Source of the DNA: an uncultured Lachnospiraceae bacterium
GTDB lineage: Bacteria; Bacillota; Clostridia; Lachnospirales; Lachnospiraceae
Length of the DNA stretch: 64,000 nucleotides
Assembly: GCA_947630695.1 (NCBI GenBank)
Contig: CANRIM010000002.1
Location: 1,271-65,270 of the forward strand
Direction of reading: 5' to 3'
Shown here: piece after piece, positions 1 to 64,000 of the stretch
Numbering within the stretch: the first letter of the stretch is position 1
Layout: each line of letters opens with the position of its first letter
Position numbers and translations under genes: made by a program
The notes under the pieces: model-generated
Databases searched by the model: none
What the model was told of the DNA's origin: nothing
The model's input: only the letters and a program-made list of their open reading frames with translations

Positions 1-294
1 ATCCATATCATAGTACCTGTACTCCGCCAGCCTGCCACCAAAAATCACCTTTTTCTCCGCATCGGCCAACGTCTTGTATCTCTCATAGAGCTTTCCGTTT
101 TTCTCGTCATTGACAGGATAGTAGGACTCATCCCCTAACTTCCACTCACTGCTGTACTCACGGCTGATGACTGTCTTTGGCAGATCGTTACCATCCTCAT
201 CCTTGCCAAACTCGAACCAATTATATTCTATGATTTGCGTCCAGTTCCTGCTTATGTGACAGATAGTCCACAGCAGCGGCGTTTTCCACCGCAT
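1..294 (-). pseudogene. glf: UDP-galactopyranose mutase (Glf) C-terminal fragment, apparently 5'-truncated; runs off the window start
   Basis: Hand translation of the minus strand from 240 to 1 gives TQIIEYNWFEFGKDEDGNDLPKTVISREYSSEWKLGDESYYPVNDEKNGKLYERYKTLADAEKKVIFGGRLAEYRYYDMD. This matches the conserved C-terminal third of Glf (RIIEHKHF...GDEPYYPVND...VIFGGRLAEYKYYDM). There is an in-frame TAG at 295-297, and no FAD-binding N-terminal Glf sequence lies upstream. Confidence 0.6.
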
Positions 295-652
295 CTATAT
301 TACGTTCAAGCCCATCCAAAGATATCTGAATACCCATTCGCGCATAATATAATTTTTTTTCTTTCTGATACTTCCAGTTTTATTCTTTAGGCTTTCGTCA
401 CCGTTCTTTTGTATGGCATTTAGTTCCCTATCTCCAATTCGCTTTGTCCGTAATTTCATTTTTCCCAACCGCTAATACCATATTTATCTAAATGCTTCTT
501 TGCAAACGCAATCCCACTATCTGTTATATAGACATATTTACTGCCTGAGAAATGCATCATTCAATACCTCAATTTTTCATCGTGCTATTGCACAATAGAT
601 TTAAAGTTTTGTTCAAGTCTATCGTCTTTGGCGCTGTCGATGATGATGGCTT

Positions 653-2071
653 TCATTTGCTGCTCCTTATTCTATGAAGTACAGGTTGAATGACAGCAAT
701 AATCGCTTTTCTGTAATGCAGAAAATAAGCTACCAACGTAAGGGTATATGCCGCACAGGCGCCCCATCTCGGCAGGAAGTTTGTATAAAGGATAAAGGCT
801 CCGGTCATTGCCATCTCAATGAGATGATCTTTTGTAAAACGCATCCCAATTTCTTTTTCGACCGCCCGCTCGGACAGTATCGATTTGAGGATGTTCGAAA
901 TGACAGCACAAACAAGAAGCGAGGTAAGATTGTCGAAGATATATGCCGATATCGCAAAGGAGACCGCGGCAAAAACAGCAGAAATAATATTGACGCGGAG
1001 CATATCCTTCTCCTTTCGGTATGCCTTGAGGTAATTGTTGGTAAGCAGGCTAACCTTAGAGGTAAAAATGATGACAGGAAGAAGCAGTCCCAAATAGTTC
1101 AGACTCTGGCTATATTTCGGCAGAAATCTTTCTATAAACAGACACCCGGGATAATAGGCCAATATCACTACGAATAAAAGTGGAGAAATCACATCACGGA
1201 TGCTTTTGTAAATTTCCGGTAACCTGTCCCGCTCCGTTCGCTTCAGCTGCGGAAAAAGCACCACACTGACCGCTGTGATAAACGTAAGAAACAGGTTGGA
1301 CAGGCTGAAGGAAAACGAAACCTTGCCGAAGGTCAGTTCGTCCCAGTGCCAATGCACGATCATTTTCGCGAATCCGTTCAAAAGCATTGCTGACCAGTTA
1401 GCAAACATCAGGATGATGCCAGAGGAAACATTCACCTTCCACTCCCGGAAAGCCTCGCGCAGGGGCAGAGATCTGCCAAAATACATCCCCTTGTTGAAAA
1501 AGCGGGAAAGAACGATGCCGACAACGTCTCCAGATAACTCGGCGATACAGTAAAACTCAAACCGGTTGACGCGCAGGAGCAAGAGCAGCACCGCAATCAG
1601 ACCGTAACTCATCCGTTGTGCGATAGTGAGAATGGCATATTTGCTGATACGGTTAGTAATCTGAAATGTGTAAGAGTTATATGTCACAAGATTTTTTGTG
1701 ACTATGCCTATCGCGACAAACAAAATCGCTGTCCTTGAGATCCCGCCCGTTAACAACGAACCCACGAGGATTGCGATGAAAGCCATTACGCCTGTCGAGC
1801 CCAGCAGGATTTTAAACTGCGAACGTATCCTCGTCTTGTCGAGCTGATCGAAGTCGTATTGGGAGTAACGGAGAACGATACCATCCAGAAGTCCGAAATG
1901 CAACACACCAACGTATCCGACATAAAGTATGTAGGACTGCCAATAGGCATACTGGTATTCATCGATGAATTTGGGAACAAGAAAACTGACGATGAAACTG
2001 ACGATAAGAGATACAATTTGGGCAAATATGGAGGTTAATATTTTTGAAGTAATCGTACGTGTAGAGGTCAT
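653..2071 (-). CDS. Wzx-type oligosaccharide flippase (MOP superfamily polysaccharide biosynthesis protein)
   Basis: 472-aa polytopic membrane ORF with hydrophobic segments along its whole length. Size, topology and its position at the distal end of a glycan locus next to a Wzy-like gene support the call. Confidence 0.7.
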   Translation of the reverse strand: MTSTRTITSKILTSIFAQIVSLIVSFIVSFLVPKFIDEYQYAYWQSYILYVGYVGVLHFGLLDGIVLRYSQYDFDQLDKTRIRSQFKILLGSTGVMAFIAILVGSLLTGGISRTAILFVAIGIVTKNLVTYNSYTFQITNRISKYAILTIAQRMSYGLIAVLLLLLRVNRFEFYCIAELSGDVVGIVLSRFFNKGMYFGRSLPLREAFREWKVNVSSGIILMFANWSAMLLNGFAKMIVHWHWDELTFGKVSFSFSLSNLFLTFITAVSVVLFPQLKRTERDRLPEIYKSIRDVISPLLFVVILAYYPGCLFIERFLPKYSQSLNYLGLLLPVIIFTSKVSLLTNNYLKAYRKEKDMLRVNIISAVFAAVSFAISAYIFDNLTSLLVCAVISNILKSILSERAVEKEIGMRFTKDHLIEMAMTGAFILYTNFLPRWGACAAYTLTLVAYFLHYRKAIIAVIQPVLHRIRSSK

Positions 2072-2101
2072 CGACTTCTCCTGTCTTCATTAAATTTTTT
2101 A

Positions 2102-3214
2102 TCAGTACAGCGGATTGTTTTCAAATACTTGCCGAAATACCGCATTAATATATCTTCCGTCCTGATTTGACATGCCATACATTACACTAAGAAAGAGAAC
2201 TACATACGCTAAAACGGAAATAATCCACATTGCCCGTTTATTTCGAGGATTTGCCGTATATATCTGCCTTGTAAACAATATCCCGCCTATGACCGTCGCA
2301 ACTCTGTTTAATCGTTCATAATCTCCTGCTATGGTTATTTCCAATACTGTAAATAAAGAAATATAGATATAGCTTAATAATAGTATTTGGTTTTCTGACA
2401 ATGCATTCTCTTTTTCTATTATTTCGGAATTTCCATTTACCAACAAATCATTCGATTTGGAAGTTTTTGTCCACATCCATAACATGAGTAAAAAGCATCC
2501 TCTGGTTAAAATCAGTCTCAGTATTCTAAAAATTGTTATATTTTTTTTCACATATAGCCAATAAAGCGGACGATCACTTCCACTTATTGCTTCTACAAGA
2601 CTCCCAAAGCGCGGCAGCTGTGTCAACAGAAATAAAATCAGCACCGGCAAAAGGAAACAAATAAAGTATGTTCTTTTCCTTAAATTTAGAAATAGGACAC
2701 TCAAAACAATAAACAGCGCCGCTGAATAGTGAAACCCGGTTGCCGCTGCTATTCCTATGAAGAAGAACAAAATATTTCTTTTTTTATGTGTCTTGTGAAA
2801 GTCTAAAATAAACCGAATCGAAAAAATGACTATGGCACATGATACAAAAGAACGCACCTGAACTACATCCAAACAAAATGGATATAATAAATACAAAAAC
2901 AAACAGACATTGGGATACGGGGAAAGATCAAAAAAAGTTTTGGCAATCAGAAAAAATCCCAGCAAGCATAAAAAACCACGAAAGAAGGCATAACTAAAGT
3001 CAAATGATCTAAATAATTCTTCCAGTTTTACAAAAATTGGTTCTGAAATATTTCCCCCATATAGATAATTATTTTGATAAGCCACCAAATCAGCATTTTT
3101 CGTGGAAAAAACAAACACAATTGAAGCCCATGTGATTAGAAAAACCGCAATTAATCTGCTGTTCTTTTTCATAAAGGATAAAAATCCGGAAAAAGCCAGA
3201 AATAAATAACTCAT
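2102..3214 (-). CDS. EpsG/Wzy-like polysaccharide polymerase (polytopic membrane protein)
   Basis: 370-aa F/L/Y-rich multi-TM ORF with no soluble domain, located between a GT2 and the Wzx gene. Confidence 0.5.
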   Translation of the reverse strand: MSYLFLAFSGFLSFMKKNSRLIAVFLITWASIVFVFSTKNADLVAYQNNYLYGGNISEPIFVKLEELFRSFDFSYAFFRGFLCLLGFFLIAKTFFDLSPYPNVCLFLYLLYPFCLDVVQVRSFVSCAIVIFSIRFILDFHKTHKKRNILFFFIGIAAATGFHYSAALFIVLSVLFLNLRKRTYFICFLLPVLILFLLTQLPRFGSLVEAISGSDRPLYWLYVKKNITIFRILRLILTRGCFLLMLWMWTKTSKSNDLLVNGNSEIIEKENALSENQILLLSYIYISLFTVLEITIAGDYERLNRVATVIGGILFTRQIYTANPRNKRAMWIISVLAYVVLFLSVMYGMSNQDGRYINAVFRQVFENNPLY

Positions 3215-3253
3215 GAAGCTAAATTATCCTTTCTCCATTTGTATGGACAATTC

Positions 3254-4198
3254 CTAAATCTTTCGTAAAATCAGTTTTGTCACCCAGACACAGTAGAGCG
3301 CTGCGCCTCGTTTTTTTGCCAACGGGCAAAATGCCAGATTCCACCATGCAGAAAAACTTTTATGATAATTCATAACCCATTCCACATATTTTCGGTTTTC
3401 CGGGCTGATATCCTTTTCATGCAGACGAACATATTCCCTTACTTGATCCTGTCTCATATAACGGGAACGGGAAAATACATTAAGAATTGACTTTTTGCGT
3501 ACCAAGGTCGATGCGTCTTTTCCGCAAATATTATCCCCATGCTGTCGGTACAGGATATAAGAGGATGGGTCAAAAACAACGGTTGCTCCGCAGAGAATTG
3601 CCAGTCGGTATACCCAGGCGTCATGAATGCTTCGATACTGCGTCGGTATTTCACTGACCGCTAATTTCACCAGGGGACGATTCATGACCATCGTACAGCC
3701 ATAAGCCAAAGAGGGCCATAGAATATCATAAAAATCGCCGTAGTGTTTGATCTGTTCCTCTTGGATCAAATGCAGCTCAGCATCAACGAAGGTTTTGTTG
3801 GAATAGTACAGCATCGGCTTCGCTTTATCCGAATTCTGTTCTCGCATAAGCCTGACCGCCGCTGACAGCTTGTCCTGTTTCCACACATCATCCTGATCCG
3901 CGAAAGCAAAATAATTTATGTCCGTATGTTTGTCACATACTTCTTTAAGCAATGTCAAAAAGCTATCGCGGATTCCCAGGTTGATAATGTTGTCCCTGTT
4001 CCAGAAAAACACATTATTATTTTTGCCGGCATAGCCGCTTATAATTTCAGCCGTACTGTCAGTTGATCCATCATCTCGGATAAAGAGTTCCACATCAACA
4101 TTTTTTTGCCCCAGTATGCTGTCAATCTGTTCTCTTATATACTTTTCGCCATTATAGGCTGACATTATTACGGCAACCTTAATCAAGTTCTCACTCAT
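3254..4198 (-). CDS. Glycosyltransferase family 2 (GT-A fold)
   Basis: N-terminal VIMSAYNGEKYIREQIDSILGQ, then FIRDDGSTD and ADQDD (DxD-type) motifs typical of GT2. Confidence 0.8.
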   Translation of the reverse strand: MSENLIKVAVIMSAYNGEKYIREQIDSILGQKNVDVELFIRDDGSTDSTAEIISGYAGKNNNVFFWNRDNIINLGIRDSFLTLLKEVCDKHTDINYFAFADQDDVWKQDKLSAAVRLMREQNSDKAKPMLYYSNKTFVDAELHLIQEEQIKHYGDFYDILWPSLAYGCTMVMNRPLVKLAVSEIPTQYRSIHDAWVYRLAILCGATVVFDPSSYILYRQHGDNICGKDASTLVRKKSILNVFSRSRYMRQDQVREYVRLHEKDISPENRKYVEWVMNYHKSFSAWWNLAFCPLAKKRGAALYCVWVTKLILRKI

Positions 4199-5268
4199 AA
4201 TGATTTTTCCAAAATCAAGACGGTTTTTTCTGTTCCGCTATTTATATCTATTACAGCTCTCCATCCCAGTTCCATCAGCCGCTCTGCCTCCAGCGCCGAG
4301 TTATCCATCGGATTAAAGCTCTGTTTTTCCTTATCGCTCGCGGCTTCGATTACAAGCTCAACATTTCCCGCCCTCGCGATCGCTTCCGCCATTTGACGAA
4401 CAGTCACAACCGAATCCGGATTTGAGATGTTATACGCCTTTGCCGGTTCACCTTTCATAAGCACCTTTATTATCGCGGAGGCACAGTCGAGGCAGTGACA
4501 ATAACTCCTGCGCTGGGTGCCCGCGCTTTTCATAACAAGCTTTTCACCTCGCGCGGCACCATAAGCAAACGCCGATGAGATTCTGTCATCATTCGGCGAA
4601 GCAGTCGGACCATAAATATGTCCGGGGCGGACAATCACCGATTCAACGCCGTATTCTGCATAATAGCTTGCGCAAAGTGTTTCTGCTGCGCGCTTGCCTA
4701 CGGAATATGAATTGCGAGGGTTCAGCAAATCAATGTACCCATAGTCTTCCTCTTTGTACGGTTTGTCGTCGCTTTTCTGACCGTAGACTTCACTGCTTGA
4801 AATGTAAAGCAAACGCTTTGTTCCATTCTCCCTGGCATAATTCAGGAGACAACTAAGACCATTGAAGTTGCTTAGCATTGTTTCAACTGGTTCCGCAATA
4901 ATCGCTTTGGGAGATGCATTGCTCGCACCGTGGATGATGTAATCGGCCTTGACGTCGATTTTATTTCCATCCTTTGACGCATCATATCTGACAAAACTGA
5001 AATAGTCGCGGTCGTAATACTCTCCGAAGCGGTCGGACATTTCCTCCGGCCATCTTCCGGCAGCAATAATATTAATGGGAACACTATGCGTCTCATTATA
5101 ACGAATAAATATATCTGTCACCGCCGAGCAGATCAGTCCCGCCGCGCCTGTTATAAGTACCGACCTTCCGGAAAGCTCGGAAAGTTCGGGAATGGATTGC
5201 GAGATTCTGTCTATATCTTCAAACCAAAATGAGCTGTTATAAATCATATTTATCATTCCTTCAGCCAA
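4195..5268 (-). CDS. NAD(P)-dependent extended SDR (epimerase/dehydratase family); candidate reductase partner of the adjacent cytidylyltransferase
   Basis: GxxGxxG Rossmann motif (ITGAAGLICSA) and YxxxK (YSVGKRAAE). The ORF overlaps both neighbours, which suggests translational coupling. Confidence 0.7.
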   Translation of the reverse strand: MAEGMINMIYNSSFWFEDIDRISQSIPELSELSGRSVLITGAAGLICSAVTDIFIRYNETHSVPINIIAAGRWPEEMSDRFGEYYDRDYFSFVRYDASKDGNKIDVKADYIIHGASNASPKAIIAEPVETMLSNFNGLSCLLNYARENGTKRLLYISSSEVYGQKSDDKPYKEEDYGYIDLLNPRNSYSVGKRAAETLCASYYAEYGVESVIVRPGHIYGPTASPNDDRISSAFAYGAARGEKLVMKSAGTQRRSYCHCLDCASAIIKVLMKGEPAKAYNISNPDSVVTVRQMAEAIARAGNVELVIEAASDKEKQSFNPMDNSALEAERLMELGWRAVIDINSGTEKTVLILEKSL

Positions 5269-5969
5269 TCTGAGCGCTGCGCCTTCAGCAGCGCCTTGAA
5301 TATGTCTATATCTTCCACTGTGGTGAGTTTGATATTCTTCTCCGATCCCGCCGAAAAATAAACCTGCTCACCCATTTCAATCATCAGTGTGCAGGATGCA
5401 ACTGAATTGGTGATCCCTTTTTCGAGTGCGCGCCTATGTAAACCGCAAATCTTCCCGAGCCGGAACGCCTGGGGAGTCTGGGTACGTTTTAATCTGTCGC
5501 GGGGATAGCTTCCGGCTGAAATAACCCCGTCCTCGGTCTGCATCATCGCCTCGGCACATGGGATAACCGTTATTGCGTTGCCGTATTTCTGTGCAACGCG
5601 GATATTGTCCGAAATTATCTCAGCCGAAACCATCGGACGTATTGCATCATGGATCAAAACAATATCGTCCGGTGAAAAGTGCTTCTCAAGCTTGAAAACA
5701 CCGTTCCGAATAGAGGCCTGTCCGCTGTTGCCGCCGGGGATTACATATTTTAGCTTAGTTATGTTAAATTGTTTTGCGTATGCCCAGAGAACCTGTTCCC
5801 AGCCTGCGATGCAAACGACGGCAATTGTGTCGATTTCCGGGTGATTCTGAAACGCCTCAAGAGTGTAGATGATAACCGGCCGCTCATTCACGGTTAGAAA
5901 CTGTTTGGGAATGTCCTGGTGCATTCGGTTGCCGGACCCGCCGGCGATAAGCATTGCAATATTAGCCAT
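5253..5969 (-). CDS. IspD/TarI-family cytidylyltransferase (candidate ribitol-5-phosphate cytidylyltransferase)
   Basis: 238 aa with the N-terminal AMLIAGGSGNRM nucleotide-binding signature of the IspD/TarI family. It sits next to two LicD genes. Confidence 0.7.
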   Translation of the reverse strand: MANIAMLIAGGSGNRMHQDIPKQFLTVNERPVIIYTLEAFQNHPEIDTIAVVCIAGWEQVLWAYAKQFNITKLKYVIPGGNSGQASIRNGVFKLEKHFSPDDIVLIHDAIRPMVSAEIISDNIRVAQKYGNAITVIPCAEAMMQTEDGVISAGSYPRDRLKRTQTPQAFRLGKICGLHRRALEKGITNSVASCTLMIEMGEQVYFSAGSEKNIKLTTVEDIDIFKALLKAQRSDWLKE

Positions 5970-5980
5970 ATTACAACTCC

Positions 5981-6904
5981 TTAATCAATTTTCATCTCGA
6001 CTATAAAGTGACTTTCTCTTTTGCTTTCTTCCGGCGGTGTCATATAATCCTCGCCGTAGAGATTCCTTAAATAAGCTTTACTGTCCGCAGGAGCAAAGAA
6101 AATGTGTTCGTTAAATTTGATCTTCGAAAGTGGAAAGAAGACTTCTTTAGGGCATGTTTCACCAATATAATGCTTTCTTCCAAAAGCAAGGGTAACGAAA
6201 TTTGTTTCATGCTTACTTCGTACTGTTTTATCCAAAATATCAAACCACTTCTGCGGTTTCATAAATGAAAAGACGGTTCCGATCACTACACGCATTCTGA
6301 GATAAAGCTTGCCTCTCGGCGCATTTTTTATAAGGCTTTTGTAGTCGCTGTATTTTTTGTCCATAACGCATGAGGAAGTAAGCATTAGGGCGTTGATGTA
6401 AGCTCCCTTGATTTTTCTGATTAACCGATTGTTTGGAACATAATCACACGGAAAAATATCCATTTTTACGCAATCAAGTTGGTATGGATTTGATTTACCT
6501 GCAGTTTTTGATGCGGCTCCCTTTTTTATGACAGTCCCTTTTTTGAAAATCATCATAAACCTGTAACCGTTGGGATATGGGGAATTTGGGCAGCGCAACT
6601 CATAATCATCAGAAAACTCGTCGTCAAATATTTCTTTGAGCTTTTCATAATCTTCACGCGATGTTCCCAAATCCATGTCGTCGTCCCACGGAATAAATCC
6701 GCCATGCCTGACTGCACCAAGCAAACTCCCTCCGACCAAAAACAACTTTATTCCGTGCTTGCGGCATCGCTCATCCAAGTCAACCGCCATGTTGTAAAGG
6801 CAGATTTGGAATTTTTTAAGTTCCGCATCTGATATATGGCGTATTGATGTATTACTTTTAGCCGCGTCAAATGCAATAGATTTTATGTTAAACGATTCTT
6901 TCAT
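5981..6904 (-). CDS. LicD-family phosphotransferase
   Basis: LFLVGGSLLGAVRHGGFIPWDDDMDL motif characteristic of the LicD family. Confidence 0.8.
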   Translation of the reverse strand: MKESFNIKSIAFDAAKSNTSIRHISDAELKKFQICLYNMAVDLDERCRKHGIKLFLVGGSLLGAVRHGGFIPWDDDMDLGTSREDYEKLKEIFDDEFSDDYELRCPNSPYPNGYRFMMIFKKGTVIKKGAASKTAGKSNPYQLDCVKMDIFPCDYVPNNRLIRKIKGAYINALMLTSSCVMDKKYSDYKSLIKNAPRGKLYLRMRVVIGTVFSFMKPQKWFDILDKTVRSKHETNFVTLAFGRKHYIGETCPKEVFFPLSKIKFNEHIFFAPADSKAYLRNLYGEDYMTPPEESKRESHFIVEMKID

Positions 6905-7001
6905 TAAATCCTCCAGATTCAGGATACTTACAATTTGTCCTTCGTTGTACCACCGTAATATGAGAATAATACGATACTGACCATTTCCTTCTGCATTAAT
7001 A

Positions 7002-7793
7002 CTATCGTTTAACCGGCGTCAAATTATAATCAACCGGCGTCATATAATCGCCGTATACTTGTTGTAAATAATCACCACAATTGCTGAATATTCGCGCCTG
7101 GATATCTTCAAAGGGAACGATTTTCCCTTTTCCAACCCAGCTTTTGGGAAAAACATCGTTGTATTTATAGGAACCAAAACCGATCAGACACCATGTGCTG
7201 GAAGCAAAATCACTTTTTTCGGCCTCCTCAATCCACTTTTTTGCTGTTGTTTCCATACTGAACAGCCGATCGGTATGCAAAAGCCTTGCCGTTCTGATTA
7301 CTGCGAGTTGAAGCCTGCTTCTGCCCGGATGTTCCACGACCATGCTTATTCCAGCAAATTTGTGAAGATATGTATAGAATAATATTTTAGTCATCCGTAT
7401 TTTTCTCAGGAAACCGTTCGCCGGCGCACCGTCAATCGGGAACAGATCAATGAACGGATATGATATTTCTCCAAAGCCAGCCGGATTGAATTGGGAAAAA
7501 TCAATCTGCTGACTTTTATCGACAAAATGATGTATGCAGGCATTTTCACGGTACACTACCGCATACCTTTCCTCCAACACCTGAGGAACAAGTTCAATGA
7601 ACCTCTCGTAATCCTTTCTGGGAAAGGCAATGTCCATGTCTTCGTCCCATGCTATAAACCCTTGTTCCCGAACAGCGCCCAAAGCACTACCGCCAACCAG
7701 ATAATATTTCAGATTGTTGGAGTCGCAAAGGTCGATAATCACCTTCAGCATTGACAATAGTATTTTGTGATACTCTGTTAAACTTATCTTCAT
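7002..7793 (-). CDS. LicD-family phosphotransferase (second copy)
   Basis: YYLVGGSALGAVREQGFIAWDEDMDIAFP motif. It is a paralogue of the neighbouring LicD gene. Confidence 0.8.
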   Translation of the reverse strand: MKISLTEYHKILLSMLKVIIDLCDSNNLKYYLVGGSALGAVREQGFIAWDEDMDIAFPRKDYERFIELVPQVLEERYAVVYRENACIHHFVDKSQQIDFSQFNPAGFGEISYPFIDLFPIDGAPANGFLRKIRMTKILFYTYLHKFAGISMVVEHPGRSRLQLAVIRTARLLHTDRLFSMETTAKKWIEEAEKSDFASSTWCLIGFGSYKYNDVFPKSWVGKGKIVPFEDIQARIFSNCGDYLQQVYGDYMTPVDYNLTPVKR

Positions 7794-8165
7794 ACTTTAT
7801 CCTTTCACTTTGCACAGTATTTTTTCTGATTTTAATTATTTTTCATTTTATGTATTAAGGAAAACATATCATTCGATAAGATAATTTATACAAACCTAAA
7901 CGATTTAGTATCGCATATATTAAGCCAAAGGCGTGTTCATCGAAGAATTGCCCTATGAAAAACCGTGATAGTCGAGCAAATAATTCAAACCGTTCAAAGA
8001 ATCGGCCACACATCGTTATTTATCAACAATGACTTCGTCCTGAAGTCGGGTTGTATACGATTATTTTAGACTCTCTCCATTCCTCATCATCTTAACCTCT
8101 GCCGGACTCTTTTCCGATTTTGGCACAATAAATAGCTTTTTATAGACCTGTTTTGTCTAAATTTC

Positions 8166-9575
8166 TTAATCCATTTCTCCAAATTTTTTCTTATACTTTC
8201 TCTTAGCATAAACCGCCATTCCCGTTCCCAGAATGACCCAACCCGCTGCAATCGCCCATTCCTGTGGAGCAAGGGTACATCCGGAGCCAGGGATCAGGTA
8301 GAGAAAAACCATGATTGCTGCCATTACCGTTGCAATCAGACCGACTGCCATATATTTTTTTACTTTGTATGGACGCTCTAATTGCGGCTCCTTTTTTCTT
8401 AATATTAAAAAAGCGGCAGCCACCATGCAGTATGCTATGCAGCAGGCAAAACTCGCGGTGTCGGAAATCCATATAAGTGCCGATCTTCCCAAGAACAACG
8501 AAGCTATTGATAGTGCGCCAACAAGCACAAGTGCATTGGTAGGAGTTTTATGCTTTTTGTTCAATTTTGCAAATACTGTGGGAATCATGTGCGCCTCTGC
8601 CATTGAGAACAGCGCTCTGCTGCCGCCTATCATAAAGGAGTTCCAGCTCGTCAAAATGCCACATATTCCTCCGATAATGAGTATTTTCGCCATAACTTCG
8701 CTTGAAAACGCTTTTGCCATTGCTTCAGCAGTCACTAAACCGTTTGACCCAACAGAAGTGCTTATATCCTTCTCAGTCATCACATATCCGACCGAAAAAA
8801 CCACAAGCCCATAAAACAGGACTGCCAGCACTATTGACAGAAGCATTAACCTTCCTACTTTTTTTAGCGGGATTTTAATTTCTTCAGCAACTTGTGGAAT
8901 AACGTCAAAGCCGAACAGAAAGAACGGAGCTATAACTGCAATTGACAACACATTCTTTATCGAAGCAACTACTCCATCTCCAAGAAATATATGCCCATCA
9001 AGATTGCTCGGAGTTCCCCTGACAGCCGACGCTGCAACAAGGGATATGCCAACTGCTGCTATAATTATAGTTAAAACAGTTTGAAAAACCGCGGCGGCTT
9101 TTATTCCCCTTATATTTACATAGGTTATTAATACTGCGAATACTATACCTGCAAAGAGCCACGTCGCATATACGTCAAAGCCTGCAATGGTATAAAGATA
9201 CCCCTTCATAAATCCCGGAAAAATATACTGTATGACTGTAGGCAAAGAACATGCTTCAAAGCAGACGACACCTATGTAGCTCAATATCAAAAACCACGTG
9301 CATATAAACGACCCTACCGGTCCGAAGGCTCTTAAGCTGAAAACTCTTTCTCCGCCGACCTGAGGAAGCGCCGTGGTCAGTTCCGCATATGTAAGACCCA
9401 CAAAATATATCATTATTCCGCCGATGACAAAACCGAGTACTGTTCCGCCTACGCCGGCTCTTGACAGCCAGCTTCCGGTTGACACTACCCAGCCCCAGCC
9501 TATCATCGCGCCGAAAGCGGTCACTAAAACATCAAGAGTATTCAACACCCTGTTAAACTTCGTTTTCTCACTCAT
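8166..9575 (-). CDS. APC-superfamily amino acid (or amine) permease
   Basis: 469-aa ORF with about 12 TM segments and G-rich helices (GAMIGWGWVVSTG...). Its architecture is typical of the APC family. Confidence 0.7.
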   Translation of the reverse strand: MSEKTKFNRVLNTLDVLVTAFGAMIGWGWVVSTGSWLSRAGVGGTVLGFVIGGIMIYFVGLTYAELTTALPQVGGERVFSLRAFGPVGSFICTWFLILSYIGVVCFEACSLPTVIQYIFPGFMKGYLYTIAGFDVYATWLFAGIVFAVLITYVNIRGIKAAAVFQTVLTIIIAAVGISLVAASAVRGTPSNLDGHIFLGDGVVASIKNVLSIAVIAPFFLFGFDVIPQVAEEIKIPLKKVGRLMLLSIVLAVLFYGLVVFSVGYVMTEKDISTSVGSNGLVTAEAMAKAFSSEVMAKILIIGGICGILTSWNSFMIGGSRALFSMAEAHMIPTVFAKLNKKHKTPTNALVLVGALSIASLFLGRSALIWISDTASFACCIAYCMVAAAFLILRKKEPQLERPYKVKKYMAVGLIATVMAAIMVFLYLIPGSGCTLAPQEWAIAAGWVILGTGMAVYAKRKYKKKFGEMD

Positions 9576-9592
9576 TAACTATCCTCCAAATA

Positions 9593-10723
9593 TCAGTACC
9601 TTTCCATTTTAGTGAGCTTGTACCACATAAACGACAGAAAAGGTATGAAATCCTTTCTTCCGCGGTATAGCTTTGCCTGTGCAGCTTTATACTGCTTTTT
9701 CCATTCTTTTTTGCTGATTATTCCTTTTTTGACCCTTACATCATAGTCGAAACATTCCGCCATAGCCTTGAAGTCAGTAGATATCTCACAATACCAATTA
9801 TCTGAAAATCTGCCTTTTTCAATCGCATTGCACCACAGCATAACCTGCGGCATACCTTCGACCGTTGTAATCCAACCAAGTACGGTATTCCTAAAATTAA
9901 TTTCGAGGAACCATAGCTGCCCATCCTGATCCACCATAAACTCAAACTCAAATATACCCTCCAGTCCTATTCTCTCAAGCATTCCTCTTGCCTTTTTATT
10001 AAAATCATCATTATGGCAGTTGCGAACGTTCCAATAGGGTGAATAATTGCCTTCTATGGCATATTCCTGACGGCACTCTTGAATCATGATAAAATTTTTA
10101 CCGTGATTTATTGATATTCCATCAAAAGAAACCTCATCGACCTTTTCTATAAACTTCTGTAAGATTATGTACTCACTCTTTATATCCTTATAAGCATTTT
10201 TAAGCTCATCCTCATTGTGACAAATCGATACAATACCCTTCCACTCGGCGCTGTATGAGTTTATTGCTTTTGTTATAATCGGATACTCAATATCCTCCGG
10301 TATTTCGCCGGTCTTCACTTTCCATGTCTTTGCTACGTTGAATCCATGCTTTGCGGCAAGGTCGCACAAAATATCCTTACTCATAAAATACTTGATTCTG
10401 CCTGCTTCTCCAGCGTTGTAAAAATAGAAATAATCCTTAAGCTCGTCATAGTGGCTGTCAAGTGCCATGACACTGACGTCATCTCCGGTTAATATAAACG
10501 ATTTTTCAGTTTTACTCTTCGCGTATTCAGATAGAATAAGCTTTATCCCATCCTCAGGAGAAGAAACAATGTGCTTTTTCTTTGTATACTTGCTGACAGT
10601 TGCCATCGGCGGGTCATTATGTACTGCAATAACGATCGACCTGATTCCCGCCTCGCCAAGGGTTCTTACAATACCGCAATGATTATAGTGGTCATGATTG
10701 CAAAGAACGATGTATTCTCTCAT
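9593..10723 (-). CDS. ATP-grasp domain ligase (carboxylate-amine ligase type)
   Basis: 376 aa with a C-terminal EGIFEFEFMVDQDGQLWFLEINFRN segment, the typical ATP-grasp Mg/ATP-binding strand. The N-terminal pre-ATP-grasp region reads VLCNHDHYNHCGIVRTLGEAGI. Confidence 0.6.
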   Translation of the reverse strand: MREYIVLCNHDHYNHCGIVRTLGEAGIRSIVIAVHNDPPMATVSKYTKKKHIVSSPEDGIKLILSEYAKSKTEKSFILTGDDVSVMALDSHYDELKDYFYFYNAGEAGRIKYFMSKDILCDLAAKHGFNVAKTWKVKTGEIPEDIEYPIITKAINSYSAEWKGIVSICHNEDELKNAYKDIKSEYIILQKFIEKVDEVSFDGISINHGKNFIMIQECRQEYAIEGNYSPYWNVRNCHNDDFNKKARGMLERIGLEGIFEFEFMVDQDGQLWFLEINFRNTVLGWITTVEGMPQVMLWCNAIEKGRFSDNWYCEISTDFKAMAECFDYDVRVKKGIISKKEWKKQYKAAQAKLYRGRKDFIPFLSFMWYKLTKMERY

Positions 10724-10745
10724 TATTTAGCCTCCAAAGAATCTG

Positions 10746-11408
10746 TCACAAAGAGAAGTTACTGTCAAAGCTCATTTCTTCCCTTAATATTTCAAACGCT
10801 TCTGCATATTTTTTCCCTATCTCATATCCTCTGAACCCGCATCTGCTATGTACTCCGACGATCCAGTCTTCTGCCCCAAATTTGTTATATTCTGATTTAT
10901 GTTCCCGCAGTGAAGCAATTTTCAAATCAATCGTACTTTCAATATCCACATACAACTGCGGCCGGAATGCCACATAAGAGCGTCCCGACGGCGTGATCGG
11001 TTCATAAAAAAATACCGTATTTTTTCTTCTCGCAGCAGCAATGGTTGAATTGCTCACCCCGACATGCGCCTGATGTGTATCAAACGGATGATGGGTGAAA
11101 ACAATATCCGGCTGGTATTCGCTTATGCAGACATCAATCGCATTGACAATATCGGATCGAAACGGAATATCTTTAGTCGGAAAGTCAAGAATCTCAATAT
11201 CCTGTACTCCAAGGGTTTGCAGCGCTTTGGTTCCCTCCTGTACCGCTATGTCATCTGAGCGCTGCACTTTTCCGGAAATATTCGTATATCCCGATTTACT
11301 CATAATCAAAACCTTAACCTGATGACCGCTTTGAATTGCCTTTGCCAAAGTTCCGCCACAGGCAATTTCTATGTCGTCAAGATGTGCTCCTACTGCTAAA
11401 ATTTTCAT
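10746..11408 (-). CDS. PIG-L/LmbE-family N-acetylglucosaminyl deacetylase
   Basis: AVGAHLDDIEIACGG (AHxDD) and HHPFDTHQAH (HxxH) zinc-binding motifs of the PIG-L family. Confidence 0.8.
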   Translation of the reverse strand: MKILAVGAHLDDIEIACGGTLAKAIQSGHQVKVLIMSKSGYTNISGKVQRSDDIAVQEGTKALQTLGVQDIEILDFPTKDIPFRSDIVNAIDVCISEYQPDIVFTHHPFDTHQAHVGVSNSTIAAARRKNTVFFYEPITPSGRSYVAFRPQLYVDIESTIDLKIASLREHKSEYNKFGAEDWIVGVHSRCGFRGYEIGKKYAEAFEILREEMSFDSNFSL

Positions 11409-12550
11409 TTGCTCATACCCTCTGTCTCTTTATATATTTCTTTCATTCTTTCGATTACAGCCGATTTTTCTCTAGGAAGTAATCGGGAATAGTTATCTTC
11501 AATAATCGCGTTCCGTTCTTCTTCGGTCATATTTTCTACGTTATGAATTGCCTGGATTAATTCTTCAACAGAACGATAATCAAATAAACAGCGCTTGTCC
11601 TTAACCAGATCCGTATTTCCACGAGACGCTGAACATATGACCATTATTTTGGAAGCAATGGCTTCCATAATAGCCCTGGGAAGCCCCTCAAAATCTGTAA
11701 GATGAACGAAAACGTCGGCAATTTGAAGGATTTCGGTTATATCTGTTCTATAGCCAAGAAGTTTCACACAATTATCAAGTCCATTATCCCTAATATACTT
11801 CTCATACTCATCTTTCAAAGGTCCAATGCCGCAAACTATATACTTATAATTGCTATTGCTTAGCTTCTGTAACGCCTTGATCATCAATATATGATTTTTA
11901 TAAACATTAACCTCACCAACTGAAACAAAAACTTTATCAGTAACGCTCAACCCTAATGAGGCTCGCTTTGCTGCCTTTTCTGCCTCAGACATTTTGTTTG
12001 GCTCAAATTTATTTAGGTCAATACCTACTCCCGGAACATATTCGATCTTTTTGGCATGCATATGATTTTTTGCAAATATATGGTCTTCTTCATTAATTGT
12101 GATTAGTACATCCGTCCAGTACGCAAGCAGCCATTCAACAGGAAAATAAAACAGCCAATTTTTCCTGGGAGCATTTTTACAAAAATGAAATCCATGCGCC
12201 TGGTAAATCACTTTTTTGACCTTACACTTTTTCCCTGCAAGCCTGCCAACAACCCCTCCAATAGGTGTATTACAATGTATGTAATCAATTTTTTCTTCTC
12301 TTATAAGTTGTACGATTTGCCTGTATGCTTTTATATTTCGCGGATCATAGGGAGTACGTATAAAATCAATCTGATGAATTTTTATCCCATACTTTTTTTC
12401 ATCCGCCAAACGATCGGCCGGATCGTCATATCCTGACCAGTTTCCTGCAATATGAAATTCTATTCCTAACTTCTGAGCAGCAACAGAACTTGACAGTGCA
12501 AATGAATTAAATCTATATCCAACATTTCCAATAAATAGCAATTTTTTCAT
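11405..12550 (-). CDS. Glycosyltransferase family 4 (GT-B fold)
   Basis: 381 aa with the EGLPRAIMEA Ex7E motif. Its ORF overlaps those of the PIG-L deacetylase and the thioesterase. Confidence 0.75.
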   Translation of the reverse strand: MKKLLFIGNVGYRFNSFALSSSVAAQKLGIEFHIAGNWSGYDDPADRLADEKKYGIKIHQIDFIRTPYDPRNIKAYRQIVQLIREEKIDYIHCNTPIGGVVGRLAGKKCKVKKVIYQAHGFHFCKNAPRKNWLFYFPVEWLLAYWTDVLITINEEDHIFAKNHMHAKKIEYVPGVGIDLNKFEPNKMSEAEKAAKRASLGLSVTDKVFVSVGEVNVYKNHILMIKALQKLSNSNYKYIVCGIGPLKDEYEKYIRDNGLDNCVKLLGYRTDITEILQIADVFVHLTDFEGLPRAIMEAIASKIMVICSASRGNTDLVKDKRCLFDYRSVEELIQAIHNVENMTEEERNAIIEDNYSRLLPREKSAVIERMKEIYKETEGMSK

Positions 12551-13242
12551 CTGTTATCACCCTGTGACACCACACTGCTCACAATCTCCAGTATCTTCTC
12601 TCTTCCCTGCTCTTCCTCCAGATAAAAGTGATCTCCTTTCATCTGGAAAAAACTTACATTCTTTCCGTACTCCTTCCATTTTTCCATCACTTCATACCGC
12701 ATCAGCGTATCTTCCCTGCTATACAGGATCACCATAGGCACATCCAGGTTCTCTGCAGGAACATATCTGTACTCTGACAGAATCCTGTAATCATTTTTAA
12801 TGAATGGAAAAATGATTTCCTGAAATACTTTTGTATTTCTTTGCTTTTCCGGAAGACGATCATAGTCAATGATGTACTGCATCAAAGTATCATCGTTCCC
12901 GTACTTTTGATAGCGAGTGACATCCAGACATTCCGGCGGCTCACATGCCGAAATGAACAAAACATCCGGTTTCCTGGTCAGTTTTTGCGTCACCATCCAC
13001 GCAATCAGGCCACCCATACTGTGTCCAAAGAGGGCAAAATGGTCCGCCTGAACACATTCCATCTGCCGGATCACGTCATCGGTCAGCGCCTCTATACTCT
13101 CCGGTAAAGGTTCCTGATACCGGAACCCATGGCCGCTGTAATCAATTCCATGAAACCGAAAATTCGTATGCTGCCATTGTTTGTAAATCAGGGAACTTCC
13201 TCCGGCAAAAGGCAGGAGGAATACGTCTTTTTTTTCACTCAT
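12547..13242 (-). CDS. Type II thioesterase (alpha/beta hydrolase)
   Basis: LLPFAGGSSLIYKQW N-terminus and the GHSMGG nucleophile elbow, as in NRPS/PKS-associated TEII enzymes. Confidence 0.75.
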   Translation of the reverse strand: MSEKKDVFLLPFAGGSSLIYKQWQHTNFRFHGIDYSGHGFRYQEPLPESIEALTDDVIRQMECVQADHFALFGHSMGGLIAWMVTQKLTRKPDVLFISACEPPECLDVTRYQKYGNDDTLMQYIIDYDRLPEKQRNTKVFQEIIFPFIKNDYRILSEYRYVPAENLDVPMVILYSREDTLMRYEVMEKWKEYGKNVSFFQMKGDHFYLEEEQGREKILEIVSSVVSQGDNR

Positions 13243-14759
13243 ACATTCGTATACTTTTTCATTAAAGCCTTTCGGTCAATCTTCCCATTATCGTTATATG
13301 GAAATTTCTGAAGCCTATGATATACTGTCGGAACCATATATTTCGGTATTTTCTTAACAAGCTCTGCCCGGAAACTGTTGGCATTCACTGACTCATCCCC
13401 AACATAAACAAGTATGATTTCTTTTTTCATTGCATCATATATGACACAGGTATCCTGTATTCCTTCCAGTCCAAGCGCCGCAGTTTCGATCTCTCCCAAT
13501 TCGATACGATAGCCCATATGTTTGATCTGAAAATCTCTGCGCCCATCGTACATGATCTCACCGCGCTGATTGTAATGAACCAGGTCTCCGGTACAATAAA
13601 TCTTCTCTTCATATAGATGATTTAATGGATTCTGTATAAACACTTCCCTTGTCTTTTCGGGATTATTCCAATATCCAAGCGCAAGAGATGTTCCTCGGAC
13701 ACACAGTTCTCCGACTTTATCCGGCTCTGTGACCAACTCTCCATGATCCAACACCATAACATCTGTATTGGGACACGGCACCCCGATCGGCAGGGGTTCA
13801 TCGTCACTAAACTCCCGGTCAACGATATAATATGTACAATCTACGGTAATCTCTGTGGGGCCGTACAAGTTTGAATACAAAGCATCAGGTATATATTTAC
13901 GCCAGTAATTCAGATGCTTGTTCGGCATTACCTCTCCGGCAAAAAGTATTGTCTTCAGGCACTGACAATCCATTCTGCTTAAAACATCTGAATTCGCCAC
14001 ATTAATAAAAACCGACGGAACCCAGAAAATGGTATTGATCTGTTTTTCCCTCACATAATCCATAAGCTTTGCCGGAAATGAATAATAATGTTCCGGTATG
14101 ATATGCAAGGTTGCTCCGCAGCTGAGCATTAAATATATGTCCAATGTTGAATTATCAAAATAAAATGGTGCCTGATTTCCTATAATGTTTTTCTCAGAAA
14201 TGTCATAACATTTTTTCGCCCAGTCAATATAATCAATGATACTTCTGTGCGAAATAATGACACCCTTTGGAACACCTGTCGAACCGGAGGTAAACAGAAT
14301 ATATGCAATATCTGTATCTATTGTTTTTTCAAGATACAACGGACCCGGGTTCTCAGTTTCAACGGAATCTATATTAAGGAGAAGCTCTGCCTCCACACCG
14401 TGTTCTTTCAATGTCTCCGCATGTTTCTCATCGGTCAGAATTAAAGCCGGCTTCAGCGCATCCAGTATTCCTTTTACTTTTTCAAACGGAAAACTCACAT
14501 CCGTGGGCGTATAAAAATTTCCACTGTAAAGAATGCCCATAAAAGCACTGATCATCTTTACACTCTTTGGAAGATATACAAATACAGGTTTTTTGGAACA
14601 GCCCAGTTTTCCACTTATTGCTTTCCCAATCTTGCGCCCGTTATCTCTTAACTCCCTGAAGGTAATCGATCCATCTTTATCAATCACTGCTGCTTTGTTC
14701 GGAAAGGACTCAGCAGTTTGATCCAAATATCTGATAACAGAATTCTGCACTACTTCCAC
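13239..14759 (-). CDS. Stand-alone amino acid adenylation enzyme, DltA-like (carrier-protein ligase)
   Basis: ANL core motifs are present: YILFTSGSTGVPKG, FYFDNS (Asp consistent with an alpha-amino substrate), NLYGPTE, YCTGD, GRRDFQIKHMGYRIELGEIE and NGKIDRKAL. At 506 aa it is the size of DltA. Confidence 0.8.
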   Translation of the reverse strand: MEVVQNSVIRYLDQTAESFPNKAAVIDKDGSITFRELRDNGRKIGKAISGKLGCSKKPVFVYLPKSVKMISAFMGILYSGNFYTPTDVSFPFEKVKGILDALKPALILTDEKHAETLKEHGVEAELLLNIDSVETENPGPLYLEKTIDTDIAYILFTSGSTGVPKGVIISHRSIIDYIDWAKKCYDISEKNIIGNQAPFYFDNSTLDIYLMLSCGATLHIIPEHYYSFPAKLMDYVREKQINTIFWVPSVFINVANSDVLSRMDCQCLKTILFAGEVMPNKHLNYWRKYIPDALYSNLYGPTEITVDCTYYIVDREFSDDEPLPIGVPCPNTDVMVLDHGELVTEPDKVGELCVRGTSLALGYWNNPEKTREVFIQNPLNHLYEEKIYCTGDLVHYNQRGEIMYDGRRDFQIKHMGYRIELGEIETAALGLEGIQDTCVIYDAMKKEIILVYVGDESVNANSFRAELVKKIPKYMVPTVYHRLQKFPYNDNGKIDRKALMKKYTNV

Positions 14760-14864
14760 ACTCCTCTCACACCGCCGGTATCATATAATTTAGAATTATA
14801 ACTGGAAGATACTTTCTGATTTCTACCAGATAATAATGCCGTTGTTTCCATTGACTTGTAGCTC

Positions 14865-15095
14865 TTAGATTGTTCCGCCGCTTTTTCTGATCAGCGCAAT
14901 GATTGCCTCGGCAGAGCAGAAATTCTCCGGCACCACATCCAGACCGTCAATTTTCACATTGAACTTTTCTTCGATGGTTGACACCAGCGAGATGATATCA
15001 AAGGAGTCCAGAAAACCGTCCTCCACAAAATCCTCGCTCTCCGTAAAATCAAACTCCGGCCGCAGGTCTTTTAAAATCTTATAAATTTCTTCCAT
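14865..15095 (-). CDS. Carrier protein, DltC-like (phosphopantetheine attachment site)
   Basis: 76 aa, acidic, with an LDSFDIISL serine motif, located directly downstream of the adenylase partner region. Confidence 0.7.
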   Translation of the reverse strand: MEEIYKILKDLRPEFDFTESEDFVEDGFLDSFDIISLVSTIEEKFNVKIDGLDVVPENFCSAEAIIALIRKSGGTI

Positions 15096-15118
15096 GTTTT
15101 TTCTCCCTGAGATTTTCT

Positions 15119-15907
15119 TTAGATAATAAAAATATAATTATAGAGATTTTCTCTCTTGTAATTCCATTTATTCATATACAAATTTAAGGCAGGCCGGTTA
15201 TCTGCCTTACACCACAACGTGAAGCTTTTAAAATCTTTATGGATGGAAAAATAACTTTTCATCAGTTCGTTTCCGAATCCTTTCCCGCGAAAAGCTTCGT
15301 TCACACAAATCATCCGTACATATGATGTCTTTCTCATATCCTCGAATATCAGAAAGCCGGCCAACTGGTCGTCCTCGCGAATTCCGATCACGCTCTTTGA
15401 CACAAGAAATTGTTCTAATTCAGCATCTGTTGGAATACGATCTCCGATTGGCATAAATGTTCGATCCATCAGGTTCCGCAATTCTTTGTGATTCTTTTCC
15501 GTACAATAAAAATACGCCTGACTAGCCGATTCCGATGGTATTCCACTGCTTCTGAGTCTTTCATACGTTACAACTGCTCTGCAAGCAATCATGGTGTTGA
15601 AATCATAATCGCCCGGTTCTCCCCTGGTAACAACCTCAATAACCATCGTATCCGGACTTGTTTCCTTTATTTTTTCAATCTCATGCACCCATTCAAAATC
15701 ATCAGCGTAAAAAAATAGCTTTAGGTAATCGCTTTCATTTACCAGCATAAGAAGTGCCTGCTCTGAGGAATAGCAGGTAATCCTGTCTGCTTTCAGCCAT
15801 TCCTCCATACTGTCCGGCTGAAAATAACAATTGGAATATTTGTATCTGTTTTTTATGGTCTCAAGATATAACTGATAAATCTGTTCCTTACCGGTGATTT
15901 TCTCCAT
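15119..15907 (-). CDS. GNAT-family acyltransferase (C-terminal GNAT domain)
   Basis: C-terminal VNEAFRGKGFGNELM (the Q/RxxGxG/A acyl-CoA binding motif). Confidence 0.65.
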   Translation of the reverse strand: MEKITGKEQIYQLYLETIKNRYKYSNCYFQPDSMEEWLKADRITCYSSEQALLMLVNESDYLKLFFYADDFEWVHEIEKIKETSPDTMVIEVVTRGEPGDYDFNTMIACRAVVTYERLRSSGIPSESASQAYFYCTEKNHKELRNLMDRTFMPIGDRIPTDAELEQFLVSKSVIGIREDDQLAGFLIFEDMRKTSYVRMICVNEAFRGKGFGNELMKSYFSIHKDFKSFTLWCKADNRPALNLYMNKWNYKRENLYNYIFII

Positions 15908-15915
15908 AACGCATC

Positions 15916-16986
15916 CTACAACTTCGTCTCTATTTCCTTACAAAAATCCATCTTTCCCAGCTGCATTACAATTGCGCCCCACGTCAGACCGGAACCAAAT
16001 GCAGAAAGGCAGCAGTAATAAGTTTTTTCCGTCATCTCCTGCTTCAAGTTATGGGTGATTACAGTAGGAATGGATGCCCCGCTGGGATTTCCGTAGTTTT
16101 CCACGACATTCATAAATAGCTTCTCATAAGGAACATTTAACTTGTCCGCCAGCTTCTGAAGCATGAACTTATTCGGCTGATGGAACAGATAATAATCAAT
16201 CTTTTCTTGCTCCACCCCATACGATTTGAACAAATCTTCCAGCATCGGAGGTACTTCTCTCTGAACAAAATTGAATACCTCCGCTCCATTCATATGCAGA
16301 TTGTCCAGACATCGCTTATTGCCGTCATCCGCTGCCACCATCTCTGCTGTTTCTGCAGAACTTGGCATTGCAAATCCGCCCGCAGGGATTTTCAAACAAT
16401 CCCGATTTGCCCCATCTGCCATTAAGCGGAAAATAATCTCTTCTCCTTCAGGATCATTTTCTACTATGGTCACGGTTGTTACATCACCCACCAACGGGAA
16501 ATCATTCCGATCATGCTTCGAAACTTTATGGCTGAGAATGTCCGAATTAAAAAGAACCACTTTCTTGTCTTTCATATAATCCAGAAGCATAAAAGACTCC
16601 ATAAGTCCCAGCAGAAATCCACAGCAGCCCTGAGGCATATCGATACACAACACATCCTGCGGAAGATCGCACTTTCCGTGAATGATATTACTCATTTGCG
16701 GAAGGAAATAATCCGGAGACAATCCTACGACGATAACTGCTCCAATTTCTTCTCGTCTGACTTTTCCATTATTCAGCAGATAATTCAGTCCCTCTACACA
16801 AAAATCAGACGCCGTACTGGAATCCTTCGCCAGCCTGTGCTTGTTAAATCCCATTACTTTTTTCAAACGCTTTGTCTGTTTCTCGGGAAAATCGTAGTTA
16901 CCTATCTCGTCATCAAAGTAACTTTCCGTCTCCGGAAGAACCGCCAATATTCCGCTGATTCTTTTATTTCTGAAAACTGCATCCAT
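15916..16986 (-). CDS. 3-oxoacyl-ACP synthase III family (FabH-like KASIII)
   Basis: Cys-His-Asn triad contexts: MPQGCCGFLLGL, YLFHQPNKF and YGNPSGASIP. Confidence 0.75.
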   Translation of the reverse strand: MDAVFRNKRISGILAVLPETESYFDDEIGNYDFPEKQTKRLKKVMGFNKHRLAKDSSTASDFCVEGLNYLLNNGKVRREEIGAVIVVGLSPDYFLPQMSNIIHGKCDLPQDVLCIDMPQGCCGFLLGLMESFMLLDYMKDKKVVLFNSDILSHKVSKHDRNDFPLVGDVTTVTIVENDPEGEEIIFRLMADGANRDCLKIPAGGFAMPSSAETAEMVAADDGNKRCLDNLHMNGAEVFNFVQREVPPMLEDLFKSYGVEQEKIDYYLFHQPNKFMLQKLADKLNVPYEKLFMNVVENYGNPSGASIPTVITHNLKQEMTEKTYYCCLSAFGSGLTWGAIVMQLGKMDFCKEIETKL

Positions 16987-17071
16987 TGATTATAACTTCA
17001 CACGAAAAAGAAGCGTGTTTCCCTTTCTTATACTAAAACTCATTTGACCCAATGTTATGTAAATATTAATT

Positions 17072-17827
17072 TTAGAAATTGATATATCCACCATCGGCAT
17101 ATATCTCTCTTCCTGTGATCATACGGGAGGCATCGCTAAGCAAGAACAAGATAATATCTGCAATATCCTCCGGCTGTTCCAGTCCAAGTACAGATTTTTT
17201 TATAAATAAATCAAACTCTTCCTTTGTCTTATCTTCGAACGATTTCTCCAACATCTTTGTGTTGACACTTGCGGGCATTACCGTATTGATCCGAATATTC
17301 TTTTCTGCCAGTTCAATGGCCATTGAAGTAACCATGGTATTCATAGCTGCCTTTGTAGCGGCATATATGCCCTGACATTTTTGCGGAACCCTTACGGCCA
17401 GAGAAGAAACCCCTACGATGCTTGCTCGATCGTGATATTTTCTTTTAGACAGTAAGCTCACCATTTCCGCAAATGCGTAAAGGTTAACCGTCATGCTTTC
17501 ATCCATGTTTGTCTTATTTAAAAGCGCAACGGGCAGGATCTTTGCAATTCCAGCACAGTAGACTAATCCGTCGATCTTATGACCATCACTGACAATGTCA
17601 TCAAAAATCTCCTTATAGCCGCCGGATTTGCTCAAATCCTTTACATAAAAAGCATGTCCGTTCCCGTGCAGACAGGGTTTTACATCTTCTTCCTGCTCCT
17701 TATTCAATACGATAAGACAAACTTCGGCTCCCTGTTCGGAAAGCCTTACGGCAGTTGCTTTGCCAATTCCCGAACCCGCGCCAGTCACAATATATCTTTT
17801 TCTGCTGAAATCAAACGGATTCCACAT
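17072..17827 (-). CDS. Classical SDR, FabG-like 3-oxoacyl-(ACP) reductase
   Basis: VTGAGSGIGKA cofactor motif and YAATKAA (YxxxK). Confidence 0.75.
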   Translation of the reverse strand: MWNPFDFSRKRYIVTGAGSGIGKATAVRLSEQGAEVCLIVLNKEQEEDVKPCLHGNGHAFYVKDLSKSGGYKEIFDDIVSDGHKIDGLVYCAGIAKILPVALLNKTNMDESMTVNLYAFAEMVSLLSKRKYHDRASIVGVSSLAVRVPQKCQGIYAATKAAMNTMVTSMAIELAEKNIRINTVMPASVNTKMLEKSFEDKTKEEFDLFIKKSVLGLEQPEDIADIILFLLSDASRMITGREIYADGGYINF

Positions 17828-17890
17828 GATATTCCTCCTCTGTATCTATCGATAAAGAAAAAGCATATGCCATATAATGCAGCGATCCAT

Positions 17891-18109
17891 TTATTCCATC
17901 ATTGCAAGTATATCCGCCACTGTTTTTGCATCTTTCAGTGTCCCGCCTGACACGCTTTTATGAAATTGTTCATCCATCATGGCTATAATCGATAAAGCTG
18001 TAACAGAATCCCACTCTTCATAATCAGCAAGATTATCTTCTGGCTTCAAAGTTCCCTCATCTAAATCCATGCATTCTTCAATCAAACCAAGTTTTTCTTT
18101 TTCACTCAT
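17891..18109 (-). CDS. Acyl carrier protein
   Basis: 72 aa, acidic, with EEWDSVTALSII (DS phosphopantetheinylation motif). Confidence 0.7.
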   Translation of the reverse strand: MSEKEKLGLIEECMDLDEGTLKPEDNLADYEEWDSVTALSIIAMMDEQFHKSVSGGTLKDAKTVADILAMME

Positions 18110-18156
18110 TCTTCTATCTCCTTTTTTATTAGAACTATGACATTATTGACTGTTGT

Positions 18157-18378
18157 TTATACAATCAGTTTGACAATATCTGAAACTGTTTTTACTTTTT
18201 TCAGTGTTCCTCCCGGTAACACTTTATGGAATTGTTTGTCAACAGCTGCAATCACTGTTAATGCCGTAAGCGAATCCCATTCTTCATATTCTGATAAACT
18301 ATTTTCCAGCTCTAAAGTTCCTTCTTCCAGATCCATACACTCTTCAAGTAACGAAATGATTTCATTTGCCTTTTCCAA
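18157..18378 (-). CDS. Acyl carrier protein (tandem paralogue)
   Basis: 73 aa with EEWDSLTALTVI. It is clearly paralogous to the neighbouring ACP. Confidence 0.7.
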   Translation of the reverse strand: MEKANEIISLLEECMDLEEGTLELENSLSEYEEWDSLTALTVIAAVDKQFHKVLPGGTLKKVKTVSDIVKLIV

Positions 18379-18395
18379 TTAAATTCACCTCAAAT

Positions 18396-20036
18396 TTAAA
18401 ATTTTCTGAATCTCCTGTATCTGTTTTCAATCATTTCGTTCTTGCTTTGTTTGTCCATTTGCGTAAGAAACTTTATGATTTCCTGTCGCATATACTTAGA
18501 AATCTTACTGATGTTTTCTTTATTTGCCCCTCCAAACTCCGGGATTATTTTATCTATCACACCGAGATCCCTAAGGTCTGTGGCAGTCATTTTCATTTTT
18601 TCCGCAGCCTCAGAGGCACGGCTTGCATCCTTCCACAAAATAGAAGCATACCCCTCGGGGGACAAGATAGAGTACGTCGCGTTTTCAAGCATCCAGACCT
18701 CATCTCCAACAGCCGTTGCCAGTGCTCCGCCGCTGCCCCCTTCTCCAATAATGATGGCAAGAATGGGTACTTTTATTGACGACATTTCATATAGGTTTTG
18801 CGCAATCGCCCAGCCCTGGCCACGTTCTTCTGCTCCCACGCCCGGATAAGCGCCCTGTGTATTTACAAATGATATGACAGGCCGATTGAACTTTTCTGCC
18901 TGTTTCATCAATCGAAGTGCCTTACGATATCCTTCAGGCATTGGCATTCCGAAATTTCTTTCAAGATAATCCTGAATGTTCTTTCCCCTGTAATCTGCAA
19001 TCACCGTAACCGGTTGTCCGTTTAATACAGCAATTCCTCCGACAATCGCACCGTCTTCCCCATATAACCTGTCGCCCTTCAATTCTACAAATACGTCAAA
19101 AATATTTTTAATATAATCGACCGATGTCGGACGATTTGGTCCTCGATTTTCTTTTACTTTCTCCCATACCGATTTTGAAGGCATGATTGAATTTTTGAGA
19201 TATCCAGATACCGAAGGCAGGAATCTTGTCCTCTTTTCAGTTATAAACGCTGTTTTTTCTGCACTGTTTTTATTTGTGATAACAAGGAATTGAATCATCT
19301 GGCGTATTCTTTTTCTTTGAACTATGCCATCGATCATTCCGTGTTGCTGAAGAAATTCCGATGTTTGAAATCCCTGCGGCAATTCTTCTCTGATCGTTTG
19401 TTTAATCACTCTTTTTCCGGCAAATCCTACGGTAGCGTTTGGTTCTGCCATGATCACATCACCGAGTGATGCAAAACTTGCTGTGACGCCGCCTGTCGTT
19501 GGATCTGTCAATATAGAGCAATAAAACAACCCTGCATCCGCATGTCTCTTAATCGCTGCCGCCGTCTTTTCCATCTGCATTAAGGAAATCATGCCTTCCT
19601 GCATCCGGGCGCCGCCGGAACAGCAGAAAATAAATACGGGAAGTTTTTCCTTTGTGCCTCTTTCAAAAAGAACTGCTACTTTTTCTCCAACAACATGGCC
19701 CATACTCGCCATTATAAAATTGCTGTCACATACACCGATTGCGATTTCCGATCCTAAAACACTGGCTTTTCCAATGATAATGGCTTCCTTCAATCCGGTC
19801 TTATTTCTTGCATTTTCCAATGTTTTTTCATATATTTCGTCATTCAGATAATTCTCTGTTTCCAGATCCGCTTCCCATTCTTCAAATGTTCCCTTATCTA
19901 CAGTCATTTCAATTCTTTCCATTGCCGGAATTCTGAAATGAAAGCCACAGGAATCACATATATATTTTTTCTTTTTCAAAGAAGGGAGATCAAATTCTTT
20001 TCCGCAGTTTTTGCAGCATACAACCTGATCAGACAT
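18396..20036 (-). CDS. Acetyl-CoA carboxylase carboxyltransferase, fused beta-alpha (AccD-AccA) polypeptide
   Basis: The N-terminus carries the AccD zinc ribbon (CKNCGKEF...CDSCGFHFRIPAMERIE). The C-terminal half is AccA-like (GGIAVLNGQPVTVIADYRGK...GAYPGVGAEERGQ). No accB or accC lies in the window. Confidence 0.75.
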   Translation of the reverse strand: MSDQVVCCKNCGKEFDLPSLKKKKYICDSCGFHFRIPAMERIEMTVDKGTFEEWEADLETENYLNDEIYEKTLENARNKTGLKEAIIIGKASVLGSEIAIGVCDSNFIMASMGHVVGEKVAVLFERGTKEKLPVFIFCCSGGARMQEGMISLMQMEKTAAAIKRHADAGLFYCSILTDPTTGGVTASFASLGDVIMAEPNATVGFAGKRVIKQTIREELPQGFQTSEFLQQHGMIDGIVQRKRIRQMIQFLVITNKNSAEKTAFITEKRTRFLPSVSGYLKNSIMPSKSVWEKVKENRGPNRPTSVDYIKNIFDVFVELKGDRLYGEDGAIVGGIAVLNGQPVTVIADYRGKNIQDYLERNFGMPMPEGYRKALRLMKQAEKFNRPVISFVNTQGAYPGVGAEERGQGWAIAQNLYEMSSIKVPILAIIIGEGGSGGALATAVGDEVWMLENATYSILSPEGYASILWKDASRASEAAEKMKMTATDLRDLGVIDKIIPEFGGANKENISKISKYMRQEIIKFLTQMDKQSKNEMIENRYRRFRKF

Positions 20037-20047
20037 TCAAATTCTCC

Positions 20048-20776
20048 TCAGACATGTTTAATTAAGTTATAAGTCAATCTTCTTATTCTTAGTCCGAACA
20101 TCATATGCAGCTTCAGCATCTGGAAATTATTTGACGATACCCCGGAGATATATCTCCTTCCTCCCAGATCAAATACTGCTTTTAATGTAGTATAAGCGTT
20201 GGCAAAACCTAGTCCGCTATTCAAATAATCTGCAAAAAGCCCGCCTAGAAATCCATCGAAATAATTGCCCTTATTGATTACAATACTAAAACCAACATCC
20301 TCTCCATCATATTCCGTAATGATCATTTTCGCGTTTCCGGACGCAAGGACATCCTGTGCCCAAAATGCATAGCGCTGTCCTGCTATTTTCTGTGAGAAGT
20401 ACGGATCCAAAGCCACTTTGTCTGTTGAAAATATGTACCCGTTTCTTATTTCATCAATCACTCTCTTTGTTTCTTTGTCACTTCCGAAATGATACCCTGC
20501 TCTTTCTATCAACTTCGCACACATAGCCGGAGGCTTTGGTTTTTCAGACAATTCCATTTCCGTCTGAATGTTTGTCTCCATAAACTGGAAACCTTCCTTC
20601 TGTAATGCAAGAAGTACATCCACTCTCCCGGCTAATACTTTTGCAACAAAATATTTCTCATTTCTATTGTGTATTATGTTAAGTACCTCATCTACAGAAT
20701 CATTCTTTCCAACTTCAATTTCAAAACATTCCACACCTACATTCCGTTTTTCCCACACAGCTTCCACTGTTCTCAT
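20048..20776 (-). CDS. GNAT-fold N-acyltransferase, WecD (TDP-4-amino-sugar acyltransferase)-like; tentative
   Basis: 242 aa. Its layout resembles my recollection of WecD: an N-terminal non-GNAT domain followed by a C-terminal acyltransferase domain. It sits between the PglC-like transferase and the acyl-building genes. This is a by-eye similarity only. Confidence 0.4.
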   Translation of the reverse strand: MRTVEAVWEKRNVGVECFEIEVGKNDSVDEVLNIIHNRNEKYFVAKVLAGRVDVLLALQKEGFQFMETNIQTEMELSEKPKPPAMCAKLIERAGYHFGSDKETKRVIDEIRNGYIFSTDKVALDPYFSQKIAGQRYAFWAQDVLASGNAKMIITEYDGEDVGFSIVINKGNYFDGFLGGLFADYLNSGLGFANAYTTLKAVFDLGGRRYISGVSSNNFQMLKLHMMFGLRIRRLTYNLIKHV

Positions 20777-21369
20777 TTAAGGTCTCCCTCATTTCGATAT
20801 ACATTTTGATGGAATACTACCGTCTGAATCGTTTTAAAAAAGATTTGAACATCCAGTTTAAAACTTAGGTTATCGACATAGTAAATATCATTTATACTGC
20901 GTTGTTCCATACTATCCGAGTTTCTAAAATACGCCTGGCTATATCCCGTAATTCCTGGCCGGACTGTCAACTTCTTTTTTCTTGCACTGGTCATTTCGCC
21001 GTCTGTCAAATCCGGCCTCGGACCAATTAACGCCATATCCCCTTTGATCACATTGAAAAGCTGCGGTATCTCATCAAGACTTGTTTTGCGTAGTATTTTT
21101 CCAACCCTTGTTACCCTCGGGTCATCTTCTGAATTATATGTACTGCCATCCTCATTTCGTAAATCCGGCGCATTGACTTTCATCGACCGGAATTTAAACA
21201 TTTTATAGATTTTTCCATTTAGTCCCATCCGGGGCGCATTATAAAACACCGGTCCTTTATCTTCTATTACTATGACTGGAGCAACCACCACAAAAATGAG
21301 CGCAAAAAAAGGCAATGCTATAATTGATAAAATCACGTCCAGCAATCGTTTCCCATATTTCCGGTACAT
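20773..21369 (-). CDS. Small (PglC-type) undecaprenyl-phosphate sugar-phosphate transferase, initiating enzyme
   Basis: 198 aa with an N-terminal re-entrant helix (RLLDVILSIIALPFFALIF), KFRSM and DEIPQLFNVIKGDMALIGPRP motifs of the bacterial sugar transferase family. Confidence 0.85.
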   Translation of the reverse strand: MYRKYGKRLLDVILSIIALPFFALIFVVVAPVIVIEDKGPVFYNAPRMGLNGKIYKMFKFRSMKVNAPDLRNEDGSTYNSEDDPRVTRVGKILRKTSLDEIPQLFNVIKGDMALIGPRPDLTDGEMTSARKKKLTVRPGITGYSQAYFRNSDSMEQRSINDIYYVDNLSFKLDVQIFFKTIQTVVFHQNVYRNEGDLK

Positions 21370-21430
21370 TCCATGCCCTCATCTCGTTTTCAGAATCTCA
21401 TAATATTTCCTGACAGCCTCGTTCTGCATT

Positions 21431-22678
21431 TCAGGCGGAAGCTGCTCCCACTTCACAATCCTCAATGATATAATCCTTTACAATGTCCTGATACTGTTCC
21501 ACCACATACCCAACATCCGCATCGCTCAGGCAGGTATGCAGCGGCAGTGTGATCTCATTCGCAAAATATGCATAGGCATTGGGGTAATCTTTGATATCAA
21601 ATCCCAGATTCCGGTACGCCGTGTGCATGGGCAGCGGCTTGTAGTGCACATTGGTGGCTACGCCCCGCTCTGCCATCCTGCAAATAATTTCGTTTCTTTG
21701 CTCCGGTGTAATCCCCGGCACCCTGGTAATGTACAGATGTCCCGAAGATTCATAAAAATCTGTATAGTGTTCCGGCGTCTGTATCCCCAGAGGGTGAAAC
21801 GCCGCATCGTATTTTTCGATGATTTCTTTTCTGCGCTGCAGCATGGCCGGATAGCGTTCCAGCTGTTTCAGGCCGATGGCCGCCATGATATCCGTCATAT
21901 TGCACTTGTAATACGTTCCCGCAATGTCATATTCCCACGCTCCCAGTTTTGTCTTGGCCAGCGCATCCTTGGACTGCCCATGCAGGCTGAACAACTGCAG
22001 CTGATGATAGATATCTTCGTCGCTGATGCCCGGAATCGTTCTCCAGGTCAGCGCGCCGCCCTCTGCGGTGGTAAGATTTTTGACTGCATGGAAGCTGAAA
22101 CTGGAGAAGTCAGCAATGCTGCCTACCATTCTGCCATGCCACTTTGCGCCAAAAGCATGCGCAGTATCCGAACAGACAACGATTCTTCCGATTGCCTTTT
22201 GAATGTCATTCGCGGGTTGAAACAATGACTTTTTTCGATTTACAATTTCATAAATCCTGTCATAATCACAGGGAATTCCGGCAAGATCAACGGGAATAAT
22301 CGCTTTTGTCTTTGCACTGACAGCTTTTTCAACTGCATCATAATCCATTTCCAAACTGTCAGGCTGCGTATCAACTAAAATAAGTTTTGCTCCAACATGG
22401 CAGACAACAGAAGCGGTTGCTGTATACGTGTAAGCCGAGGTTATTACCTCGTCGCCTTCACCTATTCCCAAAATTCGAAGCGCCATTTCCGCACATGCCG
22501 TCTGGGAATTCAGGCAACAAGCCTTTTTCACGCCTATGTAATCCGTAATTCTTCTTTCAAGCTCCTTGACTCTCGGGCCTGTCGTTATCCAGCCTGAACG
22601 AAGCGCTTCTGCAACTTCATTTATCTCTGCCTCCGAAATATCCGGTGGTGAAAATGGAATAACTTTTTTATCTACCAT
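21431..22678 (-). CDS. DegT/DnrJ/EryC1/StrS-family PLP-dependent sugar aminotransferase
   Basis: 415 aa with FSFHAVKNLT (PLP-lysine context) and an N-terminal IPFSPPDISEAEINEV region. It is the first gene of the locus. Confidence 0.8.
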   Translation of the reverse strand: MVDKKVIPFSPPDISEAEINEVAEALRSGWITTGPRVKELERRITDYIGVKKACCLNSQTACAEMALRILGIGEGDEVITSAYTYTATASVVCHVGAKLILVDTQPDSLEMDYDAVEKAVSAKTKAIIPVDLAGIPCDYDRIYEIVNRKKSLFQPANDIQKAIGRIVVCSDTAHAFGAKWHGRMVGSIADFSSFSFHAVKNLTTAEGGALTWRTIPGISDEDIYHQLQLFSLHGQSKDALAKTKLGAWEYDIAGTYYKCNMTDIMAAIGLKQLERYPAMLQRRKEIIEKYDAAFHPLGIQTPEHYTDFYESSGHLYITRVPGITPEQRNEIICRMAERGVATNVHYKPLPMHTAYRNLGFDIKDYPNAYAYFANEITLPLHTCLSDADVGYVVEQYQDIVKDYIIEDCEVGAASA

Positions 22679-22713
22679 AACTTAGTTATACTTCCCAACA
22701 AATAATATTCTTC

Positions 22714-22866
22714 TTAAAAGAAACTCAGTTCTTCTCCAAACTGCCTTATATATTCCTGAACCCATTCCTCATCATTGCTATACGATGCTGGCGGAAAGGT
22801 TTTTTCTCCATCATCTTTTTCTATAAAAGTTAATTCGTTTGATACATATTCTGCTCTTTCTTCCAT
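22714..22866 (-). CDS. Hypothetical 50-aa acidic ORF in the locus leader region
   Basis: Hand translation gives MEERAEYVSNELTFIEKDDGEKTFPPASYSNDEEWVQEYIRQFGEELSFF. It is below the ORF-track length cutoff, I recognised no motif, and I could not confirm a convincing RBS. Confidence 0.2.
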   Translation of the reverse strand: MEERAEYVSNELTFIEKDDGEKTFPPASYSNDEEWVQEYIRQFGEELSFF

Positions 22867-22929
22867 ACTGTACAGGCCTTAAAATCAATGAATTTCCAAA
22901 TTTTATGTTTATATCATGCGCATTCCTTG

Positions 22930-22957
22930 TTGATTTTCTTTAATAATGCGATATACT
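22930..22957 (+). promoter_or_regulatory. Candidate sigma-A-type promoter of dinJ-yafQ
   Basis: TTGATT, a 16-nt spacer, then TATACT, located 20 nt upstream of AGGAGG and the ATG at 22977. Confidence 0.35.
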
Positions 22958-22976
22958 ATCTTTAGGAGGTGTAATT

Positions 22977-23258
22977 ATGGCAAAAGTAAGCACAAATATC
23001 AGTCTCGATCCGGAATTGAAAAAAGCCAGTCAGGAACTTTATTCGGATCTGGGTTTGGACTTAAGCACTGCAATCACTATTTTTCTCAAACAGTCACTTC
23101 GCGTACAGGGACTACCCTTTGCTGTTACCAAAGAAAATCCTAACGCCGAAACCATTGCAGCAATGAATGAGTACTACGAAATGAAAGCACATCCGGAAAA
23201 ATATAAACGATATACCTCTTTTCAGGATGCTATGAAGGATGTATTAGCCGATGCTTAA
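22977..23258 (+). CDS. dinJ: RelB/DinJ-family antitoxin
   Basis: 93 aa. The N-terminal ISLDPELKKASQELYSDLGLDLSTAITIFLKQ ribbon-helix-helix region is typical of DinJ. It overlaps the toxin gene by 8 nt. Confidence 0.8.
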   Translation: MAKVSTNISLDPELKKASQELYSDLGLDLSTAITIFLKQSLRVQGLPFAVTKENPNAETIAAMNEYYEMKAHPEKYKRYTSFQDAMKDVLADA

Positions 23259-23526
23259 CATTACCTTGTCCAACCGATTTAAGAAGGATCTCAAACTTGC
23301 AGCAAAACGGGGTTATAATCTGGCAATGCTCGACCACGTTGTGGAAAAACTATCCCGACAGGAGCCATTGCCTCCTAAAAACATGGATCATGCATTATCC
23401 GGTGATTTTACTGGCTTTCGAGAATGTCACATCCAGCCGGATTGGTTACTCGTTTACCGCATTGAAGACGAAGAACTAATGCTTTTCCTTTCTCGAACCG
23501 GTACGCATTCAGATCTGTTTTCCTGA
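23251..23526 (+). CDS. yafQ: YafQ/RelE-family mRNA interferase toxin
   Basis: 91 aa. The region DHALSGDFTGFRECHIQPDWLLVYRIEDEELMLFLSRTGTHSDLF matches the YafQ family C-terminal catalytic region. Confidence 0.8.
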   Translation: MLNITLSNRFKKDLKLAAKRGYNLAMLDHVVEKLSRQEPLPPKNMDHALSGDFTGFRECHIQPDWLLVYRIEDEELMLFLSRTGTHSDLFS

Positions 23527-23534
23527 CATTTTCA

Positions 23535-23562
23535 CGAGAGGCCCTACGCCTCTCGCTTTTTT
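23535..23562 (+). terminator. Intrinsic terminator after yafQ
   Basis: An 8-bp stem CGAGAGGC/GCCTCTCG with a 5-nt loop, followed by CTTTTTT. Confidence 0.7.
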
Positions 23563-23639
23563 ATGCCATCCGATTTTCTCCCCCACCGCTCACATCTCGC
23601 ATTTCCAGCCTTCCATCCACTCCTGCCCGTCTTAACAAA

Positions 23640-23679
23640 TACCCGAAATTTTTCATTTTTCCTTAAAAAATTTCGGGTA
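23640..23679. repeat. Perfect 14-bp inverted repeat with a 12-nt spacer
   Basis: TACCCGAAATTTTT (23640-23653) and AAAAATTTCGGGTA (23666-23679). No T-tract follows, so it does not look like a terminator. Confidence 0.9.
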
Positions 23680-23774
23680 CATACATAGCCGGCTGCATTG
23701 TACGGATTTTCCAACTTTGAACAAAGGGTACTTTTTCCTCATAATCTGCCCCATACAATCTTCCGACTGTCGTA

Positions 23775-23803
23775 TTGTATCCCCCAGACAAGTGTGCTAG
23801 AAT
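23775..23803 (+). promoter_or_regulatory. Candidate promoter for the recombinase genes
   Basis: TTGTAT, a 17-nt spacer, then TAGAAT with an upstream TGc (extended -10), about 75 nt before the ATG at 23880. Confidence 0.4.
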
Positions 23804-23879
23804 GGGAACACCCGCCCGGCTTCGACACAACATGACAGAAAGGAGCTGCCGATCGTATCGGTTTTAAAAGAAAATATCT

Positions 23880-24902
23880 ATGGAAACTAAAGAACACAAA
23901 AGCGCCTGCCTGCGAACAGCCGCATACTGCCGGGTCAGCACGCAAAGCGATCTGCAGGACGGATCCTTTGAAACGCAGCGGGAATATTATCTGCGCTATA
24001 TTGAAGAACAGCCTTCCATGATTCTGGCAGGTCTGTACGCCGACCACGGCAAAAGCGGCCGGTCCATCGCAAACCGACCTGCATTTCAGCAAATGCTGCA
24101 GGACTGCAGAGACGGAAAAATCGACCTGATCCTGACAAAATCCATTTCCCGCTTTGCCCGCAATATGGCCGAATGCATTTCCGTGATCCGCGAACTGAAA
24201 GCACTGCATATCGGCATCTTCTTTGAACGGGAAGGCATCGACACCATGACCCGGTCCAGCGAACTGCTGCTGAGCATACTGGCGGCCATTGCACAGGAAG
24301 AAAGCGACAGCCTGCGGAAGAATCTGCAGTGGAGCAGACAGCGGCATTATGAGATGGGACAGCCCTGGGAAGCTGCCAGCTATGGGTATCGTTCCTGCGG
24401 AAAATCCCATGTCTGGAAAATCGAGCCCCGGGAAGCCTGCCGGGTACGCACAGCCTTTTATCTGGCCGGTATATGCCGACCCTACCGGGAAATATGCGCA
24501 GCCCTAAATCAAATAGAAGCAAACGAAAAGAGCGGCAAACATTGGAATCACAATCCCGTCATTCATTTGCTTTCTAATTGCGTTTATACCGGCAATTATC
24601 TGACCAACAAAGAATGTACCTATGTGAATGAAAGCGGCATCCGGCGCGGAAAAAACACAGGGCAGGTAGACCAATTTTATATCGAAGGACATCACGAGCC
24701 GCTGATCAGCAGTCCATTATTTGACCGGGTACAGGAACTGCTGCGGCGGCATCTTCTTTTTTCACAGCGCACACGCTTTTCTGACGATGACCGGAGATTC
24801 ATGCAGACCAGCATACGGCTGACCGAAGAAGAACGAAAAACATGGTCATCCGATCTGCCCGCGTTTGCGCTTTTCAGAGAAAGGAAGGAAACATGGAAAT
24901 AG
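23880..24902 (+). CDS. Serine recombinase (resolvase catalytic domain plus recombinase domain; no zinc ribbon visible)
   Basis: AAYCRVSTQSDLQDGSFETQ catalytic Ser motif and LILTKSISRFARN. It is only 340 aa and has no Cys pairs in the C-terminus. Confidence 0.85.
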   Translation: METKEHKSACLRTAAYCRVSTQSDLQDGSFETQREYYLRYIEEQPSMILAGLYADHGKSGRSIANRPAFQQMLQDCRDGKIDLILTKSISRFARNMAECISVIRELKALHIGIFFEREGIDTMTRSSELLLSILAAIAQEESDSLRKNLQWSRQRHYEMGQPWEAASYGYRSCGKSHVWKIEPREACRVRTAFYLAGICRPYREICAALNQIEANEKSGKHWNHNPVIHLLSNCVYTGNYLTNKECTYVNESGIRRGKNTGQVDQFYIEGHHEPLISSPLFDRVQELLRRHLLFSQRTRFSDDDRRFMQTSIRLTEEERKTWSSDLPAFALFRERKETWK

Positions 24903-26368
24903 AAAAGATACTTGTAGAGCATACGGGGGCCCCGGAGACAACTGTCGCCGGAAAGCAAAGAAGGGTCGCCGCCTACTGCCGGGTCTCCACCAGCAAGGAT
25001 GCGCAGGCCGGCAGCTTCGAACTCCAGAAAAACGTATATCTGCAGAAAATCACCGCGCACCCGGACTGGGTATTTGCCGGAATCTATGCCGACGAAGGCG
25101 TCACCGGCACCAATACCAAATACCGCACAGGCTTTCAGCAAATGCTGGCAGACTGCGAAGCCGGGAAAATCGATTACATTATTACCAAATCCATTTCCCG
25201 TTTTGCCAGAAATACGCTGGAATGTCTTTCTTACATACGGAAACTGCAGAGCATGGGTGTGCAGCTGATTTTTGAAAAGGAAAATATCGATACCGGCGAA
25301 CCGTTTTCCGAAATGCTGCTGACAGTTCTGGCTGCATTCGCGCAGGAGGAAAGCCGGTCTCTCTCGGAAAATCTCAAATGGGGCATCCGGAAAAGATATC
25401 AGAAAGGCATCGACCGCTGGACCCGCATTTACGGTTACACCCAGACGGAGGAAGGCAGTTACCGCGTGGTGCCGGAGGAGGCAGATACGGTGCGGCAAAT
25501 CTTTTTACTCTATGAACAGGGACAGAGCATGTCGGAAATCGTTGCATTTCTGCATCAGCATCAGATTCCCAGCCCTGCCGGGAAAAAAGACTGGAGCGCT
25601 TCCAGTGTGCTGCATATTCTGCGAAATGAAAAATACACCGGCGACATTCTGCTGCAGAAGACTTATACGGCAGATCACATCTCCCACCGGACAGTCAAAA
25701 ACAACTGTACGCTGGTTCCGGCCTATTATCTGACAGACCATCATACGCCGCTGATCAGTCACGAACAGTTTGCCATGGTGGAAAAAATCCGAAAGCTCCG
25801 CTGTCCGGGCGGCAGCGACGGCAACAGCACGGGAAATCCCGTACAATATCCTTTCGATACGCTGCTTCGCTGTCCCTACTGCGGCGCTGTCCTGCGCCAG
25901 CGCCACATACCGGTACAGCAGCCGGGCCGCGGCTGGCTCTGTGAAGGCAGTCCCAAGTCCTGCGGCGGCTTTCTGATCCGATCCCATTTCGTTGAGCAGG
26001 CGGTACTGACCGCATACCATACCTTTCCGAAGGAACAACTGGCCCCGGCTGATTCCGGTCATGCAGCAGAGGCCGAACACATGCGTGCCTTTTTGTCCGC
26101 CCATCCGCGCCTTTCGCGGGTGGACTATTACTGGCTGTCCCGGCTTGTAGATTCCATTACCTTCGGCCGGCATATAGCGCAGCCGCAAAATGGTACGGCT
26201 TGCGACCGCACCCTGTATGTCCACTGGAAATGCGGCGTGACCAGCTGCGTGCCCACCGGCATTGAGAAAGAAAAAGACCTGCCGTCTTATGTTCTGAAAC
26301 GTTACAGAGACTGGCAAGTCAGAAATCGGAGGAAAAATGAAAATCACACGGATTGCCCGAACCCGTGA
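24893..26368 (+). CDS. Large serine recombinase
   Basis: AAYCRVSTSKDAQAGSFELQ, YIITKSISRFARN, and a zinc ribbon (CPYCGAVL...CEGSPKSCG). I prefer the ATG at 24893, preceded by GGAAGGA, over the track start at 24842. It overlaps the upstream recombinase by 10 nt. Confidence 0.85.
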   Translation: MEIEKILVEHTGAPETTVAGKQRRVAAYCRVSTSKDAQAGSFELQKNVYLQKITAHPDWVFAGIYADEGVTGTNTKYRTGFQQMLADCEAGKIDYIITKSISRFARNTLECLSYIRKLQSMGVQLIFEKENIDTGEPFSEMLLTVLAAFAQEESRSLSENLKWGIRKRYQKGIDRWTRIYGYTQTEEGSYRVVPEEADTVRQIFLLYEQGQSMSEIVAFLHQHQIPSPAGKKDWSASSVLHILRNEKYTGDILLQKTYTADHISHRTVKNNCTLVPAYYLTDHHTPLISHEQFAMVEKIRKLRCPGGSDGNSTGNPVQYPFDTLLRCPYCGAVLRQRHIPVQQPGRGWLCEGSPKSCGGFLIRSHFVEQAVLTAYHTFPKEQLAPADSGHAAEAEHMRAFLSAHPRLSRVDYYWLSRLVDSITFGRHIAQPQNGTACDRTLYVHWKCGVTSCVPTGIEKEKDLPSYVLKRYRDWQVRNRRKNENHTDCPNP

Positions 26369-27548
26369 TCAAAGGAAAAAACGGGTGGCGGCTTACTGCC
26401 GCGTATCCACCGGCCTGTCGCCCCAGGAAGAAAGCTTCGACCTGCAGAAAGCATATTATACATCCTGTATCCGCCGCAATCCGGACTGGGAATTTGCCGG
26501 TATTTATGCCGATGAACGCAGTGCCTTAAACACCAGACAAAGACCCGGATTTATGCAAATGATCCGCGACGCCCTTGCCGGGCGCATCGATTTGATTCTG
26601 GTCAAGTCCATTTCCCGTTTTTCAAGAAATCTGGTGGACTGTGAAAACTACGCCCGGCTTTTACAGATGAGTGGTGTGGAAATCTATTTTGAAAAAGAAC
26701 GGCTCCGCAGCTTCGATCCTTCCGGCCGGCTGATCTTCTCTCTGCTGGCCGCCATAGCCCAGGATGAAAGCTACAGTATTTCCGAAAATGTCAAATGGAG
26801 CTATACCCAGCGATTTCGCCGCGGACAGTACAATCTGGGGAACAACCGGATCTTAGGCTACGACAGCGTAGGCGGCACCCTCATTCCAAACGCCCGGGCA
26901 TGGATCGTTAAATGTATCTTTGATTTGTTTCTGAAAGGCTGCACTTATCGTCAGATCGCCCGCCAGGTCGCGCAGATGGGCGGCTTCGGACTCCGCAGCA
27001 AAAAAGAGCTGTCCGCTTCCGGTGTATATGCGATTCTGAAAAATGAAACCTATGTGGGAGATAAGCTGCTGCAAAAACAGGCGCCGGTGGATTTTCTAAC
27101 CAAACGGCCCGATCCCCATGCAGCATACGAAAGCCGTTATCTGCGTCACGATCACCCGCCCATCATTTCCCGCGGCCAATGGGAAGCGGTGCAAAGAATT
27201 TTAAAAGACCGGCAGAAGGATGCCCGTGCGGGAATCGTCCAGCGCAGCCGGAACTGCCATGCGCTCTATGGGAAACTGTTCTGCGCCTGCTGCGGTGCGC
27301 CTTACACGCGAAGGACCCGGACCGCCGCAAAAGATCCGGCCTGCAAAGTGTGGATCTGCGCCCAGCGCCGCAAAGGAAACCGCGGCAACGGATGCAGAAA
27401 TCCCGGCATCCGGGAATCCGAACTCCTTGCAAAACTGGGACTTTCCCACGACGCCTCCGAAACGGCCATTGCGGAACAACTGCGCTGTATCGCCCGCATC
27501 GAGGTTGACGGCAAAGTGCTGCGCGTCATTGCTGTAAAAGGGGAATAA
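26337..27548 (+). CDS. Large serine recombinase
   Basis: AAYCRVSTGLSPQEESFDLQ, LILVKSISRFSRN, and a Cys-rich region (CACCGAPY...CKVWICAQ). A GGAGG RBS precedes it. It overlaps the upstream gene by 32 nt. Confidence 0.85.
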   Translation: MKITRIARTRDQRKKRVAAYCRVSTGLSPQEESFDLQKAYYTSCIRRNPDWEFAGIYADERSALNTRQRPGFMQMIRDALAGRIDLILVKSISRFSRNLVDCENYARLLQMSGVEIYFEKERLRSFDPSGRLIFSLLAAIAQDESYSISENVKWSYTQRFRRGQYNLGNNRILGYDSVGGTLIPNARAWIVKCIFDLFLKGCTYRQIARQVAQMGGFGLRSKKELSASGVYAILKNETYVGDKLLQKQAPVDFLTKRPDPHAAYESRYLRHDHPPIISRGQWEAVQRILKDRQKDARAGIVQRSRNCHALYGKLFCACCGAPYTRRTRTAAKDPACKVWICAQRRKGNRGNGCRNPGIRESELLAKLGLSHDASETAIAEQLRCIARIEVDGKVLRVIAVKGE

Positions 27549-27565
27549 ATGCGCCAAAAGCGAAG

Positions 27566-27642
27566 GTGCAAATTATAAGCCGAAAACAGTATAAAAAAGT
27601 GCAAATAATATTAAAATTATATTGCAAAAAGGTGCAATTTAT
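27566..27642. repeat. Three copies of GTGCAA(A/T)T(T/A)AT at exact 33-bp spacing
   Basis: GTGCAAATTAT at 27566, GTGCAAATAAT at 27599 and GTGCAATTTAT at 27632. A partial TTGCAAAAA lies at 27622. Confidence 0.85.
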
Positions 27643-27650
27643 TTTATAAT
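27622..27650 (+). promoter_or_regulatory. Near-consensus sigma-A-type promoter of the ATPase-res-abi-mod operon
   Basis: TTGCAA (27622-27627), a 17-nt spacer, then TATAAT (27645-27650). AAGGAGG at 27666-27672 precedes the ATG at 27678. Confidence 0.55.
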
Positions 27651-27677
27651 TCATTTATCTGCTGTAAGGAGGTGTCT

Positions 27678-29039
27678 ATGGAACGGAATGCTTTACAAGA
27701 TCTGATTGAATGGAATATCAACAGACGAAAAAAACCATTAATTGTATGGGGCGCAAGACAGGTCGGAAAAACTTATCTTGTAAAAAATATTTTTGCTGAG
27801 AACTATTACAAGGATCATTACATCTATGTCGATTGCAAAATTGAAGATGAAATTCGTGCGTTTTGTTCCGATACCGCCAATGCGCAAAAAATCATTGAAT
27901 ATATCTCCTTACGCAAGGGAAAACAGATAAATGAAAAAACGCTGCTCATCTTTGATGAGGTACAGGAATGCCCAAATATCATATCCTCTCTAAAATACTT
28001 TTGCCAGGATTACAGGCAAATTCCCGTGATTGCAACAGGCTCGATGGTGCGGATAAAACTTCAGCGAGAAACGCATAAAAGAGGCGTAAAGGACAACAAC
28101 AAATTTCTTTTTCCCGTAGGAAAAATTAATCAGCTGACGGTTTACCCGATGACCTTTGATGAGTTTTTGCTGAACAGCAACAAAATGCTTTATGATGCCC
28201 TTAAAGAAGCATATATGGACAGGCATCCGCTGGACAGTCAAATACATGAACTGGCAATGGAACAGATATATAAATATTTGCTGGTAGGCGGCATGCCCGA
28301 AGCGGTTGATACCTTTATTGAGTCAGGTAATTTTCTTGAATCAAGAGATATTCTCAAGACACTGTATGACAATTATCTTTCCGATATGGATTTATATCAG
28401 GCAAGTCAGGAAGCAGTTTTACGGTCTCACACCTTGTTTCAAAATATCTATAAACAACTTAACCGGGAATCCCGAAACTTTTCTCCCGGACTCATTGAAG
28501 AAAAAAGCAAAACGAGAGATTTTGCAACCTCGATCCAGTGGCTTACAATGGCGCATGTTGTCAATCAGTCCTTCCAGTTGAAAGAACACATCACAATGCC
28601 GCTTATACCGGATAATGAAAGTAATTTTCGTTTGTTTCTCGGAGATATCGGAATGTTCTCCTACCAAAGCGGAATCAATGCAGCTTCATTCATATCGAGT
28701 GAGAGGGAAAACACTCTGTCTGGCATTTTCTTTGAAAACTTTGTAGCAAATGAGCTGATTGCAAAAGGTCATAAACTATTCTACTGGCGAGGAAAAGCAT
28801 CTGCCGAACTGGAATTTATCATTGAATCGGATAACAAACTCTATCCGATCGATGTAAAAAAAGGCAAAGGGACACTCAACTCCCTTGAGAAATTCGCAAA
28901 TCATAACAAATTTGCATGTGCCATTAAGGTTTCCAAAAACAATTACGGCTATCATCCGGAGCAAAAGCTGCTTACTCTGCCTTTTTATTTTATTTCTTTT
29001 GCAGCAGCCGATCTTGCGAATGGTACAATGAAAATTTAA
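27678..29039 (+). CDS. AAA-type ATPase with a DUF4143-like C-terminal domain
   Basis: Walker A VWGARQVGKTYL and Walker B LLIFDEVQ. The ~450-aa size and layout match the common AAA_14/DUF4143 'ATP-binding protein' family. I prefer the ATG at 27678 over the GTG at 27672. Confidence 0.65.
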   Translation: MERNALQDLIEWNINRRKKPLIVWGARQVGKTYLVKNIFAENYYKDHYIYVDCKIEDEIRAFCSDTANAQKIIEYISLRKGKQINEKTLLIFDEVQECPNIISSLKYFCQDYRQIPVIATGSMVRIKLQRETHKRGVKDNNKFLFPVGKINQLTVYPMTFDEFLLNSNKMLYDALKEAYMDRHPLDSQIHELAMEQIYKYLLVGGMPEAVDTFIESGNFLESRDILKTLYDNYLSDMDLYQASQEAVLRSHTLFQNIYKQLNRESRNFSPGLIEEKSKTRDFATSIQWLTMAHVVNQSFQLKEHITMPLIPDNESNFRLFLGDIGMFSYQSGINAASFISSERENTLSGIFFENFVANELIAKGHKLFYWRGKASAELEFIIESDNKLYPIDVKKGKGTLNSLEKFANHNKFACAIKVSKNNYGYHPEQKLLTLPFYFISFAAADLANGTMKI

Positions 29040-29073
29040 ATTTTATAAGAATTGCAATTTATGGAGGCACCGT

Positions 29074-31944
29074 ATGTTCTATAAAATGATAGAAAACAAG
29101 TGCAAAGAGTGGTATACTTCTTCGCAATGTACAGTCCGAAATATAATTGAATATATAGAGAAAACGGGACAAATGCGAGATGCCCAGATTGAGGCTATCA
29201 AGGTTTATCTGTTTCTTAAAATTGGCTGCGAATGCAAGCCACTGGAGGTATTGTTCGAAAACGGTTGCTTCAACTCTATTGATTTAGATGGCATAGAGTT
29301 ATCTACGGCAACGCGCAAATACTTAAAGGACAATACAGCGGCAGCCGCATTGTTCGAATATTCTCGATTAACTAATAATACCGGCGAACAGGTTTCTGAA
29401 AAACTTGAAAAGCATATTAAGAAAGATCTGTCAAATATTGACTATGACAGCTTCTTTCGGAATGCATTTTATGGCATTTCCTATACGGATTATCTGTTTA
29501 GCTTACCAATGGGTGCAGGAAAGACGTATTTGATGGCGGCATTCATCTATCTTGATTTATATTTTGCCTATAATGAACCAACAAACCCTGCATTTGCACA
29601 TAATTTTATTATCTTTGCTCCATCCGGACTAAAATCTTCCGTTGTTCCAAGTCTTAAAACAATACAGAATTTTAATCCTGCCTGGGTTATCCCGGAGCCT
29701 GCAGCAACGGACATAAAGCGTATGATTTCCTTTGAAGTGCTTGATCAGGGAAAGACCGCAAAAAAATCAAACAAAACTAAAAATCCAAATGTCCAGAAGA
29801 TTGCAAATCACCAGCCACTTTCTGAGTTGTTTGGTTTAGTAGCTGTTACAAACGCTGAAAAAGTAATTCTTGACCGTATTCAGGAGAAACAAGGTCAAAT
29901 TCATATGTTTGAAGAGAGTGATGATGAAAAAGACAGACAGGCCAATGAACTGCGTAACCTTATCGGCAAATTACCATCGCTCTCAATTTTCATTGACGAA
30001 GTACATCATGCTGTCAGTGACGAAATAAAACTCCGTGCCGTTGTTACAAAATGGGTGCAGAATAATACCATTAACTCCGTTATTGGTTTTTCAGGTACAC
30101 CTTATCTTGAAAAGTTGGAAAAAATTAAGGTGGCAGACTCCCTTTCTGTAGGAACAGCTGAGATTACGAATATTGTATATTACTATCCCCTGATTAACGG
30201 TGTGGGGAACTTCTTGAAGTGTCCCGTTGTTAAAATTGCTGATATTGCCAACAGCAGTTTAATTATTGAACAAGGCGTCCGGGAATTTCTTGATACATAT
30301 AAAGATACTGTCTATGCAGGCGGATTGACTGCTAAACTCGGTATTTACTGCGGTACAATCGAAAAATTAGAAGAAGTTGTTTATCCTTTGGTAGCCCATA
30401 TTGTTGCAGAGTATGGTCTCGGCAAAAACACGATTCTTAAATTTCATAAGGGCAATAAGCAATATAAAATGCCTGCTGACAGCCAAATGCAATTTGATAT
30501 TTTAGATACCTCTGTTTCCCAAATTCGCATTGTCCTTCTGGTGCAGATCGGTAAAGAGGGCTGGGATTGCCGCAGCCTTACAGGTATTATCCTTTCCCAG
30601 GAAGGAGACTGTCCAACGAATATGGTCTTACAAACTTCTTGCCGCTGTCTGCGTCAGGTTGTGAAATACAGCCCAGAAACAGCGCTCATTTATCTAAACG
30701 AAAGCAACGCAGATAAATTAAATATGCAGCTTAAAAGGCAGCATCACATAACGCTCAAAGAGTTTTCATCTGCCGACAACAGCAAAACTCCCCTGAAACG
30801 TTACGATCGCACAACATATTTGAAGCTGCCAAAAGTCGATTTCTTTCAGCTTAAAATTAATTATGATACACTCACGATTGACAAAGCCGACCCTGCAAGA
30901 TATATTGCGGCTTCGACCAATAATGCCCGTCTTGCAGACAGTATTATCAAAACCACTGACCTTTCAATGAACGAAAGTAAAACAACTATCCGTATTGACG
31001 ACATGGAATATGGTAACGAACCGACGACTTTCCTCTCGTGGATTTATGGTATTATGAAAGGCGGCTTCGGCTCACCCTCTGTCGATGATCTGATGAAATT
31101 CGAAGATTCTCTTAAATCCGTCTATAAAATAATCACTTACAAAAAAGGTGAGACGTATTACTACAGTTCAAAATACAATCGAAAGTTAGTTGACGCCAAT
31201 ATTCGCAAAGCTTTCTGTGATAAGCAAGACTTTACCACAGTTGAAGATCTGATACCTGAATCAGCCAATCTTTTGAAAATTGCAAACTTTACCTCTGAAG
31301 TTTATACCGACAAGCCCCAGGATTATTATCCTTCGCAAAACGTGGTAGAAAACATCATCAAAGATGATAATGGAAAACTGAAGATTGATCCTAAAATTGA
31401 AATGACTATTCATCTACTTGAGGAAACGGGTAACACTGCAATAGCTGCAGACTTGCGAACGCAAACATCTTCTCACAAAAATAAAGACCGATCGTTCCAT
31501 TATCTGCCTTATCGCACAGACAGTAGTTTTGAAAAAACATTTTTAAAAGAAATCCTGTCTTTTGACGAAATCGAAAAGCTTGGATTGGAAGTTTATTATA
31601 ACGGAGATCGAGACATGACTGAATTCAAAATCAAGTGTTATCGGCGAGACAACGGAAAATGGAACTATATTGGTATCTATACTCCAGACTTTCTAATTCT
31701 CCGACGAAAAGATGGAGTGATCCACAATGTGATTATTGTGGAAACGAAAGGCAGCATCTACGCAAATGACACGTCTTTCAAAGATAAGAAAACCTTTATG
31801 GAAACGGAATTCTTAACGCAGAACAACAAAATCTTTGGCTATGAACGTTTTGACTATTTATATTTGGAGGACACATTGTCAGTGAGTGAACGAATTATGA
31901 TGATACATAAGAAACTCAAAAAAATATTTGAGGAGGAATTATAA
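29074..31944 (+). CDS. Type III restriction Res-like SF2 helicase fused to a C-terminal PD-(D/E)xK-like nuclease
   Basis: 956 aa. Helicase motifs: LPMGAGKTY (motif I), IFIDEVHH (motif II), GFSGTPY (motif III), GKEGWDCRSL (motif V) and QTSCRCLRQ (motif VI-like). The C-terminus has IYTPDFLILRR...VIIVETKG, a nuclease-core pattern. Confidence 0.7.
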   Translation: MFYKMIENKCKEWYTSSQCTVRNIIEYIEKTGQMRDAQIEAIKVYLFLKIGCECKPLEVLFENGCFNSIDLDGIELSTATRKYLKDNTAAAALFEYSRLTNNTGEQVSEKLEKHIKKDLSNIDYDSFFRNAFYGISYTDYLFSLPMGAGKTYLMAAFIYLDLYFAYNEPTNPAFAHNFIIFAPSGLKSSVVPSLKTIQNFNPAWVIPEPAATDIKRMISFEVLDQGKTAKKSNKTKNPNVQKIANHQPLSELFGLVAVTNAEKVILDRIQEKQGQIHMFEESDDEKDRQANELRNLIGKLPSLSIFIDEVHHAVSDEIKLRAVVTKWVQNNTINSVIGFSGTPYLEKLEKIKVADSLSVGTAEITNIVYYYPLINGVGNFLKCPVVKIADIANSSLIIEQGVREFLDTYKDTVYAGGLTAKLGIYCGTIEKLEEVVYPLVAHIVAEYGLGKNTILKFHKGNKQYKMPADSQMQFDILDTSVSQIRIVLLVQIGKEGWDCRSLTGIILSQEGDCPTNMVLQTSCRCLRQVVKYSPETALIYLNESNADKLNMQLKRQHHITLKEFSSADNSKTPLKRYDRTTYLKLPKVDFFQLKINYDTLTIDKADPARYIAASTNNARLADSIIKTTDLSMNESKTTIRIDDMEYGNEPTTFLSWIYGIMKGGFGSPSVDDLMKFEDSLKSVYKIITYKKGETYYYSSKYNRKLVDANIRKAFCDKQDFTTVEDLIPESANLLKIANFTSEVYTDKPQDYYPSQNVVENIIKDDNGKLKIDPKIEMTIHLLEETGNTAIAADLRTQTSSHKNKDRSFHYLPYRTDSSFEKTFLKEILSFDEIEKLGLEVYYNGDRDMTEFKIKCYRRDNGKWNYIGIYTPDFLILRRKDGVIHNVIIVETKGSIYANDTSFKDKKTFMETEFLTQNNKIFGYERFDYLYLEDTLSVSERIMMIHKKLKKIFEEEL

Positions 31945-32738
31945 TGAACGAAAGCAGAAATTCTTTATTGCCTGATGTAATTGAACCGATTTCCGATGCG
32001 ATTCAACAATCTTTTCCCGAAACCGCCAAGCAAACTGACGGAGTATTGTCCACCGTGGTCGGCTTTTTTAACAATGTTGTATTATATCCTATTAAAAAAG
32101 CCAATTTAACATTTAAATACAATTTAGAGGCATTTGAAAATGATTTAAAAGAAAAGACTAAATGTATCCCTCCTGAGAATTTACAAATTCCTCCAACAAT
32201 GATTGCCGGTCCTACTTTAGAGGCTTTAAAATATACATATGACGAAAAAGAACTACGCGAAATGTACGAAAATTTGTTAGTTTCCGCTATGGATACAAGA
32301 ACTGTAATCCAAGCGTTGCCATCTTTCGTTGATGCTATAAAACAGATGAGTCCTTTAGACGCTAAAGTCTTACAGAAATTTGTTGAATCAAGTCAACTTG
32401 CTTGTGCTGAAATTAAGTTTTCAATTAAAAATATAAGTAAAGTATATTCAAATGCTATGCCTACATATTTTATAAAGGAATTAGCATCTTTATCAGATCC
32501 ATTTAATATTTCTACATCTATAACCAATTTATTAAGATTAGGTGTTTTAAATATATTTGACGGGCAGATAGATGGATACGATTATAACTCATTTAAAGAT
32601 CATCCGTATGTACAGTCCCGGAGTACTTTATACAAATCTTATGGTAGACCATTTAAGATTAAAATTAATGAAAAAGTACTACTTGTTAATGATTACGGCA
32701 AATGCTTTATTAAAGTATGTTTGGGAAAGGAGATATAA
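31944..32738 (+). CDS. Abi-alpha / DUF4393-like protein (tentative family assignment)
   Basis: 264 aa. IPPTMIAGPTLEALKYTYDEKELREMYENLLVSAMD...FVDAIKQMSPLDAKVL resembles the conserved core I recall for the Abi_alpha (DUF4393) family. A strong GAGGAGG RBS precedes it, and its ATG shares one nt with the res TAA stop. Confidence 0.5.
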   Translation: MNESRNSLLPDVIEPISDAIQQSFPETAKQTDGVLSTVVGFFNNVVLYPIKKANLTFKYNLEAFENDLKEKTKCIPPENLQIPPTMIAGPTLEALKYTYDEKELREMYENLLVSAMDTRTVIQALPSFVDAIKQMSPLDAKVLQKFVESSQLACAEIKFSIKNISKVYSNAMPTYFIKELASLSDPFNISTSITNLLRLGVLNIFDGQIDGYDYNSFKDHPYVQSRSTLYKSYGRPFKIKINEKVLLVNDYGKCFIKVCLGKEI

Positions 32739-32741
32739 TCT

Positions 32742-34586
32742 ATGCCAATAAAATATGTACCGTTTACACCCGAACCGATTGAAGGGCAGGCTGTACTCGG
32801 AAACTTTAACAGAATATTGAAATACAAAGGTGCTGATGACGTTTCAAAGACGTTCCAACGCGGTATGCCACTTTATGAAATGGAAAAGCAGGAAACCGTA
32901 GGAGAAAATGCAGACGGTAATATGGTTATCCGTGGCGAATGCGTTTCTGCCTGCGCGTATTTAAAAGAAAAAGGCATTCAGGTCGACCTTGTGTATATCG
33001 ACCCACCATTTGCCAGTGGTGCGGATTACGCAAAGAAGGTTTATATCCGCCGCAACCCGAAAGTGGCGGAAGCCATTGCTCAGGCTGAACAGGAGCTTGA
33101 TATTGATGATCTGAAGGCCTTTGAAGAAGAAATGTACGGTGACGTTTGGGACAAAGAAAAGTACCTGAACTGGATGTACGAAAACCTTATGGCCATCAAG
33201 TCCGTTATGAATGAAACGGCATCCATTTATGTTCATTTGGATTGGCACATTGTACATTATGTAAAAATTTTGCTTGACGAAATTTTCGGAGAGGAAAATT
33301 TTAGAAATGAAATTATTTGGTGTTATACAGCTGTATCAAACGTCGGATTTGATTTTCCTAAAAAACATGATACTATTTGCCGTTTTTCAAAAAGTGAAAA
33401 TTATATTTTTAACAAAGATGAGATAAGAATACCATATGCAGAAGGGAGTCTTGACAGAGCAAACCGTAATGTAATAGGGAAGGGAGGAATGGATTTTGAG
33501 ACAATTGTACTTAATGAAAGCGGAAAAGTACCTGAAGATTGGTGGATAGATATACAACGAGCTGCACGATACCCGGGAGAAAATGTAGATTATACCACAC
33601 AAAAATCAGAAAAACTACTGGAAAGAATCATTAAAGCATCTTCAAACAAAGATATGCTCATAGCCGACTTTTTCGGAGGCAGTGGTGTCACTGCTGCCGT
33701 TGCCGCAAAGCTCGGACGCCGCTTTATCCATTGCGACATCGGACTCAACTCCATTCAAACCACCCGCGACAGACTAGTCTCAAATAGCGCAGAATTTGAC
33801 ATTCTGGAGATTAAAGACGGCGTACAGCTTTATCGTAACCCCGTTCAAACAATGGATAAAATTAAATCATTGATTCCCGGTCTGAAAAACGAGGATTCTC
33901 TCGATTCCTTTTGGGAAGGCGCTGTCTCCGACAGCAAGCTTGGGACAGTTCCTGTTTATGTGCCGAATCTGATGGATAGTGCTTCTAAGCTGCTCGACAA
34001 AGTGATGATGACCCGCATTATTCATCAGGCAATACCCGACCTTAGCAACAATATAAAAAAGGTAATCATTTATTACATAGACATTATAGACCAAGATGAA
34101 CTCATGCAATTTATCAGAAAAGACGACAGCACAACAATCGAAATAGAGCTGCGCGACCTGAAAGAGATTCTTGACGATATTATCATTGAGGATTATGCAG
34201 AATTTCATACAAAGAAAAACCATGGAGACTTGTTTGAGGGATACACTGTTTTTATTGATAAATTTATGAGCGATCGTGTACTTTCAAAGATATCCGAGTT
34301 TAATCAAAAGGCTTTCCTTAATTCTTCAGCAAGTAAACCATACAAACCCATTCAAATCAGTGAAGACGGTTTGGAACTTATTGAATTATTAAGCGTTGAC
34401 TGTACATACGATAATGGCAAGTGGCACTCCGACAATGAAATCAAAATTGACAAGAATGGCTATGTTATAGTGAATGGCGTTAAGACAAAAGAATTTTGGA
34501 ACGGACAAATTCGCTGTGAAAAGAAACCACTTCGTCTGAAAATTCGCAATATCTGCGGCGATGAAACGATATGGAAAGTAACCTGA
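32742..34586 (+). CDS. Beta-class N6-adenine/N4-cytosine DNA methyltransferase (Type III Mod-like) with a ~270-aa C-terminal extension
   Basis: Motif IV VDLVYIDPPFASG comes before motif I ADFFGGSGVTAAVAAKLGRRFIHCDI, the N6_N4_MTase order. The C-terminal third has no motif I recognise. Confidence 0.75.
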   Translation: MPIKYVPFTPEPIEGQAVLGNFNRILKYKGADDVSKTFQRGMPLYEMEKQETVGENADGNMVIRGECVSACAYLKEKGIQVDLVYIDPPFASGADYAKKVYIRRNPKVAEAIAQAEQELDIDDLKAFEEEMYGDVWDKEKYLNWMYENLMAIKSVMNETASIYVHLDWHIVHYVKILLDEIFGEENFRNEIIWCYTAVSNVGFDFPKKHDTICRFSKSENYIFNKDEIRIPYAEGSLDRANRNVIGKGGMDFETIVLNESGKVPEDWWIDIQRAARYPGENVDYTTQKSEKLLERIIKASSNKDMLIADFFGGSGVTAAVAAKLGRRFIHCDIGLNSIQTTRDRLVSNSAEFDILEIKDGVQLYRNPVQTMDKIKSLIPGLKNEDSLDSFWEGAVSDSKLGTVPVYVPNLMDSASKLLDKVMMTRIIHQAIPDLSNNIKKVIIYYIDIIDQDELMQFIRKDDSTTIEIELRDLKEILDDIIIEDYAEFHTKKNHGDLFEGYTVFIDKFMSDRVLSKISEFNQKAFLNSSASKPYKPIQISEDGLELIELLSVDCTYDNGKWHSDNEIKIDKNGYVIVNGVKTKEFWNGQIRCEKKPLRLKIRNICGDETIWKVT

Positions 34587-34637
34587 TTGATGTCACAAAT
34601 ACCATGCCTTCAAAGCTCGCTTTATATGCCGATAACG

Positions 34638-34677
34638 AAAACAGGTATCGACCCGCTCAGCCGATACCTGTTTTTCA
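34638..34677. terminator. Bidirectional intrinsic terminator between mod and the flavodiiron gene
   Basis: Stem AAAACAGGTATCG/CGATACCTGTTTT with an 11-nt loop. It is flanked by a T-run on the plus strand and TTTTCG on the minus strand. Confidence 0.7.
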
Positions 34678-34767
34678 TTTTGCCATTTTCACGGTTTGTA
34701 TTGCACGACTTATGAGCATCCGGCAGTATCGGGGAAACGATTCATATGTCATGTTCTGTTTGAAAAT

Positions 34768-36558
34768 TTATCCAATAGGCTCAAAATCCTGCGCGCCATG
34801 CTTGCACAGCGGACAGATGAAGTCCTCCGGCAGCGTATCGCCTTCGTAGACATAACCGCAGACCTTGCAGACAAAGCCTTTCTTGCCTTCCGTATCCGGT
34901 TTCGGCTTGACATTGTTCTGATAATAGGTATAGGTCATGGTGTCGAATTTCGAAAGCACTCTGGCTTCGGTAATGCTGCAGATGAACATACCGTGGCTGC
35001 CCAGATCGATATACTGCTCCACCTTCAGTGACATGAAAGCGTTGATATAGCGGGGCAGGAAACGCAGTCCGTTGTCGGAACGCAGCTCCTCATAATCCAC
35101 GAATTTATCCGTGTTGATACCGCTGCGGAAGCCGAAATCTTCAAATACCTTAAAGGGTGCATCCACGGAAATGCAGTTGACGTTCATGATGCCCGTCTGT
35201 TTGATGGTGTGGTGTGAGTAATTCTTCTTATTAATAGTCACTGCCACACGATTCGGGGAATCCGTCACCTGTGCCACGGAATTGACGATCAGGCCGTTGT
35301 CCTTCTTGCCGTCGCTGGAAGTTACCACATACAGACCATAGCCGATTCTGAACAAAGCGGTCAGATCATTTTTATTTGCTGTATCTTCCTTTCTGGAAAG
35401 ATAGTCCTTGCACAGCTCATCGGAAAGCGCGTCAATCTGCGCAATGCTGTCTTCGTTTAACGCCGACAGAATCCGGACCGTCTGATCCGCAAAAGTGATC
35501 TTCTTGCTGTTGGCAAACATCTGCTTCATGACTTTTGCTGCCTGGGGCGCCCAGCTTCCGTTTTCCATGAAGGCCACATAGCGGTTCTGGAAATTGTGCT
35601 CTACCAGATGCTCAATGAATGTCTTCATAAAGGGGAAGACCTCGGCGTTATAGGTGGTGGAGGCCAGCACCAGTTTGCCGTAACGGAAGGCGTCTTCCAC
35701 TGCTTCCGCCATGTCGCAGCGGGCCAGATCGTTGACCACTACCTTCGGGCAGCCCTTGGCTTTCAGCTTGTCAGCCAAAAGATCCACGGCCTTTTTGGTA
35801 TGTCCGTATACAGAAGTATAGGCAATCACAATGCCGTCGCTTTCCACCCCGTAGGAAGACCAGATATTATAAAGGTTCAGATAATATCCCAGATTTTCCG
35901 TCAGAATCGGTCCGTGCAGCGGACAGATCTTTTCGATTTCCAGGGAAGCGGCCTTCTTTAACAGCGCCTGCACCTGTGCGCCGTATTTGCCGACAATGCC
36001 GATATAGTAGCGGCGGGCTTCGCAGGCCCAGTCCTCATCTGCGTCCAGCGCACCGAACTTTCCGAAGCCGTCCGCGGAAAACAGGACTTTATCCAGCGAA
36101 TCGTAGGTAACGATAACCTCCGGCCAGTGTACCATCGGTGCCGTCACGAAAGTCAGTGTATGCGCGCCCAGACTTAAGGTATCGCCCTCGCCTACCACAA
36201 TATTTCTTCCCTCGTAATCCGTACCGAAGAAATGCTGCATCATGGTAAATGCCTTGGCAGAGGAAACGATCTTTGCCTCCGGATAAGTCTGCATAAACTG
36301 ATCGATATTTGCGGAATGATCCGGCTCCATATGCTGCACGATCAGATAATCCGGCGTCCTGCCATTCATCGCATTCTGCAGATTGTCCAGCCATGCATGT
36401 TTAAATCTGGCGTCAACCGTGTCCATAACCGCGATCTTGTCATCCAGAATCACATAGGAATTGTATGCCATGCCATTGGGCACCACATACTGGCCTTCAA
36501 ACAGGTCGATCTCGTGATCATTGACGCCAACATATTTGATAGTTTTCGTAATATCCAT
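34768..36558 (-). CDS. Multidomain flavodiiron protein: metallo-beta-lactamase-like diiron, flavodoxin, flavin-reductase-like and rubredoxin domains
   Basis: VQHMEPDHS diiron motif, a flavodoxin-like segment VIAYTSVYGHTKKA, a flavin reductase-like segment LYVVTSSDGKKDNGLIVNS, and a C-terminal rubredoxin CKVCGYVYEG...CPLCKHG. Confidence 0.75.
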   Translation of the reverse strand: MDITKTIKYVGVNDHEIDLFEGQYVVPNGMAYNSYVILDDKIAVMDTVDARFKHAWLDNLQNAMNGRTPDYLIVQHMEPDHSANIDQFMQTYPEAKIVSSAKAFTMMQHFFGTDYEGRNIVVGEGDTLSLGAHTLTFVTAPMVHWPEVIVTYDSLDKVLFSADGFGKFGALDADEDWACEARRYYIGIVGKYGAQVQALLKKAASLEIEKICPLHGPILTENLGYYLNLYNIWSSYGVESDGIVIAYTSVYGHTKKAVDLLADKLKAKGCPKVVVNDLARCDMAEAVEDAFRYGKLVLASTTYNAEVFPFMKTFIEHLVEHNFQNRYVAFMENGSWAPQAAKVMKQMFANSKKITFADQTVRILSALNEDSIAQIDALSDELCKDYLSRKEDTANKNDLTALFRIGYGLYVVTSSDGKKDNGLIVNSVAQVTDSPNRVAVTINKKNYSHHTIKQTGIMNVNCISVDAPFKVFEDFGFRSGINTDKFVDYEELRSDNGLRFLPRYINAFMSLKVEQYIDLGSHGMFICSITEARVLSKFDTMTYTYYQNNVKPKPDTEGKKGFVCKVCGYVYEGDTLPEDFICPLCKHGAQDFEPIG

Positions 36559-36660
36559 TACTCATACTCCTTTGTCTGAAATCTCTGTTCCCTATTCTAG
36601 CGCAATTTTCCAAAAGATGCAATGGGTGTTTCGTATCTGTTCTTCAGAAATGTAAAAGCT

Positions 36661-36698
36661 AAAAATGCTGCAGCCCCTCAGGATTGCAGCATTTTTTT
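36661..36698 (-). terminator. Intrinsic terminator after the GGGtGRT gene (A5/T7 flanks, possibly bidirectional)
   Basis: AAAAA, then stem ATGCTGCA, a 12-nt loop, TGCAGCAT, then TTTTTTT. Confidence 0.65.
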
Positions 36699-36727
36699 AC
36701 TTTATAATTCTATTGAAAGGAAAATCT

Positions 36728-37738
36728 TCAGAACTTTCCTGCCGCAGCTGCTTCTTCTACCGCCACTGCACATGCTACGGTAGCGCCGACCATCGGGTTG
36801 TTGCCCATACCGATCAGGCCCATCATCTCTACATGCGCCGGAACTGAAGAGGATCCCGCGAACTGTGCATCCGAATGCATACGGCCCATGGTATCCGTCA
36901 TACCATAGGAAGCCGGACCTGCCGCCATGTTATCGGGATGCAGGGTACGGCCTGTGCCGCCGCCCGATGCAACGCTGAAATACTTCTTGCCCTGCTCGAT
37001 GCACTCCTTCTTGTAGGTTCCCGCCACCGGATGCTGGAATCTGGTTGGATTGGTGGAGTTGCCGGTGATGGAAACGTCCACGCCTTCCTTGTGCATGATG
37101 GCAACGCCTTCTCTGACATCATCCGCGCCATAGCAGTTGACTTTGGCTCGCAGCCCGTTGGAGTAGGATTTTCTGTAAACTTCTTTCACTTCGCCGCTGA
37201 AGTAATCCATTTCCGTCTCTACATAAGTAAAGCCGTTGATCCGGGAAATGATCTGTGCAGCGTCTTTGCCGAGGCCGTTTAAGATAACACGAAGGGGTTT
37301 CTTACGAACCTTGTTTGCCTTTTCCGCGATACCGATGGCGCCTTCTGCCGCTGCAAAAGACTCATGGCCTGCCAGAAATGCGAAGCACTCGGTGTCTTCT
37401 TCCAGCAGCATCTTGCCCAGATTGCCATGGCCCAGGCCAACCTTTCTCTGATCGGCAACGGAGCCCGGAATACAGAAAGCCTGCAGTCCTTCGCCGATGG
37501 CAGCCGAAGCATCCGCGGCCTTGCGGCAGTTCTTCTTGATTGCGATTGCACAGCCGACGATGTACGCCCAGCAGGCATTTTCAAAACAAATGGGCTGGAT
37601 TTTCTTCACGGTGTCGTAGATCTCCAGACCTGCGTCCTTCGTGATTTTCTCCGCCTCTTCGATCGATGCGATCCCGTAATTGGCAAGCACCGCATTGATC
37701 TGGTCGATTCTTCTTTCATATGATTCAAATAAAGCCAT
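36728..37738 (-). CDS. GGGtGRT-family protein (conserved, function unknown)
   Basis: 336 aa containing the eponymous SGGGTGRT motif (FSVASGGGTGRTLHP). Confidence 0.75.
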   Translation of the reverse strand: MALFESYERRIDQINAVLANYGIASIEEAEKITKDAGLEIYDTVKKIQPICFENACWAYIVGCAIAIKKNCRKAADASAAIGEGLQAFCIPGSVADQRKVGLGHGNLGKMLLEEDTECFAFLAGHESFAAAEGAIGIAEKANKVRKKPLRVILNGLGKDAAQIISRINGFTYVETEMDYFSGEVKEVYRKSYSNGLRAKVNCYGADDVREGVAIMHKEGVDVSITGNSTNPTRFQHPVAGTYKKECIEQGKKYFSVASGGGTGRTLHPDNMAAGPASYGMTDTMGRMHSDAQFAGSSSVPAHVEMMGLIGMGNNPMVGATVACAVAVEEAAAAGKF

Positions 37739-37813
37739 TGATTAATCCTCCATTCCGCCGTTGACAGGCGTTTTCTAAATATACATGTGAACTGGTTTTC
37801 AGGCGATCCCTCA

Positions 37814-38506
37814 TTATTCCTCTCTCGGATCAATGATCTTCACAGCGTCCGCAACGCGGCCGTACTGTCCTTTTGCCTTTTCCCATGCAGTATTCGGATC
37901 GTCGCCCTTCTTGATGAAATCCGTCATCTTTCCGAGGCTGACATACTGGTAACCGATGATCTCATCGTTTTCATCCAGCGCGATGCCTGTGACATAACCT
38001 TCCGCCATCTCCAGATAACGGGGGCCTTTCTTTAATGTACCATACATCGTACCCACCTGAGAACGAAGACCCTTGCCAAGATCCTCCAGACCTGCGCCTA
38101 CCGCCAGTCCGTTTTCGGAAAATGCGCTCTGGGTTCTGCCGTAAATGATCTGCAGCGCAAGTTCACGCATGGCCGTATTGATGGCGTCGCAGACCAGGTC
38201 GGTATTCATGGCTTCCAGCACGGTCTTTCCCGGAAGGATCTCACTCGCCATAGCAGCGGAATGGGTCATACCGGAACAGCCGATGGTTTCTACCAATGCT
38301 TCCTGAATAATACCGTCTTTTACATTCAGGGACAGCTTGCAGGCGCCCTGCTGCGGCGCGCACCAGCCGATTCCATGTGTAAAGCCGTTGATCTCTTTGA
38401 TTTCTTTCACCTTGGTCCATGCACCTTCCTGAGGGATGGGCGCAGGTTCATGCTTTGCACCTTTTGCTACGGTGCACATTTTTTCAACTTCCTGTGTATA
38501 AATCAT
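37814..38506 (-). CDS. NifU/IscU-like scaffold-domain protein with a C-terminal extension
   Basis: An N-terminal CKLSLNVKDGIIQEALVETIGCSGMTHSAAMASE region resembles the NifU N-terminal domain (Cys ligand contexts). It is paired with the GGGtGRT gene. Confidence 0.5.
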   Translation of the reverse strand: MIYTQEVEKMCTVAKGAKHEPAPIPQEGAWTKVKEIKEINGFTHGIGWCAPQQGACKLSLNVKDGIIQEALVETIGCSGMTHSAAMASEILPGKTVLEAMNTDLVCDAINTAMRELALQIIYGRTQSAFSENGLAVGAGLEDLGKGLRSQVGTMYGTLKKGPRYLEMAEGYVTGIALDENDEIIGYQYVSLGKMTDFIKKGDDPNTAWEKAKGQYGRVADAVKIIDPREE

Positions 38507-38586
38507 ATTGATACTCCTTTCGACTAATACTGCTTCTTATTTTCGCACATACCGGAAAAATAAACAAGTCCCAACGACAATTTTAT

Positions 38587-39828
38587 TTAAAGTCTTATGA
38601 TTTTTTCTCCGATGACATTCTCCAGTTCCACCTGTTTCATCGTCACCTGCTCCGTGTTTTTAAATACAAATCCGGCGGCGGACATGGGGTCGATGCCGGC
38701 CATCATCGCAGGAATCTCCGGCGCGGCGTCCTGCCGCATGGAAACAGTACAGTCTTCCATGGTAATGCCGCTGATCTTCTGCTCCGGCAGTCCCGCAAAG
38801 ATACCGGCGCAGGACCTGGCGTCCTCCACCTGCACATGGGAAATCACAATGTCGCTCAAAGAAGGCGTCCCTTCGTCCACCGGCGCCGGCGCAGGATCGG
38901 AAACCCAGGGTTCCCTCCCCAGCTTGCCACAGAAATAAAACATATTAAATACAAAGGGACACATGACATTTTTCATCCGGATCTGTTCAAAGCGGATATC
39001 GCTGACCACGCCGCCCCGTCTTCTGCGGGTTTTGTAGCGGATGCCCCGATCCGTGTCTTCAAAGACGCAGTTTCGCACCGTCACATGGGCAATGCCGCCG
39101 GAAGACTCGCTGCCCAGGACCACGCCGCCGTGGCCGTGTACCATATGGCAGTCCTCAATCAGAATATCCTCGCAGGATCTTAAAGTGTCGTTTTGCTCCA
39201 CCCCGGATTTGATGGCGATGCAGTCGTCTCCCACATCGATCTGGCAGCCCCTGATCAGTACGTTTCTGCAGCTGTCCGGATTGATGCCGTCGGTATTGGG
39301 ACTGTCCGCCGGATTTTTGATCTTAATGCCGATCACCCGCACCGAATCGCACCAGTAGGGATGTACGGTCCAGCAGGGGGAATCGATCAAAGTCACATCC
39401 TTGATCAAAACCTCGGAACAGGCTTCAAAATATAGCAGCCGGGGCCGCATGACGGAAAGTTCTCCGTCCCGCAGCGCCTTCCACCACTTCTGTCCATTGC
39501 CCCGGATGACGCCCTTTCCTTCCACGGATACGGACGCCTCGTCCTTTGCGTAAATAAACGGCTGGTACATATCGCAGAAAACGCCTTCAAAACTGCCGCG
39601 GATCACCGGATAGCGGGAAAAATCATCTATAAATGAAATCTCACTTCCCTTTTCCAGATACAGCGTCATATTGGACGTCAGGCATATGCCCGCGCATTTG
39701 TAAACTCCGGGCGTCACCCGCAAAGTGCCGCCCCCGGCCTCTTTCAGCTCCTCTACTGCCTTTTCGAAACATTCCGTCCAGTCGTCCTTGAAGACGTAAT
39801 TCCGATAATCCGTAATCTTTACATCCAT
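38587..39828 (-). CDS. Glycoside hydrolase family 28 (polygalacturonase-like)
   Basis: NTDGINPDSC, GDDCIAIKSG, HGHGGVVLGSE and RYKT, the canonical GH28 motifs. Confidence 0.85.
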   Translation of the reverse strand: MDVKITDYRNYVFKDDWTECFEKAVEELKEAGGGTLRVTPGVYKCAGICLTSNMTLYLEKGSEISFIDDFSRYPVIRGSFEGVFCDMYQPFIYAKDEASVSVEGKGVIRGNGQKWWKALRDGELSVMRPRLLYFEACSEVLIKDVTLIDSPCWTVHPYWCDSVRVIGIKIKNPADSPNTDGINPDSCRNVLIRGCQIDVGDDCIAIKSGVEQNDTLRSCEDILIEDCHMVHGHGGVVLGSESSGGIAHVTVRNCVFEDTDRGIRYKTRRRRGGVVSDIRFEQIRMKNVMCPFVFNMFYFCGKLGREPWVSDPAPAPVDEGTPSLSDIVISHVQVEDARSCAGIFAGLPEQKISGITMEDCTVSMRQDAAPEIPAMMAGIDPMSAAGFVFKNTEQVTMKQVELENVIGEKIIRL

Positions 39829-39902
39829 CTTGAAAAAGCCTCCTTACTCTTTAAGGTAACGGCACGCGCGCCCCAAAAAGCGCACCTGCCACCTTTCTCC
39901 TC

Positions 39903-41510
39903 CTAAACAGTCTGCTGCACCGTCCCGACTTCGCTTAACATGAGGCCTTCATTTCGCTCCAGCGTCATGCCCACGCTCCAAGCATTGATAAACAGCAGCA
40001 AATACCTTCCTTTGAAATCCTGCACCTTCTTCATATCGGAAGTGCCGGTAATGGATTCGATATCGATATCCGTATTTTCTACCCAGCGAATATGCTCGTA
40101 GGGCAGCCGTTCCATAATAATATCCACGTTATATTCATTTTTCAGGCGAAATTCCAGCACGTCAAACTGCAGGACGCCCACCACGCCGACGATGACTTCC
40201 TCCATACCCGAATTGATTTCATGGAAGATCTGCACGGCGCCCTCCTGGGCAATCTGCAGGATTCCTTTCATAAAGGCCTTCCGCTTCATGGTGTCCACCT
40301 GCCGGACCCTGGCAAAATGCTCCGGCGCAAAGGTGGGGATCCCTTCAAAGGCAAAATGGCTGCCCGGGGCGCATACGGTATCGCCGATGGAGAAAATGCC
40401 CGGATCAAAAATGCCGATGATATCTCCCGCGTAGGCCTTGTCAATCACATGCCGCTCCGACGCCATCATCTGCTGCGGCTGCAGCAGGCGCATTTTCTTG
40501 CCGCCCTGCACATGGAAGACTTCCTTGTCCGCTTCGAAGCAGCCCGAGCAGACCCGCATAAAGGCCACCCGGTCCCGGTGGGATTTGTTCATATTGGCCT
40601 GAATCTTAAAGACAAAGGCGCTGAAGGTATCGGAAAGGGCGTCGATACTTCCCTCATCCGACATTCTGGACAGCGGCGCGCTGGTCATTTTCAGAAAATG
40701 CTCCAGAAAGGTCTGCACGCCGAAATTGGTCAGCGCCGAACCGAAAAATACCGGAGACAGACGTCCCTGATCCACCGCCGTCTGGTCAAAGGCGGTGCCG
40801 GCGCCTTCCAGCAGTTCGATTTCCGAACGGAGGTTGTCCGCAGGGCCGGCGCCAAGCATATCGTCCAGCGCCGCATCCTCCAGATCGATGCGTAAGGTTT
40901 CCCCTTCTTTCGTGCCCCGCATGGTATCGGAAAATTTCAGGATCTGCCGGCTTTCCCGGTCATACACCCCTTGAAATGCCTTGCCGGAGCCGATGGGCCA
41001 GTTCACCGGACAGGTAGCGATCCCCAGTTCATTTTCAATATCATCCAGCAGCTCAAAGGAATCCAGCGCGTCCCGGTCCATCTTGTTGATAAAGGTAAAG
41101 ATGGGAATATGCCGCATGACGCAGACTTTAAACAGCTTCCGGGTCTGGGCCTCCACGCCCTTGGACGCATCGATGACCATGACCGCGGAATCCGCCGCCA
41201 TCAGGGTACGGTAGGTATCCTCCGAGAAATCCTGATGCCCCGGCGTGTCCAGAATATTGATGCAGTACCCGTCATAGGGAAACTGCAGTACCGAGGAGGT
41301 GACGGAAATGCCTCGTTCCTTTTCGATGTCCATCCAGTCAGACACCGCATGTCTTGCAGTCGCCTTGCCCTTCACCGAGCCCGCCAGATTGATGGCGCCG
41401 CCGTAAAGCAGAAACTTTTCCGTCAGCGTCGTTTTTCCGGCGTCCGGGTGTGATATGATTGCAAAGGTTCGTCTTCGTTTGATTTCTTCCTGTAACGTTG
41501 TTGATGCCAC
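39903..41510 (-). CDS. prfC: Peptide chain release factor 3
   Basis: RRTFAIISHPDAGKTTLTEKFLLYGGAI and DTPGHQDF GTPase motifs. The 535-aa size matches RF3. Confidence 0.9.
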   Translation of the reverse strand: MASTTLQEEIKRRRTFAIISHPDAGKTTLTEKFLLYGGAINLAGSVKGKATARHAVSDWMDIEKERGISVTSSVLQFPYDGYCINILDTPGHQDFSEDTYRTLMAADSAVMVIDASKGVEAQTRKLFKVCVMRHIPIFTFINKMDRDALDSFELLDDIENELGIATCPVNWPIGSGKAFQGVYDRESRQILKFSDTMRGTKEGETLRIDLEDAALDDMLGAGPADNLRSEIELLEGAGTAFDQTAVDQGRLSPVFFGSALTNFGVQTFLEHFLKMTSAPLSRMSDEGSIDALSDTFSAFVFKIQANMNKSHRDRVAFMRVCSGCFEADKEVFHVQGGKKMRLLQPQQMMASERHVIDKAYAGDIIGIFDPGIFSIGDTVCAPGSHFAFEGIPTFAPEHFARVRQVDTMKRKAFMKGILQIAQEGAVQIFHEINSGMEEVIVGVVGVLQFDVLEFRLKNEYNVDIIMERLPYEHIRWVENTDIDIESITGTSDMKKVQDFKGRYLLLFINAWSVGMTLERNEGLMLSEVGTVQQTV

Positions 41511-42436
41511 TATCCCAAAACTTCCTTCTTAAAATAATGATACAGCCGGTGCAGCTCCTCTACCTCCACCTTTCGGCTGACGGTCAGCTCACTGGCGTCT
41601 CTGGTTCTGGACAGCAGTTCCATGGGCACGCCTTCCAGATTCATATGGTATTTGGCGTTCACCGGGTAGCACTGGCATTCGATGACGGAGGCCAGCCCCA
41701 GGAAATCCTGTACCAGCTTCGCCTTTTCAGGCGCTTTTTCATAGTTTTCGCAAAGCCATACATACAGATCCGCATGGAAATTGGCCATGACCCCGGAAAA
41801 TCCCGCGCAACCCATCTGCAGGGTCTCTAGCAGCGTTGCGGCGTTTGCATTGAAAATCTTCAGATTGCTGCCTTTGACCGCCTCCAGCTTTGCTTTGATC
41901 AGCGCAGGATCGCAGCAGGTATCCTTCAGGAAGGAAAACCGCCCCGTCTGTGCGCACATTTTTAAGTTTTCCGGAGTCAGCACCCTTTTATACGGATACG
42001 GACATTCGTAAATGCCGAAGGAATCTCCGGGAATCGCGTCGATGAGCGCCTCGATGTTGCGCTCCACCGCATCCGGTCCCTCGTCTTCCGCGGCAAACTG
42101 ATTCGAAATAAATACATAGGAAGAAATACCGGTATCCAGAATGGCCTTGGCTTCCTCGATCTGATCCTTCCTGCTTTTCGCTACGTGTCCCGAAGCAATG
42201 ACCTGGATGTGCTTCGGCGTGTTTTTGACCACGAAATCCGCCAGCGCAAGCCGTTCCTTTTTGTCCAGGAAAAACATTTCCGAAGACTGGCACACCGCAA
42301 AGATACCGGCGACGCCCTGTTTGTCATACCATTCGATAATACGCAGCACCGCGTCATAATCGATTTTGTTGTCTTTTGTATACGGCGTAATCATGGTAGG
42401 CCATACGCCGTTTGCGATATTTTTCATACAATCCAA
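41510..42436 (-). CDS. DapA/N-acetylneuraminate-lyase family (class I aldolase) protein
   Basis: 308 aa with an N-terminal GVWPTMITPYTKDNKIDYDAVLRIIEWYDKQGVAGIF region typical of the DHDPS family fold. The usual GTTGE motif is replaced by CQSSE, so the substrate is unclear. Confidence 0.55.
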   Translation of the reverse strand: MDCMKNIANGVWPTMITPYTKDNKIDYDAVLRIIEWYDKQGVAGIFAVCQSSEMFFLDKKERLALADFVVKNTPKHIQVIASGHVAKSRKDQIEEAKAILDTGISSYVFISNQFAAEDEGPDAVERNIEALIDAIPGDSFGIYECPYPYKRVLTPENLKMCAQTGRFSFLKDTCCDPALIKAKLEAVKGSNLKIFNANAATLLETLQMGCAGFSGVMANFHADLYVWLCENYEKAPEKAKLVQDFLGLASVIECQCYPVNAKYHMNLEGVPMELLSRTRDASELTVSRKVEVEELHRLYHYFKKEVLG

Positions 42437-42622
42437 CCTCTTTTTCTGTAGTCTTTATAACCTTCGTTCATATTAATAAAATCCAAAGTAAGATTCAAGT
42501 ATAAAAGTGCTCGAAAATGACTTTTTTTCGTTGATATTTACCGTTGATTCGTTGAGCGTTTTGATGTATAACAGAGCGTAGGACTTTTTATCTGATTTTT
42601 ATCTGAAAGGGTATAGTGATTT

Positions 42623-43549
42623 ATGTTTGATTTGCTCTCAGACATCGTCGGATCCGGCCATGTACGAAAGAATGAACCTCTGTCACGCCACACCAGCTTT
42701 CAGATCGGCGGTCCCTGCGATTATTTTGTGCTTCCCCATACCGCGGAAGAGATACAGCAGCTGATCCGCCTCTGTCAAAAATCAAATATTCCTTTTTTTA
42801 TATTGGGAAACGGCTCCAATCTGCTGGTCAGCGATGCAGGCTTTCGCGGAGTGGTGATCCATATCGGTGATCAGTTTGCCGAAGTTGCCGTTTCCGGACA
42901 AAATATGCACTGTAAAGCAGGCACAAGACTCACCGCCCTTTCCAGACTGGCCTGTCAGCACGGCCTGTCCGGACTTGAATTTGCGGCCGGGATTCCCGGT
43001 ACTGCAGGAGGCGGCATCATTATGAACGCAGGTGCCTACGGCGGAGAGATCTGTCAGGTACTGCAAAGTGTCCTGCTGATGGATGAAACCGGCACAGTCT
43101 TCTCCTGTGAAACAGCGGATCTGGAACTTGGCTACCGCAGTTCCCTGCCTGCCAAAAAAGGCTGGATTGTACTGGAAGCCGACTTTCGTCTGGCACAGGA
43201 TGATCCTGATATAATTACGGCACGCATGCAGGAATTCAATCGCAGAAGACGTGAAAAACAGCCGCTGGAATTTCCAAGCGCCGGTTCCACTTTCAAACGG
43301 CCGGAAGGATACTTCGCCGGAAAGCTGATCGCAGATGCGGGTTTAAGCGGCAGACGCGTCGGCGGTGCCTGTGTCAGTCCGAAACACAACGGCTTTGTCA
43401 TCAATACAGGCGGCGCAACGGCTGCAGATGTGCTGACGCTGATCCGCGAAGTGCGGCAGTGTGTATATGATCGTTTTTCTGTGGAACTGATGCCTGAAGT
43501 CAGATTTCTGGGATTTGATGCGCCGGAAACTGCCGGCCTGATTTCTTAA
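42623..43549 (+). CDS. murB: UDP-N-acetylenolpyruvoylglucosamine reductase
   Basis: LSRHTSFQIGGPCDYFV, ILGNGSNLL and GSTFKRP motifs of MurB. Confidence 0.9.
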   Translation: MFDLLSDIVGSGHVRKNEPLSRHTSFQIGGPCDYFVLPHTAEEIQQLIRLCQKSNIPFFILGNGSNLLVSDAGFRGVVIHIGDQFAEVAVSGQNMHCKAGTRLTALSRLACQHGLSGLEFAAGIPGTAGGGIIMNAGAYGGEICQVLQSVLLMDETGTVFSCETADLELGYRSSLPAKKGWIVLEADFRLAQDDPDIITARMQEFNRRRREKQPLEFPSAGSTFKRPEGYFAGKLIADAGLSGRRVGGACVSPKHNGFVINTGGATAADVLTLIREVRQCVYDRFSVELMPEVRFLGFDAPETAGLIS

Positions 43550-43559
43550 AGTCGCCACA

Positions 43560-44555
43560 ATGAATGAACATAAAACTTTTTCTTCTTCCGTAAAGGCAGA
43601 GCTTTCCAAACTCTCTTCCAGGAACCGCAAAGCGGATCTGGCGGAGATTGCGGCCTATCTGATTTACTTTGGAAGGCTGTTTTCCCGATACGGACACAGA
43701 CTGATCTATTTTGAAACAGAAAATGCCTTTGCGGCAAAACGCTGCGCGTCTTTATTAAAAAAAGTATTCCGCATTACGCCGGAAACCGGTTTTATGCAGT
43801 TCCGGGGCAAAGAACGGACCGGACGCGTAAACGTTCTCTACGGGGTCCTGATTCGTGACCCGAAGGAGGCAGACGCCGTATATACTGCGCTGGGCAGTCC
43901 TGCAACGGATGAAAGCGGACGGCCGGTTGATCCCTATGTTTCACCTGCACTGATTTCTCAACCGACATGCAAAAGAGCGTTTCTGCGGGCCGTATTTATT
44001 TCGGCGGGAAATGTTTCCAACCCCAGACGTTCCTATCACTTTGAACTTTATGCAGACGACAGCCGTCTGTCCTCGCTTTATGCCGCGCTGCTGGCGGATT
44101 TGGGTATTCCGGGCAAGGTCCTGCAGCGAAAAAACAGTTTTGTGCTTTACATCAAAGAAGCCGACCGGATCAGCGATATGCTGGGACTTATGGGGGCTTC
44201 GACGTCGCTGATGGAATTTGAGAATATCCGGATTCTCCATGATATTGCCGGTGCGGTCAACCGCAGAAGCAACTGTGAATTTGCCAACATCAAAAAAACC
44301 GTCTCCGCCTCTTCCAGGCAGGCAGACGATATTCGCTATATACAGTCCTGCCACAAGTTCCATCTCCTTCCGGAGGGACTGGCGGAGCTGGCAAGGCTCC
44401 GGCTGGAATATGACGATATTCCGCTGAAGGAACTGGGCGAAATGCTCAATCCTCCCTTAAGCAAGTCGGGAGTTAATCATAGAATGAGAAAGATTGCGGA
44501 ATTAGCGGATACGCTCCGTAATGAGAATCAGAAAAAATCCAACAAAGAGGAGTAA
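43560..44555 (+). CDS. whiA: DNA-binding protein WhiA
   Basis: N-terminal SSSVKAELSK, an LAGLIDADG-like core (RAFLRAVFISAGNVSNPRRSYHFEL) and a C-terminal HTH (SKSGVNHRMRKI). Confidence 0.9.
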   Translation: MNEHKTFSSSVKAELSKLSSRNRKADLAEIAAYLIYFGRLFSRYGHRLIYFETENAFAAKRCASLLKKVFRITPETGFMQFRGKERTGRVNVLYGVLIRDPKEADAVYTALGSPATDESGRPVDPYVSPALISQPTCKRAFLRAVFISAGNVSNPRRSYHFELYADDSRLSSLYAALLADLGIPGKVLQRKNSFVLYIKEADRISDMLGLMGASTSLMEFENIRILHDIAGAVNRRSNCEFANIKKTVSASSRQADDIRYIQSCHKFHLLPEGLAELARLRLEYDDIPLKELGEMLNPPLSKSGVNHRMRKIAELADTLRNENQKKSNKEE

Positions 44556-44560
44556 CTATT

Positions 44561-44821
44561 ATGACTTACAAACCAATCTCATTGGAACGGTACAAAGATC
44601 TGAAGGAGGCCAGGCCCATTGCGCTTCTGGTACAGGTGGCAAGCCAGTTTGAAAGTTCCATCTACATTGAATCCGAAACACAGCGGATCAATGCCAAAAG
44701 CATTATGGGAATGATGTCTCTGGGGCTCTTAAAAGACCAGAAACTCACCATTTCCGCAGACGGCCCCGATGAAAAGGAAGCCATCGACAAAATAGACGAG
44801 TATCTTTCAAAAGAGATGTAA
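44561..44821 (+). CDS. HPr-like protein of the Crh type (Ser46 site present; Glu at the His15 position)
   Basis: The 86-aa protein aligns by eye to HPr. LKEARPIALLVQVASQF aligns with GIHARPATVLVQTASKY, and INAKSIMGMMSLG retains the Ser46 context. Its position after whiA matches B. subtilis crh. Confidence 0.7.
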   Translation: MTYKPISLERYKDLKEARPIALLVQVASQFESSIYIESETQRINAKSIMGMMSLGLLKDQKLTISADGPDEKEAIDKIDEYLSKEM

Positions 44822-44823
44822 TT

Positions 44824-45636
44824 ATGGTAGTAGATTTCCACACGCATATTTTTCCGGATGCGATCGCGGAACGCGCCATCGCATCGCTGGAAGAAAAATG
44901 TCACACAAGCGCCTTTACGAGAGGCCGGCTGGATGAGCTGAAGCAGTCCATGAAAGAGGCAGGTATTGATTACAGCGTTGTACTCACCGTGATGACCAAA
45001 GCCTCCCAGTTTGAAAATGTCAACCGTGCCGCAGCCGCCATGAACGGCAAAGAAGGGATTATCGCTTTCGGATCGCTGCATCCGGACTGCGACGATATCT
45101 GCGGCAAGCTCGATATGATCTGCGATCTGGGTTTAAAGGGCATCAAGCTCCATCCGGATTATCACAATATATGGATCGATGATCCCATATATGTCAAAAT
45201 CACAGATGAAGCCATCAAACGCGGATTGATTGTACTGTTTCATTCCGGCTGGGATATCGCATATCCCGATGTGCACCATGCTTCCGCAGACCACGTTGCA
45301 AATCTGCTGAATATTCTGGACGTAGACGGAAGGCCGGAAAGCAAAATCGTACTGGCGCATACGGGCGGATGGAACAACTGGGACGACGTGGAGAAGTATC
45401 TGGTGGGCAGAAATGTCTATTTCGACACAAGTCTTTCCCTTCCGCTGATTTCCGTTTCGCAGATGCAGCAGATCCTGGCCGATCACGGCTGTGACCGCAT
45501 CATGTTCGGCACCGATTCTCCCTGGGACAGCCAGGCAGAATCTCTGGCCCGTATCCGGGCGCTGGATCTGGAGGAAGAAGAACTGGAATGCATCCTTTAC
45601 CGGAACGCCTTCCGGCTGCTCAATCTTCCCTGCTAG
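44824..45636 (+). CDS. Amidohydrolase-family (TIM-barrel metal-dependent hydrolase) protein
   Basis: VVDFHTHIFPD metal-binding HxH motif. 270 aa. Confidence 0.65.
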   Translation: MVVDFHTHIFPDAIAERAIASLEEKCHTSAFTRGRLDELKQSMKEAGIDYSVVLTVMTKASQFENVNRAAAAMNGKEGIIAFGSLHPDCDDICGKLDMICDLGLKGIKLHPDYHNIWIDDPIYVKITDEAIKRGLIVLFHSGWDIAYPDVHHASADHVANLLNILDVDGRPESKIVLAHTGGWNNWDDVEKYLVGRNVYFDTSLSLPLISVSQMQQILADHGCDRIMFGTDSPWDSQAESLARIRALDLEEEELECILYRNAFRLLNLPC

Positions 45637-46273
45637 TATCTGCAGCAGTATTGTTTCCTACAGGTGTAATGACGATTTTATCGTTCGTTACGCCTGTTTT
45701 TCTTTTCACAATGTCTGCGATCTGCGCCAGCTGCGTATCATTCAAATCCTCCGCGTAGACCATGACGTCCACGCTGCCCTCGGTAATGGATACCATGACG
45801 TTGGAAAAGCCTTTGGCCTGCAGCAGGGTTTCCGCCGCAATCTCCATTTCGGAATTGCCTGCGATTTCCACCAGCTTATTCACGGCAGTCTGCTTTTCCG
45901 TCTCGCTGACATTTGCATTATTGATAATGGCGTTTAAGGATTCCTCTGTCTGGGACCGCACCTGCTCTCTGGAAATTTTCGCGGAGGCCAGCACAGAAGT
46001 GCTCTCGGTCAGCACCGCTTCACCGGGGGTACCGTTCTCCCCGATGTCCGAGCTTTCGTCCTCTCCCAGCACGTCAATATCATCCTCGCTCCAGACCAGC
46101 GTCTCATCGGTTTCCGACGCAGCAGCCTGCACGTCTGCACTTGTACCGTCTGCGCTCTCTGCGCTTTCCCGTTTACTTTTCAAATCTCCTGAAAATGTCA
46201 GATAGCCTGCCACTGCGATCATAATTGCAAGGGTTGTAACAATCAGCTGATTTTTCTTCATAATTTTTTTCAT
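45620..46273 (-). CDS. spoIIIAH: Stage III sporulation protein AH
   Basis: An N-terminal TM segment, an acidic low-complexity linker and a C-terminal YscJ/FliF-like domain. It is the last gene of the spoIIIA operon. Confidence 0.8.
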   Translation of the reverse strand: MKKIMKKNQLIVTTLAIMIAVAGYLTFSGDLKSKRESAESADGTSADVQAAASETDETLVWSEDDIDVLGEDESSDIGENGTPGEAVLTESTSVLASAKISREQVRSQTEESLNAIINNANVSETEKQTAVNKLVEIAGNSEMEIAAETLLQAKGFSNVMVSITEGSVDVMVYAEDLNDTQLAQIADIVKRKTGVTNDKIVITPVGNNTAADTSRED

Positions 46274-46773
46274 TGCCTCTCCTCTTTCATTTTCACTACT
46301 TTGATTTTATGCACACTGATGGAAAATAATGCTTCACAGGCCTCGGTAATGTCCTGCACCACCAGCGGATCGTCCGCTCCCTCCGCTACGATCAAAACCC
46401 CCTGAATAGCCGGCGTCCTTGCCGTTCCGTAAAGGCTCTCTCCCTCCGGCGCCGCGGTGAGAAATACTTCCGCCTTTCCGACACCCTGCATCCGGCCCAG
46501 GCAGGCGGTCATGCTCTCCTGCATATAGGACAGATACGCGGAAAGCTCTGCTTCCCCGCTTTGTCCTGACCCGAAAGAAAACAATTCCTGCGTGCTCTCT
46601 GCAGCGCTTTCTTTTCCCGCCGTGCCGGAACCGGTTCTGGCAAACAGCATCAGTACAATGCCCGCCGCAATGGCGATGATCATATATTCTTTTTTGATGC
46701 CGGACCACTCAATTTTGCTGTGCTTTTTCATCCTGTACCCATTCCTCATATCTGTTCTGAAACAGTTCTTCAT
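46270..46773 (-). CDS. spoIIIAG: Stage III sporulation protein AG
   Basis: One TM segment, then IQGVLIVAEGADDPLVVQDITEACEALFSISVHKIKVVKMK, which resembles the SpoIIIAG C-terminus. The true start may be the internal MKKHSKIEW at 46731. Confidence 0.75.
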   Translation of the reverse strand: MKNCFRTDMRNGYRMKKHSKIEWSGIKKEYMIIAIAAGIVLMLFARTGSGTAGKESAAESTQELFSFGSGQSGEAELSAYLSYMQESMTACLGRMQGVGKAEVFLTAAPEGESLYGTARTPAIQGVLIVAEGADDPLVVQDITEACEALFSISVHKIKVVKMKEERQ

Positions 46774-47002
46774 AATAGGACGTATCCTCTCTGACGGCGG
46801 GCAGTTCGATGGAAAACAGGCTGTCCATGGACGGCAGCTCCATGGAAAACAGCTTTTCCGTTACCGGAAATACGGTTAAAGCCACCAGAATCAGTCCGCC
46901 AAACAAGCGGATGCCGGTCTTGTAAGACTCCTCCGGCACAAGTTCCGTCACCACAGAGGAAACGATCATAAATATCAGAATACTTTCAATCCATTCTTTC
47001 AT
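46709..47002 (-). CDS. spoIIIAF: Stage III sporulation protein AF
   Basis: Small two-TM protein at the expected operon position. I prefer the start at MKEWIESIL, whose ATG overlaps the spoIIIAE stop (ATGA), over the longer track ORF. Confidence 0.7.
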   Translation of the reverse strand: MKEWIESILIFMIVSSVVTELVPEESYKTGIRLFGGLILVALTVFPVTEKLFSMELPSMDSLFSIELPAVREDTSYYEELFQNRYEEWVQDEKAQQN

Positions 47003-48141
47003 TGCAATCCGCCTCCCGCGCCTGCACTCAACATTACAATGCTGATCAGAAACAGCACAATTGCCGTACATAAAATGCGAAGCAGCAGCCGGATGGCATT
47101 CGCCGCGATTTCAAACAGGCGCTGCACCCTGGTCTGCATCACCGGCTGCAGCAGTGCGTTGACCAGCAGAAACACCCCTGCATATCCGGCAATTTTCAAA
47201 ATGGGAATCAAAGCCGCCGCCGTAATCAGAATCAGTCCCACCACGCCGATGCTGTTTTTCATCACCATGGCTGCGCCGAATACAACTTCCGTTCCCGCCC
47301 CCGCAATATCGCCGATGCCCGGAATCGCCTCGATGGATTTGCGGACAATGGAGGTCTGAAACCGGTCCACATACGGGGTAATCAGCCCCTGAAACACGTG
47401 AAAACCGATGAACAGCGCCAGCAGGCTTTTTAATATCAGCCGGACCCCCTTTTGTATCAGATCGGCCAGTCTGGAAAACCGGTCTGTTTCCGCCGCCTGA
47501 TTGATGAGCCCCAGCATCAGGTAAAGCAGGCTGGCAGGACAAAGGAACTGCAAAATCAGATGCTCCGCCAGATAACTGAGCGCGGAAAAGGCTTCCATGG
47601 AAAGGGCCGCCGTACTGACGCCCCCTGCCAGCGCCAGCGCAATCAGATAGGCCGGCAGGATCGCGTTCATCAGGAAAATGGCCGTCAGAACGGTATCTTT
47701 CACCAGTACGGCCGCTTCCGCAAAGACAGACATCAGAAATGTAATCAGCGTAATAAAAGAGATAAAATACCCGGCTTTCGCGGCGGCGCTGTCCTCAAGA
47801 ATCTGGGGCAGGATGCCAAACAGCGTACAAAGCAGGGCCAGGGCAATCAGCCGGATCAGCAGCTTCTTATAAAATGCCGGATTCACCGGATTTCCGCCCA
47901 GCATTTCCTTCATCAGATCAACCACGGTTTTATCATTGCGGATCAGGTCGGAAATGGCGTCCTGCAGGCGGATGCCGGTATCGCCGAATACTTCGTCCAC
48001 GGCTTCCTGCATATCCTCCATCGGAATCTCCCGGTAAAGTGTTTCACAGGCGTTTTCCGCGCTTTCACTCCCCGAAACCAAAACCGGAACCGCAAGCAGT
48101 CCCAGTAATATGGCCGCAAACACAAGTCTTTTCTTTTTCAT
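46999..48141 (-). CDS. spoIIIAE: Stage III sporulation protein AE
   Basis: 380-aa polytopic membrane protein with a signal-like N-terminus, at the expected operon position. Confidence 0.8.
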   Translation of the reverse strand: MKKKRLVFAAILLGLLAVPVLVSGSESAENACETLYREIPMEDMQEAVDEVFGDTGIRLQDAISDLIRNDKTVVDLMKEMLGGNPVNPAFYKKLLIRLIALALLCTLFGILPQILEDSAAAKAGYFISFITLITFLMSVFAEAAVLVKDTVLTAIFLMNAILPAYLIALALAGGVSTAALSMEAFSALSYLAEHLILQFLCPASLLYLMLGLINQAAETDRFSRLADLIQKGVRLILKSLLALFIGFHVFQGLITPYVDRFQTSIVRKSIEAIPGIGDIAGAGTEVVFGAAMVMKNSIGVVGLILITAAALIPILKIAGYAGVFLLVNALLQPVMQTRVQRLFEIAANAIRLLLRILCTAIVLFLISIVMLSAGAGGGLQ

Positions 48142-48518
48142 AACAGCGCCGACACCGTTTCCATCAGGGTTGAAAGAATCGGGACACTTAAGGAAATCAC
48201 CAGCAGTTTGCCGAAAATCTGCAGCTGGTGCGCAATGGAAGCATTTCCCGCATCCTTGCAGATCCCGGCGGTCAGGTCGCAGACATAGGTGATTCCCAGC
48301 ATTTTAAACAGGGTCATCAGATACTTTCCGCCGCTGCCCATGGCGGAAAGCAGCTGCTTCACCTTTTCTCCCAGACCGGAAAGAAAGACCATGGTATAAA
48401 AAACGATCAGCAGGGAAGCCGCAATGACAATGGCTGTACCCATCACATTTTTCTGTTCTTTAAAATAAACGGCCAGGCAGGTGCCAAGCAGCGCAATCAA
48501 CAGAACTTTCCACAGCAT
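48138..48518 (-). CDS. spoIIIAD: Stage III sporulation protein AD
   Basis: 126-aa membrane protein. The N-terminal ...YFKEQK resembles B. subtilis SpoIIIAD (...IVKEQKP). Confidence 0.8.
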   Translation of the reverse strand: MLWKVLLIALLGTCLAVYFKEQKNVMGTAIVIAASLLIVFYTMVFLSGLGEKVKQLLSAMGSGGKYLMTLFKMLGITYVCDLTAGICKDAGNASIAHQLQIFGKLLVISLSVPILSTLMETVSALL

Positions 48519-48559
48519 TTGTCCATACCCTCCCTTCCTTTTTGCAGTCCGGCCGGCCC

Positions 48560-48754
48560 TTACAGAGAAAACATGGTTTCGATGGTGCGAAACAGCTCTG
48601 AGATGTATGGCAAAAGCCAGAACAGCACCAGGATCAGTCCCGCCAGGCTTGCCAGAAACGCCTGATCCTCCCTTCCGCTGTGCTTTAAGACCTGTCCAAG
48701 TACGGAAACCAGAATCCCTACCGCCGCAATTTTAAAGATGATGTTTACGCCCAC
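48560..48754 (-). CDS. spoIIIAC: Stage III sporulation protein AC
   Basis: 64-aa two-TM protein MGVNIIFKIAAVGILVSVL..., closely resembling SpoIIIAC. Confidence 0.8.
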   Translation of the reverse strand: MGVNIIFKIAAVGILVSVLGQVLKHSGREDQAFLASLAGLILVLFWLLPYISELFRTIETMFSL

Positions 48755-48770
48755 ATTTGCCTCCTGTTAC

Positions 48771-49289
48771 CTACAGCAGGATCAGTGTGAGTAAAACGCC
48801 GCATGCCGCGGCGCATGTTTTGTATATCCTGCTCTTTGATCGCTTTGATTCGCCTGCTTCTTCCTGCCTGTGCCTGATCCGGCTGATACTGCGTTCGATG
48901 GCCTCCAGCTGCATGGATACATCCAGGTGTCCCAGCTGTGTCCCCAGCTCCCGCAAGATTTCCGCATCCTCAGGGATCCCGTTCTCCGAACAGAGAATCT
49001 CTGATACCGCTTCCTCCCAGACATTGCAAAAGGGCTTTCCGGGATCCGTACTGATCGTATGCGCCACTGACCTGTAAAACTGCCCTGCCACGCCTTTCGT
49101 GCGCGCGGCGGTGCTGCGCATGGCCTCCGGCAGCGTTGCGGCGCCGTAACGGATTTCCCCGCCCAACAGACCGAGGCTTTTTTCCATCTCATCCAGCAGC
49201 CGGATCCGCTGATCCAGTGCCGCACTTTTTTTCCACCCCAATAAAAGGCTGGCGCCGCAGATAAGCAAAGCGCCCACGGCCTTCAACAT
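48771..49289 (-). CDS. spoIIIAB: Stage III sporulation protein AB
   Basis: 172 aa with TM segments at both the N- and C-terminus, at the expected operon position. Confidence 0.8.
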   Translation of the reverse strand: MLKAVGALLICGASLLLGWKKSAALDQRIRLLDEMEKSLGLLGGEIRYGAATLPEAMRSTAARTKGVAGQFYRSVAHTISTDPGKPFCNVWEEAVSEILCSENGIPEDAEILRELGTQLGHLDVSMQLEAIERSISRIRHRQEEAGESKRSKSRIYKTCAAACGVLLTLILL

Positions 49290-50245
49290 GTCTTTGCCCC
49301 CCTCTCATACAAAATTTTTCCGGACTTGTCCATGATCTGATGCACCGCCTTATGTACCGCATCCAGAATAATAAACCGCTCAAACACACCTTCTTCCAGC
49401 ATCATTTTCAACAGCGGCTTGCTGTACAGATCATCATAAGCATACCCGTGTACCGTAGAGATCAGTTTACATCCGCAGTACAGCGCGTGCCGCAGCGCAA
49501 TGTGGTCCGCCTCATTGCCGATTTCATCCACTGCAATCACCGCAGGCGCCATACTGCGCAGCAGCATCAGCAGGCCTTCCCGCTTGGGACAGCAATCCAG
49601 AATATCCGTACGGATCCCGATATCATTCTGCGGAATGCCTAAGTAACAGGCGCCGATTTCCGACCGCTCATCAATGACGCTGACGTTGACCCCGCTGTGC
49701 CCGGCGCTGCCGTCGGAAAGCTGGCGGATCAGATCCCGCAGCAGCGTGGTTTTTCCGCTGCAGGGCGCCCCCACGATGAGGGTATTGCAGATACGCTGCC
49801 CCTCATACAGGTAGGGCATCACCAGATCCCCGCAGCCTTTGACCTCATGGGACAGGCGGATATTCACCGATGAAATATAGCGGATGGTCTTGATTTTTTC
49901 ATTGTCCAGCACCATTTTCCCGCAGATGCCGATCCGGTGTCCCCCGGGAATGGTCAGAAATCCCTGCCGGATTTCTTCTTCAAACGCATACAGGGAGTAG
50001 GAACTGAACACCTGCATCATGTCCCGGATCATCTCCTGCGTCGCATAGACCGCATGGGTGCTGTCTGTTACAAGGCTGCCGTCCGGTTCTGCGAAAAATT
50101 CCTTTCCGCCGTACAGAACCGTTACCGGCTTGTCTGTCCGGACCCGGATTTCCTGCAGCATACGCCAGTTGAGATTCCGGTTAGTCAATATCAGCTTCAG
50201 TGGATAAATAAACAGCTCCGAAAGTGTGTCTATTGTCTTTTTCAT
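49283..50245 (-). CDS. spoIIIAA: Stage III sporulation protein AA (ATPase)
   Basis: Walker A VGAPCSGKTTLLRDL. The start is set at MKKTIDTL (50245), which has an AGAGGTGG RBS. The longer track ORF start at 50317 lies inside an upstream terminator hairpin. Confidence 0.8.
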   Translation of the reverse strand: MKKTIDTLSELFIYPLKLILTNRNLNWRMLQEIRVRTDKPVTVLYGGKEFFAEPDGSLVTDSTHAVYATQEMIRDMMQVFSSYSLYAFEEEIRQGFLTIPGGHRIGICGKMVLDNEKIKTIRYISSVNIRLSHEVKGCGDLVMPYLYEGQRICNTLIVGAPCSGKTTLLRDLIRQLSDGSAGHSGVNVSVIDERSEIGACYLGIPQNDIGIRTDILDCCPKREGLLMLLRSMAPAVIAVDEIGNEADHIALRHALYCGCKLISTVHGYAYDDLYSKPLLKMMLEEGVFERFIILDAVHKAVHQIMDKSGKILYERGAKTC

Positions 50246-50293
50246 TGTCTGCCACCTCTTTTTCATCTTATGAACAGCCTGTCTTTGATATGC

Positions 50294-50322
50294 AAAAAAA
50301 GGAGCATGAAATCTCATGCTCC
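50294..50322 (-). terminator. Intrinsic terminator
   Basis: On the minus strand, GGAGCATGA-GATT-TCATGCTCC (9-bp stem) is followed by TTTTTTT. Confidence 0.8.
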
Positions 50323-50520
50323 TTGGTTCTGCAAACTGTTATTACAGCGTCAAAAGTTCGAATCCACGGTATGCTTGCATACCGTTGGATGAGAAACTTT
50401 ATGACGCGCCCCAACATGAGGAAGAAGTGGGGCTTAGAGCCCCATGGATTCCGAATGTTGGGTAGGATTGTGAGAGCTGCGAAGCAGCGTAACAATCCGT
50501 AATCGCTTTTGTCACCCGAA
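50294..50520 (-). ncRNA. Candidate structured RNA of unassigned family: three hairpins closed by a 10-bp helix, plus a terminator
   Basis: Minus-strand helices: P1 GUGACAAAAG (50506-50515) pairs with CUUUUGACGC (50347-50356). H1 is 50465-50498 (GGAUUGU...GCUGC-UUCG-GCAGC...ACAAUCC). H2 is 50410-50462 (CCCAACAU...UGGGGC-UCUAA-GCCCCA...AUGUUGGG). H3 is 50364-50388. The interval has no plausible ORF. Confidence 0.4.
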
Positions 50521-50529
50521 TTATTTCAT

Positions 50530-51306
50530 TTATGCAATACGAAACAACCGCTTCGCATTCCGACAGGTACATTCCAGCACAGTTTCATAACTGCACTGTT
50601 TGATCCGCGCCAGTTCTTCCGCCACATAGCGGATCAGCCCGGATGCATTGCGCTTTCCCCGGAAGGGCGCCGGCGCCAGATACGGACAGTCCGTTTCCAG
50701 CAGAATAGCTTCCAGCGGAACCGCCGCCGCTACTTCTTTGAGTTTCCTGCCGTTTTTAAAGGTCAGCACGCCGCCGATACCGATCAGAAACCCTTTGTTT
50801 ACATAGTCCAGCGCCATTTCCACGCTGCCGGAATAACAGTGGATCACGCCCCGGCAGGGCAGATGGGCTGCCATAATCATATCAAAGGTATCCTGCGCCG
50901 CTTCTCTGCTGTGTATGATCACCGGCAGATGCTGCTCTGCTGCCAGTGCCATTTGCCGCGCAAACCAATACTTCTGCACTTCCTTTGGAGAGGCGTTCCA
51001 GTAATAATCCAGACCGATCTCCCCGACGGCCACGATTTTTTCCCCTCCGCAAAGGCTGCGCATACGCTGAAAATACACTTCATTCAAAAACCTTGTATCA
51101 TCCGGATGGATCCCCACCGCGCCATACACATGTTCGTAAGTTTCACAAAGATACGATACCCAAGTCAGGCTGCGCAGATTCGATCCCACGTTGACGATGT
51201 ACCCCACGTTTTGCTGCAGGCAGTCCCCAAGCAGCTGGTCTCTGTCCGCCGCAAAGGAAGCGTCGTCATAATGCGCGTGGGAATCAAAAATCACTGCGTC
51301 AGTCAT
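50530..51306 (-). CDS. tatD: TatD-family metal-dependent hydrolase/DNase
   Basis: IFDSHAHYDD N-terminal motif. The 258-aa size and the HxH/E/H/H/D pattern fit TatD. Confidence 0.8.
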   Translation of the reverse strand: MTDAVIFDSHAHYDDASFAADRDQLLGDCLQQNVGYIVNVGSNLRSLTWVSYLCETYEHVYGAVGIHPDDTRFLNEVYFQRMRSLCGGEKIVAVGEIGLDYYWNASPKEVQKYWFARQMALAAEQHLPVIIHSREAAQDTFDMIMAAHLPCRGVIHCYSGSVEMALDYVNKGFLIGIGGVLTFKNGRKLKEVAAAVPLEAILLETDCPYLAPAPFRGKRNASGLIRYVAEELARIKQCSYETVLECTCRNAKRLFRIA

Positions 51307-53068
51307 AATTCTTCCCGCTTCCCATGTACAGCGGCTGCTCCGTCATCGGTGCATGCTCCAGCAGCTTTTTATGCTTATACAGCGGATAATAGGTGCCGCC
51401 GGGCGTGATATTGATGACGGTATCCCCGGCCCACTCTACTTCAAAGGTATTGTCCACGGCGGTTTCCGTAGTTTTCCGGAAAATGATGGGGAAGGAAAGT
51501 TCCACCCGCTCGCCAGGTCTGACATTTTCAATCTTCACAAAGCACTTTCTGACCCAGGGAAGTACAATGGCGGAAAACAGCTGATCCTTGCCCCGCAGGG
51601 TCTGTTCTTCCGCGGCAAAACTGCGCTTCACCTCCACCGTCGTATGGGGTACATACTCCGGCACACGAATCAGCAGTTCTTCGATCTCTTCTTTGGCGAT
51701 GACCACTACCTTGCCTTCATGCGGCAGATAACTGTAAACATCGCACCATTTCGTCGCCTTGTTGAAATGCATGTTGACGCTGACCCGGTTCCGTTCTTTG
51801 GTGACGATATTGTTCCAGCCGTTGTAGAGGCCTCTTGCGCCGCTGGCCACACAGCAGGTCTGCACATCCATGATATGCCCTCTGCCCTTATTGCCGCTGT
51901 AAACGAAATCATTGGGAGCAGAATATCCTGCAAACGCGCCCCGCAGCCGGTCTGCCACTTTATAATAAGTGAGCTCATGGGGAATGTCATTTTCCTTGGA
52001 ATCTCCCTGCTGGATCCAGGAAGTATCCAGCAGCTGCGCTTCCGTCAGATGGTTGCGCAGGAACCGTTCCGCCACGCCCCAGTATTCGGTATAACCGTTC
52101 TTTGCCAGCGTGATGGCCGTGCCGATGGCATCCACCAGCGTACAGGTTTCATGCTCATACCCCTGATCATGCAGATCCCCCGGGGTCCATCCGAAGCTGG
52201 TGCACTGGGTCAGTCCCCAGTCATAGCACTTCTTCACCCAGTTTAAGATATCCGCGTCATGGGTAAAGGAAGCAAAGCGGGCGATGGAAGCCAAGGTGCC
52301 CATCCTCGTATGGAAATGGCCGTTGCGGTATCCCAGTCCCGCATTGAAGCTGCCGTCCGGCAAAAACGCCCCGCTGCGGTAAATAATATTTGCCACAAAA
52401 TTTTCCGATAACTCAAAAGCGTCCCGGTTGCCGGTGGCCTCATGCCAGCGCATCAGGGGGTTGACCTGACGGCCCCACATGGCGCAGGGATCCGGACAAA
52501 GTCTGGTATGTACCGCGTCAAAGGAAGGCCAGCCGTGATCCGTATATTCACTGGCAGGATAATACCAGGAATCCCGCTCCTTCCGGGCGATTCGCTTCAG
52601 CGCCGCCACATGCCGGTCCGCGTATGCTTTGATCTTCTCGTCCCCGGTATCGATAAACCAGGTGCCCAGTCCCAGAATAACCGCACGCTGATCGATCATG
52701 GAAGCCCCTTCTTCAAAGCGGGTGCCGTAAAAATCGATCAGATCCTGGGTAAATGTATTTCTGCGGTAGCTCAAATCGTCCTTATGGAAAAAGGTCAGGA
52801 AATTTTCTTTGTAATGCTGCTCAATGTCTCTGCCTTCCTCCGTACCGGTCATTTCCCGTACCAGCGTCATGGCGTCGATGAGCCGGCCGTGGCTGGAACC
52901 GTAATCCCAGTTGCCGTGCTGCATCCATGCCGGTTTCGCCGGGAAAAATCCCATGAAGAACGGAATATATTCGTAATCTTCATCCGCCACGCCGATCATG
53001 GCGTTCAAAGCGATATGGGCGCGGTCCGCCAGATTGAGGGTATCAGGAATCTGTACCTGCTTATTCAT
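51299..53068 (-). CDS. DUF1680/GH127-like protein (putative Cys-Zn glycoside hydrolase); tentative
   Basis: 589 aa. YEHETCTLVD (an E-x-C motif) and a later QTCCVASG (a CC pair) resemble the Glu/Cys/Cys-Cys zinc-catalytic site of GH127 beta-L-arabinofuranosidases as I recall it. Confidence 0.4.
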   Translation of the reverse strand: MNKQVQIPDTLNLADRAHIALNAMIGVADEDYEYIPFFMGFFPAKPAWMQHGNWDYGSSHGRLIDAMTLVREMTGTEEGRDIEQHYKENFLTFFHKDDLSYRRNTFTQDLIDFYGTRFEEGASMIDQRAVILGLGTWFIDTGDEKIKAYADRHVAALKRIARKERDSWYYPASEYTDHGWPSFDAVHTRLCPDPCAMWGRQVNPLMRWHEATGNRDAFELSENFVANIIYRSGAFLPDGSFNAGLGYRNGHFHTRMGTLASIARFASFTHDADILNWVKKCYDWGLTQCTSFGWTPGDLHDQGYEHETCTLVDAIGTAITLAKNGYTEYWGVAERFLRNHLTEAQLLDTSWIQQGDSKENDIPHELTYYKVADRLRGAFAGYSAPNDFVYSGNKGRGHIMDVQTCCVASGARGLYNGWNNIVTKERNRVSVNMHFNKATKWCDVYSYLPHEGKVVVIAKEEIEELLIRVPEYVPHTTVEVKRSFAAEEQTLRGKDQLFSAIVLPWVRKCFVKIENVRPGERVELSFPIIFRKTTETAVDNTFEVEWAGDTVINITPGGTYYPLYKHKKLLEHAPMTEQPLYMGSGKNYD

Positions 53069-53930
53069 ACAAATCTACCTCTTCTACATTGTCGAATTTG
53101 TGTTTCCGGCTGCTGCCCTTTTCAAAAGGCTGTACCGGGGAAAGATTTAAGATTTTCCTTGCTTCCTCGGGGGTTGCCGTCTCCAGACCGAACTGCCGGA
53201 TGATGGAAGCCAGCTGCCGGATCAGTTCCCAGTTGTACTGCGCGCTGGTATGGGCATCCAGCCTGTCGCTGTCCTCAAAGCCCACGCGGACCACAGAGGC
53301 GCCTAAAGCAATAGCCACGCCGATGAACCGCCAGTCCATGCGGCCGAAATGGGTCACGCCCCAGATCTGTCCCTTCGGAACGAAGGAACTGAAAGCGATC
53401 AGCGCGTCAATGGTGGCGGGCATGCCGCCCTTATGTCCGAAGACCAGATTGTACCAGATGGGATGATGGAACATCTGCTCCTCCGAAACCAGCTTGATAT
53501 TGTTGATCATGCCGATATCAAATACTTCGATTTCCGGCAGGATGTCTCTGTCGTAGCATTCCTTCGCGCAGTAGCGAATATCTTCAAAAGAGTTGACATA
53601 AATCGACTCTCCGAAATTCATGGTGCCGCCGTTCAAGGACGCGCTTTCCACTCTCCAGTATTTCAGGGGATTGCAGCGATCCTCAATGCTCATATCCGAT
53701 ACGCCGCCGGTGGAAGCCTGTACCACCACGTCCGTCTTCGCCCGGATCCGTTCAAAGGTATCCACCATCATGGAAGTATCAGGAATCAGCTTTCCGTTTT
53801 CATCTCTGCTGTGCAGATGGCAGATGGCTGCGCCCTCTTCCACGCATTTGACCACGTCCTGGGCCACTTCTTCCGGAATGATCGGCGTCTTCGGCCCAAC
53901 CGGCGCCACTGAAATAATGACCTTTCTCAT
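53061..53930 (-). CDS. BKACE-family (3-keto-5-aminohexanoate cleavage enzyme-like, DUF849) protein
   Basis: VIISVAPVGP...EEGAAICHLHSRDENGK is typical of the BKACE TIM-barrel family. Confidence 0.7.
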   Translation of the reverse strand: MRKVIISVAPVGPKTPIIPEEVAQDVVKCVEEGAAICHLHSRDENGKLIPDTSMMVDTFERIRAKTDVVVQASTGGVSDMSIEDRCNPLKYWRVESASLNGGTMNFGESIYVNSFEDIRYCAKECYDRDILPEIEVFDIGMINNIKLVSEEQMFHHPIWYNLVFGHKGGMPATIDALIAFSSFVPKGQIWGVTHFGRMDWRFIGVAIALGASVVRVGFEDSDRLDAHTSAQYNWELIRQLASIIRQFGLETATPEEARKILNLSPVQPFEKGSSRKHKFDNVEEVDLYE

Positions 53931-53942
53931 AATTTCCTCCCA

Positions 53943-54623
53943 TTACTTCTGATTTTTATGCGCAATCATTTTCTTCCTGATCGCGTCATAACTGAGTCTG
54001 CCGAATTTCAGCACTTCAATCGGATAGTCCGGATGCTCCACCAGTGCCATGGACATCTGGGCAAATACCACCACGTCCACTTCCTTCACCAGTTTGTCCA
54101 GGGCAATCCGCACCTTCTCATCGTGCAGCGGACGGTCGCCGCGCATTAATGCTTCAAAAGCGCCGTCTGCCACGCAGATGGAAGTCTCTACTTTTTTGCC
54201 GGCTGCCGCTGCGGCTTCCAGAATGGAATTTTCCACCGGTTTCGCGCTGGTAGCCAGAGAAGACAAGATACCGATCTTTCCGCCGATTTCCACGGCCCGC
54301 TCTGCCACCGGTTCTTCGATGCCTACCACCGGAATGGGAATCAGGGGCCGAATGGCTTTGGTCACGGTATTGACAGAGGTACAGGTCACAAGGATGCCGT
54401 CTGCCCCTGCGTCCACCGCGCACATCATATAGTTATACATTCTCCGGGCCACGGAAGGGGTGGCGTAGCCTGCCTTCTGGGTCTCCGCGATCAGAGAGCT
54501 GTCCGCGATATCCATGCCTTCGACATCCGGGTTATCCGCCAGAAACGGCTTGGTAAAGGGATCGCTCATCATTTCCATAAATTTATCAGTTGTATGTAAT
54601 GTACAAAGCTTCATGTATTTCAC
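53943..54623 (-). CDS. Asp/Glu/hydantoin racemase-superfamily protein
   Basis: 226 aa with GADGILVTCTSVNTV and IGILSSLATS segments that resemble the two pseudo-symmetric racemase half-sites. Confidence 0.45.
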   Translation of the reverse strand: MKYMKLCTLHTTDKFMEMMSDPFTKPFLADNPDVEGMDIADSSLIAETQKAGYATPSVARRMYNYMMCAVDAGADGILVTCTSVNTVTKAIRPLIPIPVVGIEEPVAERAVEIGGKIGILSSLATSAKPVENSILEAAAAAGKKVETSICVADGAFEALMRGDRPLHDEKVRIALDKLVKEVDVVVFAQMSMALVEHPDYPIEVLKFGRLSYDAIRKKMIAHKNQK

Positions 54624-54632
54624 CTTCCTTGC

Positions 54633-55685
54633 TTACAGCTGCTCGATCTGTTCCTTGATATACGCGTTTGCCTTCGTCCATGCATCCTCGAAGCTGGATC
54701 TGAACAATACCACCGGGCCGAACTGCTCGTATTCCGGCGGCGTAATGCCGTGTACGTCGTAACCGCGTCTGAAATCCGGCAGTTTTTCATACAGTTCATC
54801 CAGTACCGCTGTGGGAACCGGCATAAAGAAACGCTGTACCACCGGCGGATTCTGCTTCAGCAGGTCCTCCGCTGCGCCCTTCCAGTTAATGGTGATACAG
54901 GCCTTCGCTCCTACCATCTCGGTAAAATGATGCAGGCCTCTGGCGCCGCCGCCGATAAAGCCTACCGGATAACGCTTGTCGTTGACGATCTGATATACCT
55001 TCTTTGCCGCGGCAATGCCCGCCTGCCACAGGGTATCCGGGCTGATATCCACATGATTTTCCTTTACGTAATTCTGCAGATACTCGTCATAGATGCCCGT
55101 AATATGGGAAAAATAGATAGGCGCGGGATCCTTCATGCCTTTGGTGGCCTTCTCATAGACCTCGCAGACGTCCAGCGCCTGTCTTACGGCCATAACCTCC
55201 GTGGCGTTAATGGGGATCCGTTTGGAAGCGCAGTATTCAATGGCTTTCAGGCCGTCTTCCGTTACGGGGATCTTCGCCATGATATTCGGGCCGGCTTCCC
55301 GGTTGTATTCCGCAAAGCGGATAATATCTTCCGTGGTTTCCATGAAAGGATTGCCCTGAATGCTGACGTAACCCCAGGCGCCGTGGGTTTCCTCATACAT
55401 GGGCAGGAAATGTTTGGCCACATTGCCCACCAGGGTACGCTGCAGCGCTGCCTGGGCCTCGTTGGCGTCTTTGGTTTCTTTTAATATATCCTTTAAAATA
55501 TCCGTGGCATATGCGCTTTCCGTCTCATGGGAAAGCATCTTCCAGACATAAGAAGGGTTCTGGGTACAGCCTACGGCACCGGCTTCTATGGCCATATCCG
55601 CCTCTTCCCTGGTCACGTTGTTGATCCAGAACCGGGTGGCTGTCTGCGCGCTGACACGATGAAAATAGCTTGATTTATCCATCAT
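54633..55685 (-). CDS. Transaldolase-family protein
   Basis: N-terminal TRFWINNVTREEADMAIEAGAVGCTQNPSY resembles the clostridial transaldolase-family N-terminus. Confidence 0.6.
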   Translation of the reverse strand: MMDKSSYFHRVSAQTATRFWINNVTREEADMAIEAGAVGCTQNPSYVWKMLSHETESAYATDILKDILKETKDANEAQAALQRTLVGNVAKHFLPMYEETHGAWGYVSIQGNPFMETTEDIIRFAEYNREAGPNIMAKIPVTEDGLKAIEYCASKRIPINATEVMAVRQALDVCEVYEKATKGMKDPAPIYFSHITGIYDEYLQNYVKENHVDISPDTLWQAGIAAAKKVYQIVNDKRYPVGFIGGGARGLHHFTEMVGAKACITINWKGAAEDLLKQNPPVVQRFFMPVPTAVLDELYEKLPDFRRGYDVHGITPPEYEQFGPVVLFRSSFEDAWTKANAYIKEQIEQL

Positions 55686-55840
55686 TGATTCCTCCTGAAA
55701 AGTAATATTTTTAGTTCTGAAACGGTCCGGGAACTGTGCCTGTTTTTGCCTTCGCAGTCCGAACCCTGCTGTTTTTCATTATAATTCATCCGAAAGGCAA
55801 ATTCAACTAATTCGCACAGGTTTTAAGATGCTTTTCCCAT

Positions 55841-55874
55841 AAAAATCAGCCGCTCCGTTGCCGGAGCGGCTGAT
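55841..55874 (-). terminator. Intrinsic terminator after aspS
   Basis: 12-bp stem TCAGCCGCTCCG/CGGAGCGGCTGA with a 4-nt loop, followed by TTTTT on the minus strand. Confidence 0.85.
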
Positions 55875-55897
55875 GGTCATTCTATATTGGATTGGAT

Positions 55898-57685
55898 TTA
55901 TTCTGTTTCTGCAATGGTCAGTCCCAGTTCTTCCAGCTGTTTTCCGTCCACCTCGCCGGGGGCGTCCGTCATCAGGCAGGAGGCATCCTTCACCTTGGGG
56001 AAGGCGATGACGTCCCGCAGGCTCTCCTGCCCTAACAGCAGCATCATCAGGCGGTCAAAGCCGTAAGCCAGTCCTGCATGGGGCGGTACCCCGTATTTGA
56101 AGGCGGTCAGCAGGAAACCGAACTGCTCCCGGGCCTTTTCCGGCGTAAATCCCAGCACTTCAAACATTTTTTCCTGAATATCATTCTGGTGGATACGCAC
56201 GCTGCCGCCGCCCAGTTCCGTACCGTTGAGTACGATATCGTAAGCTCTGGCCCGTACCGCGCCGGGATCCGTATCCAGCTTTTCGATATCCTCCTCCATG
56301 GGCATGGTAAAAGGATGGTGCATGGCGGTATAGCGGCCCTGCTCATCGCTCCACTCCAACAGCGGAAACTCGGTGATCCACAGGAAACGGAAGGTATCGG
56401 GATCCCTTAAACCCATCAGGTCTCCCAGATGTACCCGGAGCGCGCCCAGTACATCCCAGACGATTTTGTTTTTGTCCGCCGCAAACAGCAGCAAATCTCC
56501 CGGCTCTCCTTCTGCGGCGCTTACGATCCGGGAAAGCTCCTCTTCCGTCATAAATTTGGCAAAGGAGGATTTATACCCGCCGTCTTCCGTGATGGCCAGA
56601 TACGCCAGTCCCTTTGCGCCGTAATCCTTCGCGAAGTCTCCCAGCGCGTCGATTTTCTTTCTGGGCATACCGGCCTGTCCTTTGGCGTTGATCAGCCGCA
56701 CACTGCCGCCGGCTGCCACCGCATTGGCAAATACGGAAAATCCGCAGTCCTTTACAATATCGGAAATGTCCTTCAGCTCCATGCCGAAGCGCAGATCCGG
56801 CTTATCCGAGCCAAAGCGGTTCATAGCCTCGATCCAGGTCATCCGCTGCAGCGGAAGCTGCACGTCCACACCCCGGATCTTTTTGAAAATCTCCGCGATC
56901 ATCCGCTCGGTCACATCCATGACGTCATCTTCATCCACGAAAGACATTTCCAGATCCAGCTGAGTAAATTCCGGCTGCCGGTCCGCCCGCAGATCCTCGT
57001 CCCGGAAGCATTTGGCGATCTGGAAATACCGGTCGTAGCCCGCGCACATCAGCAGCTGTTTAAACAGCTGCGGCGACTGGGGCAGCGCATAGAAGGTGCC
57101 CTTATGCACACGGCTGGGCACCAGATAATCTCTGGCGCCCTCCGGCGTGGATTTACACAGCACCGGGGTTTCGATTTCCAGGAATTTTTCACCGATCAGG
57201 AAATTCCGGATGATGGAAGCCACCTCGCTGCGCTTGATAAAGTTGCGCTGCAGATCCGGCCGGCGCAGATCCAGATACCGGTATTTCAGGCGCAGATCGT
57301 TGTTGGTCTGGCTGTTTTCTTCAATAGGAAACGGCGGCGTCTGGGCCTCCGCCAGGATGCGCAAGGAGGTGGCGCAAAGCTCCAGTTCACCGGTGGCCAG
57401 GGATTCGTTCACCGCGCCCTTTCTCTTTTCAATGGTGCCTTCCACCGCGATCACATATTCATTCCGCAGGGTATAGGCCTTGTCAAAGCCTTCCTTGCCG
57501 ATATAGGTCTCGTCAAATAAAATCTGCAGCAGTCCGCTGATATCCCGCAGATCCACAAAAATCATGGCGCCTAAGTTTCTCCGTTTCTGTACCCAGCCCA
57601 TGACGGTGATCTTCTCACCGATTTTGCAGTTTAAGACTTCCGTACAGCGGTGTGTGCGTTTCATGCCCTTCATTGATTCAAACAT
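55898..57685 (-). CDS. aspS: Aspartate--tRNA ligase
   Basis: 595 aa with an OB-fold N-terminus ([19 protein letters not shown]) and class II motifs ([26 protein letters not shown]). Confidence 0.9.
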
Positions 57686-58937
57686 TGCCTGCTCCCCCTA
57701 TCGCATTTTCTATCTCATCCAGACGGACGCGGATGCTTTCTCCGCTTTCCATATCCTTTAAAACGGCTTCGTTTTTCTCCAGTTCCTCCGAACCGATGAT
57801 AACGGTCTTTTTCGCGCCGATCTTATTTGCGTATTTCATCTGTGCTTTCACACTGCGGCCCATATAATCGGTCTCACAGACGATGCCTTTTGCCCGGAGC
57901 CGCCGCACAATGCCGTAAGCCGTGGCAATGGCGTCTTCCCCCAGCACGCCCACATACAGGGCCACCGGATCTTCCGGCGGAAAGGCGATCTGCTCCGCCT
58001 CCATAAAGGACAGGATCCGCTCAATGCCCATGCCGAACCCGGCCGCCGGGATATCCTGCTTTTCATCGATTTCCTTCACCAGATTGTCATACCGGCCGCC
58101 GCCGCAGAGGGCGAACCCGTCCTGATTGACAAATTCAAATACGGTTCTGGTGTAATAGTCCAGTCCCCGGACAATATCCGTATCCACTTCATACGCGATG
58201 CCCAGACTGGTGAGGATCTTCTGCAGAGATTCGAAATGATTCCGGCATGCCTCGTCCAGATAATCCACGGTTCTGGGGGACGCCTTGACGATCTCCCTGC
58301 ATTCCGGGTTTTTACAGTCCAAAACCCGCAGCGGGTTTTTCAGCATTCGCTCCCGGCACAAAGGACAGAGGCTGTCTTTCTTGTCATTCAAAAAGGCCAG
58401 CAGCGCTTCATTGTACTGCTTCCGGCAGGCGGCGCAGCCGATGCTGTTGATATGCAGCTTCGCGCCTTTCAGTCCCAGCCGTTTTAAAAGCTCGGTGATA
58501 AAGGACATGAGCTCTGCTTCCACCAACGGCGATTCGGAACCCACGATTTCCACGCCGAACTGATGATGCTGGCGAAGCCTGCCGCTCTGGGGCTTTTCAT
58601 AGCGGAAAGCCTGGGTCACATAAAACAGCTTCTTCGGCGCCGGCTCCGCATACATGTTATGCTCCAGATAGGCCCGGATGGTGCCCGCCGTTCCTTCCGG
58701 CTTCAGCGTAATGCTCCGGTTTCCCTTGTCCGTAAAGGTATACATCTCTTTCTGCACCACATCCGTAGTCTCTCCCACGCCCCGCTGAAACAGCACCGTA
58801 TGTTCAAACATGGGCGTGATAATCTCCTGCATATGATAGGCGTTTGCCAGCGACCTTGCCGTTTCTTCCACGATGCGGCGTTTGTGCATGGCCTCGCCGA
58901 ACCAGTCCTGTACCCCTCTGGGTGCCTGTGTAATCAT
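57678..58937 (-). CDS. hisS: Histidine--tRNA ligase
   Basis: [28 protein letters not shown] and GGGRYD motifs of HisRS. Confidence 0.9.
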
Positions 58938-60436
58938 AAATTCCCTCCTAAGATTTTCCTCGCCATCATCTCATCAATGCGCGCAATATAATGTCCCACA
59001 TCCTTCACATTTTCAATCCGCTCATGCCTTCCGTCCGCAAAGACCAGCTTCGAGCTGCCGCCGGCCCCGGCGGCGTAAATGCTCTGGATTTCTTCCATAA
59101 TCAGAATATTGTATATACCGAATTTTCCTTCTTTCGCATAGCCGGTGTTTTCCAGATTGCCCGCCATATTTTTCTGGCGGTACAGATAGTAGGGTTCCAT
59201 GCCCATGTTCCGGGCGCCCGCGTAAGCCGCCTCCAGCATCGCGTCGGTATCCCCTCCGGCAAAGGCGGCAAATTCTTCCGCGTTGGTATTCAGCCGCGCG
59301 GCCCGCTTGCGCGCCAGGGTATGTACCGTCAGGCTCTCCGGATCCAGACGCCGGATCTGCTCCACGGTATTTTGAAAATCCGCCGGGGTTTCCCCGGGCA
59401 GACCCGCGATGATGTCCATATTGATATTGTCAAATCCCAGCCGTCTGGCGCAGGCAAAAGCCTCCAGCGTCTGCGCCGTGGTATGCTTCCTGCCAATGAG
59501 CCGTAGCGTTTCGTCCTTCATGGTCTGGGGATTGACGGAAATCCGGCTCACCGGAAACCCGCGAATGGCGGCCAGCTTTTCTTCCGTAATGCTGTCCGGC
59601 CTTCCGGCCTCCACCGTCCATTCTTTCAGCCCGGACAGATCAAAACGCGCTGCAATCCCCGAAAGCAGCCGCTCCATCTGTGCCGGCAAAAGGGTGGTGG
59701 GCGTCCCGCCGCCGATGTAAATGGTCTCCGGCTTTTTCCCCGCCGTCTGATCTGCGATCAGATCCAGCTCCTTTTCCACACACTGCAGATACCTGTCCAT
59801 CTCTCCGGCCCATTTTGCCAATGGATAGGACGTAAAAGAACAGTATGCGCAGGTACTGGGGCAAAACGGAATGCTGACGTAGAGGCTGAAGCTCCTTAAC
59901 CCCTCCAGCGACCGGATCAGCCTGTCCTCATTTTTCGCGGTGCGCAAGGCCAGTTCCTGCTTTTTCCCGCTCATATAATAGTCCGTTTCCAGCCGGGCGC
60001 AGATGGCGTCCTCCGACAAGCCTTCCTGCAGCATGGCCGTCACCAGCTTCACGGGCCGGATGCCGGTCAGCGTGCCCCAGGGCAGGGTCCTGCCGGTACA
60101 GGCGGACAGGAAACGGTAAAGGTCTCTTTTTAACTGGTTTTTCCGGGTGATCCGGTATTCCTCCCCGGGCAGGGGTTCGGGCACCGGAAAAATTTCCTCC
60201 CGCTTCAGCACCGGCTCCGCTGCGTCCGGCGCCTGGTACAGGGAAATACGAACATCGGTCTCCGTCTGAAAGATACACAGCAGCAAATCCGCCTCCGTCC
60301 GGGGTTCCTTCTGCCCGGCATCCGCTTCTTTTGCCCCGTCGTCCAGCACCAGAAGAACGGCGCCCGGATAAAAGCTCAGGACCAGCGGGCGGATATCCTG
60401 CTCAAACTCCCTGTTGTTCAGTTTTATAATGATCAT
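58934..60436 (-). CDS. hemZ: HemZ-like radical SAM protein (HemN/coproporphyrinogen dehydrogenase family)
   Basis: 500 aa with a CxxxCxxC cluster ([11 protein letters not shown]) after a ~170-aa N-terminal extension, as in HemZ. Confidence 0.55.
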
Positions 60437-61062
60437 AACCGTCCTCGTAAATACGGATTGTTTGCTTTTTCGCTTCGAATGGTGGTTTCAGGACCGTGGC
60501 CGCACAGGCAGCGGGTATCCTCCGGCAGACATTTCAGTTTTTCCAGCGACGCCATGATGGTATCAAAACTGCCTGTGGGGAAATCCGTTCTCCCGATGGA
60601 ACGGAAAAACAGCGTGTCCCCGGTAAACAGCAGCTGCTGTGATTCCTCATAAAAGCAGCAGGAACCGGCGGTATGACCGGGCGTGGCGATGACCTTCAGA
60701 CAGATATCGTCCAGGGTAATCTCCTCTCCGTCCTGCAGGCAGCGGTCGGGAGAAAAGGCAAAGGCCCTGCCCACTTCCGCGGAGCAGTTCAGCGCCGCAT
60801 CCTCTAACAGCGCCTGTTCCGCCGCCATGGCGCAGACCGGCACCGTATACTTTGTTTTTAAATCCTGTAATCCCAGAATATGATCAAAATGCCCGTGGGT
60901 CAAAAGCACTGCCGCCGGCGTCAGCTTACGTTCCCGCAAGAATGCGTCAATTTTGTCCGCGCTGTCCCCCGGATCGATGATGAAACAGCGGCTGCTTTCC
61001 TCTGACGTCACAATATAACAGTTGGTCTGTAAACTGCCTGTGATGATTCTGTTTGTCTGCAT
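60433..61062 (-). CDS. MBL-fold metallo-hydrolase
   Basis: LLTHGHFDHI (the HxHxDH motif). 209 aa. Confidence 0.8.
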   Translation of the reverse strand: MQTNRIITGSLQTNCYIVTSEESSRCFIIDPGDSADKIDAFLRERKLTPAAVLLTHGHFDHILGLQDLKTKYTVPVCAMAAEQALLEDAALNCSAEVGRAFAFSPDRCLQDGEEITLDDICLKVIATPGHTAGSCCFYEESQQLLFTGDTLFFRSIGRTDFPTGSFDTIMASLEKLKCLPEDTRCLCGHGPETTIRSEKANNPYLRGRL

Positions 61063-63356
61063 CAGCCCACACTTCTTTCTACATTCAGCACATCCGGCAC
61101 CCGCGATATCTTATTGCAGATCCGGTTCAGTTCCTCTTTGGAATGGATATCAAAGCCCAGTTCAATGCTGGCAGTCCCGTTTTTGCTGGTTCTGACGTTG
61201 ACCCGGCTGATATTGATCTGTTCCTCGGTGAAAATCTTCGAAATATCCACCAACAGGCCGCTTCTGTCATTGCCGTAGACCGAAATCACGGTGGTGTAGC
61301 TGGTATCGCTTAAATTACTGTCCGTGCTGCCCCATTCTGCCTCGATAAGGCGGGCCCGGTCCGCTTCCGGCAGATGCATAATATTCACACAGTCTGTCCT
61401 GTGAATGGAAACCCCCCGTCCCCGGGTGACAAATCCCACGATCTCATCTCCCGGCACCGGCGAACAACATCTGGAAAAGCGCACCGACACATCCTCCGCG
61501 CCCTTGACGATGATCCCGCCGCTGGCGGCGCTGTTTTTCCGCGTATGCACGGCAGGCTCCGCATGTTCGATGACATCCTGATCCGTCAGCAGCTCCGGAT
61601 TGGCCTTCCGGTACTCATAGAGCAGCTTGTTGGCCACCTGGCCTTCCTTCAGTCCGCCGTGCCCGATGGCCGCCAGAATGGAATCCCAGTCTTTAAAGCC
61701 ATAGCGGGACATCACCTTTTCCTGATACTCCGGCTTGTTGATCTCGGACAGCCGGATCAGCTTCATTTTACAGTATAAATGCAGCAGTTCCCGTCCCTTG
61801 ACGATGTTTTCATCTTTTAACTGATTTTTGAACCACTGATTGATTTTATTTTTTGCCTGGGTGGTCTTGACGATGGCCAGCCAGTCTCTGGAAGGGCCCT
61901 TGGAGTTTTGGGAAGTCAAAATCTCGATCCGGTCGCCGTTCTGTATTTCATAGTCGATGGGCACCAGTTTGTCATTGACCCTGGCCCCGATCATCCGGTT
62001 GCCCACCGCGGTATGGATCTGATAAGCAAAATCAATGGGCGTAGAACCGGCGGTCAGGGTTTTCACCTCTCCCGTCGGCGTAAAGCAGTACACCGACTCG
62101 CTGAACAGATCCAGATCGTTTTTCAGCAGTCCCATGAACTCCTCGTTGTCGCTCATCTCCCGCTGCCATTCCAGAATCTGCCGCAGCCAGGTCAGTTTTT
62201 CTTCCTCATGCAGCTCCGGTTTCTTTCCGTCCGAAGCCTCTTTATATTTCCAGTGCGCGGCGATGCCATACTCCGCGGTTTTGTGCATTTCTTTGGTACG
62301 GATCTGTATTTCAAAGGGCTGTCCGTCTTTGCCGATCAGCGTCGTGTGCAGCGAGCGGTACATATTGGGCTTGGGCATGGCGATATAATCCTTCACCCTT
62401 CCGGGAATCGGCGTATAAAATTCGTGAATGACCCCCAGCGCCGCATAGCTGTCCTTGATGGAATCCACGATAATGCGCACCGCGAACAGATCATAAATCT
62501 GATCGATGGTCTTATGCTGGTTCACCATTTTTTTGTAAATACTGAAAAAATGCTTTACCCTGCCTTCCACGGTGCCTTCGATGCCCGCGTCTTTGATGTG
62601 CTGCTGCACCTGGGCCACGATATTTCTCACATAGGCCTCTCTGGCGCTCTTCCGCATGACGATCTTATCCACCAGGTCATAGTAGACGTCGGGTTTGAGA
62701 TACTTCAGCGAAAGGTCGTCCAGTTCCACCTTGATGCGGGAAATCCCCAGCCGCTGCGCAATGGGCGAATAAATATCCAGGGTCTCTCTGGCAATGTCCT
62801 TCTGCCTGTCCGGTTCCTTATACTGCAGGGTCCGCATGTTGTGCAGGCGGTCTGCCAGCTTGATCAGTACCACCCGGATATCCTTTGCCATGGCCAGGAA
62901 CATTTTCCGAAGGTTGTCCGCCTGATAGTCCAGCCGGTCTGAATGATAATCGATTTTTTTCAGCTTGGTCAGCCCGTCCACCAGCGCCGCGATTTCCCCG
63001 CCGAACCGCTTTTCAATATCCTCCAGCGTATAGCCGGTATCTTCCACCACATCGTGCAGCAGGCCCGCGGCAATAGATTCCTTATCCAGCTCCAGCTGGG
63101 AAAGGATCAGCGCCACGTTCAGCGGATGCATGATGTAAGGTTCTCCAGATTTTCTGACCTGGTCCTTGTGGGCCTCCTTCGCCAGGGCATAGGCGTCCTC
63201 AATGACCTTCAGATCCGCGGAAGGATGATAGCCTTTGATATTGTCGATCAGCTGCGTAAACAGGACGTCCGGATCCGTTACAGCAGGTTTCTTCTCCTCC
63301 TGATGACTCTCCGGCAGCTTAAATTCTTCTTCTATCCGAACATCATCATTTTGCAT
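61062..63356 (-). CDS. relA: Bifunctional (p)ppGpp synthetase/hydrolase RelA/SpoT (Rel)
   Basis: 764 aa with an HD hydrolase domain (HPLNVALIL...LLHDVVEDT), a synthetase domain (YRSLHTTL), and TGS and ACT-like C-terminal domains. Confidence 0.9.
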   Translation of the reverse strand: MQNDDVRIEEEFKLPESHQEEKKPAVTDPDVLFTQLIDNIKGYHPSADLKVIEDAYALAKEAHKDQVRKSGEPYIMHPLNVALILSQLELDKESIAAGLLHDVVEDTGYTLEDIEKRFGGEIAALVDGLTKLKKIDYHSDRLDYQADNLRKMFLAMAKDIRVVLIKLADRLHNMRTLQYKEPDRQKDIARETLDIYSPIAQRLGISRIKVELDDLSLKYLKPDVYYDLVDKIVMRKSAREAYVRNIVAQVQQHIKDAGIEGTVEGRVKHFFSIYKKMVNQHKTIDQIYDLFAVRIIVDSIKDSYAALGVIHEFYTPIPGRVKDYIAMPKPNMYRSLHTTLIGKDGQPFEIQIRTKEMHKTAEYGIAAHWKYKEASDGKKPELHEEEKLTWLRQILEWQREMSDNEEFMGLLKNDLDLFSESVYCFTPTGEVKTLTAGSTPIDFAYQIHTAVGNRMIGARVNDKLVPIDYEIQNGDRIEILTSQNSKGPSRDWLAIVKTTQAKNKINQWFKNQLKDENIVKGRELLHLYCKMKLIRLSEINKPEYQEKVMSRYGFKDWDSILAAIGHGGLKEGQVANKLLYEYRKANPELLTDQDVIEHAEPAVHTRKNSAASGGIIVKGAEDVSVRFSRCCSPVPGDEIVGFVTRGRGVSIHRTDCVNIMHLPEADRARLIEAEWGSTDSNLSDTSYTTVISVYGNDRSGLLVDISKIFTEEQINISRVNVRTSKNGTASIELGFDIHSKEELNRICNKISRVPDVLNVERSVG

Positions 63357-63423
63357 TCCCGGTCAAACTCCTTTGATTCTGTGCAAAACTATTGTTATAT
63401 ATTAGACTATTTTCAACAAAAAA

Positions 63424-64000
63424 TCAATTACTATTCGAGTCGGCTTCCTGCCGGTTTGCGAAATATTCCACCACCAGCTGCACGGAGACGGTTCCCCGGT
63501 ATTCATTCAGCTGGGGCCGGTAAACCATGGTCAGCGTATCGCTTCTTTTCAGTTCTTCCGCCAGCGCCTCCGCATCCCGGAAACAGACGCCTTTCATAGG
63601 TCTGCCGTTTTGTTCAAAGTCCAGGGAAAGCACATTTTTCATTTCTCCCACCAGCCGGTATCCCGTCACTTTCAGATCCCGTTCCGCAAAACAGGGTTCC
63701 GGATTGCCGTTGCCGAAGGGCGCCAGCTGCCGGATTTCCTCCAGCAGATCCATTGTAATATATGAAGGCGACATTTGAAAGTCCACACTGACTTTCTGCA
63801 CAAAGTCCTCCGCTGTCAATCCGCAGTGGGCATTCAGAAAATCTTTGGCCTTTTCAAAATTTTCCGGCGGCAGCGAAAATCCCGCCGCCATTTTGTGTCC
63901 TCCGAATTTGGAAAACAGCTCGCCGCAGGCCTGCAGCCGGTCAAACATGGGATAGGCCTCGATGGACCGCCCCGCCCCTTTGAGGAGCCCGCCGCTGTCC
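63424..64000 (-). CDS. recJ: Single-stranded-DNA-specific exonuclease RecJ, C-terminal part; continues beyond the window end
   Basis: FGGHKMAAGFSL motif and a C-terminal OB-like region. The reading frame stays open to position 64000. Confidence 0.75.
   Translation of the reverse strand, partial: DSGGLLKGAGRSIEAYPMFDRLQACGELFSKFGGHKMAAGFSLPPENFEKAKDFLNAHCGLTAEDFVQKVSVDFQMSPSYITMDLLEEIRQLAPFGNGNPEPCFAERDLKVTGYRLVGEMKNVLSLDFEQNGRPMKGVCFRDAEALAEELKRSDTLTMVYRPQLNEYRGTVSVQLVVEYFANRQEADSNSN

Follow-up and report, generated by a model that had tools for sequence, protein, structure and literature searches.

Two separately conserved modules lie side by side in a putative surface-polysaccharide operon of an uncultured Lachnospiraceae bacterium

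Do eleven genes that bring together carrier proteins, acyl-handling enzymes, a glycosyltransferase and a deacetylase form a single pathway for decorating a glycan, as proposed in a first-pass annotation of this stretch of 64,000 nt (the window)? All eleven were found on the minus strand, at positions 10746–20036, and matches to Pfam and NCBIfam models gave strong support to the gene families originally named. They are part of a larger, tightly packed minus-strand operon spanning approximately positions 653–22678, with intergenic spacings of 4-nt overlaps or gaps of 8–105 nt and a GC content of around 40%, versus around 52% in the remainder of the window; the same locus appears again in independent metagenome assemblies. 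The operon starts upstream of the eleven genes with those for a DegT aminotransferase, a small phosphoglycosyl transferase (PGT) and a 242-aa protein (U242), and continues downstream with genes for an ATP-grasp ligase and an amino-acid permease (Table 1), none of them included in that annotation. The eleven genes are two separately conserved modules placed side by side; our explanation for the locus as a whole, to which we assign a probability of roughly 0.4, is that two decoration modules, independent of each other, adjoin within a surface-polysaccharide operon of the Wzx/Wzy type.

Table 1. Features of the operon, listed from its first gene.
Feature	Coordinates	Strand	Evidence
DegT/PseC/ArnB-like PLP aminotransferase, first operon gene	21431..22678	-	PF01041 E 1.7e-91
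Small PglC-type phosphoglycosyl transferase (PGT), 198 aa	20773..21369	-	PF02397 E 9.5e-61
U242, WecD-like two-domain GNAT, 242 aa	20048..20776	-	AF2 model and PDB fold match
AccD-AccA carboxyltransferase fusion	18396..20036	-	PF03255 E 1.9e-114, PF01039 E 3.1e-34
ACP, 73 aa, first of tandem pair	18157..18378	-	PF00550 E 4.8e-6
ACP, 72 aa, second of tandem pair	17891..18109	-	PF00550 E 7.4e-7
SDR, FabG-like ketoreductase	17072..17827	-	PF13561 (adh_short_C2) E 2.5e-50
KAS-A, dedicated KASIII clade, 356 aa	15916..16986	-	PF08541 (ACP_syn_III_C) E 6.5e-22
GNAT262, N-terminal domain plus GNAT domain of N-alpha-acetyltransferase type	15119..15907	-	PF00583 E 2.7e-11
CP76, 76-aa DltC/PCP-type carrier, adenylase partner	14865..15095	-	PF00550 E 1.1e-4
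ADE, stand-alone amino-acid adenylation enzyme	13239..14759	-	TIGR01733 345.7 bits
Type II thioesterase, alpha/beta hydrolase	12547..13242	-	PF00975 E 1.2e-30
GT4 glycosyltransferase	11405..12550	-	PF00534 E 3.7e-30
PIG-L/LmbE-family deacetylase	10746..11408	-	PF02585 E 4.8e-24
ATP-grasp ligase, likely PIG-L partner	9593..10723	-	weak ATP-grasp matches
APC-family amino-acid (or amine) permease	8166..9575	-	PF13520 E 1.6e-45

We surveyed related loci, 80 in all and spanning many phyla (Firmicutes, Bacteroidota, Helicobacter, Fibrobacter, Treponema and Synergistaceae), detecting genes by tblastn and the GNAT by ORF clustering. KAS-A and the 76-aa carrier were present in all 80 loci and the adenylase in 76, the four loci without an adenylase match being contigs of 3.2–4.8 kb; these three genes are the conserved core, whose usual companions are the SDR (64/80), the ACP family (49–61/80, with 57–61 in the tblastn count), the N-alpha-acetyltransferase-like GNAT (57 loci) and a hydrolase. 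The block of eleven genes is not conserved as a unit, since the rare AccD-AccA fusion occurs in four loci and the type II thioesterase in two, the window included in both cases, and PIG-L in none of the 80. The fusion, which scored above the NCBIfam cut-offs for AccA models and just missed that for AccD (304 versus 317 bits), is an accessory gene for malonyl-CoA supply, outside the core. The second thioesterase locus is L011, and a metallo-beta-lactamase-fold hydrolase occupies the equivalent position in 39 other loci. Glycan genes, including flagellin-Maf-NeuB islands, were recognisable in 47 of the 54 related loci with full flanks, which supports the idea of a dedicated acyl-building set within glycan loci rather than a stray lipid or secondary-metabolite cluster.

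The deacetylase showed a different company. More than 120 PIG-L homologues share 79–90% identity, and no cassette gene was found in the 83 loci centred on close homologues; co-occurrence thus fails both ways (0/80 and 0/83) for the earlier idea that a sugar is deacetylated and then reacylated from the carriers. The commonest upstream neighbour of PIG-L is GT4 (15 loci), also present in L085–L087 without any cassette, and downstream there are ATP-grasp ligases, PLP decarboxylase-like genes or a 245-aa family. In 12 loci the ATP-grasp family of the window occupies one of the first two positions downstream of PIG-L, and in further loci an ATP-grasp gene of PylC-like type lies there, 16 times at the second position. 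GT4 is part of a module conserved on its own, GT4–PIG-L–ligase, and not of the cassette. In L135, the genes after PIG-L encode an ATP-grasp protein and an APC permease (59% and 74% identity, respectively), and L085 has a BCCT transporter in the place equivalent to the permease, which probably supplies the substrate for the ATP-grasp step.

Loci L085 and L086 display the order DegT–PGT–[variable]–GT4–PIG-L, whereas in L087 the order is DegT–GT4–PIG-L with the PGT further downstream. The scaffold of these relatives is DegT–PGT–variable N-acylation slot–GT4–PIG-L; the slot is occupied in related loci by a simple PglD-type or GNAT acetyltransferase and is filled here by the cassette. The order DegT–PGT–N-acyltransferase is kept in L011, L021, L031, L085, L086, L168 and L170, and a DegT of the same family, which in the window matches the PseC (E 2.2e-90) and ArnB (E 2.5e-74) models below their cut-offs, occurs in 24 cassette loci as well as at the head of the scaffold in L085–L087. 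U242 had no match in Pfam or NCBIfam, but its AF2 model (pLDDT 91.9) has as closest PDB fold that of WecD, the TDP-fucosamine acetyltransferase 2fs5 (E 1.6e-14, TM 0.73/0.78), a 4-amino-sugar N-acetyltransferase. The U242 family comprises at least 517 clusters at E <= 1e-30; an ACP adjoins U242 in 10 cassette loci, and its homologues are found in the orders DegT–PGT–U242–ACP–FkbH (L170) and DegT–PGT–U242–SDR–carrier–AMP ligase–TE–LuxE–LuxC (L168), with none in the 83 PIG-L loci. A candidate for the postulated sugar-amine N-acyltransferase is physically attached to the cassette. Because of the scaffold slot, the predicted WecD fold and the location of U242 homologues beside carrier-protein acyl cassettes, the most likely acceptor of the acyl group is the DegT-made sugar amine rather than the sugar deacetylated by PIG-L, which was favoured initially; this acceptor, together with transfer via U242, is reasonably probable.

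The adenylase, of 506 aa from a GTG start (503 aa from the ATG of the gene caller), exceeds the cut-off of the amino-acid adenylation domain model (317.4 bits), and among PDB entries NRPS A domains match it best. It has the 10-residue code DNLFLALVDK, with D235 and K517, and the FDxS aspartate (as FYFDNS) and the C-terminal lysine are present. These residues are retained in all the main adenylase classes of the family, whose specificity codes form discrete classes, in agreement with the amino acid substrate previously predicted. CP76, with an LDS serine motif, weakly matches the DltC and AmcB ACP models and lies mostly immediately upstream of KAS-A. The pair had been labelled DltA/DltC-like, a label that expresses no more than resemblance: the adenylase scores 321 with the DltA equivalog (cut-off 560), and the features that mark Dlt members are lacking. 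GNAT262 matched the RimI model (E 6.7e-8), and its family profile retrieved Naa50, Naa30, RimI and VipF as top matches; a formyltransferase-like gene takes its place beside KAS-A, the two being largely complementary across loci. We consider it likely that the product of the cassette is an acyl group that contains an amino acid and is destined for a sugar amine.

KAS-A, the sole condensing enzyme in the window, has more than 3000 homologues (476 genome hits), a Cys-His-Asn triad invariant in 79 family members and, as best PDB match, the uncharacterised protein 4EFI. Genes for malonyl supply (AccDA, another carboxyltransferase or FabD) turn up repeatedly in loci that have no KAS other than KAS-A (among them L003, L011, L022, L030, L039, L044, L050, L051 and the window), indicating that KAS-A must condense. 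The SDR scores below the cut-off of FabG models and is the orthologue of the SDR adjoining the adenylase sub-cassette in other loci. The tandem ACPs, both with a WDS serine motif, are 55% identical to one another, and the second is 90% identical to the copy from L011.

From these data we infer every step of the following mechanism. Module 1, the carrier-protein cassette (20776–12547) fed by DegT (22678–21431), would produce a non-acetyl N-acyl group for the nucleotide-sugar 4-amine made by DegT as acceptor. The adenylase would activate an alpha-amino acid and load it onto CP76, GNAT262 would cap its alpha-amine, and KAS-A would condense this aminoacyl primer with a malonyl unit held by the tandem ACPs, the 73-aa ACP carrying the malonyl and the extended product; the AccD-AccA fusion, with host biotin carboxylase/BCCP and FabD, would raise malonyl supply. 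The SDR may then reduce the 3-oxo group to yield a 4-acylamino-3-hydroxyacyl-ACP, U242 would move the acyl group to the sugar 4-amine, and the PGT would place the sugar on the lipid carrier, starting the repeat unit, while the thioesterase would clear mis-loaded carriers (editing or carrier regeneration). In module 2 (GT4, PIG-L, ATP-grasp and permease; 12550–8166), a second HexNAc would be added and its acetyl group removed, the ligase probably joining an imported amino acid to the resulting amine through an amide bond. Neither a 4,6-dehydratase nor FabD was found in the operon, and no phosphopantetheinyl transferase, biotin carboxylase or BCCP was noted there, so several steps rely on genes elsewhere. 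An AAC(3)-like third acyltransferase occurs in 35 cassette loci, although not in the window; the scheme needs no role for it, which counts against the scheme.

The priming of KAS-A is the most tentative part of this route. PqsA (adenylase), PqsD (KASIII) and PqsE (a metallo-beta-lactamase-fold thioesterase) exemplify amino-acid-primed malonyl condensation, and the cassette family contains the same triad of adenylase, KASIII and metallo-beta-lactamase-fold hydrolase. Minimal flavobacterial cassettes (L062, L064 and L065), which consist solely of adenylase, (formyltransferase), carrier, KAS-A, ACP and a single PglD-like transferase, are also consistent with a linear route that runs from the carrier through KAS and ACP to the sugar. 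Nevertheless, KAS-A keeps the FabH residues for acyl-CoA binding (R151, N247, G209 and F213), and therefore acetyl-CoA is a possible primer, giving an N-(3-hydroxybutanoyl)-aminoacyl product instead of an amino-acid-primed, malonate-extended one; there is no visible co-variation between KAS-A columns and adenylase specificity class. Other steps could also differ: plain acetyl-CoA could be the donor for U242, the target of the formyltransferase-like gene could be the amine of the sugar instead of that of the aminoacyl group, and DegT could use a 4-keto-pentose, as suggested by the UXS/ArnA-like SSEVYG motif of an SDR at 4195–5268.

For the extended, amino-acid-primed product, we know of no described bacterial glycan with a 4-acylamino-3-hydroxyacyl group, despite the broad distribution of this so far uncharacterised cassette.

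The minus strand from about position 22678 to 653 is a single array of 23 ORFs, overlapping or separated by short gaps, with a G+C content of ca. 40% versus ca. 52% for much of the remaining window; 4-nt overlaps join the adenylase to the thioesterase, the thioesterase to the GT4, and the GT4 to PIG-L. Independent metagenome assemblies carry the same locus. Gene families were assigned by Pfam and NCBIfam scans, which recovered all the genes named in the first-pass annotation. With these scans we noted neither a phosphopantetheinyl transferase nor a biotin carboxylase or BCCP among the operon genes, so several steps of the route proposed below depend on genes elsewhere; additionally, the 64-kb window has no PglF/CapD-type 4,6-dehydratase, FabD, AAC(3)-like, formyltransferase-like or PglD-like gene. 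An Rfam scan of positions 1-30000 gave no matches, and counts from a promoter and terminator scan were near shuffled expectation, with no convincing internal terminator.

Genes of the minus-strand operon, with modules and flanking features of the window
Feature	Coordinates	Strand	Basis
DegT/PseC-like aminotransferase	22678-21431	-	Pfam/NCBIfam
198-aa PglC-type phosphoglycosyl transferase (PGT)	21369-20773	-	Pfam/NCBIfam
U242, 242 aa	20776-20048	-	no Pfam/NCBIfam match
AccD-AccA fusion	20036-18396	-	Pfam/NCBIfam
Two ACPs	18378-18157 and 18109-17891	-	Pfam/NCBIfam
SDR	17827-17072	-	Pfam/NCBIfam
KASIII (KAS-A)	16986-15916	-	Pfam/NCBIfam
GNAT	15907-15119	-	Pfam/NCBIfam
76-aa carrier (CP76)	15095-14865	-	Pfam/NCBIfam
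Amino-acid adenylase	14759-13239	-	Pfam/NCBIfam
Type II thioesterase	13242-12547	-	Pfam/NCBIfam
GT4	12550-11405	-	Pfam/NCBIfam
PIG-L	11408-10746	-	Pfam/NCBIfam
ATP-grasp	10723-9593	-	Pfam/NCBIfam
APC permease	9575-8166	-	Pfam/NCBIfam
Two LicD	7793-7002 and 6904-5981	-	Pfam/NCBIfam
IspD-like cytidylyltransferase	5969-5253	-	Pfam/NCBIfam
Second SDR	5268-4195	-	Pfam/NCBIfam
GT2	4198-3254	-	Pfam/NCBIfam
Two polytopic membrane proteins, apparently Wzy-like and Wzx-like	3214-2102 and 2071-653	-	
GT4 - PIG-L - ATP-grasp - transporter module	8166-12550	-	
LicD - LicD - IspD/TarI-like - SDR set	4195-7793	-	
RelB antitoxin / YafQ-ParE toxin pair	22977-23526	+	
Three large serine recombinases	23880-27548	+	
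Defence-like island	27672-34586	+	

At the distal part of the operon, the second SDR overlaps the IspD-like gene, and its SSEVYG motif is UXS/ArnA-like; it may act in a CDP-alditol pathway or supply a 4-keto sugar. Together with the two LicD-family genes and the IspD/TarI-like cytidylyltransferase it probably forms a CDP-alditol (ribitol-phosphate-type) module, or one for a related phospho-substituent, of the same polysaccharide, and the IspD-SDR pair also occurs in the related locus L001 (54% and 36% identity). On the other side, the toxin-antitoxin pair lies immediately upstream of the first gene of the operon, occurs in a metagenome copy (L082) too, and is followed by three consecutive recombinases (Resolvase plus Recombinase domains; 340, 508, and 403 aa; ca. 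50-53% G+C). The recombinases suggest insertion of a mobile element next to the glycan locus, at a place that in relatives holds a CapD/PglF-like dehydratase and LytR genes. Farther on there is a low-GC (ca. 38%) island containing an AAA ATPase with DUF4143, a 956-aa ResIII helicase-type protein, Abi_alpha (abortive infection) and an N6/N4 DNA methylase.

The window KASIII, which together with its close relatives we designate KAS-A, has more than 3000 homologues, and scanning one genome per species identified 476 genomes with a relative. The best 80 of the loci from these 476 genomes were compared, with 10-kb flanks, by tblastn and ORF clustering; their hosts are Lachnospiraceae, other Clostridia, Paenibacillus, Helicobacter, Flavobacteriaceae, Bacteroidales, Fibrobacter, Treponema, Synergistaceae, and Flexilinea. 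The conserved core consists of KAS-A, the 76-aa carrier (80/80) and the adenylase (76/80, the four loci without a match being contigs of 3.2-4.8 kb), usually accompanied by an SDR (64 loci; 46 of the 54 with full flanks), an ACP (49-61) and a GNAT of ca. 265 aa (57). At the position of the window's thioesterase, 39 loci have a metallo-beta-lactamase-fold hydrolase, and 35 contain an AAC(3)-like N-acetyltransferase that the window lacks; other additions are formyltransferase-like genes (20 loci), PglD-like transferases (17), FabD (9) and a 514-aa carboxyltransferase (6). A further, only distantly related KASIII (type B, 23-36% identical), grouped as ACP-KAS-SDR, accompanies the cassette in 34 cases. 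The minimal cassettes, from flavobacteria, comprise only the adenylase, in some cases a formyltransferase, the carrier, KAS-A, an ACP, and one PglD-like transferase, with no SDR within 10 kb. Recognisable glycan genes are present in 47 of the 54 full-flank loci, the other seven having no family-labelled glycan gene within 10 kb; the cassette lies inside operons, between a phosphoglycosyl transferase and glycosyltransferases, and travels with homologues of sugar-amine N-acyltransferases (WecD-like, PglD-like, AAC(3)-like) and, elsewhere, with DegT. A nucleotide-level search (blastn, distant mode) found no relative of the adenylase-to-KAS segment in 5,426 E. coli genomes, and tblastn against plasmids retrieved only an unannotated locus of Paenibacillus cellulosilyticus and KASIII relatives of ca. 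30% identity.

The first-pass annotation had considered the eleven genes from AccD-AccA to PIG-L as one assembly line, and this unit does not survive the comparison. AccD-AccA was found in 8/80 KAS-A loci by tblastn (the fusion family in four, including the window, by ORF clustering), the alpha/beta thioesterase in 1/80 (two loci including the window) and GT4 in 2/80 (the GT4 family in six), whereas PIG-L, the window-type ATP-grasp and the permease were absent from all 80. The reverse comparison was anchored on the PIG-L protein, which has more than 120 homologues or clusters at 79-90% identity, and covered 83 loci (three long contigs with close homologues plus 80 metagenome loci), none of which contained cassette genes. 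The commonest upstream neighbour of PIG-L is GT4, and downstream neighbours are of three kinds: an Orn/DAP-decarboxylase-like gene with a PylC-like ATP-grasp, a 245-aa family (by eye possibly WbqC-like), and the window-type ATP-grasp, which in L135 is found with the permease at 74% identity. Two long contigs, L085 and L086, share the scaffold DegT - small PGT - [variable genes] - GT4 - PIG-L - ATP-grasp, the variable slot being filled by a PglD-like acetyltransferase, an ATP-grasp and a HAD hydrolase in L085 and by a GNAT, a PLP enzyme and an ATP-grasp in L086; in L087, DegT is directly ahead of GT4-PIG-L and the PGT is farther downstream. In the window, this slot holds U242 and the carrier cassette. 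Two separately conserved modules are therefore placed side by side in the window. Thus, the general idea of a carrier-protein pathway that builds a substituent for a surface glycan is retained, while the limits of the unit change, and the proposal that the amine freed by PIG-L is the one acylated from the carriers finds no comparative support.

The GT4 - PIG-L - ATP-grasp - transporter genes form a separately conserved module in Lachnospiraceae-type glycan loci, and we found no prior characterisation of such a decoration pathway in the literature searched. The window PIG-L scores 85.7 bits with PF02585 (cut-off 28.2), and its GAHLDD sequence (AHxDD metal motif) and the histidines of HPFDTHQAH are invariant in 19 homologues; scores stay far below the bacillithiol and mycothiol equivalog cut-offs for BshB1 (83.7 vs. 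182.5), BshA (58.4 vs. 273.7) and MshA (32.7 vs. 462.5). The genes found downstream of PIG-L suggest aminoacylation of a freed GlcN amine, perhaps with a decarboxylation thereafter.

The window adenylase exceeds the cut-off of the curated amino-acid-adenylation model (TIGR01733, 345.7 vs. 317.4 bits), and the aspartate of its FDxS motif, noticed in the first pass, is present (Asp235, FDNS) together with Lys517 (NGKIDRK); both residues are retained in the family. The 10-residue specificity codes fall into discrete classes: DIFFWALLDK-like (ca. 50), DNLFLALVDK (the window and 10 others; 15 with close variants), DIQYMGVVNK, DMLFLGMGTK, and DNLFLCLDVK. The retained residues and discrete codes point firmly to adenylases that use alpha-amino acids, different ones in different loci. 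We know of no confident match for the window code, and the prediction is limited to an alpha-amino acid in a pocket that is not of the DltA D-Ala type. Scores fall short of the DltA equivalogs (TIGR01734, 321.2 vs. 559.85; NF003417, 319.9 vs. 476), and the D-Ala-selecting cysteine position, mapped by motif, is Ala in the window (FAGE) and in most classes of the family; in Bacillus cereus DltA, Cys268/269 selects D-Ala (PMC8972799). None of the window ORFs scanned belongs to the MBOAT or DltD families, MBOAT being adjacent to the cassette in five other loci, and no operon ORF matches a condensation (C) domain.

The Cys-His-Asn triad is invariant in 79 KAS-A sequences aligned to C112/H244/N274 of what we take to be the E. 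coli FabH reference sequence. The intact triad, together with the repeated presence of AccDA, a further carboxyltransferase and FabD in loci that have no KAS besides KAS-A, firmly supports its prediction as a real condensing enzyme. KAS-A usually adjoins the carrier directly, and PqsD is detectable as a structural relative (3h76, E 3.7e-15). At about residues 213-225 of the window protein there is a family-specific insertion, ETAEMVAADDGNKRC, without counterpart in E. coli FabH and just before the region aligned to FabH 205-213; the position of FabH R249, presumably the ACP-docking arginine, is invariantly Phe, and that of T37 invariantly Met. Co-variation between adenylase specificity class and KAS-A columns is dominated by phylogeny. 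The KASIII and SDR score well under the housekeeping equivalogs (TIGR00747, 144.9 vs. 292.1; NF009519, 201 vs. 436; TIGR01830, 132.6 vs. 297.75), and no gene of the elongation set FabD, FabZ, FabI/K, FabF, AccB or AccC was noted among the operon ORFs. The window SDR is orthologous to that of an ACP-SDR-(AAC3)-adenylase-carrier-KAS-A sub-cassette. The closest solved relatives of the GNAT are the N-alpha-acetyltransferases Naa50, Naa30, RimI, and VipF, and it looks like an enzyme capping an alpha-amine; it is largely complementary with a formyltransferase-like gene at the same position, which by hand count from the locus tables occurs in 10/18 loci lacking the GNAT vs. 8 of ca. 45 containing it. 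Other assignments were discarded: malonate decarboxylase, the ACPs having ordinary phosphopantetheine serine motifs and the models reaching only ca. 1e-9, and an aryl-polyene or type II PKS cluster, a KS/CLF pair and dehydratase being absent.

U242 has neither a Pfam nor an NCBIfam match. Its alignment-based AlphaFold (AF2) model (pLDDT 91.9) has a two-domain GNAT fold, and the closest PDB fold found with Foldseek is WecD (2fs5, E 1.6e-14, TM 0.73/0.78), the N-acetyltransferase for the 4-amino group of TDP-fucosamine, to which it is ca. 15% identical. U242 genes lie beside a DegT-family aminotransferase and an initiating transferase in the window, L011, L168, and L170, and directly before the ACP in ten KAS-A loci; none of the 83 PIG-L loci contains one. 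The family has at least 517 clusters at E <= 1e-30. Distant homologues gave further contexts. In L170 (DegT - PGT - U242 - ACP - glyoxalase-like - FkbH-like - glycosyltransferases), U242 is the sole acyltransferase and the carrier set looks like a glyceryl-ACP module, whereas L168 has the order DegT - PGT - U242 - SDR - 80-aa protein - AMP ligase - thioesterase - LuxE - LuxC; the context is less clear in L169 (28% identity), where the contig breaks off at a GT2 and a FabA-like gene. From the WecD fold of the model and the DegT-PGT-carrier-cassette context, we infer that U242 would be an acyl-carrier-dependent N-acyltransferase for the DegT-made amine. Carrier-protein cassettes flank it in most of the contexts inspected, so that its donor would be an acyl-carrier and not acetyl-CoA.

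The route that we favour, with a probability of about 0.4, is linear and would run through condensation by KAS-A primed from CP76. An amino acid would be loaded on CP76 and its amine capped; the capped aminoacyl group would be the primer that KAS-A condenses with malonyl-ACP, the SDR would reduce the product, and U242 would move the resulting 4-acylamino-3-hydroxyacyl group to the sugar amine. This route is favoured because KAS-A always occurs with an adenylase and a carrier, usually adjacent to the carrier, and because the minimal flavobacterial cassettes fit it. Capping would be expected to block lactam formation, and PqsA, PqsD and PqsE are a precedent for amino-acid-primed malonyl condensation. 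A broader and more tentative proposal is that KAS-A would be a new functional class of KASIII that extends N-capped aminoacyl groups from a peptidyl-type carrier with malonyl-ACP to statine-like 4-acylamino-3-hydroxyacyl groups, which an unnamed WecD-like, acyl-carrier-dependent family would attach to amino sugars of capsules, O-antigens and flagellin glycans, with interchangeable adenylase specificities diversifying the glycans.

In the main rival scheme, which is possible if somewhat unlikely, the acyl group would instead be built in two arms: KAS-A and the SDR would make 3-hydroxybutanoyl-ACP from acetyl-CoA and malonyl-ACP, the adenylase would load CP76, the GNAT would join the 3-hydroxybutanoyl group to the alpha-amine, and U242 would move the N-(3-hydroxybutanoyl)-aminoacyl group to the DegT-made amine. 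Such a product type is known, as the Qui4N of E. coli O123 and Salmonella O58 has N-[(S)-3-hydroxybutanoyl]-D-alanyl as its N-acyl group (cited in PMC7685785); the available excerpts of E. coli O-antigen reviews give these structures and contain no gene assignment for them. This scheme, the nearest to the first-pass reading, gives a role to every window gene, with exactly two N-acyltransferases for two amide bonds, and KAS-A retains FabH-like CoA-contact residues. It assigns the window genes equally well, but explains less well the constant company of KAS-A, adenylase and CP76 with its carrier adjacency, and the loci (L006, L026, L030, L062, L065, L071) in which a formyltransferase-like gene replaces the GNAT and the coupling enzyme is thus absent. 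Likewise, the minimal cassettes have just a single sugar transferase and lack a coupling enzyme, loci with a type B KAS already hold a candidate 3-hydroxybutanoyl module in their ACP-KAS-SDR genes, and 3-hydroxybutanoyl alone is the commoner glycan substituent. A carrier-to-carrier shuttle seems improbable; here, as in clorobiocin and coumermycin synthesis, KAS-A would act as a CloN2-like transacylase from CP76 to the ACP, and U242, or the alpha/beta-hydrolase annotated as thioesterase in the manner of CouN7, would transfer the N-capped aminoacyl group with no malonyl condensation. The parts correspond one-to-one with what we take to be those of the CloN/CouN system (adenylase, first carrier, modifying enzyme, KASIII-like protein, second ACP, alpha/beta hydrolase), amino sugars bearing N-acetyl- and N-formyl-aminoacyl groups have been described, and the flavobacterial cassettes have no SDR within 10 kb. 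However, malonyl-supply genes recur in loci with KAS-A as their sole KAS, an argument for malonyl use; most full loci contain the SDR, and the full decarboxylation triad is invariant.

We give similarly little credence to the route of the first-pass annotation, in which GT4 would add GlcNAc, PIG-L would free its amine, and the carrier-built acyl or aminoacyl group would reach it directly or through thioesterase release and re-activation by the ATP-grasp. The genes are contiguous and translationally coupled, deacetylate-then-acylate logic exists in pathways of the teicoplanin and mycothiol types, and the thioesterase could in principle pass a free acid to the ATP-grasp ligase; however, cassette and PIG-L module do not occur together in either sample (0/80 and 0/83), GT4-PIG-L-ATP-grasp modules operate elsewhere without carriers, and the cassette elsewhere accompanies DegT, PglD-like, AAC(3)-like or U242 transferases. 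Finally, it is very improbable that the cassette is an independent lipid or small-molecule pathway that only happens to be located within the glycan locus: the thioesterase or the metallo-beta-lactamase-fold hydrolase could free an acid, and seven full-flank loci lack a labelled glycan gene, but the other 47 have them, the cassette sits between phosphoglycosyl transferase and glycosyltransferases with homologues of sugar-amine N-acyltransferases, and export or regulatory genes typical of metabolite clusters were not seen. On the same grounds, we rejected the thioesterase as the only release step to a free metabolite.

Several known systems resemble parts of the locus. The tetronate genes of Vibrio cholerae O1 (VC0248-VC0252, wbeK-O or rfbK-O) are likewise a dedicated carrier-protein/AMP-ligase set that makes a non-acetyl acyl group within an O-antigen cluster. 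The wbeK-O genes reportedly differ from the cassette in having no KASIII, second carrier or amino-acid adenylation, their acid being reduced and not chain-extended. In that organism, tetronate acylates the 4-amino group of perosamine, a 4-amino-4,6-dideoxy sugar, and WbeL has 471 aa with an ATP-binding domain (PMC3441752). A LuxE/LuxC-type cassette is found beside the U242 homologue of L168, where it stands alone with Pfam-annotated LuxE and LuxC and resembles the V. cholerae O1 tetronate genes, and stacked with the KAS-A cassette in L011, where positions 12006-17474 comprise an ACP, a non-amino-acid AMP ligase (code AGRYYSAGVK) and, by sequence appearance, an iron alcohol dehydrogenase and an 833-aa LuxE-LuxC-type fusion. 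An enzyme triad like that of the Pqs quinolone pathway (PqsA adenylase, PqsD KASIII, and PqsE metallo-beta-lactamase-fold thioesterase) occurs in most cassette loci, the window having an alpha/beta-hydrolase thioesterase in place of the last enzyme. Anthranilate primes malonyl condensation there in a manner comparable to that proposed for the cassette, whereas Pqs uses CoA thioesters and not carrier proteins and its product is a free metabolite and not a glycan substituent.

Dlt systems (DltA, DltC, DltB, DltD) also decorate a cell-surface polymer with a stand-alone adenylase of similar size and a small carrier, and DltA structures are clear homologues of the adenylase (3fcc, E 5.7e-63); however, the cassette stays below the DltA and DltC equivalog cut-offs, has Ala at the selecting cysteine, and is cytoplasmic and KASIII-linked. 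The gene order of the window is similar to the WecE/WecD (enterobacterial common antigen) and PglE/PglD (bacillosamine) logic of a DegT aminotransferase, an N-acyltransferase acting on the new 4-amine, and then a phosphoglycosyl transferase; in L085, L021, and L031, this slot is taken by PglD-like genes. As in mycothiol, bacillithiol and teicoplanin synthesis, where GT4 (or GtfA) is followed by a PIG-L deacetylase and a ligase or acyltransferase, GT4 and PIG-L are adjacent in the window and followed by a candidate ATP-grasp ligase and a transporter; unlike in the two thiol pathways, the ligase is neither MshC nor BshC, the acceptor would be a lipid-linked glycan intermediate, and the module is independent of the carrier cassette. 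In clorobiocin and coumermycin (CloN4, N5, N3, N2, N1, N7) and in the AHBA pathway of butirosin (BtrI, J, K, H), a carrier-loaded amino acid is tailored and delivered to a sugar, in CloN after a KASIII-like protein has shuttled the group to a second ACP; these are antibiotic pathways, with an ester linkage (CloN) or an ATP-grasp loader (Btr), and are not known to involve malonyl supply genes. Judged by model scores, key residues and gene content, the cassette locus is not a Dlt system, a housekeeping FAS module, or a bacillithiol or mycothiol pathway. Carrier-built N-acyl groups on amino sugars and the GT4/PIG-L/ligase logic are thus already known in principle, while full-text searches returned no description of this gene set, and none was found in the searchable literature for the adenylase-carrier-KAS-A core and its breadth, the U242 family, or the modular slot. 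The searched literature mentions Cj1303/Cj1307 of Campylobacter jejuni merely as PCR targets; we take Cj1303-Cj1308 (fabH2, acpP, "amino acid activating enzyme") to be a possibly related set.

The surroundings of the cassette vary among hosts. It occurs in nonulosonic-acid loci with flagellin, Maf-like (MptE-like domain) and NeuB/NeuA- or PseG-like genes (L002, L004, L006) and beside NeuA/NeuB-type genes (L005, L007), implying N-acyl variants of pseudaminic or legionaminic acid. A DltB-like MBOAT membrane acyltransferase adjoins it in L003, L008, L022, L051, and L075, a hint that some organisms may export the carrier-bound group and attach it on the outer side of the membrane, much as Dlt systems do. 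About 16 loci (L009, L016, L023, L028, L033, L034, L038, L040, L045, L047, and others) have a flanking ArnC/GtrB-like GT2 with C-terminal membrane helices, and some of them two small (ca. 120 aa) membrane proteins resembling ArnE/ArnF, suggesting an Ara4N-like route in which undecaprenyl phosphate receives the acylated amino sugar, which is then flipped and joined to an extracellular polymer. Two Helicobacter loci (L055, L056) have three adenylases (codes DIFFWAMLDK, DNLFIALVDK, and DVAYCGIVAK) beside one KAS-A, pointing to the use of several amino acids or to an acyl group resembling a short peptide.

In bacterial surface glycans, antigenicity, phage recognition and immune signalling depend predominantly on the non-sugar N-acyl groups of amino sugars, and the genes for those beyond acetyl mostly lack assignment. 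The cassette is compact and phylogenetically wide, with KASIII relatives in 476 species-representative genomes, and couples amino-acid activation to a dedicated KASIII in glycan and flagellin-glycosylation loci; the U242 family supplies candidate transferases linking carrier-protein chemistry to sugar amines. The slot of gut Lachnospiraceae loci (DegT - transferase - N-acylation module - GT4 - PIG-L) is a place where N-acylation modules are exchanged. If the product of the cassette were confirmed, the annotation of hundreds of gut-microbiome glycan loci would improve, and a KASIII reaction of a new, carrier-dependent kind or a novel glycan substituent might come to light.

Follow-up and report, generated by a model that had tools for sequence, protein, structure and literature searches.

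A putative Type III-like restriction-modification pair of gut Clostridia with an internal slot for exchangeable candidate defence genes

We analyzed a 64,000-nucleotide stretch of DNA from an uncultured Lachnospiraceae bacterium (the window) and found, between positions 27678 and 34586, four closely packed open reading frames, all on the plus strand, which code for proteins of 453 (counted from the ATG), 956, 264, and 614 aa (Table 1). An earlier note on this DNA had described four co-directional genes with tiny gaps, and the coordinates and the gaps of 34 nt or less that we read from the sequence agree with that description. The note had also assigned a ribosome-binding site to each gene, and all four were found: AAGGAGGTG lies 3 nt upstream of the first ATG, that of the ATPase gene; a GGAGG is located 6 nt before the ATG of res, which follows the ATPase gene after a gap of 34 nt; a GAGGAGG stands just upstream of the point where the TAA of res and the ATG of abi overlap (TAATG, 31942–31946); and an AAGGAG is present within the final codons of abi, whose stop is separated from the ATG of mod by three nucleotides only (tct). 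The base shared by res and abi and the 3-nt spacing before mod had both been reported, and the translational coupling proposed for the middle gene holds on both sides.

Table 1. Coordinates of the genes and predicted signals at the res-mod locus of the window
Feature	Position	Strand	Remarks
AAA_14 + DUF4143 ATPase, PADLOC candidate PDC-S01	27678..29039	+	variable upstream accessory of res
Res: SF2 helicase-like ATPase with C-terminal PD-ExK nuclease core	29074..31944	+	ResIII 1.4e-7
Abi_alpha (PF14337/DUF4393; PADLOC PDC-S47), cargo in the res-mod slot	31944..32738	+	4.9e-45
Mod: beta-class N6/N4 DNA methyltransferase with C-terminal extension	32742..34586	+	N6_N4_Mtase 1.7e-44
Promoter-like site TTGCAA-17 nt-TATAAT	27622..27650	+	10/12 consensus matches only; 5′ of the first gene
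Predicted intrinsic terminator	34637..34690	+	14-bp stem (hairpin 34637–34675), 11-nt loop, T-rich tail

The near-consensus promoter that the note had placed before the set does exist as a site and is plausible as a promoter, but it is not statistically distinctive, since this stretch is AT-rich and has many similar sites (31, against 21.6 ± 4.8 in shuffled sequences). A second promoter-like site, with 11 of 12 matches, lies inside res (30878–30906), where the Res protein is poorly conserved, and was considered as a possible promoter of mod's own. The claim of a strong terminator was well founded: the hairpin has a folding energy of −20.3 kcal/mol (z = −5.3), none of 200 shuffles folds equally well, and it faces a convergent flavodiiron gene; a consensus terminator scan missed it because its loop is 11 nt long. 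An Rfam scan of 23–36 kb of the window gave no match, and a repeat search for island ends at approximately 22.6–35.2 kb returned only short, chance-level repeats.

Profile HMM searches, which the note had called for, bore out its family assignments for the four proteins (AAA_14/DUF4143, ResIII, Abi_alpha, and N6_N4_Mtase). The ATPase matched AAA_14 (2.7e-24) and DUF4143 (8.3e-20) and, among the PADLOC models, only PDC-S01 and PDC-S27; the match to PDC-S01, a candidate defence family (PMC12988326), is full-length (1.5e-123, residues 1–442 on positions 3–432 of the 439 in the model). The third protein reached 154.4 bits with Abi_alpha (cut-off 29), residues 58–259 covering positions 3–196 of a 196-position model, and matched PDC-S47 over residues 1–260 (1e-47). 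Mod has the features of a Type III methyltransferase, namely a beta-class N6-adenine/N4-cytosine enzyme in which the DPPF of motif IV (around residue 87) precedes the FxGxG of motif I (FFGGSG, around residue 310); its best PADLOC match is MTase_III (7.3e-56), and it matches the EcoP15I Mod (4zcf_A) at 1.9e-14. Res scored 32 bits with ResIII (cut-off 22.5 bits), with weak TnsA-like (0.0074) and RE_endonuc (0.085) matches at residues 856–919. In an alignment of 14 family sequences, 66–78% identical to the window Res, the motifs G-GKT (147–151, A148 being nearly invariant), DEVHH (308–312), and SGTP (340–343) are invariant, as are the nuclease core PD (871–872) ... ETK (890–892) and residues Q520, T521, C523, C525, L526, R527, and Q528 of motif VI (QTSCRCLRQ), in which S522 and R524 are nearly so. 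The SF2 motifs, the PD-(D/E)xK core, and the Cys-containing motif VI that had been pointed out in the single protein thus hold across the alignment. Nevertheless, the PADLOC search with Res returned no family at E ≤ 0.1, REase_III models included, and no usable match came from PDB sequence searches with the whole protein, the helicase part, or the 14-sequence profile. The AlphaFold2 model of Res, built from 36 sequences of 77–83% identity, had a pLDDT of 45 and was unusable. At 90% identity the proteins of this family group into more than 5,200 clusters, one of which occurs on hundreds of contigs.

The motifs, the ResIII match, the Type III-type Mod partner, and a set of remote homologs suggest for Res the role of restriction subunit in a divergent, putatively Type III-like restriction-modification (R-M) family. 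Classical Type III enzymes, such as EcoP1I and EcoP15I (Mod2Res1), cleave only with ATP and with two unmethylated sites in inverse orientation, slide along the DNA when triggered by ATP, and methylate one strand only. The window pair resembles them, to the extent that sequence alone can tell, in its beta-class N6_N4 Mod, in a Res that has the SF2 motifs I, II, III, and VI along with a PD-ExK core towards its C terminus, and in having the two genes as neighbors in the same orientation. It differs from them in the gene order, which is mod-res in the classical systems and res-mod here, in a Res that is missed by the PADLOC REase_III models and the PDB sequence search and carries Cys in motif VI, and in a Mod with a 270-aa extension past motif I. 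Type III systems in which a further helicase gene stands 5′ of mod have also been described (Murray et al., 2021; PMC8259958), and plasmid loci with a helicase-mod-res arrangement in Enterococcus, Vibrio, and Nitrosomonas encode remote homologs of both window subunits. Their Res is 25% identical over approximately 580 residues (2e-43) and has retained both the RCLR of motif VI, there part of QSTMRCLRS, and the PD...E-x-K core, while their Mod, whose gene adjoins that of the Res homolog, is 35% identical (2e-63). The remote Vibrio Res homolog matches REase_III at just 1e-5. Unlike the window locus, these plasmid loci follow the order UvrD-like helicase, mod, res, lack the DUF4143 ATPase and, in the two examples examined, have no internal slot.

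We surveyed the best 80 of at least 561 genome loci with a Res homolog, of which 77 were informative, and the slot frequencies are to be read as estimates. All 77 have res before mod, adjacent and co-oriented, often with one to three genes between them, and the order that the earlier note had singled out as non-canonical is consequently fixed for the family. The res-mod junction measures less than 100 nt in 21 loci and 133–189 nt without an ORF in two, and holds one to three same-strand ORFs in the other 54, so that the slot is occupied in 70% of the loci (54/77) and empty in 23. Its ORFs represent at least 15 unrelated families, Abi_alpha and at least 14 others. Among them are a PD-T7-3/DARNA protein (7.5e-124) with the HEPN motif R117x4H122, AbiJ_NTD4 with DUF7014, PDC-S32, DUF2513, and DUF5677; five families have predicted membrane segments, and an unannotated protein of 68 aa was found in 16 loci. 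All substantial slot ORFs share the strand of res and mod, the cargo ATG is often overlapped by the res stop, and every cargo gene carries in its last codons a GGAGG-type Shine-Dalgarno sequence ahead of the conserved mod start ATGCCGATT. Only two of the 77 loci have Abi_alpha in the slot, the remaining slots being empty or filled by other families, which argues against the proposal that the 264-aa protein is a dedicated third component. The note had itself asked for this survey and had said that its proposal would suffer if homologous res/mod loci lacked the gene here or varied in having it, and absent or variable is what we found it to be. Loci with a Res 80–83% identical to that of the window show the slot in at least six different states, and at 82–83% Res identity the Abi_alpha versions are merely 78, 63, 55, or 52% identical. 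Because loci with similar Res differ in slot state and Abi_alpha identity, the cargo turns over much faster than the core.

The position 5′ of res is also variable, with more than 50 different neighbors, the ATPase being one among them. A homolog of the latter lies immediately 5′ of res in four of approximately 70 loci (L002, L007, L013, and L030) and is missing from about 94%. L013 combines the ATPase and res-mod with an essentially empty slot and no Abi_alpha, and loci L082–L109 have Abi_alpha in the slot and no ATPase. The ATPase therefore does not behave as the fourth component that it had been suggested to be. Other known or candidate single-gene defences are located at the positions that flank res-mod, namely Fic/PDC-S04, DUF1016-YhcG/PDC-S02, a SLOG-domain (YpsA) protein, Mrr, TIR/SpbK, and AbiTii. 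The family comes mostly from gut Clostridia and, judging from these gene neighborhoods, offers slots for exchangeable accessory genes at the res-mod junction, just 5′ of res, and just 3′ of mod.

We then turn to Abi_alpha outside this setting. Among 35 informative metagenome loci with close homologs, 23 have the gene in the same R-M slot and 12 outside the R-M family; the outside copies (50–72% identity) for example adjoin ParA, a Tn916-type integrase, or a two-component system, or come after a Type I hsdS. A neighbor-joining tree interleaves slot-borne and outside copies, and those in the slot keep their full length, being neither extended nor shortened in an R-M-specific manner. Homologs are also present in 78 phage records, with alignments spanning residues 8–263 at 27–35% identity. 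A record of the contig encoding the Abi_alpha of Senimuribacter was sought and none was obtained. Abi-alpha of prophage 6 of Enterococcus faecalis V583 (ef2833, 272 aa), cloned alone, caused abortive infection with premature lysis; this single-gene phenotype, which includes fewer centers of infection, is known just for ef2833 (PMC6356687). The window protein shares with it a full-length PF14337/DUF4393 match, a similar size, and PDB 3H35 as sole structural neighbor, and differs in lying inside an R-M operon instead of a prophage. The AlphaFold2 model of the window Abi-alpha has a pLDDT of 70.7 and leaves the conserved N-terminal 65 residues unmodelled. No mechanism can be read from the fold, because its sole matches are the uncharacterized 3H35 and weak ones to winged-helix proteins and regulators.

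We consider it fairly probable that the locus comprises a two-subunit R-M core and two independent, exchangeable accessory defence genes, and not a four-part machine. A physically integrated subunit would equally be expected to be tightly coupled and to have no promoter of its own, as is the case for the cargo, and we favor independence because the cargo genes are full-length members of autonomous families that also live outside R-M loci. A machine in which ATPase, Res, Abi-alpha, and Mod assemble or depend on one another would fit the one apparent transcription unit, with its gaps of no more than 34 nt, single promoter-like site, and single terminator. However, aside from L002, the contig that matches the window, the four-gene set occurs in none of the 128 other loci examined, each accessory is found without the other and the core without either, and such a machine is highly improbable. 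The composite operon of the earlier note consequently stands as an operon-like unit of R-M pair, Abi_alpha, and DUF4143 ATPase, but its reading as one machine does not, the accessories being separable. We give equally little credence to an Hma-type (helicase-methylase-ATPase) system with the ATPase as core subunit and Abi-alpha embedded as in published Hma systems, 62.7% of which contain embedded genes (bioRxiv 10.1101/2024.01.29.577857). The resemblance in helicase, methylase, and ATPase content is superficial: PADLOC includes Hma models, yet neither Res nor the ATPase matched one, the three genes are not conserved together, the ATPase is absent from most homologous loci, and Res has a conserved PD-ExK nuclease core.

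Unlikely, in our judgment, is a guard arrangement like that of PrrC, the kind of arm that the earlier note had put first among its examples, in which the Res-Mod complex would keep Abi-alpha latent and let it go once an anti-restriction protein of a phage has disabled the enzyme, coupling two layers of defence. The PrrC anticodon nuclease is encoded within the Type Ic locus EcoprrI and is activated as T4 Stp inhibits the enzyme (PMC12707154; PMC3710099), and abi is likewise a gene of an abortive infection family that an R-M operon encloses, presumably co-expressed with it. The cargo without exception shares the strand of res and mod and is coupled to both neighbors, and about two-thirds of the close Abi_alpha homologs lie in this slot (the 23 of 35 above). 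Nevertheless, PrrC is hardly ever encoded outside R-M loci and its R-M partner controls it, while Abi_alpha and other cargo families also occur free elsewhere, in the case of Abi_alpha in prophages and beside integrase or ParA genes; E. faecalis Abi-alpha needs no R-M partner (PMC6356687). The two proteins have no sequence or fold relation, Abi and Res identities are uncoupled, and both the interleaved tree and the unmodified length of the slot copies speak against a guard. The slot moreover takes all those unrelated families, including DARNA, which is active alone and senses SSB-bound ssDNA by itself (bioRxiv 10.64898/2026.02.22.705581). A broader version, which we regard as speculative and improbable, makes the res-mod junction a dedicated platform that couples diverse abortive infection effectors to the state of the restriction enzyme: cargo could be silenced by Res or Mod and fire upon inhibition of restriction, generalizing the PrrC principle, or its expression could be tuned through res translation. 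If this were true, unannotated cargo such as the 68-aa protein and the membrane proteins would serve this mechanism as new effectors or adaptors. It is very unlikely that abi is a passenger with no role in defence, or an R-M regulator or assembly factor that, for example, times mod relative to res. In favor of such a role are the family's lack of an established mechanism, the weak winged-helix matches of the model, and the res-first order, which makes securing mod expression necessary. Against it are the strong full-length Abi_alpha match, the experimental phenotype of the family (PMC6356687), and the 23 loci that do without a slot gene, and a common regulatory role is implausible because the slot genes are mutually unrelated.

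Defence genes embedded in R-M, BREX, DISARM, and Hma operons have been documented (bioRxiv 10.1101/2024.01.29.577857; PMC3632139; PMC3710099). The principle was named "guilt by embedding" by Payne et al. (2024; bioRxiv 10.1101/2024.01.29.577857), after Makarova et al. (2013; PMC3632139) had already drawn attention to it, and the PDC class owes its definition to genes that lie embedded in BREX, DISARM, and Type I R-M systems (bioRxiv 10.1101/2024.01.29.577857). The abi gene has the properties of such cargo, as it lies between genes of the host system, on the same strand, at a variable position, and belongs to a family also found un-embedded. As in the published cases, same-strand accessories are nested in a multi-gene methylase-based system and are very diverse, many of them autonomous; slot occupancy is comparable (70%, against 62.7% for Hma), and PDC-S01, PDC-S32, and PDC-S47 here match PDC-class models. 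In contrast, the published surveys cover Hma, BREX, DISARM, and Type I R-M, with no Type III-like res-mod pair, and the host system here has two genes, therefore a single internal slot, and its cargo carries the ribosome-binding site of mod.

Under the preferred reading of an R-M pair with independent accessories, Mod would methylate host sites and the Res-Mod complex would cut unmethylated incoming DNA. A phage that escapes restriction may then meet Abi-alpha, which would abort the infection alone, as suggested by the premature lysis that its characterized relative causes, and the putative ATPase-nuclease would be a third, separate candidate defence, the layers being mechanistically independent. 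The cargo of the internal slot would be co-transcribed with, and translationally coupled to, its neighbors. Embedding would let the accessory genes be expressed from the R-M promoter and move horizontally with the R-M pair, and may also shield them from deletion, because loss of the middle of the res-mod operon risks the loss of mod.

Embedding itself is already published, and this locus is a further example of a known pattern. What our results offer is a simpler reading of the proposed four-part composite system, as an R-M pair with two exchangeable defence passengers, and a Type III-like pair to add to the Hma, BREX, DISARM, and Type I R-M systems for which embedding had been published. The R-M family concerned is very widespread in gut Clostridia and has a well-defined internal slot, with cargo in approximately 70% of the loci. 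Such systems are probably under-counted as orphan methylases, because PADLOC misses this Res. Finally, the slot supplies candidate anti-phage genes from gut anaerobes, among them the 68-aa protein, several membrane proteins, DUF2513, DUF5677, and the Rx4H protein.

All four plus-strand genes proposed in the earlier note were found exactly where it had placed them, and each matched the Pfam family expected of it. The junctions also read as described there: a 34-nt gap between the ATPase gene and res, an overlap of the res stop with the abi start in the sequence TAATG, 3 nt between the abi stop and the mod start, and a GGAGG-type ribosome-binding site upstream of every start in the operon. The strong terminator that the note had placed behind the set is a convincing candidate, judged by its hairpin and T-tail. 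Its near-consensus promoter does exist and is plausible as the operon promoter, but the site is not distinctive, since AT-rich DNA such as this gives many matches of the kind (31 observed vs. 21.6 expected). A site within res, some 1 kb 5′ of abi, is the region's closest sigma-70-like match (11/12). It falls in a weakly conserved stretch of Res; it may drive transcription of abi and mod independently of res, or it may be a chance match.

Features of the window at and around the operon
Feature	Position	Strand	Description
Biosynthetic gene cluster	1-23000	-	GC ~40%
Three tandem large serine recombinase genes	23880-27548		Resolvase and Recombinase domains; Zn-ribbon additionally in the third
Promoter-like site	27622-27650		TTGCAA-17-TATAAT; consensus match
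ATPase gene	27678-29039	+	AAA_14 2.7e-24, DUF4143 8.3e-20 (Pfam)
res	29074-31944	+	ResIII 1.4e-7 (Pfam)
Sigma-70-like match inside res	30878-30906		TTGACA-17-TATATT
abi	31944-32738	+	Abi_alpha 4.9e-45, full model length (Pfam)
mod	32742-34586	+	N6_N4_Mtase 1.7e-44 (Pfam)
Predicted terminator	34637-34690		14-bp hairpin and T-tail; -20.3 kcal/mol, z = -5.3

At 94.6-98.7% DNA identity, the window corresponds to a contig of a Lachnospiraceae MAG from rabbit gut (CANRGZ010000003.1, our locus L002). Over window positions 26295-39079, the third recombinase is 94.6% identical, the operon 98.7% and the DNA to the right of it 97%, with a break of colinearity of ~130 nt near 36.6 kb; on the upstream side of the third recombinase, the L002 contig continues for 42 nt and then ends. 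The recombinase genes, which lie directly upstream of the operon, have a GC content of 52-53% vs. ~38-40% for the R-M genes, and this contrast, together with a GC step near 34.7 kb, suggests that recombinases and defence genes form an integrative island of ~11 kb. Serine recombinases are also found upstream of res in two other loci (L050 and L072). The long biosynthetic cluster on the left, lower in GC than the right half of the window (~52%), includes a DegT-type aminotransferase, an acetyl-CoA carboxylase carboxyltransferase, an AMP-binding enzyme, KAS III, an amino-acid permease and a polysaccharide-synthesis protein, and it probably directs the synthesis of a surface glycan or lipid.

Using PADLOC, we obtained matches of the ATPase to the candidate family PDC-S01 (1.5e-123), of the Abi_alpha protein to the candidate PDC-S47 (1e-47) and of Mod to the Type III methylase model (7.3e-56, its best match). 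Res matched no PADLOC family, REase_III models included, and no PDB sequence, profile search included. The Res motifs singled out previously, with the unusual Cys-containing motif VI, proved invariant throughout the family, and its architecture and motifs fit a Type III restriction subunit of highly divergent sequence. As Mod qualifies as a Type III methyltransferase in both Pfam and PADLOC, and Res has the right architecture but lacks a REase_III or PDB sequence match, we call the core Type III-like, a membership that is supported for Mod and may extend to Res. Remote homologues of Res (25% identity, 2e-43) and Mod (35%, 2e-63) stand side by side on plasmids of Enterococcus, Vibrio, Nitrosomonas and others in the order UvrD-like helicase, mod, res, as in E. 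faecium pXD5 (L131) and V. alginolyticus pVAS19 (L132), where the helicase comes with or without a PD-(D/E)xK protein. Compared with the window's family, the plasmid loci have mod and res reversed and carry the extra helicase; in layout, they resemble the three-gene systems of the Type III subgroup with an extra helicase (Murray et al., 2021; PMC8259958). The Res family comprises >5,200 clusters at 90% identity and, since the PADLOC Type III REase models are blind to it, automated defence annotation would probably call Mod an orphan methylase and overlook the R-M system. Within the family, the alignment of Mod to that of the window breaks at residues ~200-260, between motifs IV and I, in seven loci (L001, L006, L035, L037, L048, L057, and L058), which fits an exchanged target-recognition region and hence differing specificities.

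A scan for Res in one genome per species yielded 561 confirmed relatives, and we compared the loci of the best 80 of them (65-83% Res identity) plus one from Ruminococcus bromii. In every locus showing both genes (77/77) res precedes mod, so this order is a trait of the family and not, as had been proposed, a peculiarity of the locus. Between the res stop and the mod start lie -11 to 2,425 nt: this spacing is below 100 nt in 21 of the 77 loci and 133-189 nt without an ORF in 2, and in the remaining 54 (70%) the slot holds one to three ORFs, every substantial one on the same strand. These belong to at least 15 unrelated families. Abi_alpha occupies the slot in 2 of the 77 loci; in the others it is empty or filled by other families, and this does not bear out the claim that the middle gene is a functional third component.

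Cargo of the res-mod slot among the compared loci
Family	Loci	Basis or remark
68-aa protein	16	no Pfam/PADLOC match
PDC-S32-like	15	PADLOC candidate
Membrane protein, ~234 aa	9	no match; predicted membrane segments
DUF2513	7	Pfam
Membrane protein, ~206 aa	6	no match; predicted membrane segments
PD-T7-3/DARNA	4	7.5e-124; R117x4H122 HEPN motif
Abi_alpha	2	the window's own contig and L026
AbiJ_NTD4 + DUF7014	2	Pfam
DUF5677	2	Pfam
Rx4H protein	2	no match; HEPN-like motif only
Others	1 each	singletons

The last codons of every cargo gene carry a Shine-Dalgarno sequence immediately 5′ of the conserved mod start (ATGCCGATT), and the cargo ATG is commonly overlapped by the res stop; by these two features, the cargo is fully built into the translation of the operon. 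At a Res identity of 80-83% to the window protein, the loci show at least six distinct slot states; cargo turnover is far faster than the divergence of the core.

Abi_alpha itself is found inside and outside this R-M family. When metagenomes were scanned with an alignment of its homologues, 49 loci were recovered. Among homologues of at least 45% identity with sufficient flanking DNA, the res-mod slot of the window's family harbours 23, and 12 lie elsewhere: beside ParA (the Abi_alpha copy there being 72% identical to the window protein), beside an integrase of the Tn916 type, downstream of a Type I hsdS, or with two-component regulators. Slot-borne and free copies interleave in a neighbour-joining tree, and Res proteins at 82-83% identity are paired with Abi proteins at 78, 63, 55, and 52%. 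Homologues were also present in 78 phage records (27-35% identity) and, since they align over residues 8-263, the conserved N-terminus is not an R-M-specific addition. The AlphaFold model of the window protein (pLDDT 70.7) leaves the N-terminal 65 residues unmodelled, and its sole match, PDB 3H35, is the same uninformative structural neighbour given for Abi-alpha (ef2833) of E. faecalis prophage 6 (PMC6356687). This founder of the family, cloned alone, causes abortive infection with premature lysis (PMC6356687).

The gene directly 5′ of res is also variable, with >50 families over ~70 loci: AAA_14/DUF4143 in four (L002, L007, L013, and L030), Fic/PDC-S04 in five, DUF1016-YhcG/PDC-S02 and a SLOG-domain (YpsA) protein in four each, and Mrr in one. 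Genes downstream include a PDC-S60-like protein, TIR/SpbK and AbiTii. PDC-S01, the family of the ATPase, is very common and still a candidate defence family (PMC12988326). Locus L013 has an 88% identical ATPase and the res-mod pair with an essentially empty slot, and loci L082-L109 have Abi_alpha in the slot and no ATPase; judged by this distribution, neither accessory appears to depend on the other or on the core.

The best-supported model, which we consider probable, is that of layered, independent defences. The R-M pair would restrict unmethylated DNA, Abi-alpha would abort infections that escape restriction, and the ATPase-nuclease would be an additional candidate defence; embedding would provide shared transcription and joint transfer, and may also shield the cargo against loss. 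Coupling of Abi-alpha to the R-M system as a PrrC-type guard is unlikely, given that the cargo families are autonomous and promiscuous. An obligate four-component system, as well as a reading of the locus as an Hma-type system, is contradicted by the co-occurrence and profile data.

That R-M loci of all types can carry extra co-expressed genes has been on record since 2013 (PMC3632139; PMC3710099), and a study of 2024 (bioRxiv 10.1101/2024.01.29.577857), from which the PDC families matched here originate, described systematic embedding in Hma, BREX, DISARM, and Type I R-M. In the literature searched, we found no description of the res-then-mod family or its slot. The slot families with neither Pfam nor PADLOC match are the 68-aa helical protein, the two membrane families, the Rx4H protein, and four singletons, of which three have predicted membrane segments (examples at L001:9871-10077, L017:9871-10575, L031:8465-9085, and L027:4945-5787); by the logic of guilt by embedding, they are candidate anti-phage genes. 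The principle of embedding is already established, and the slot family adds a further case. Its added value is modest and lies in a clearly bounded slot that offers many candidate defence genes of gut anaerobes.
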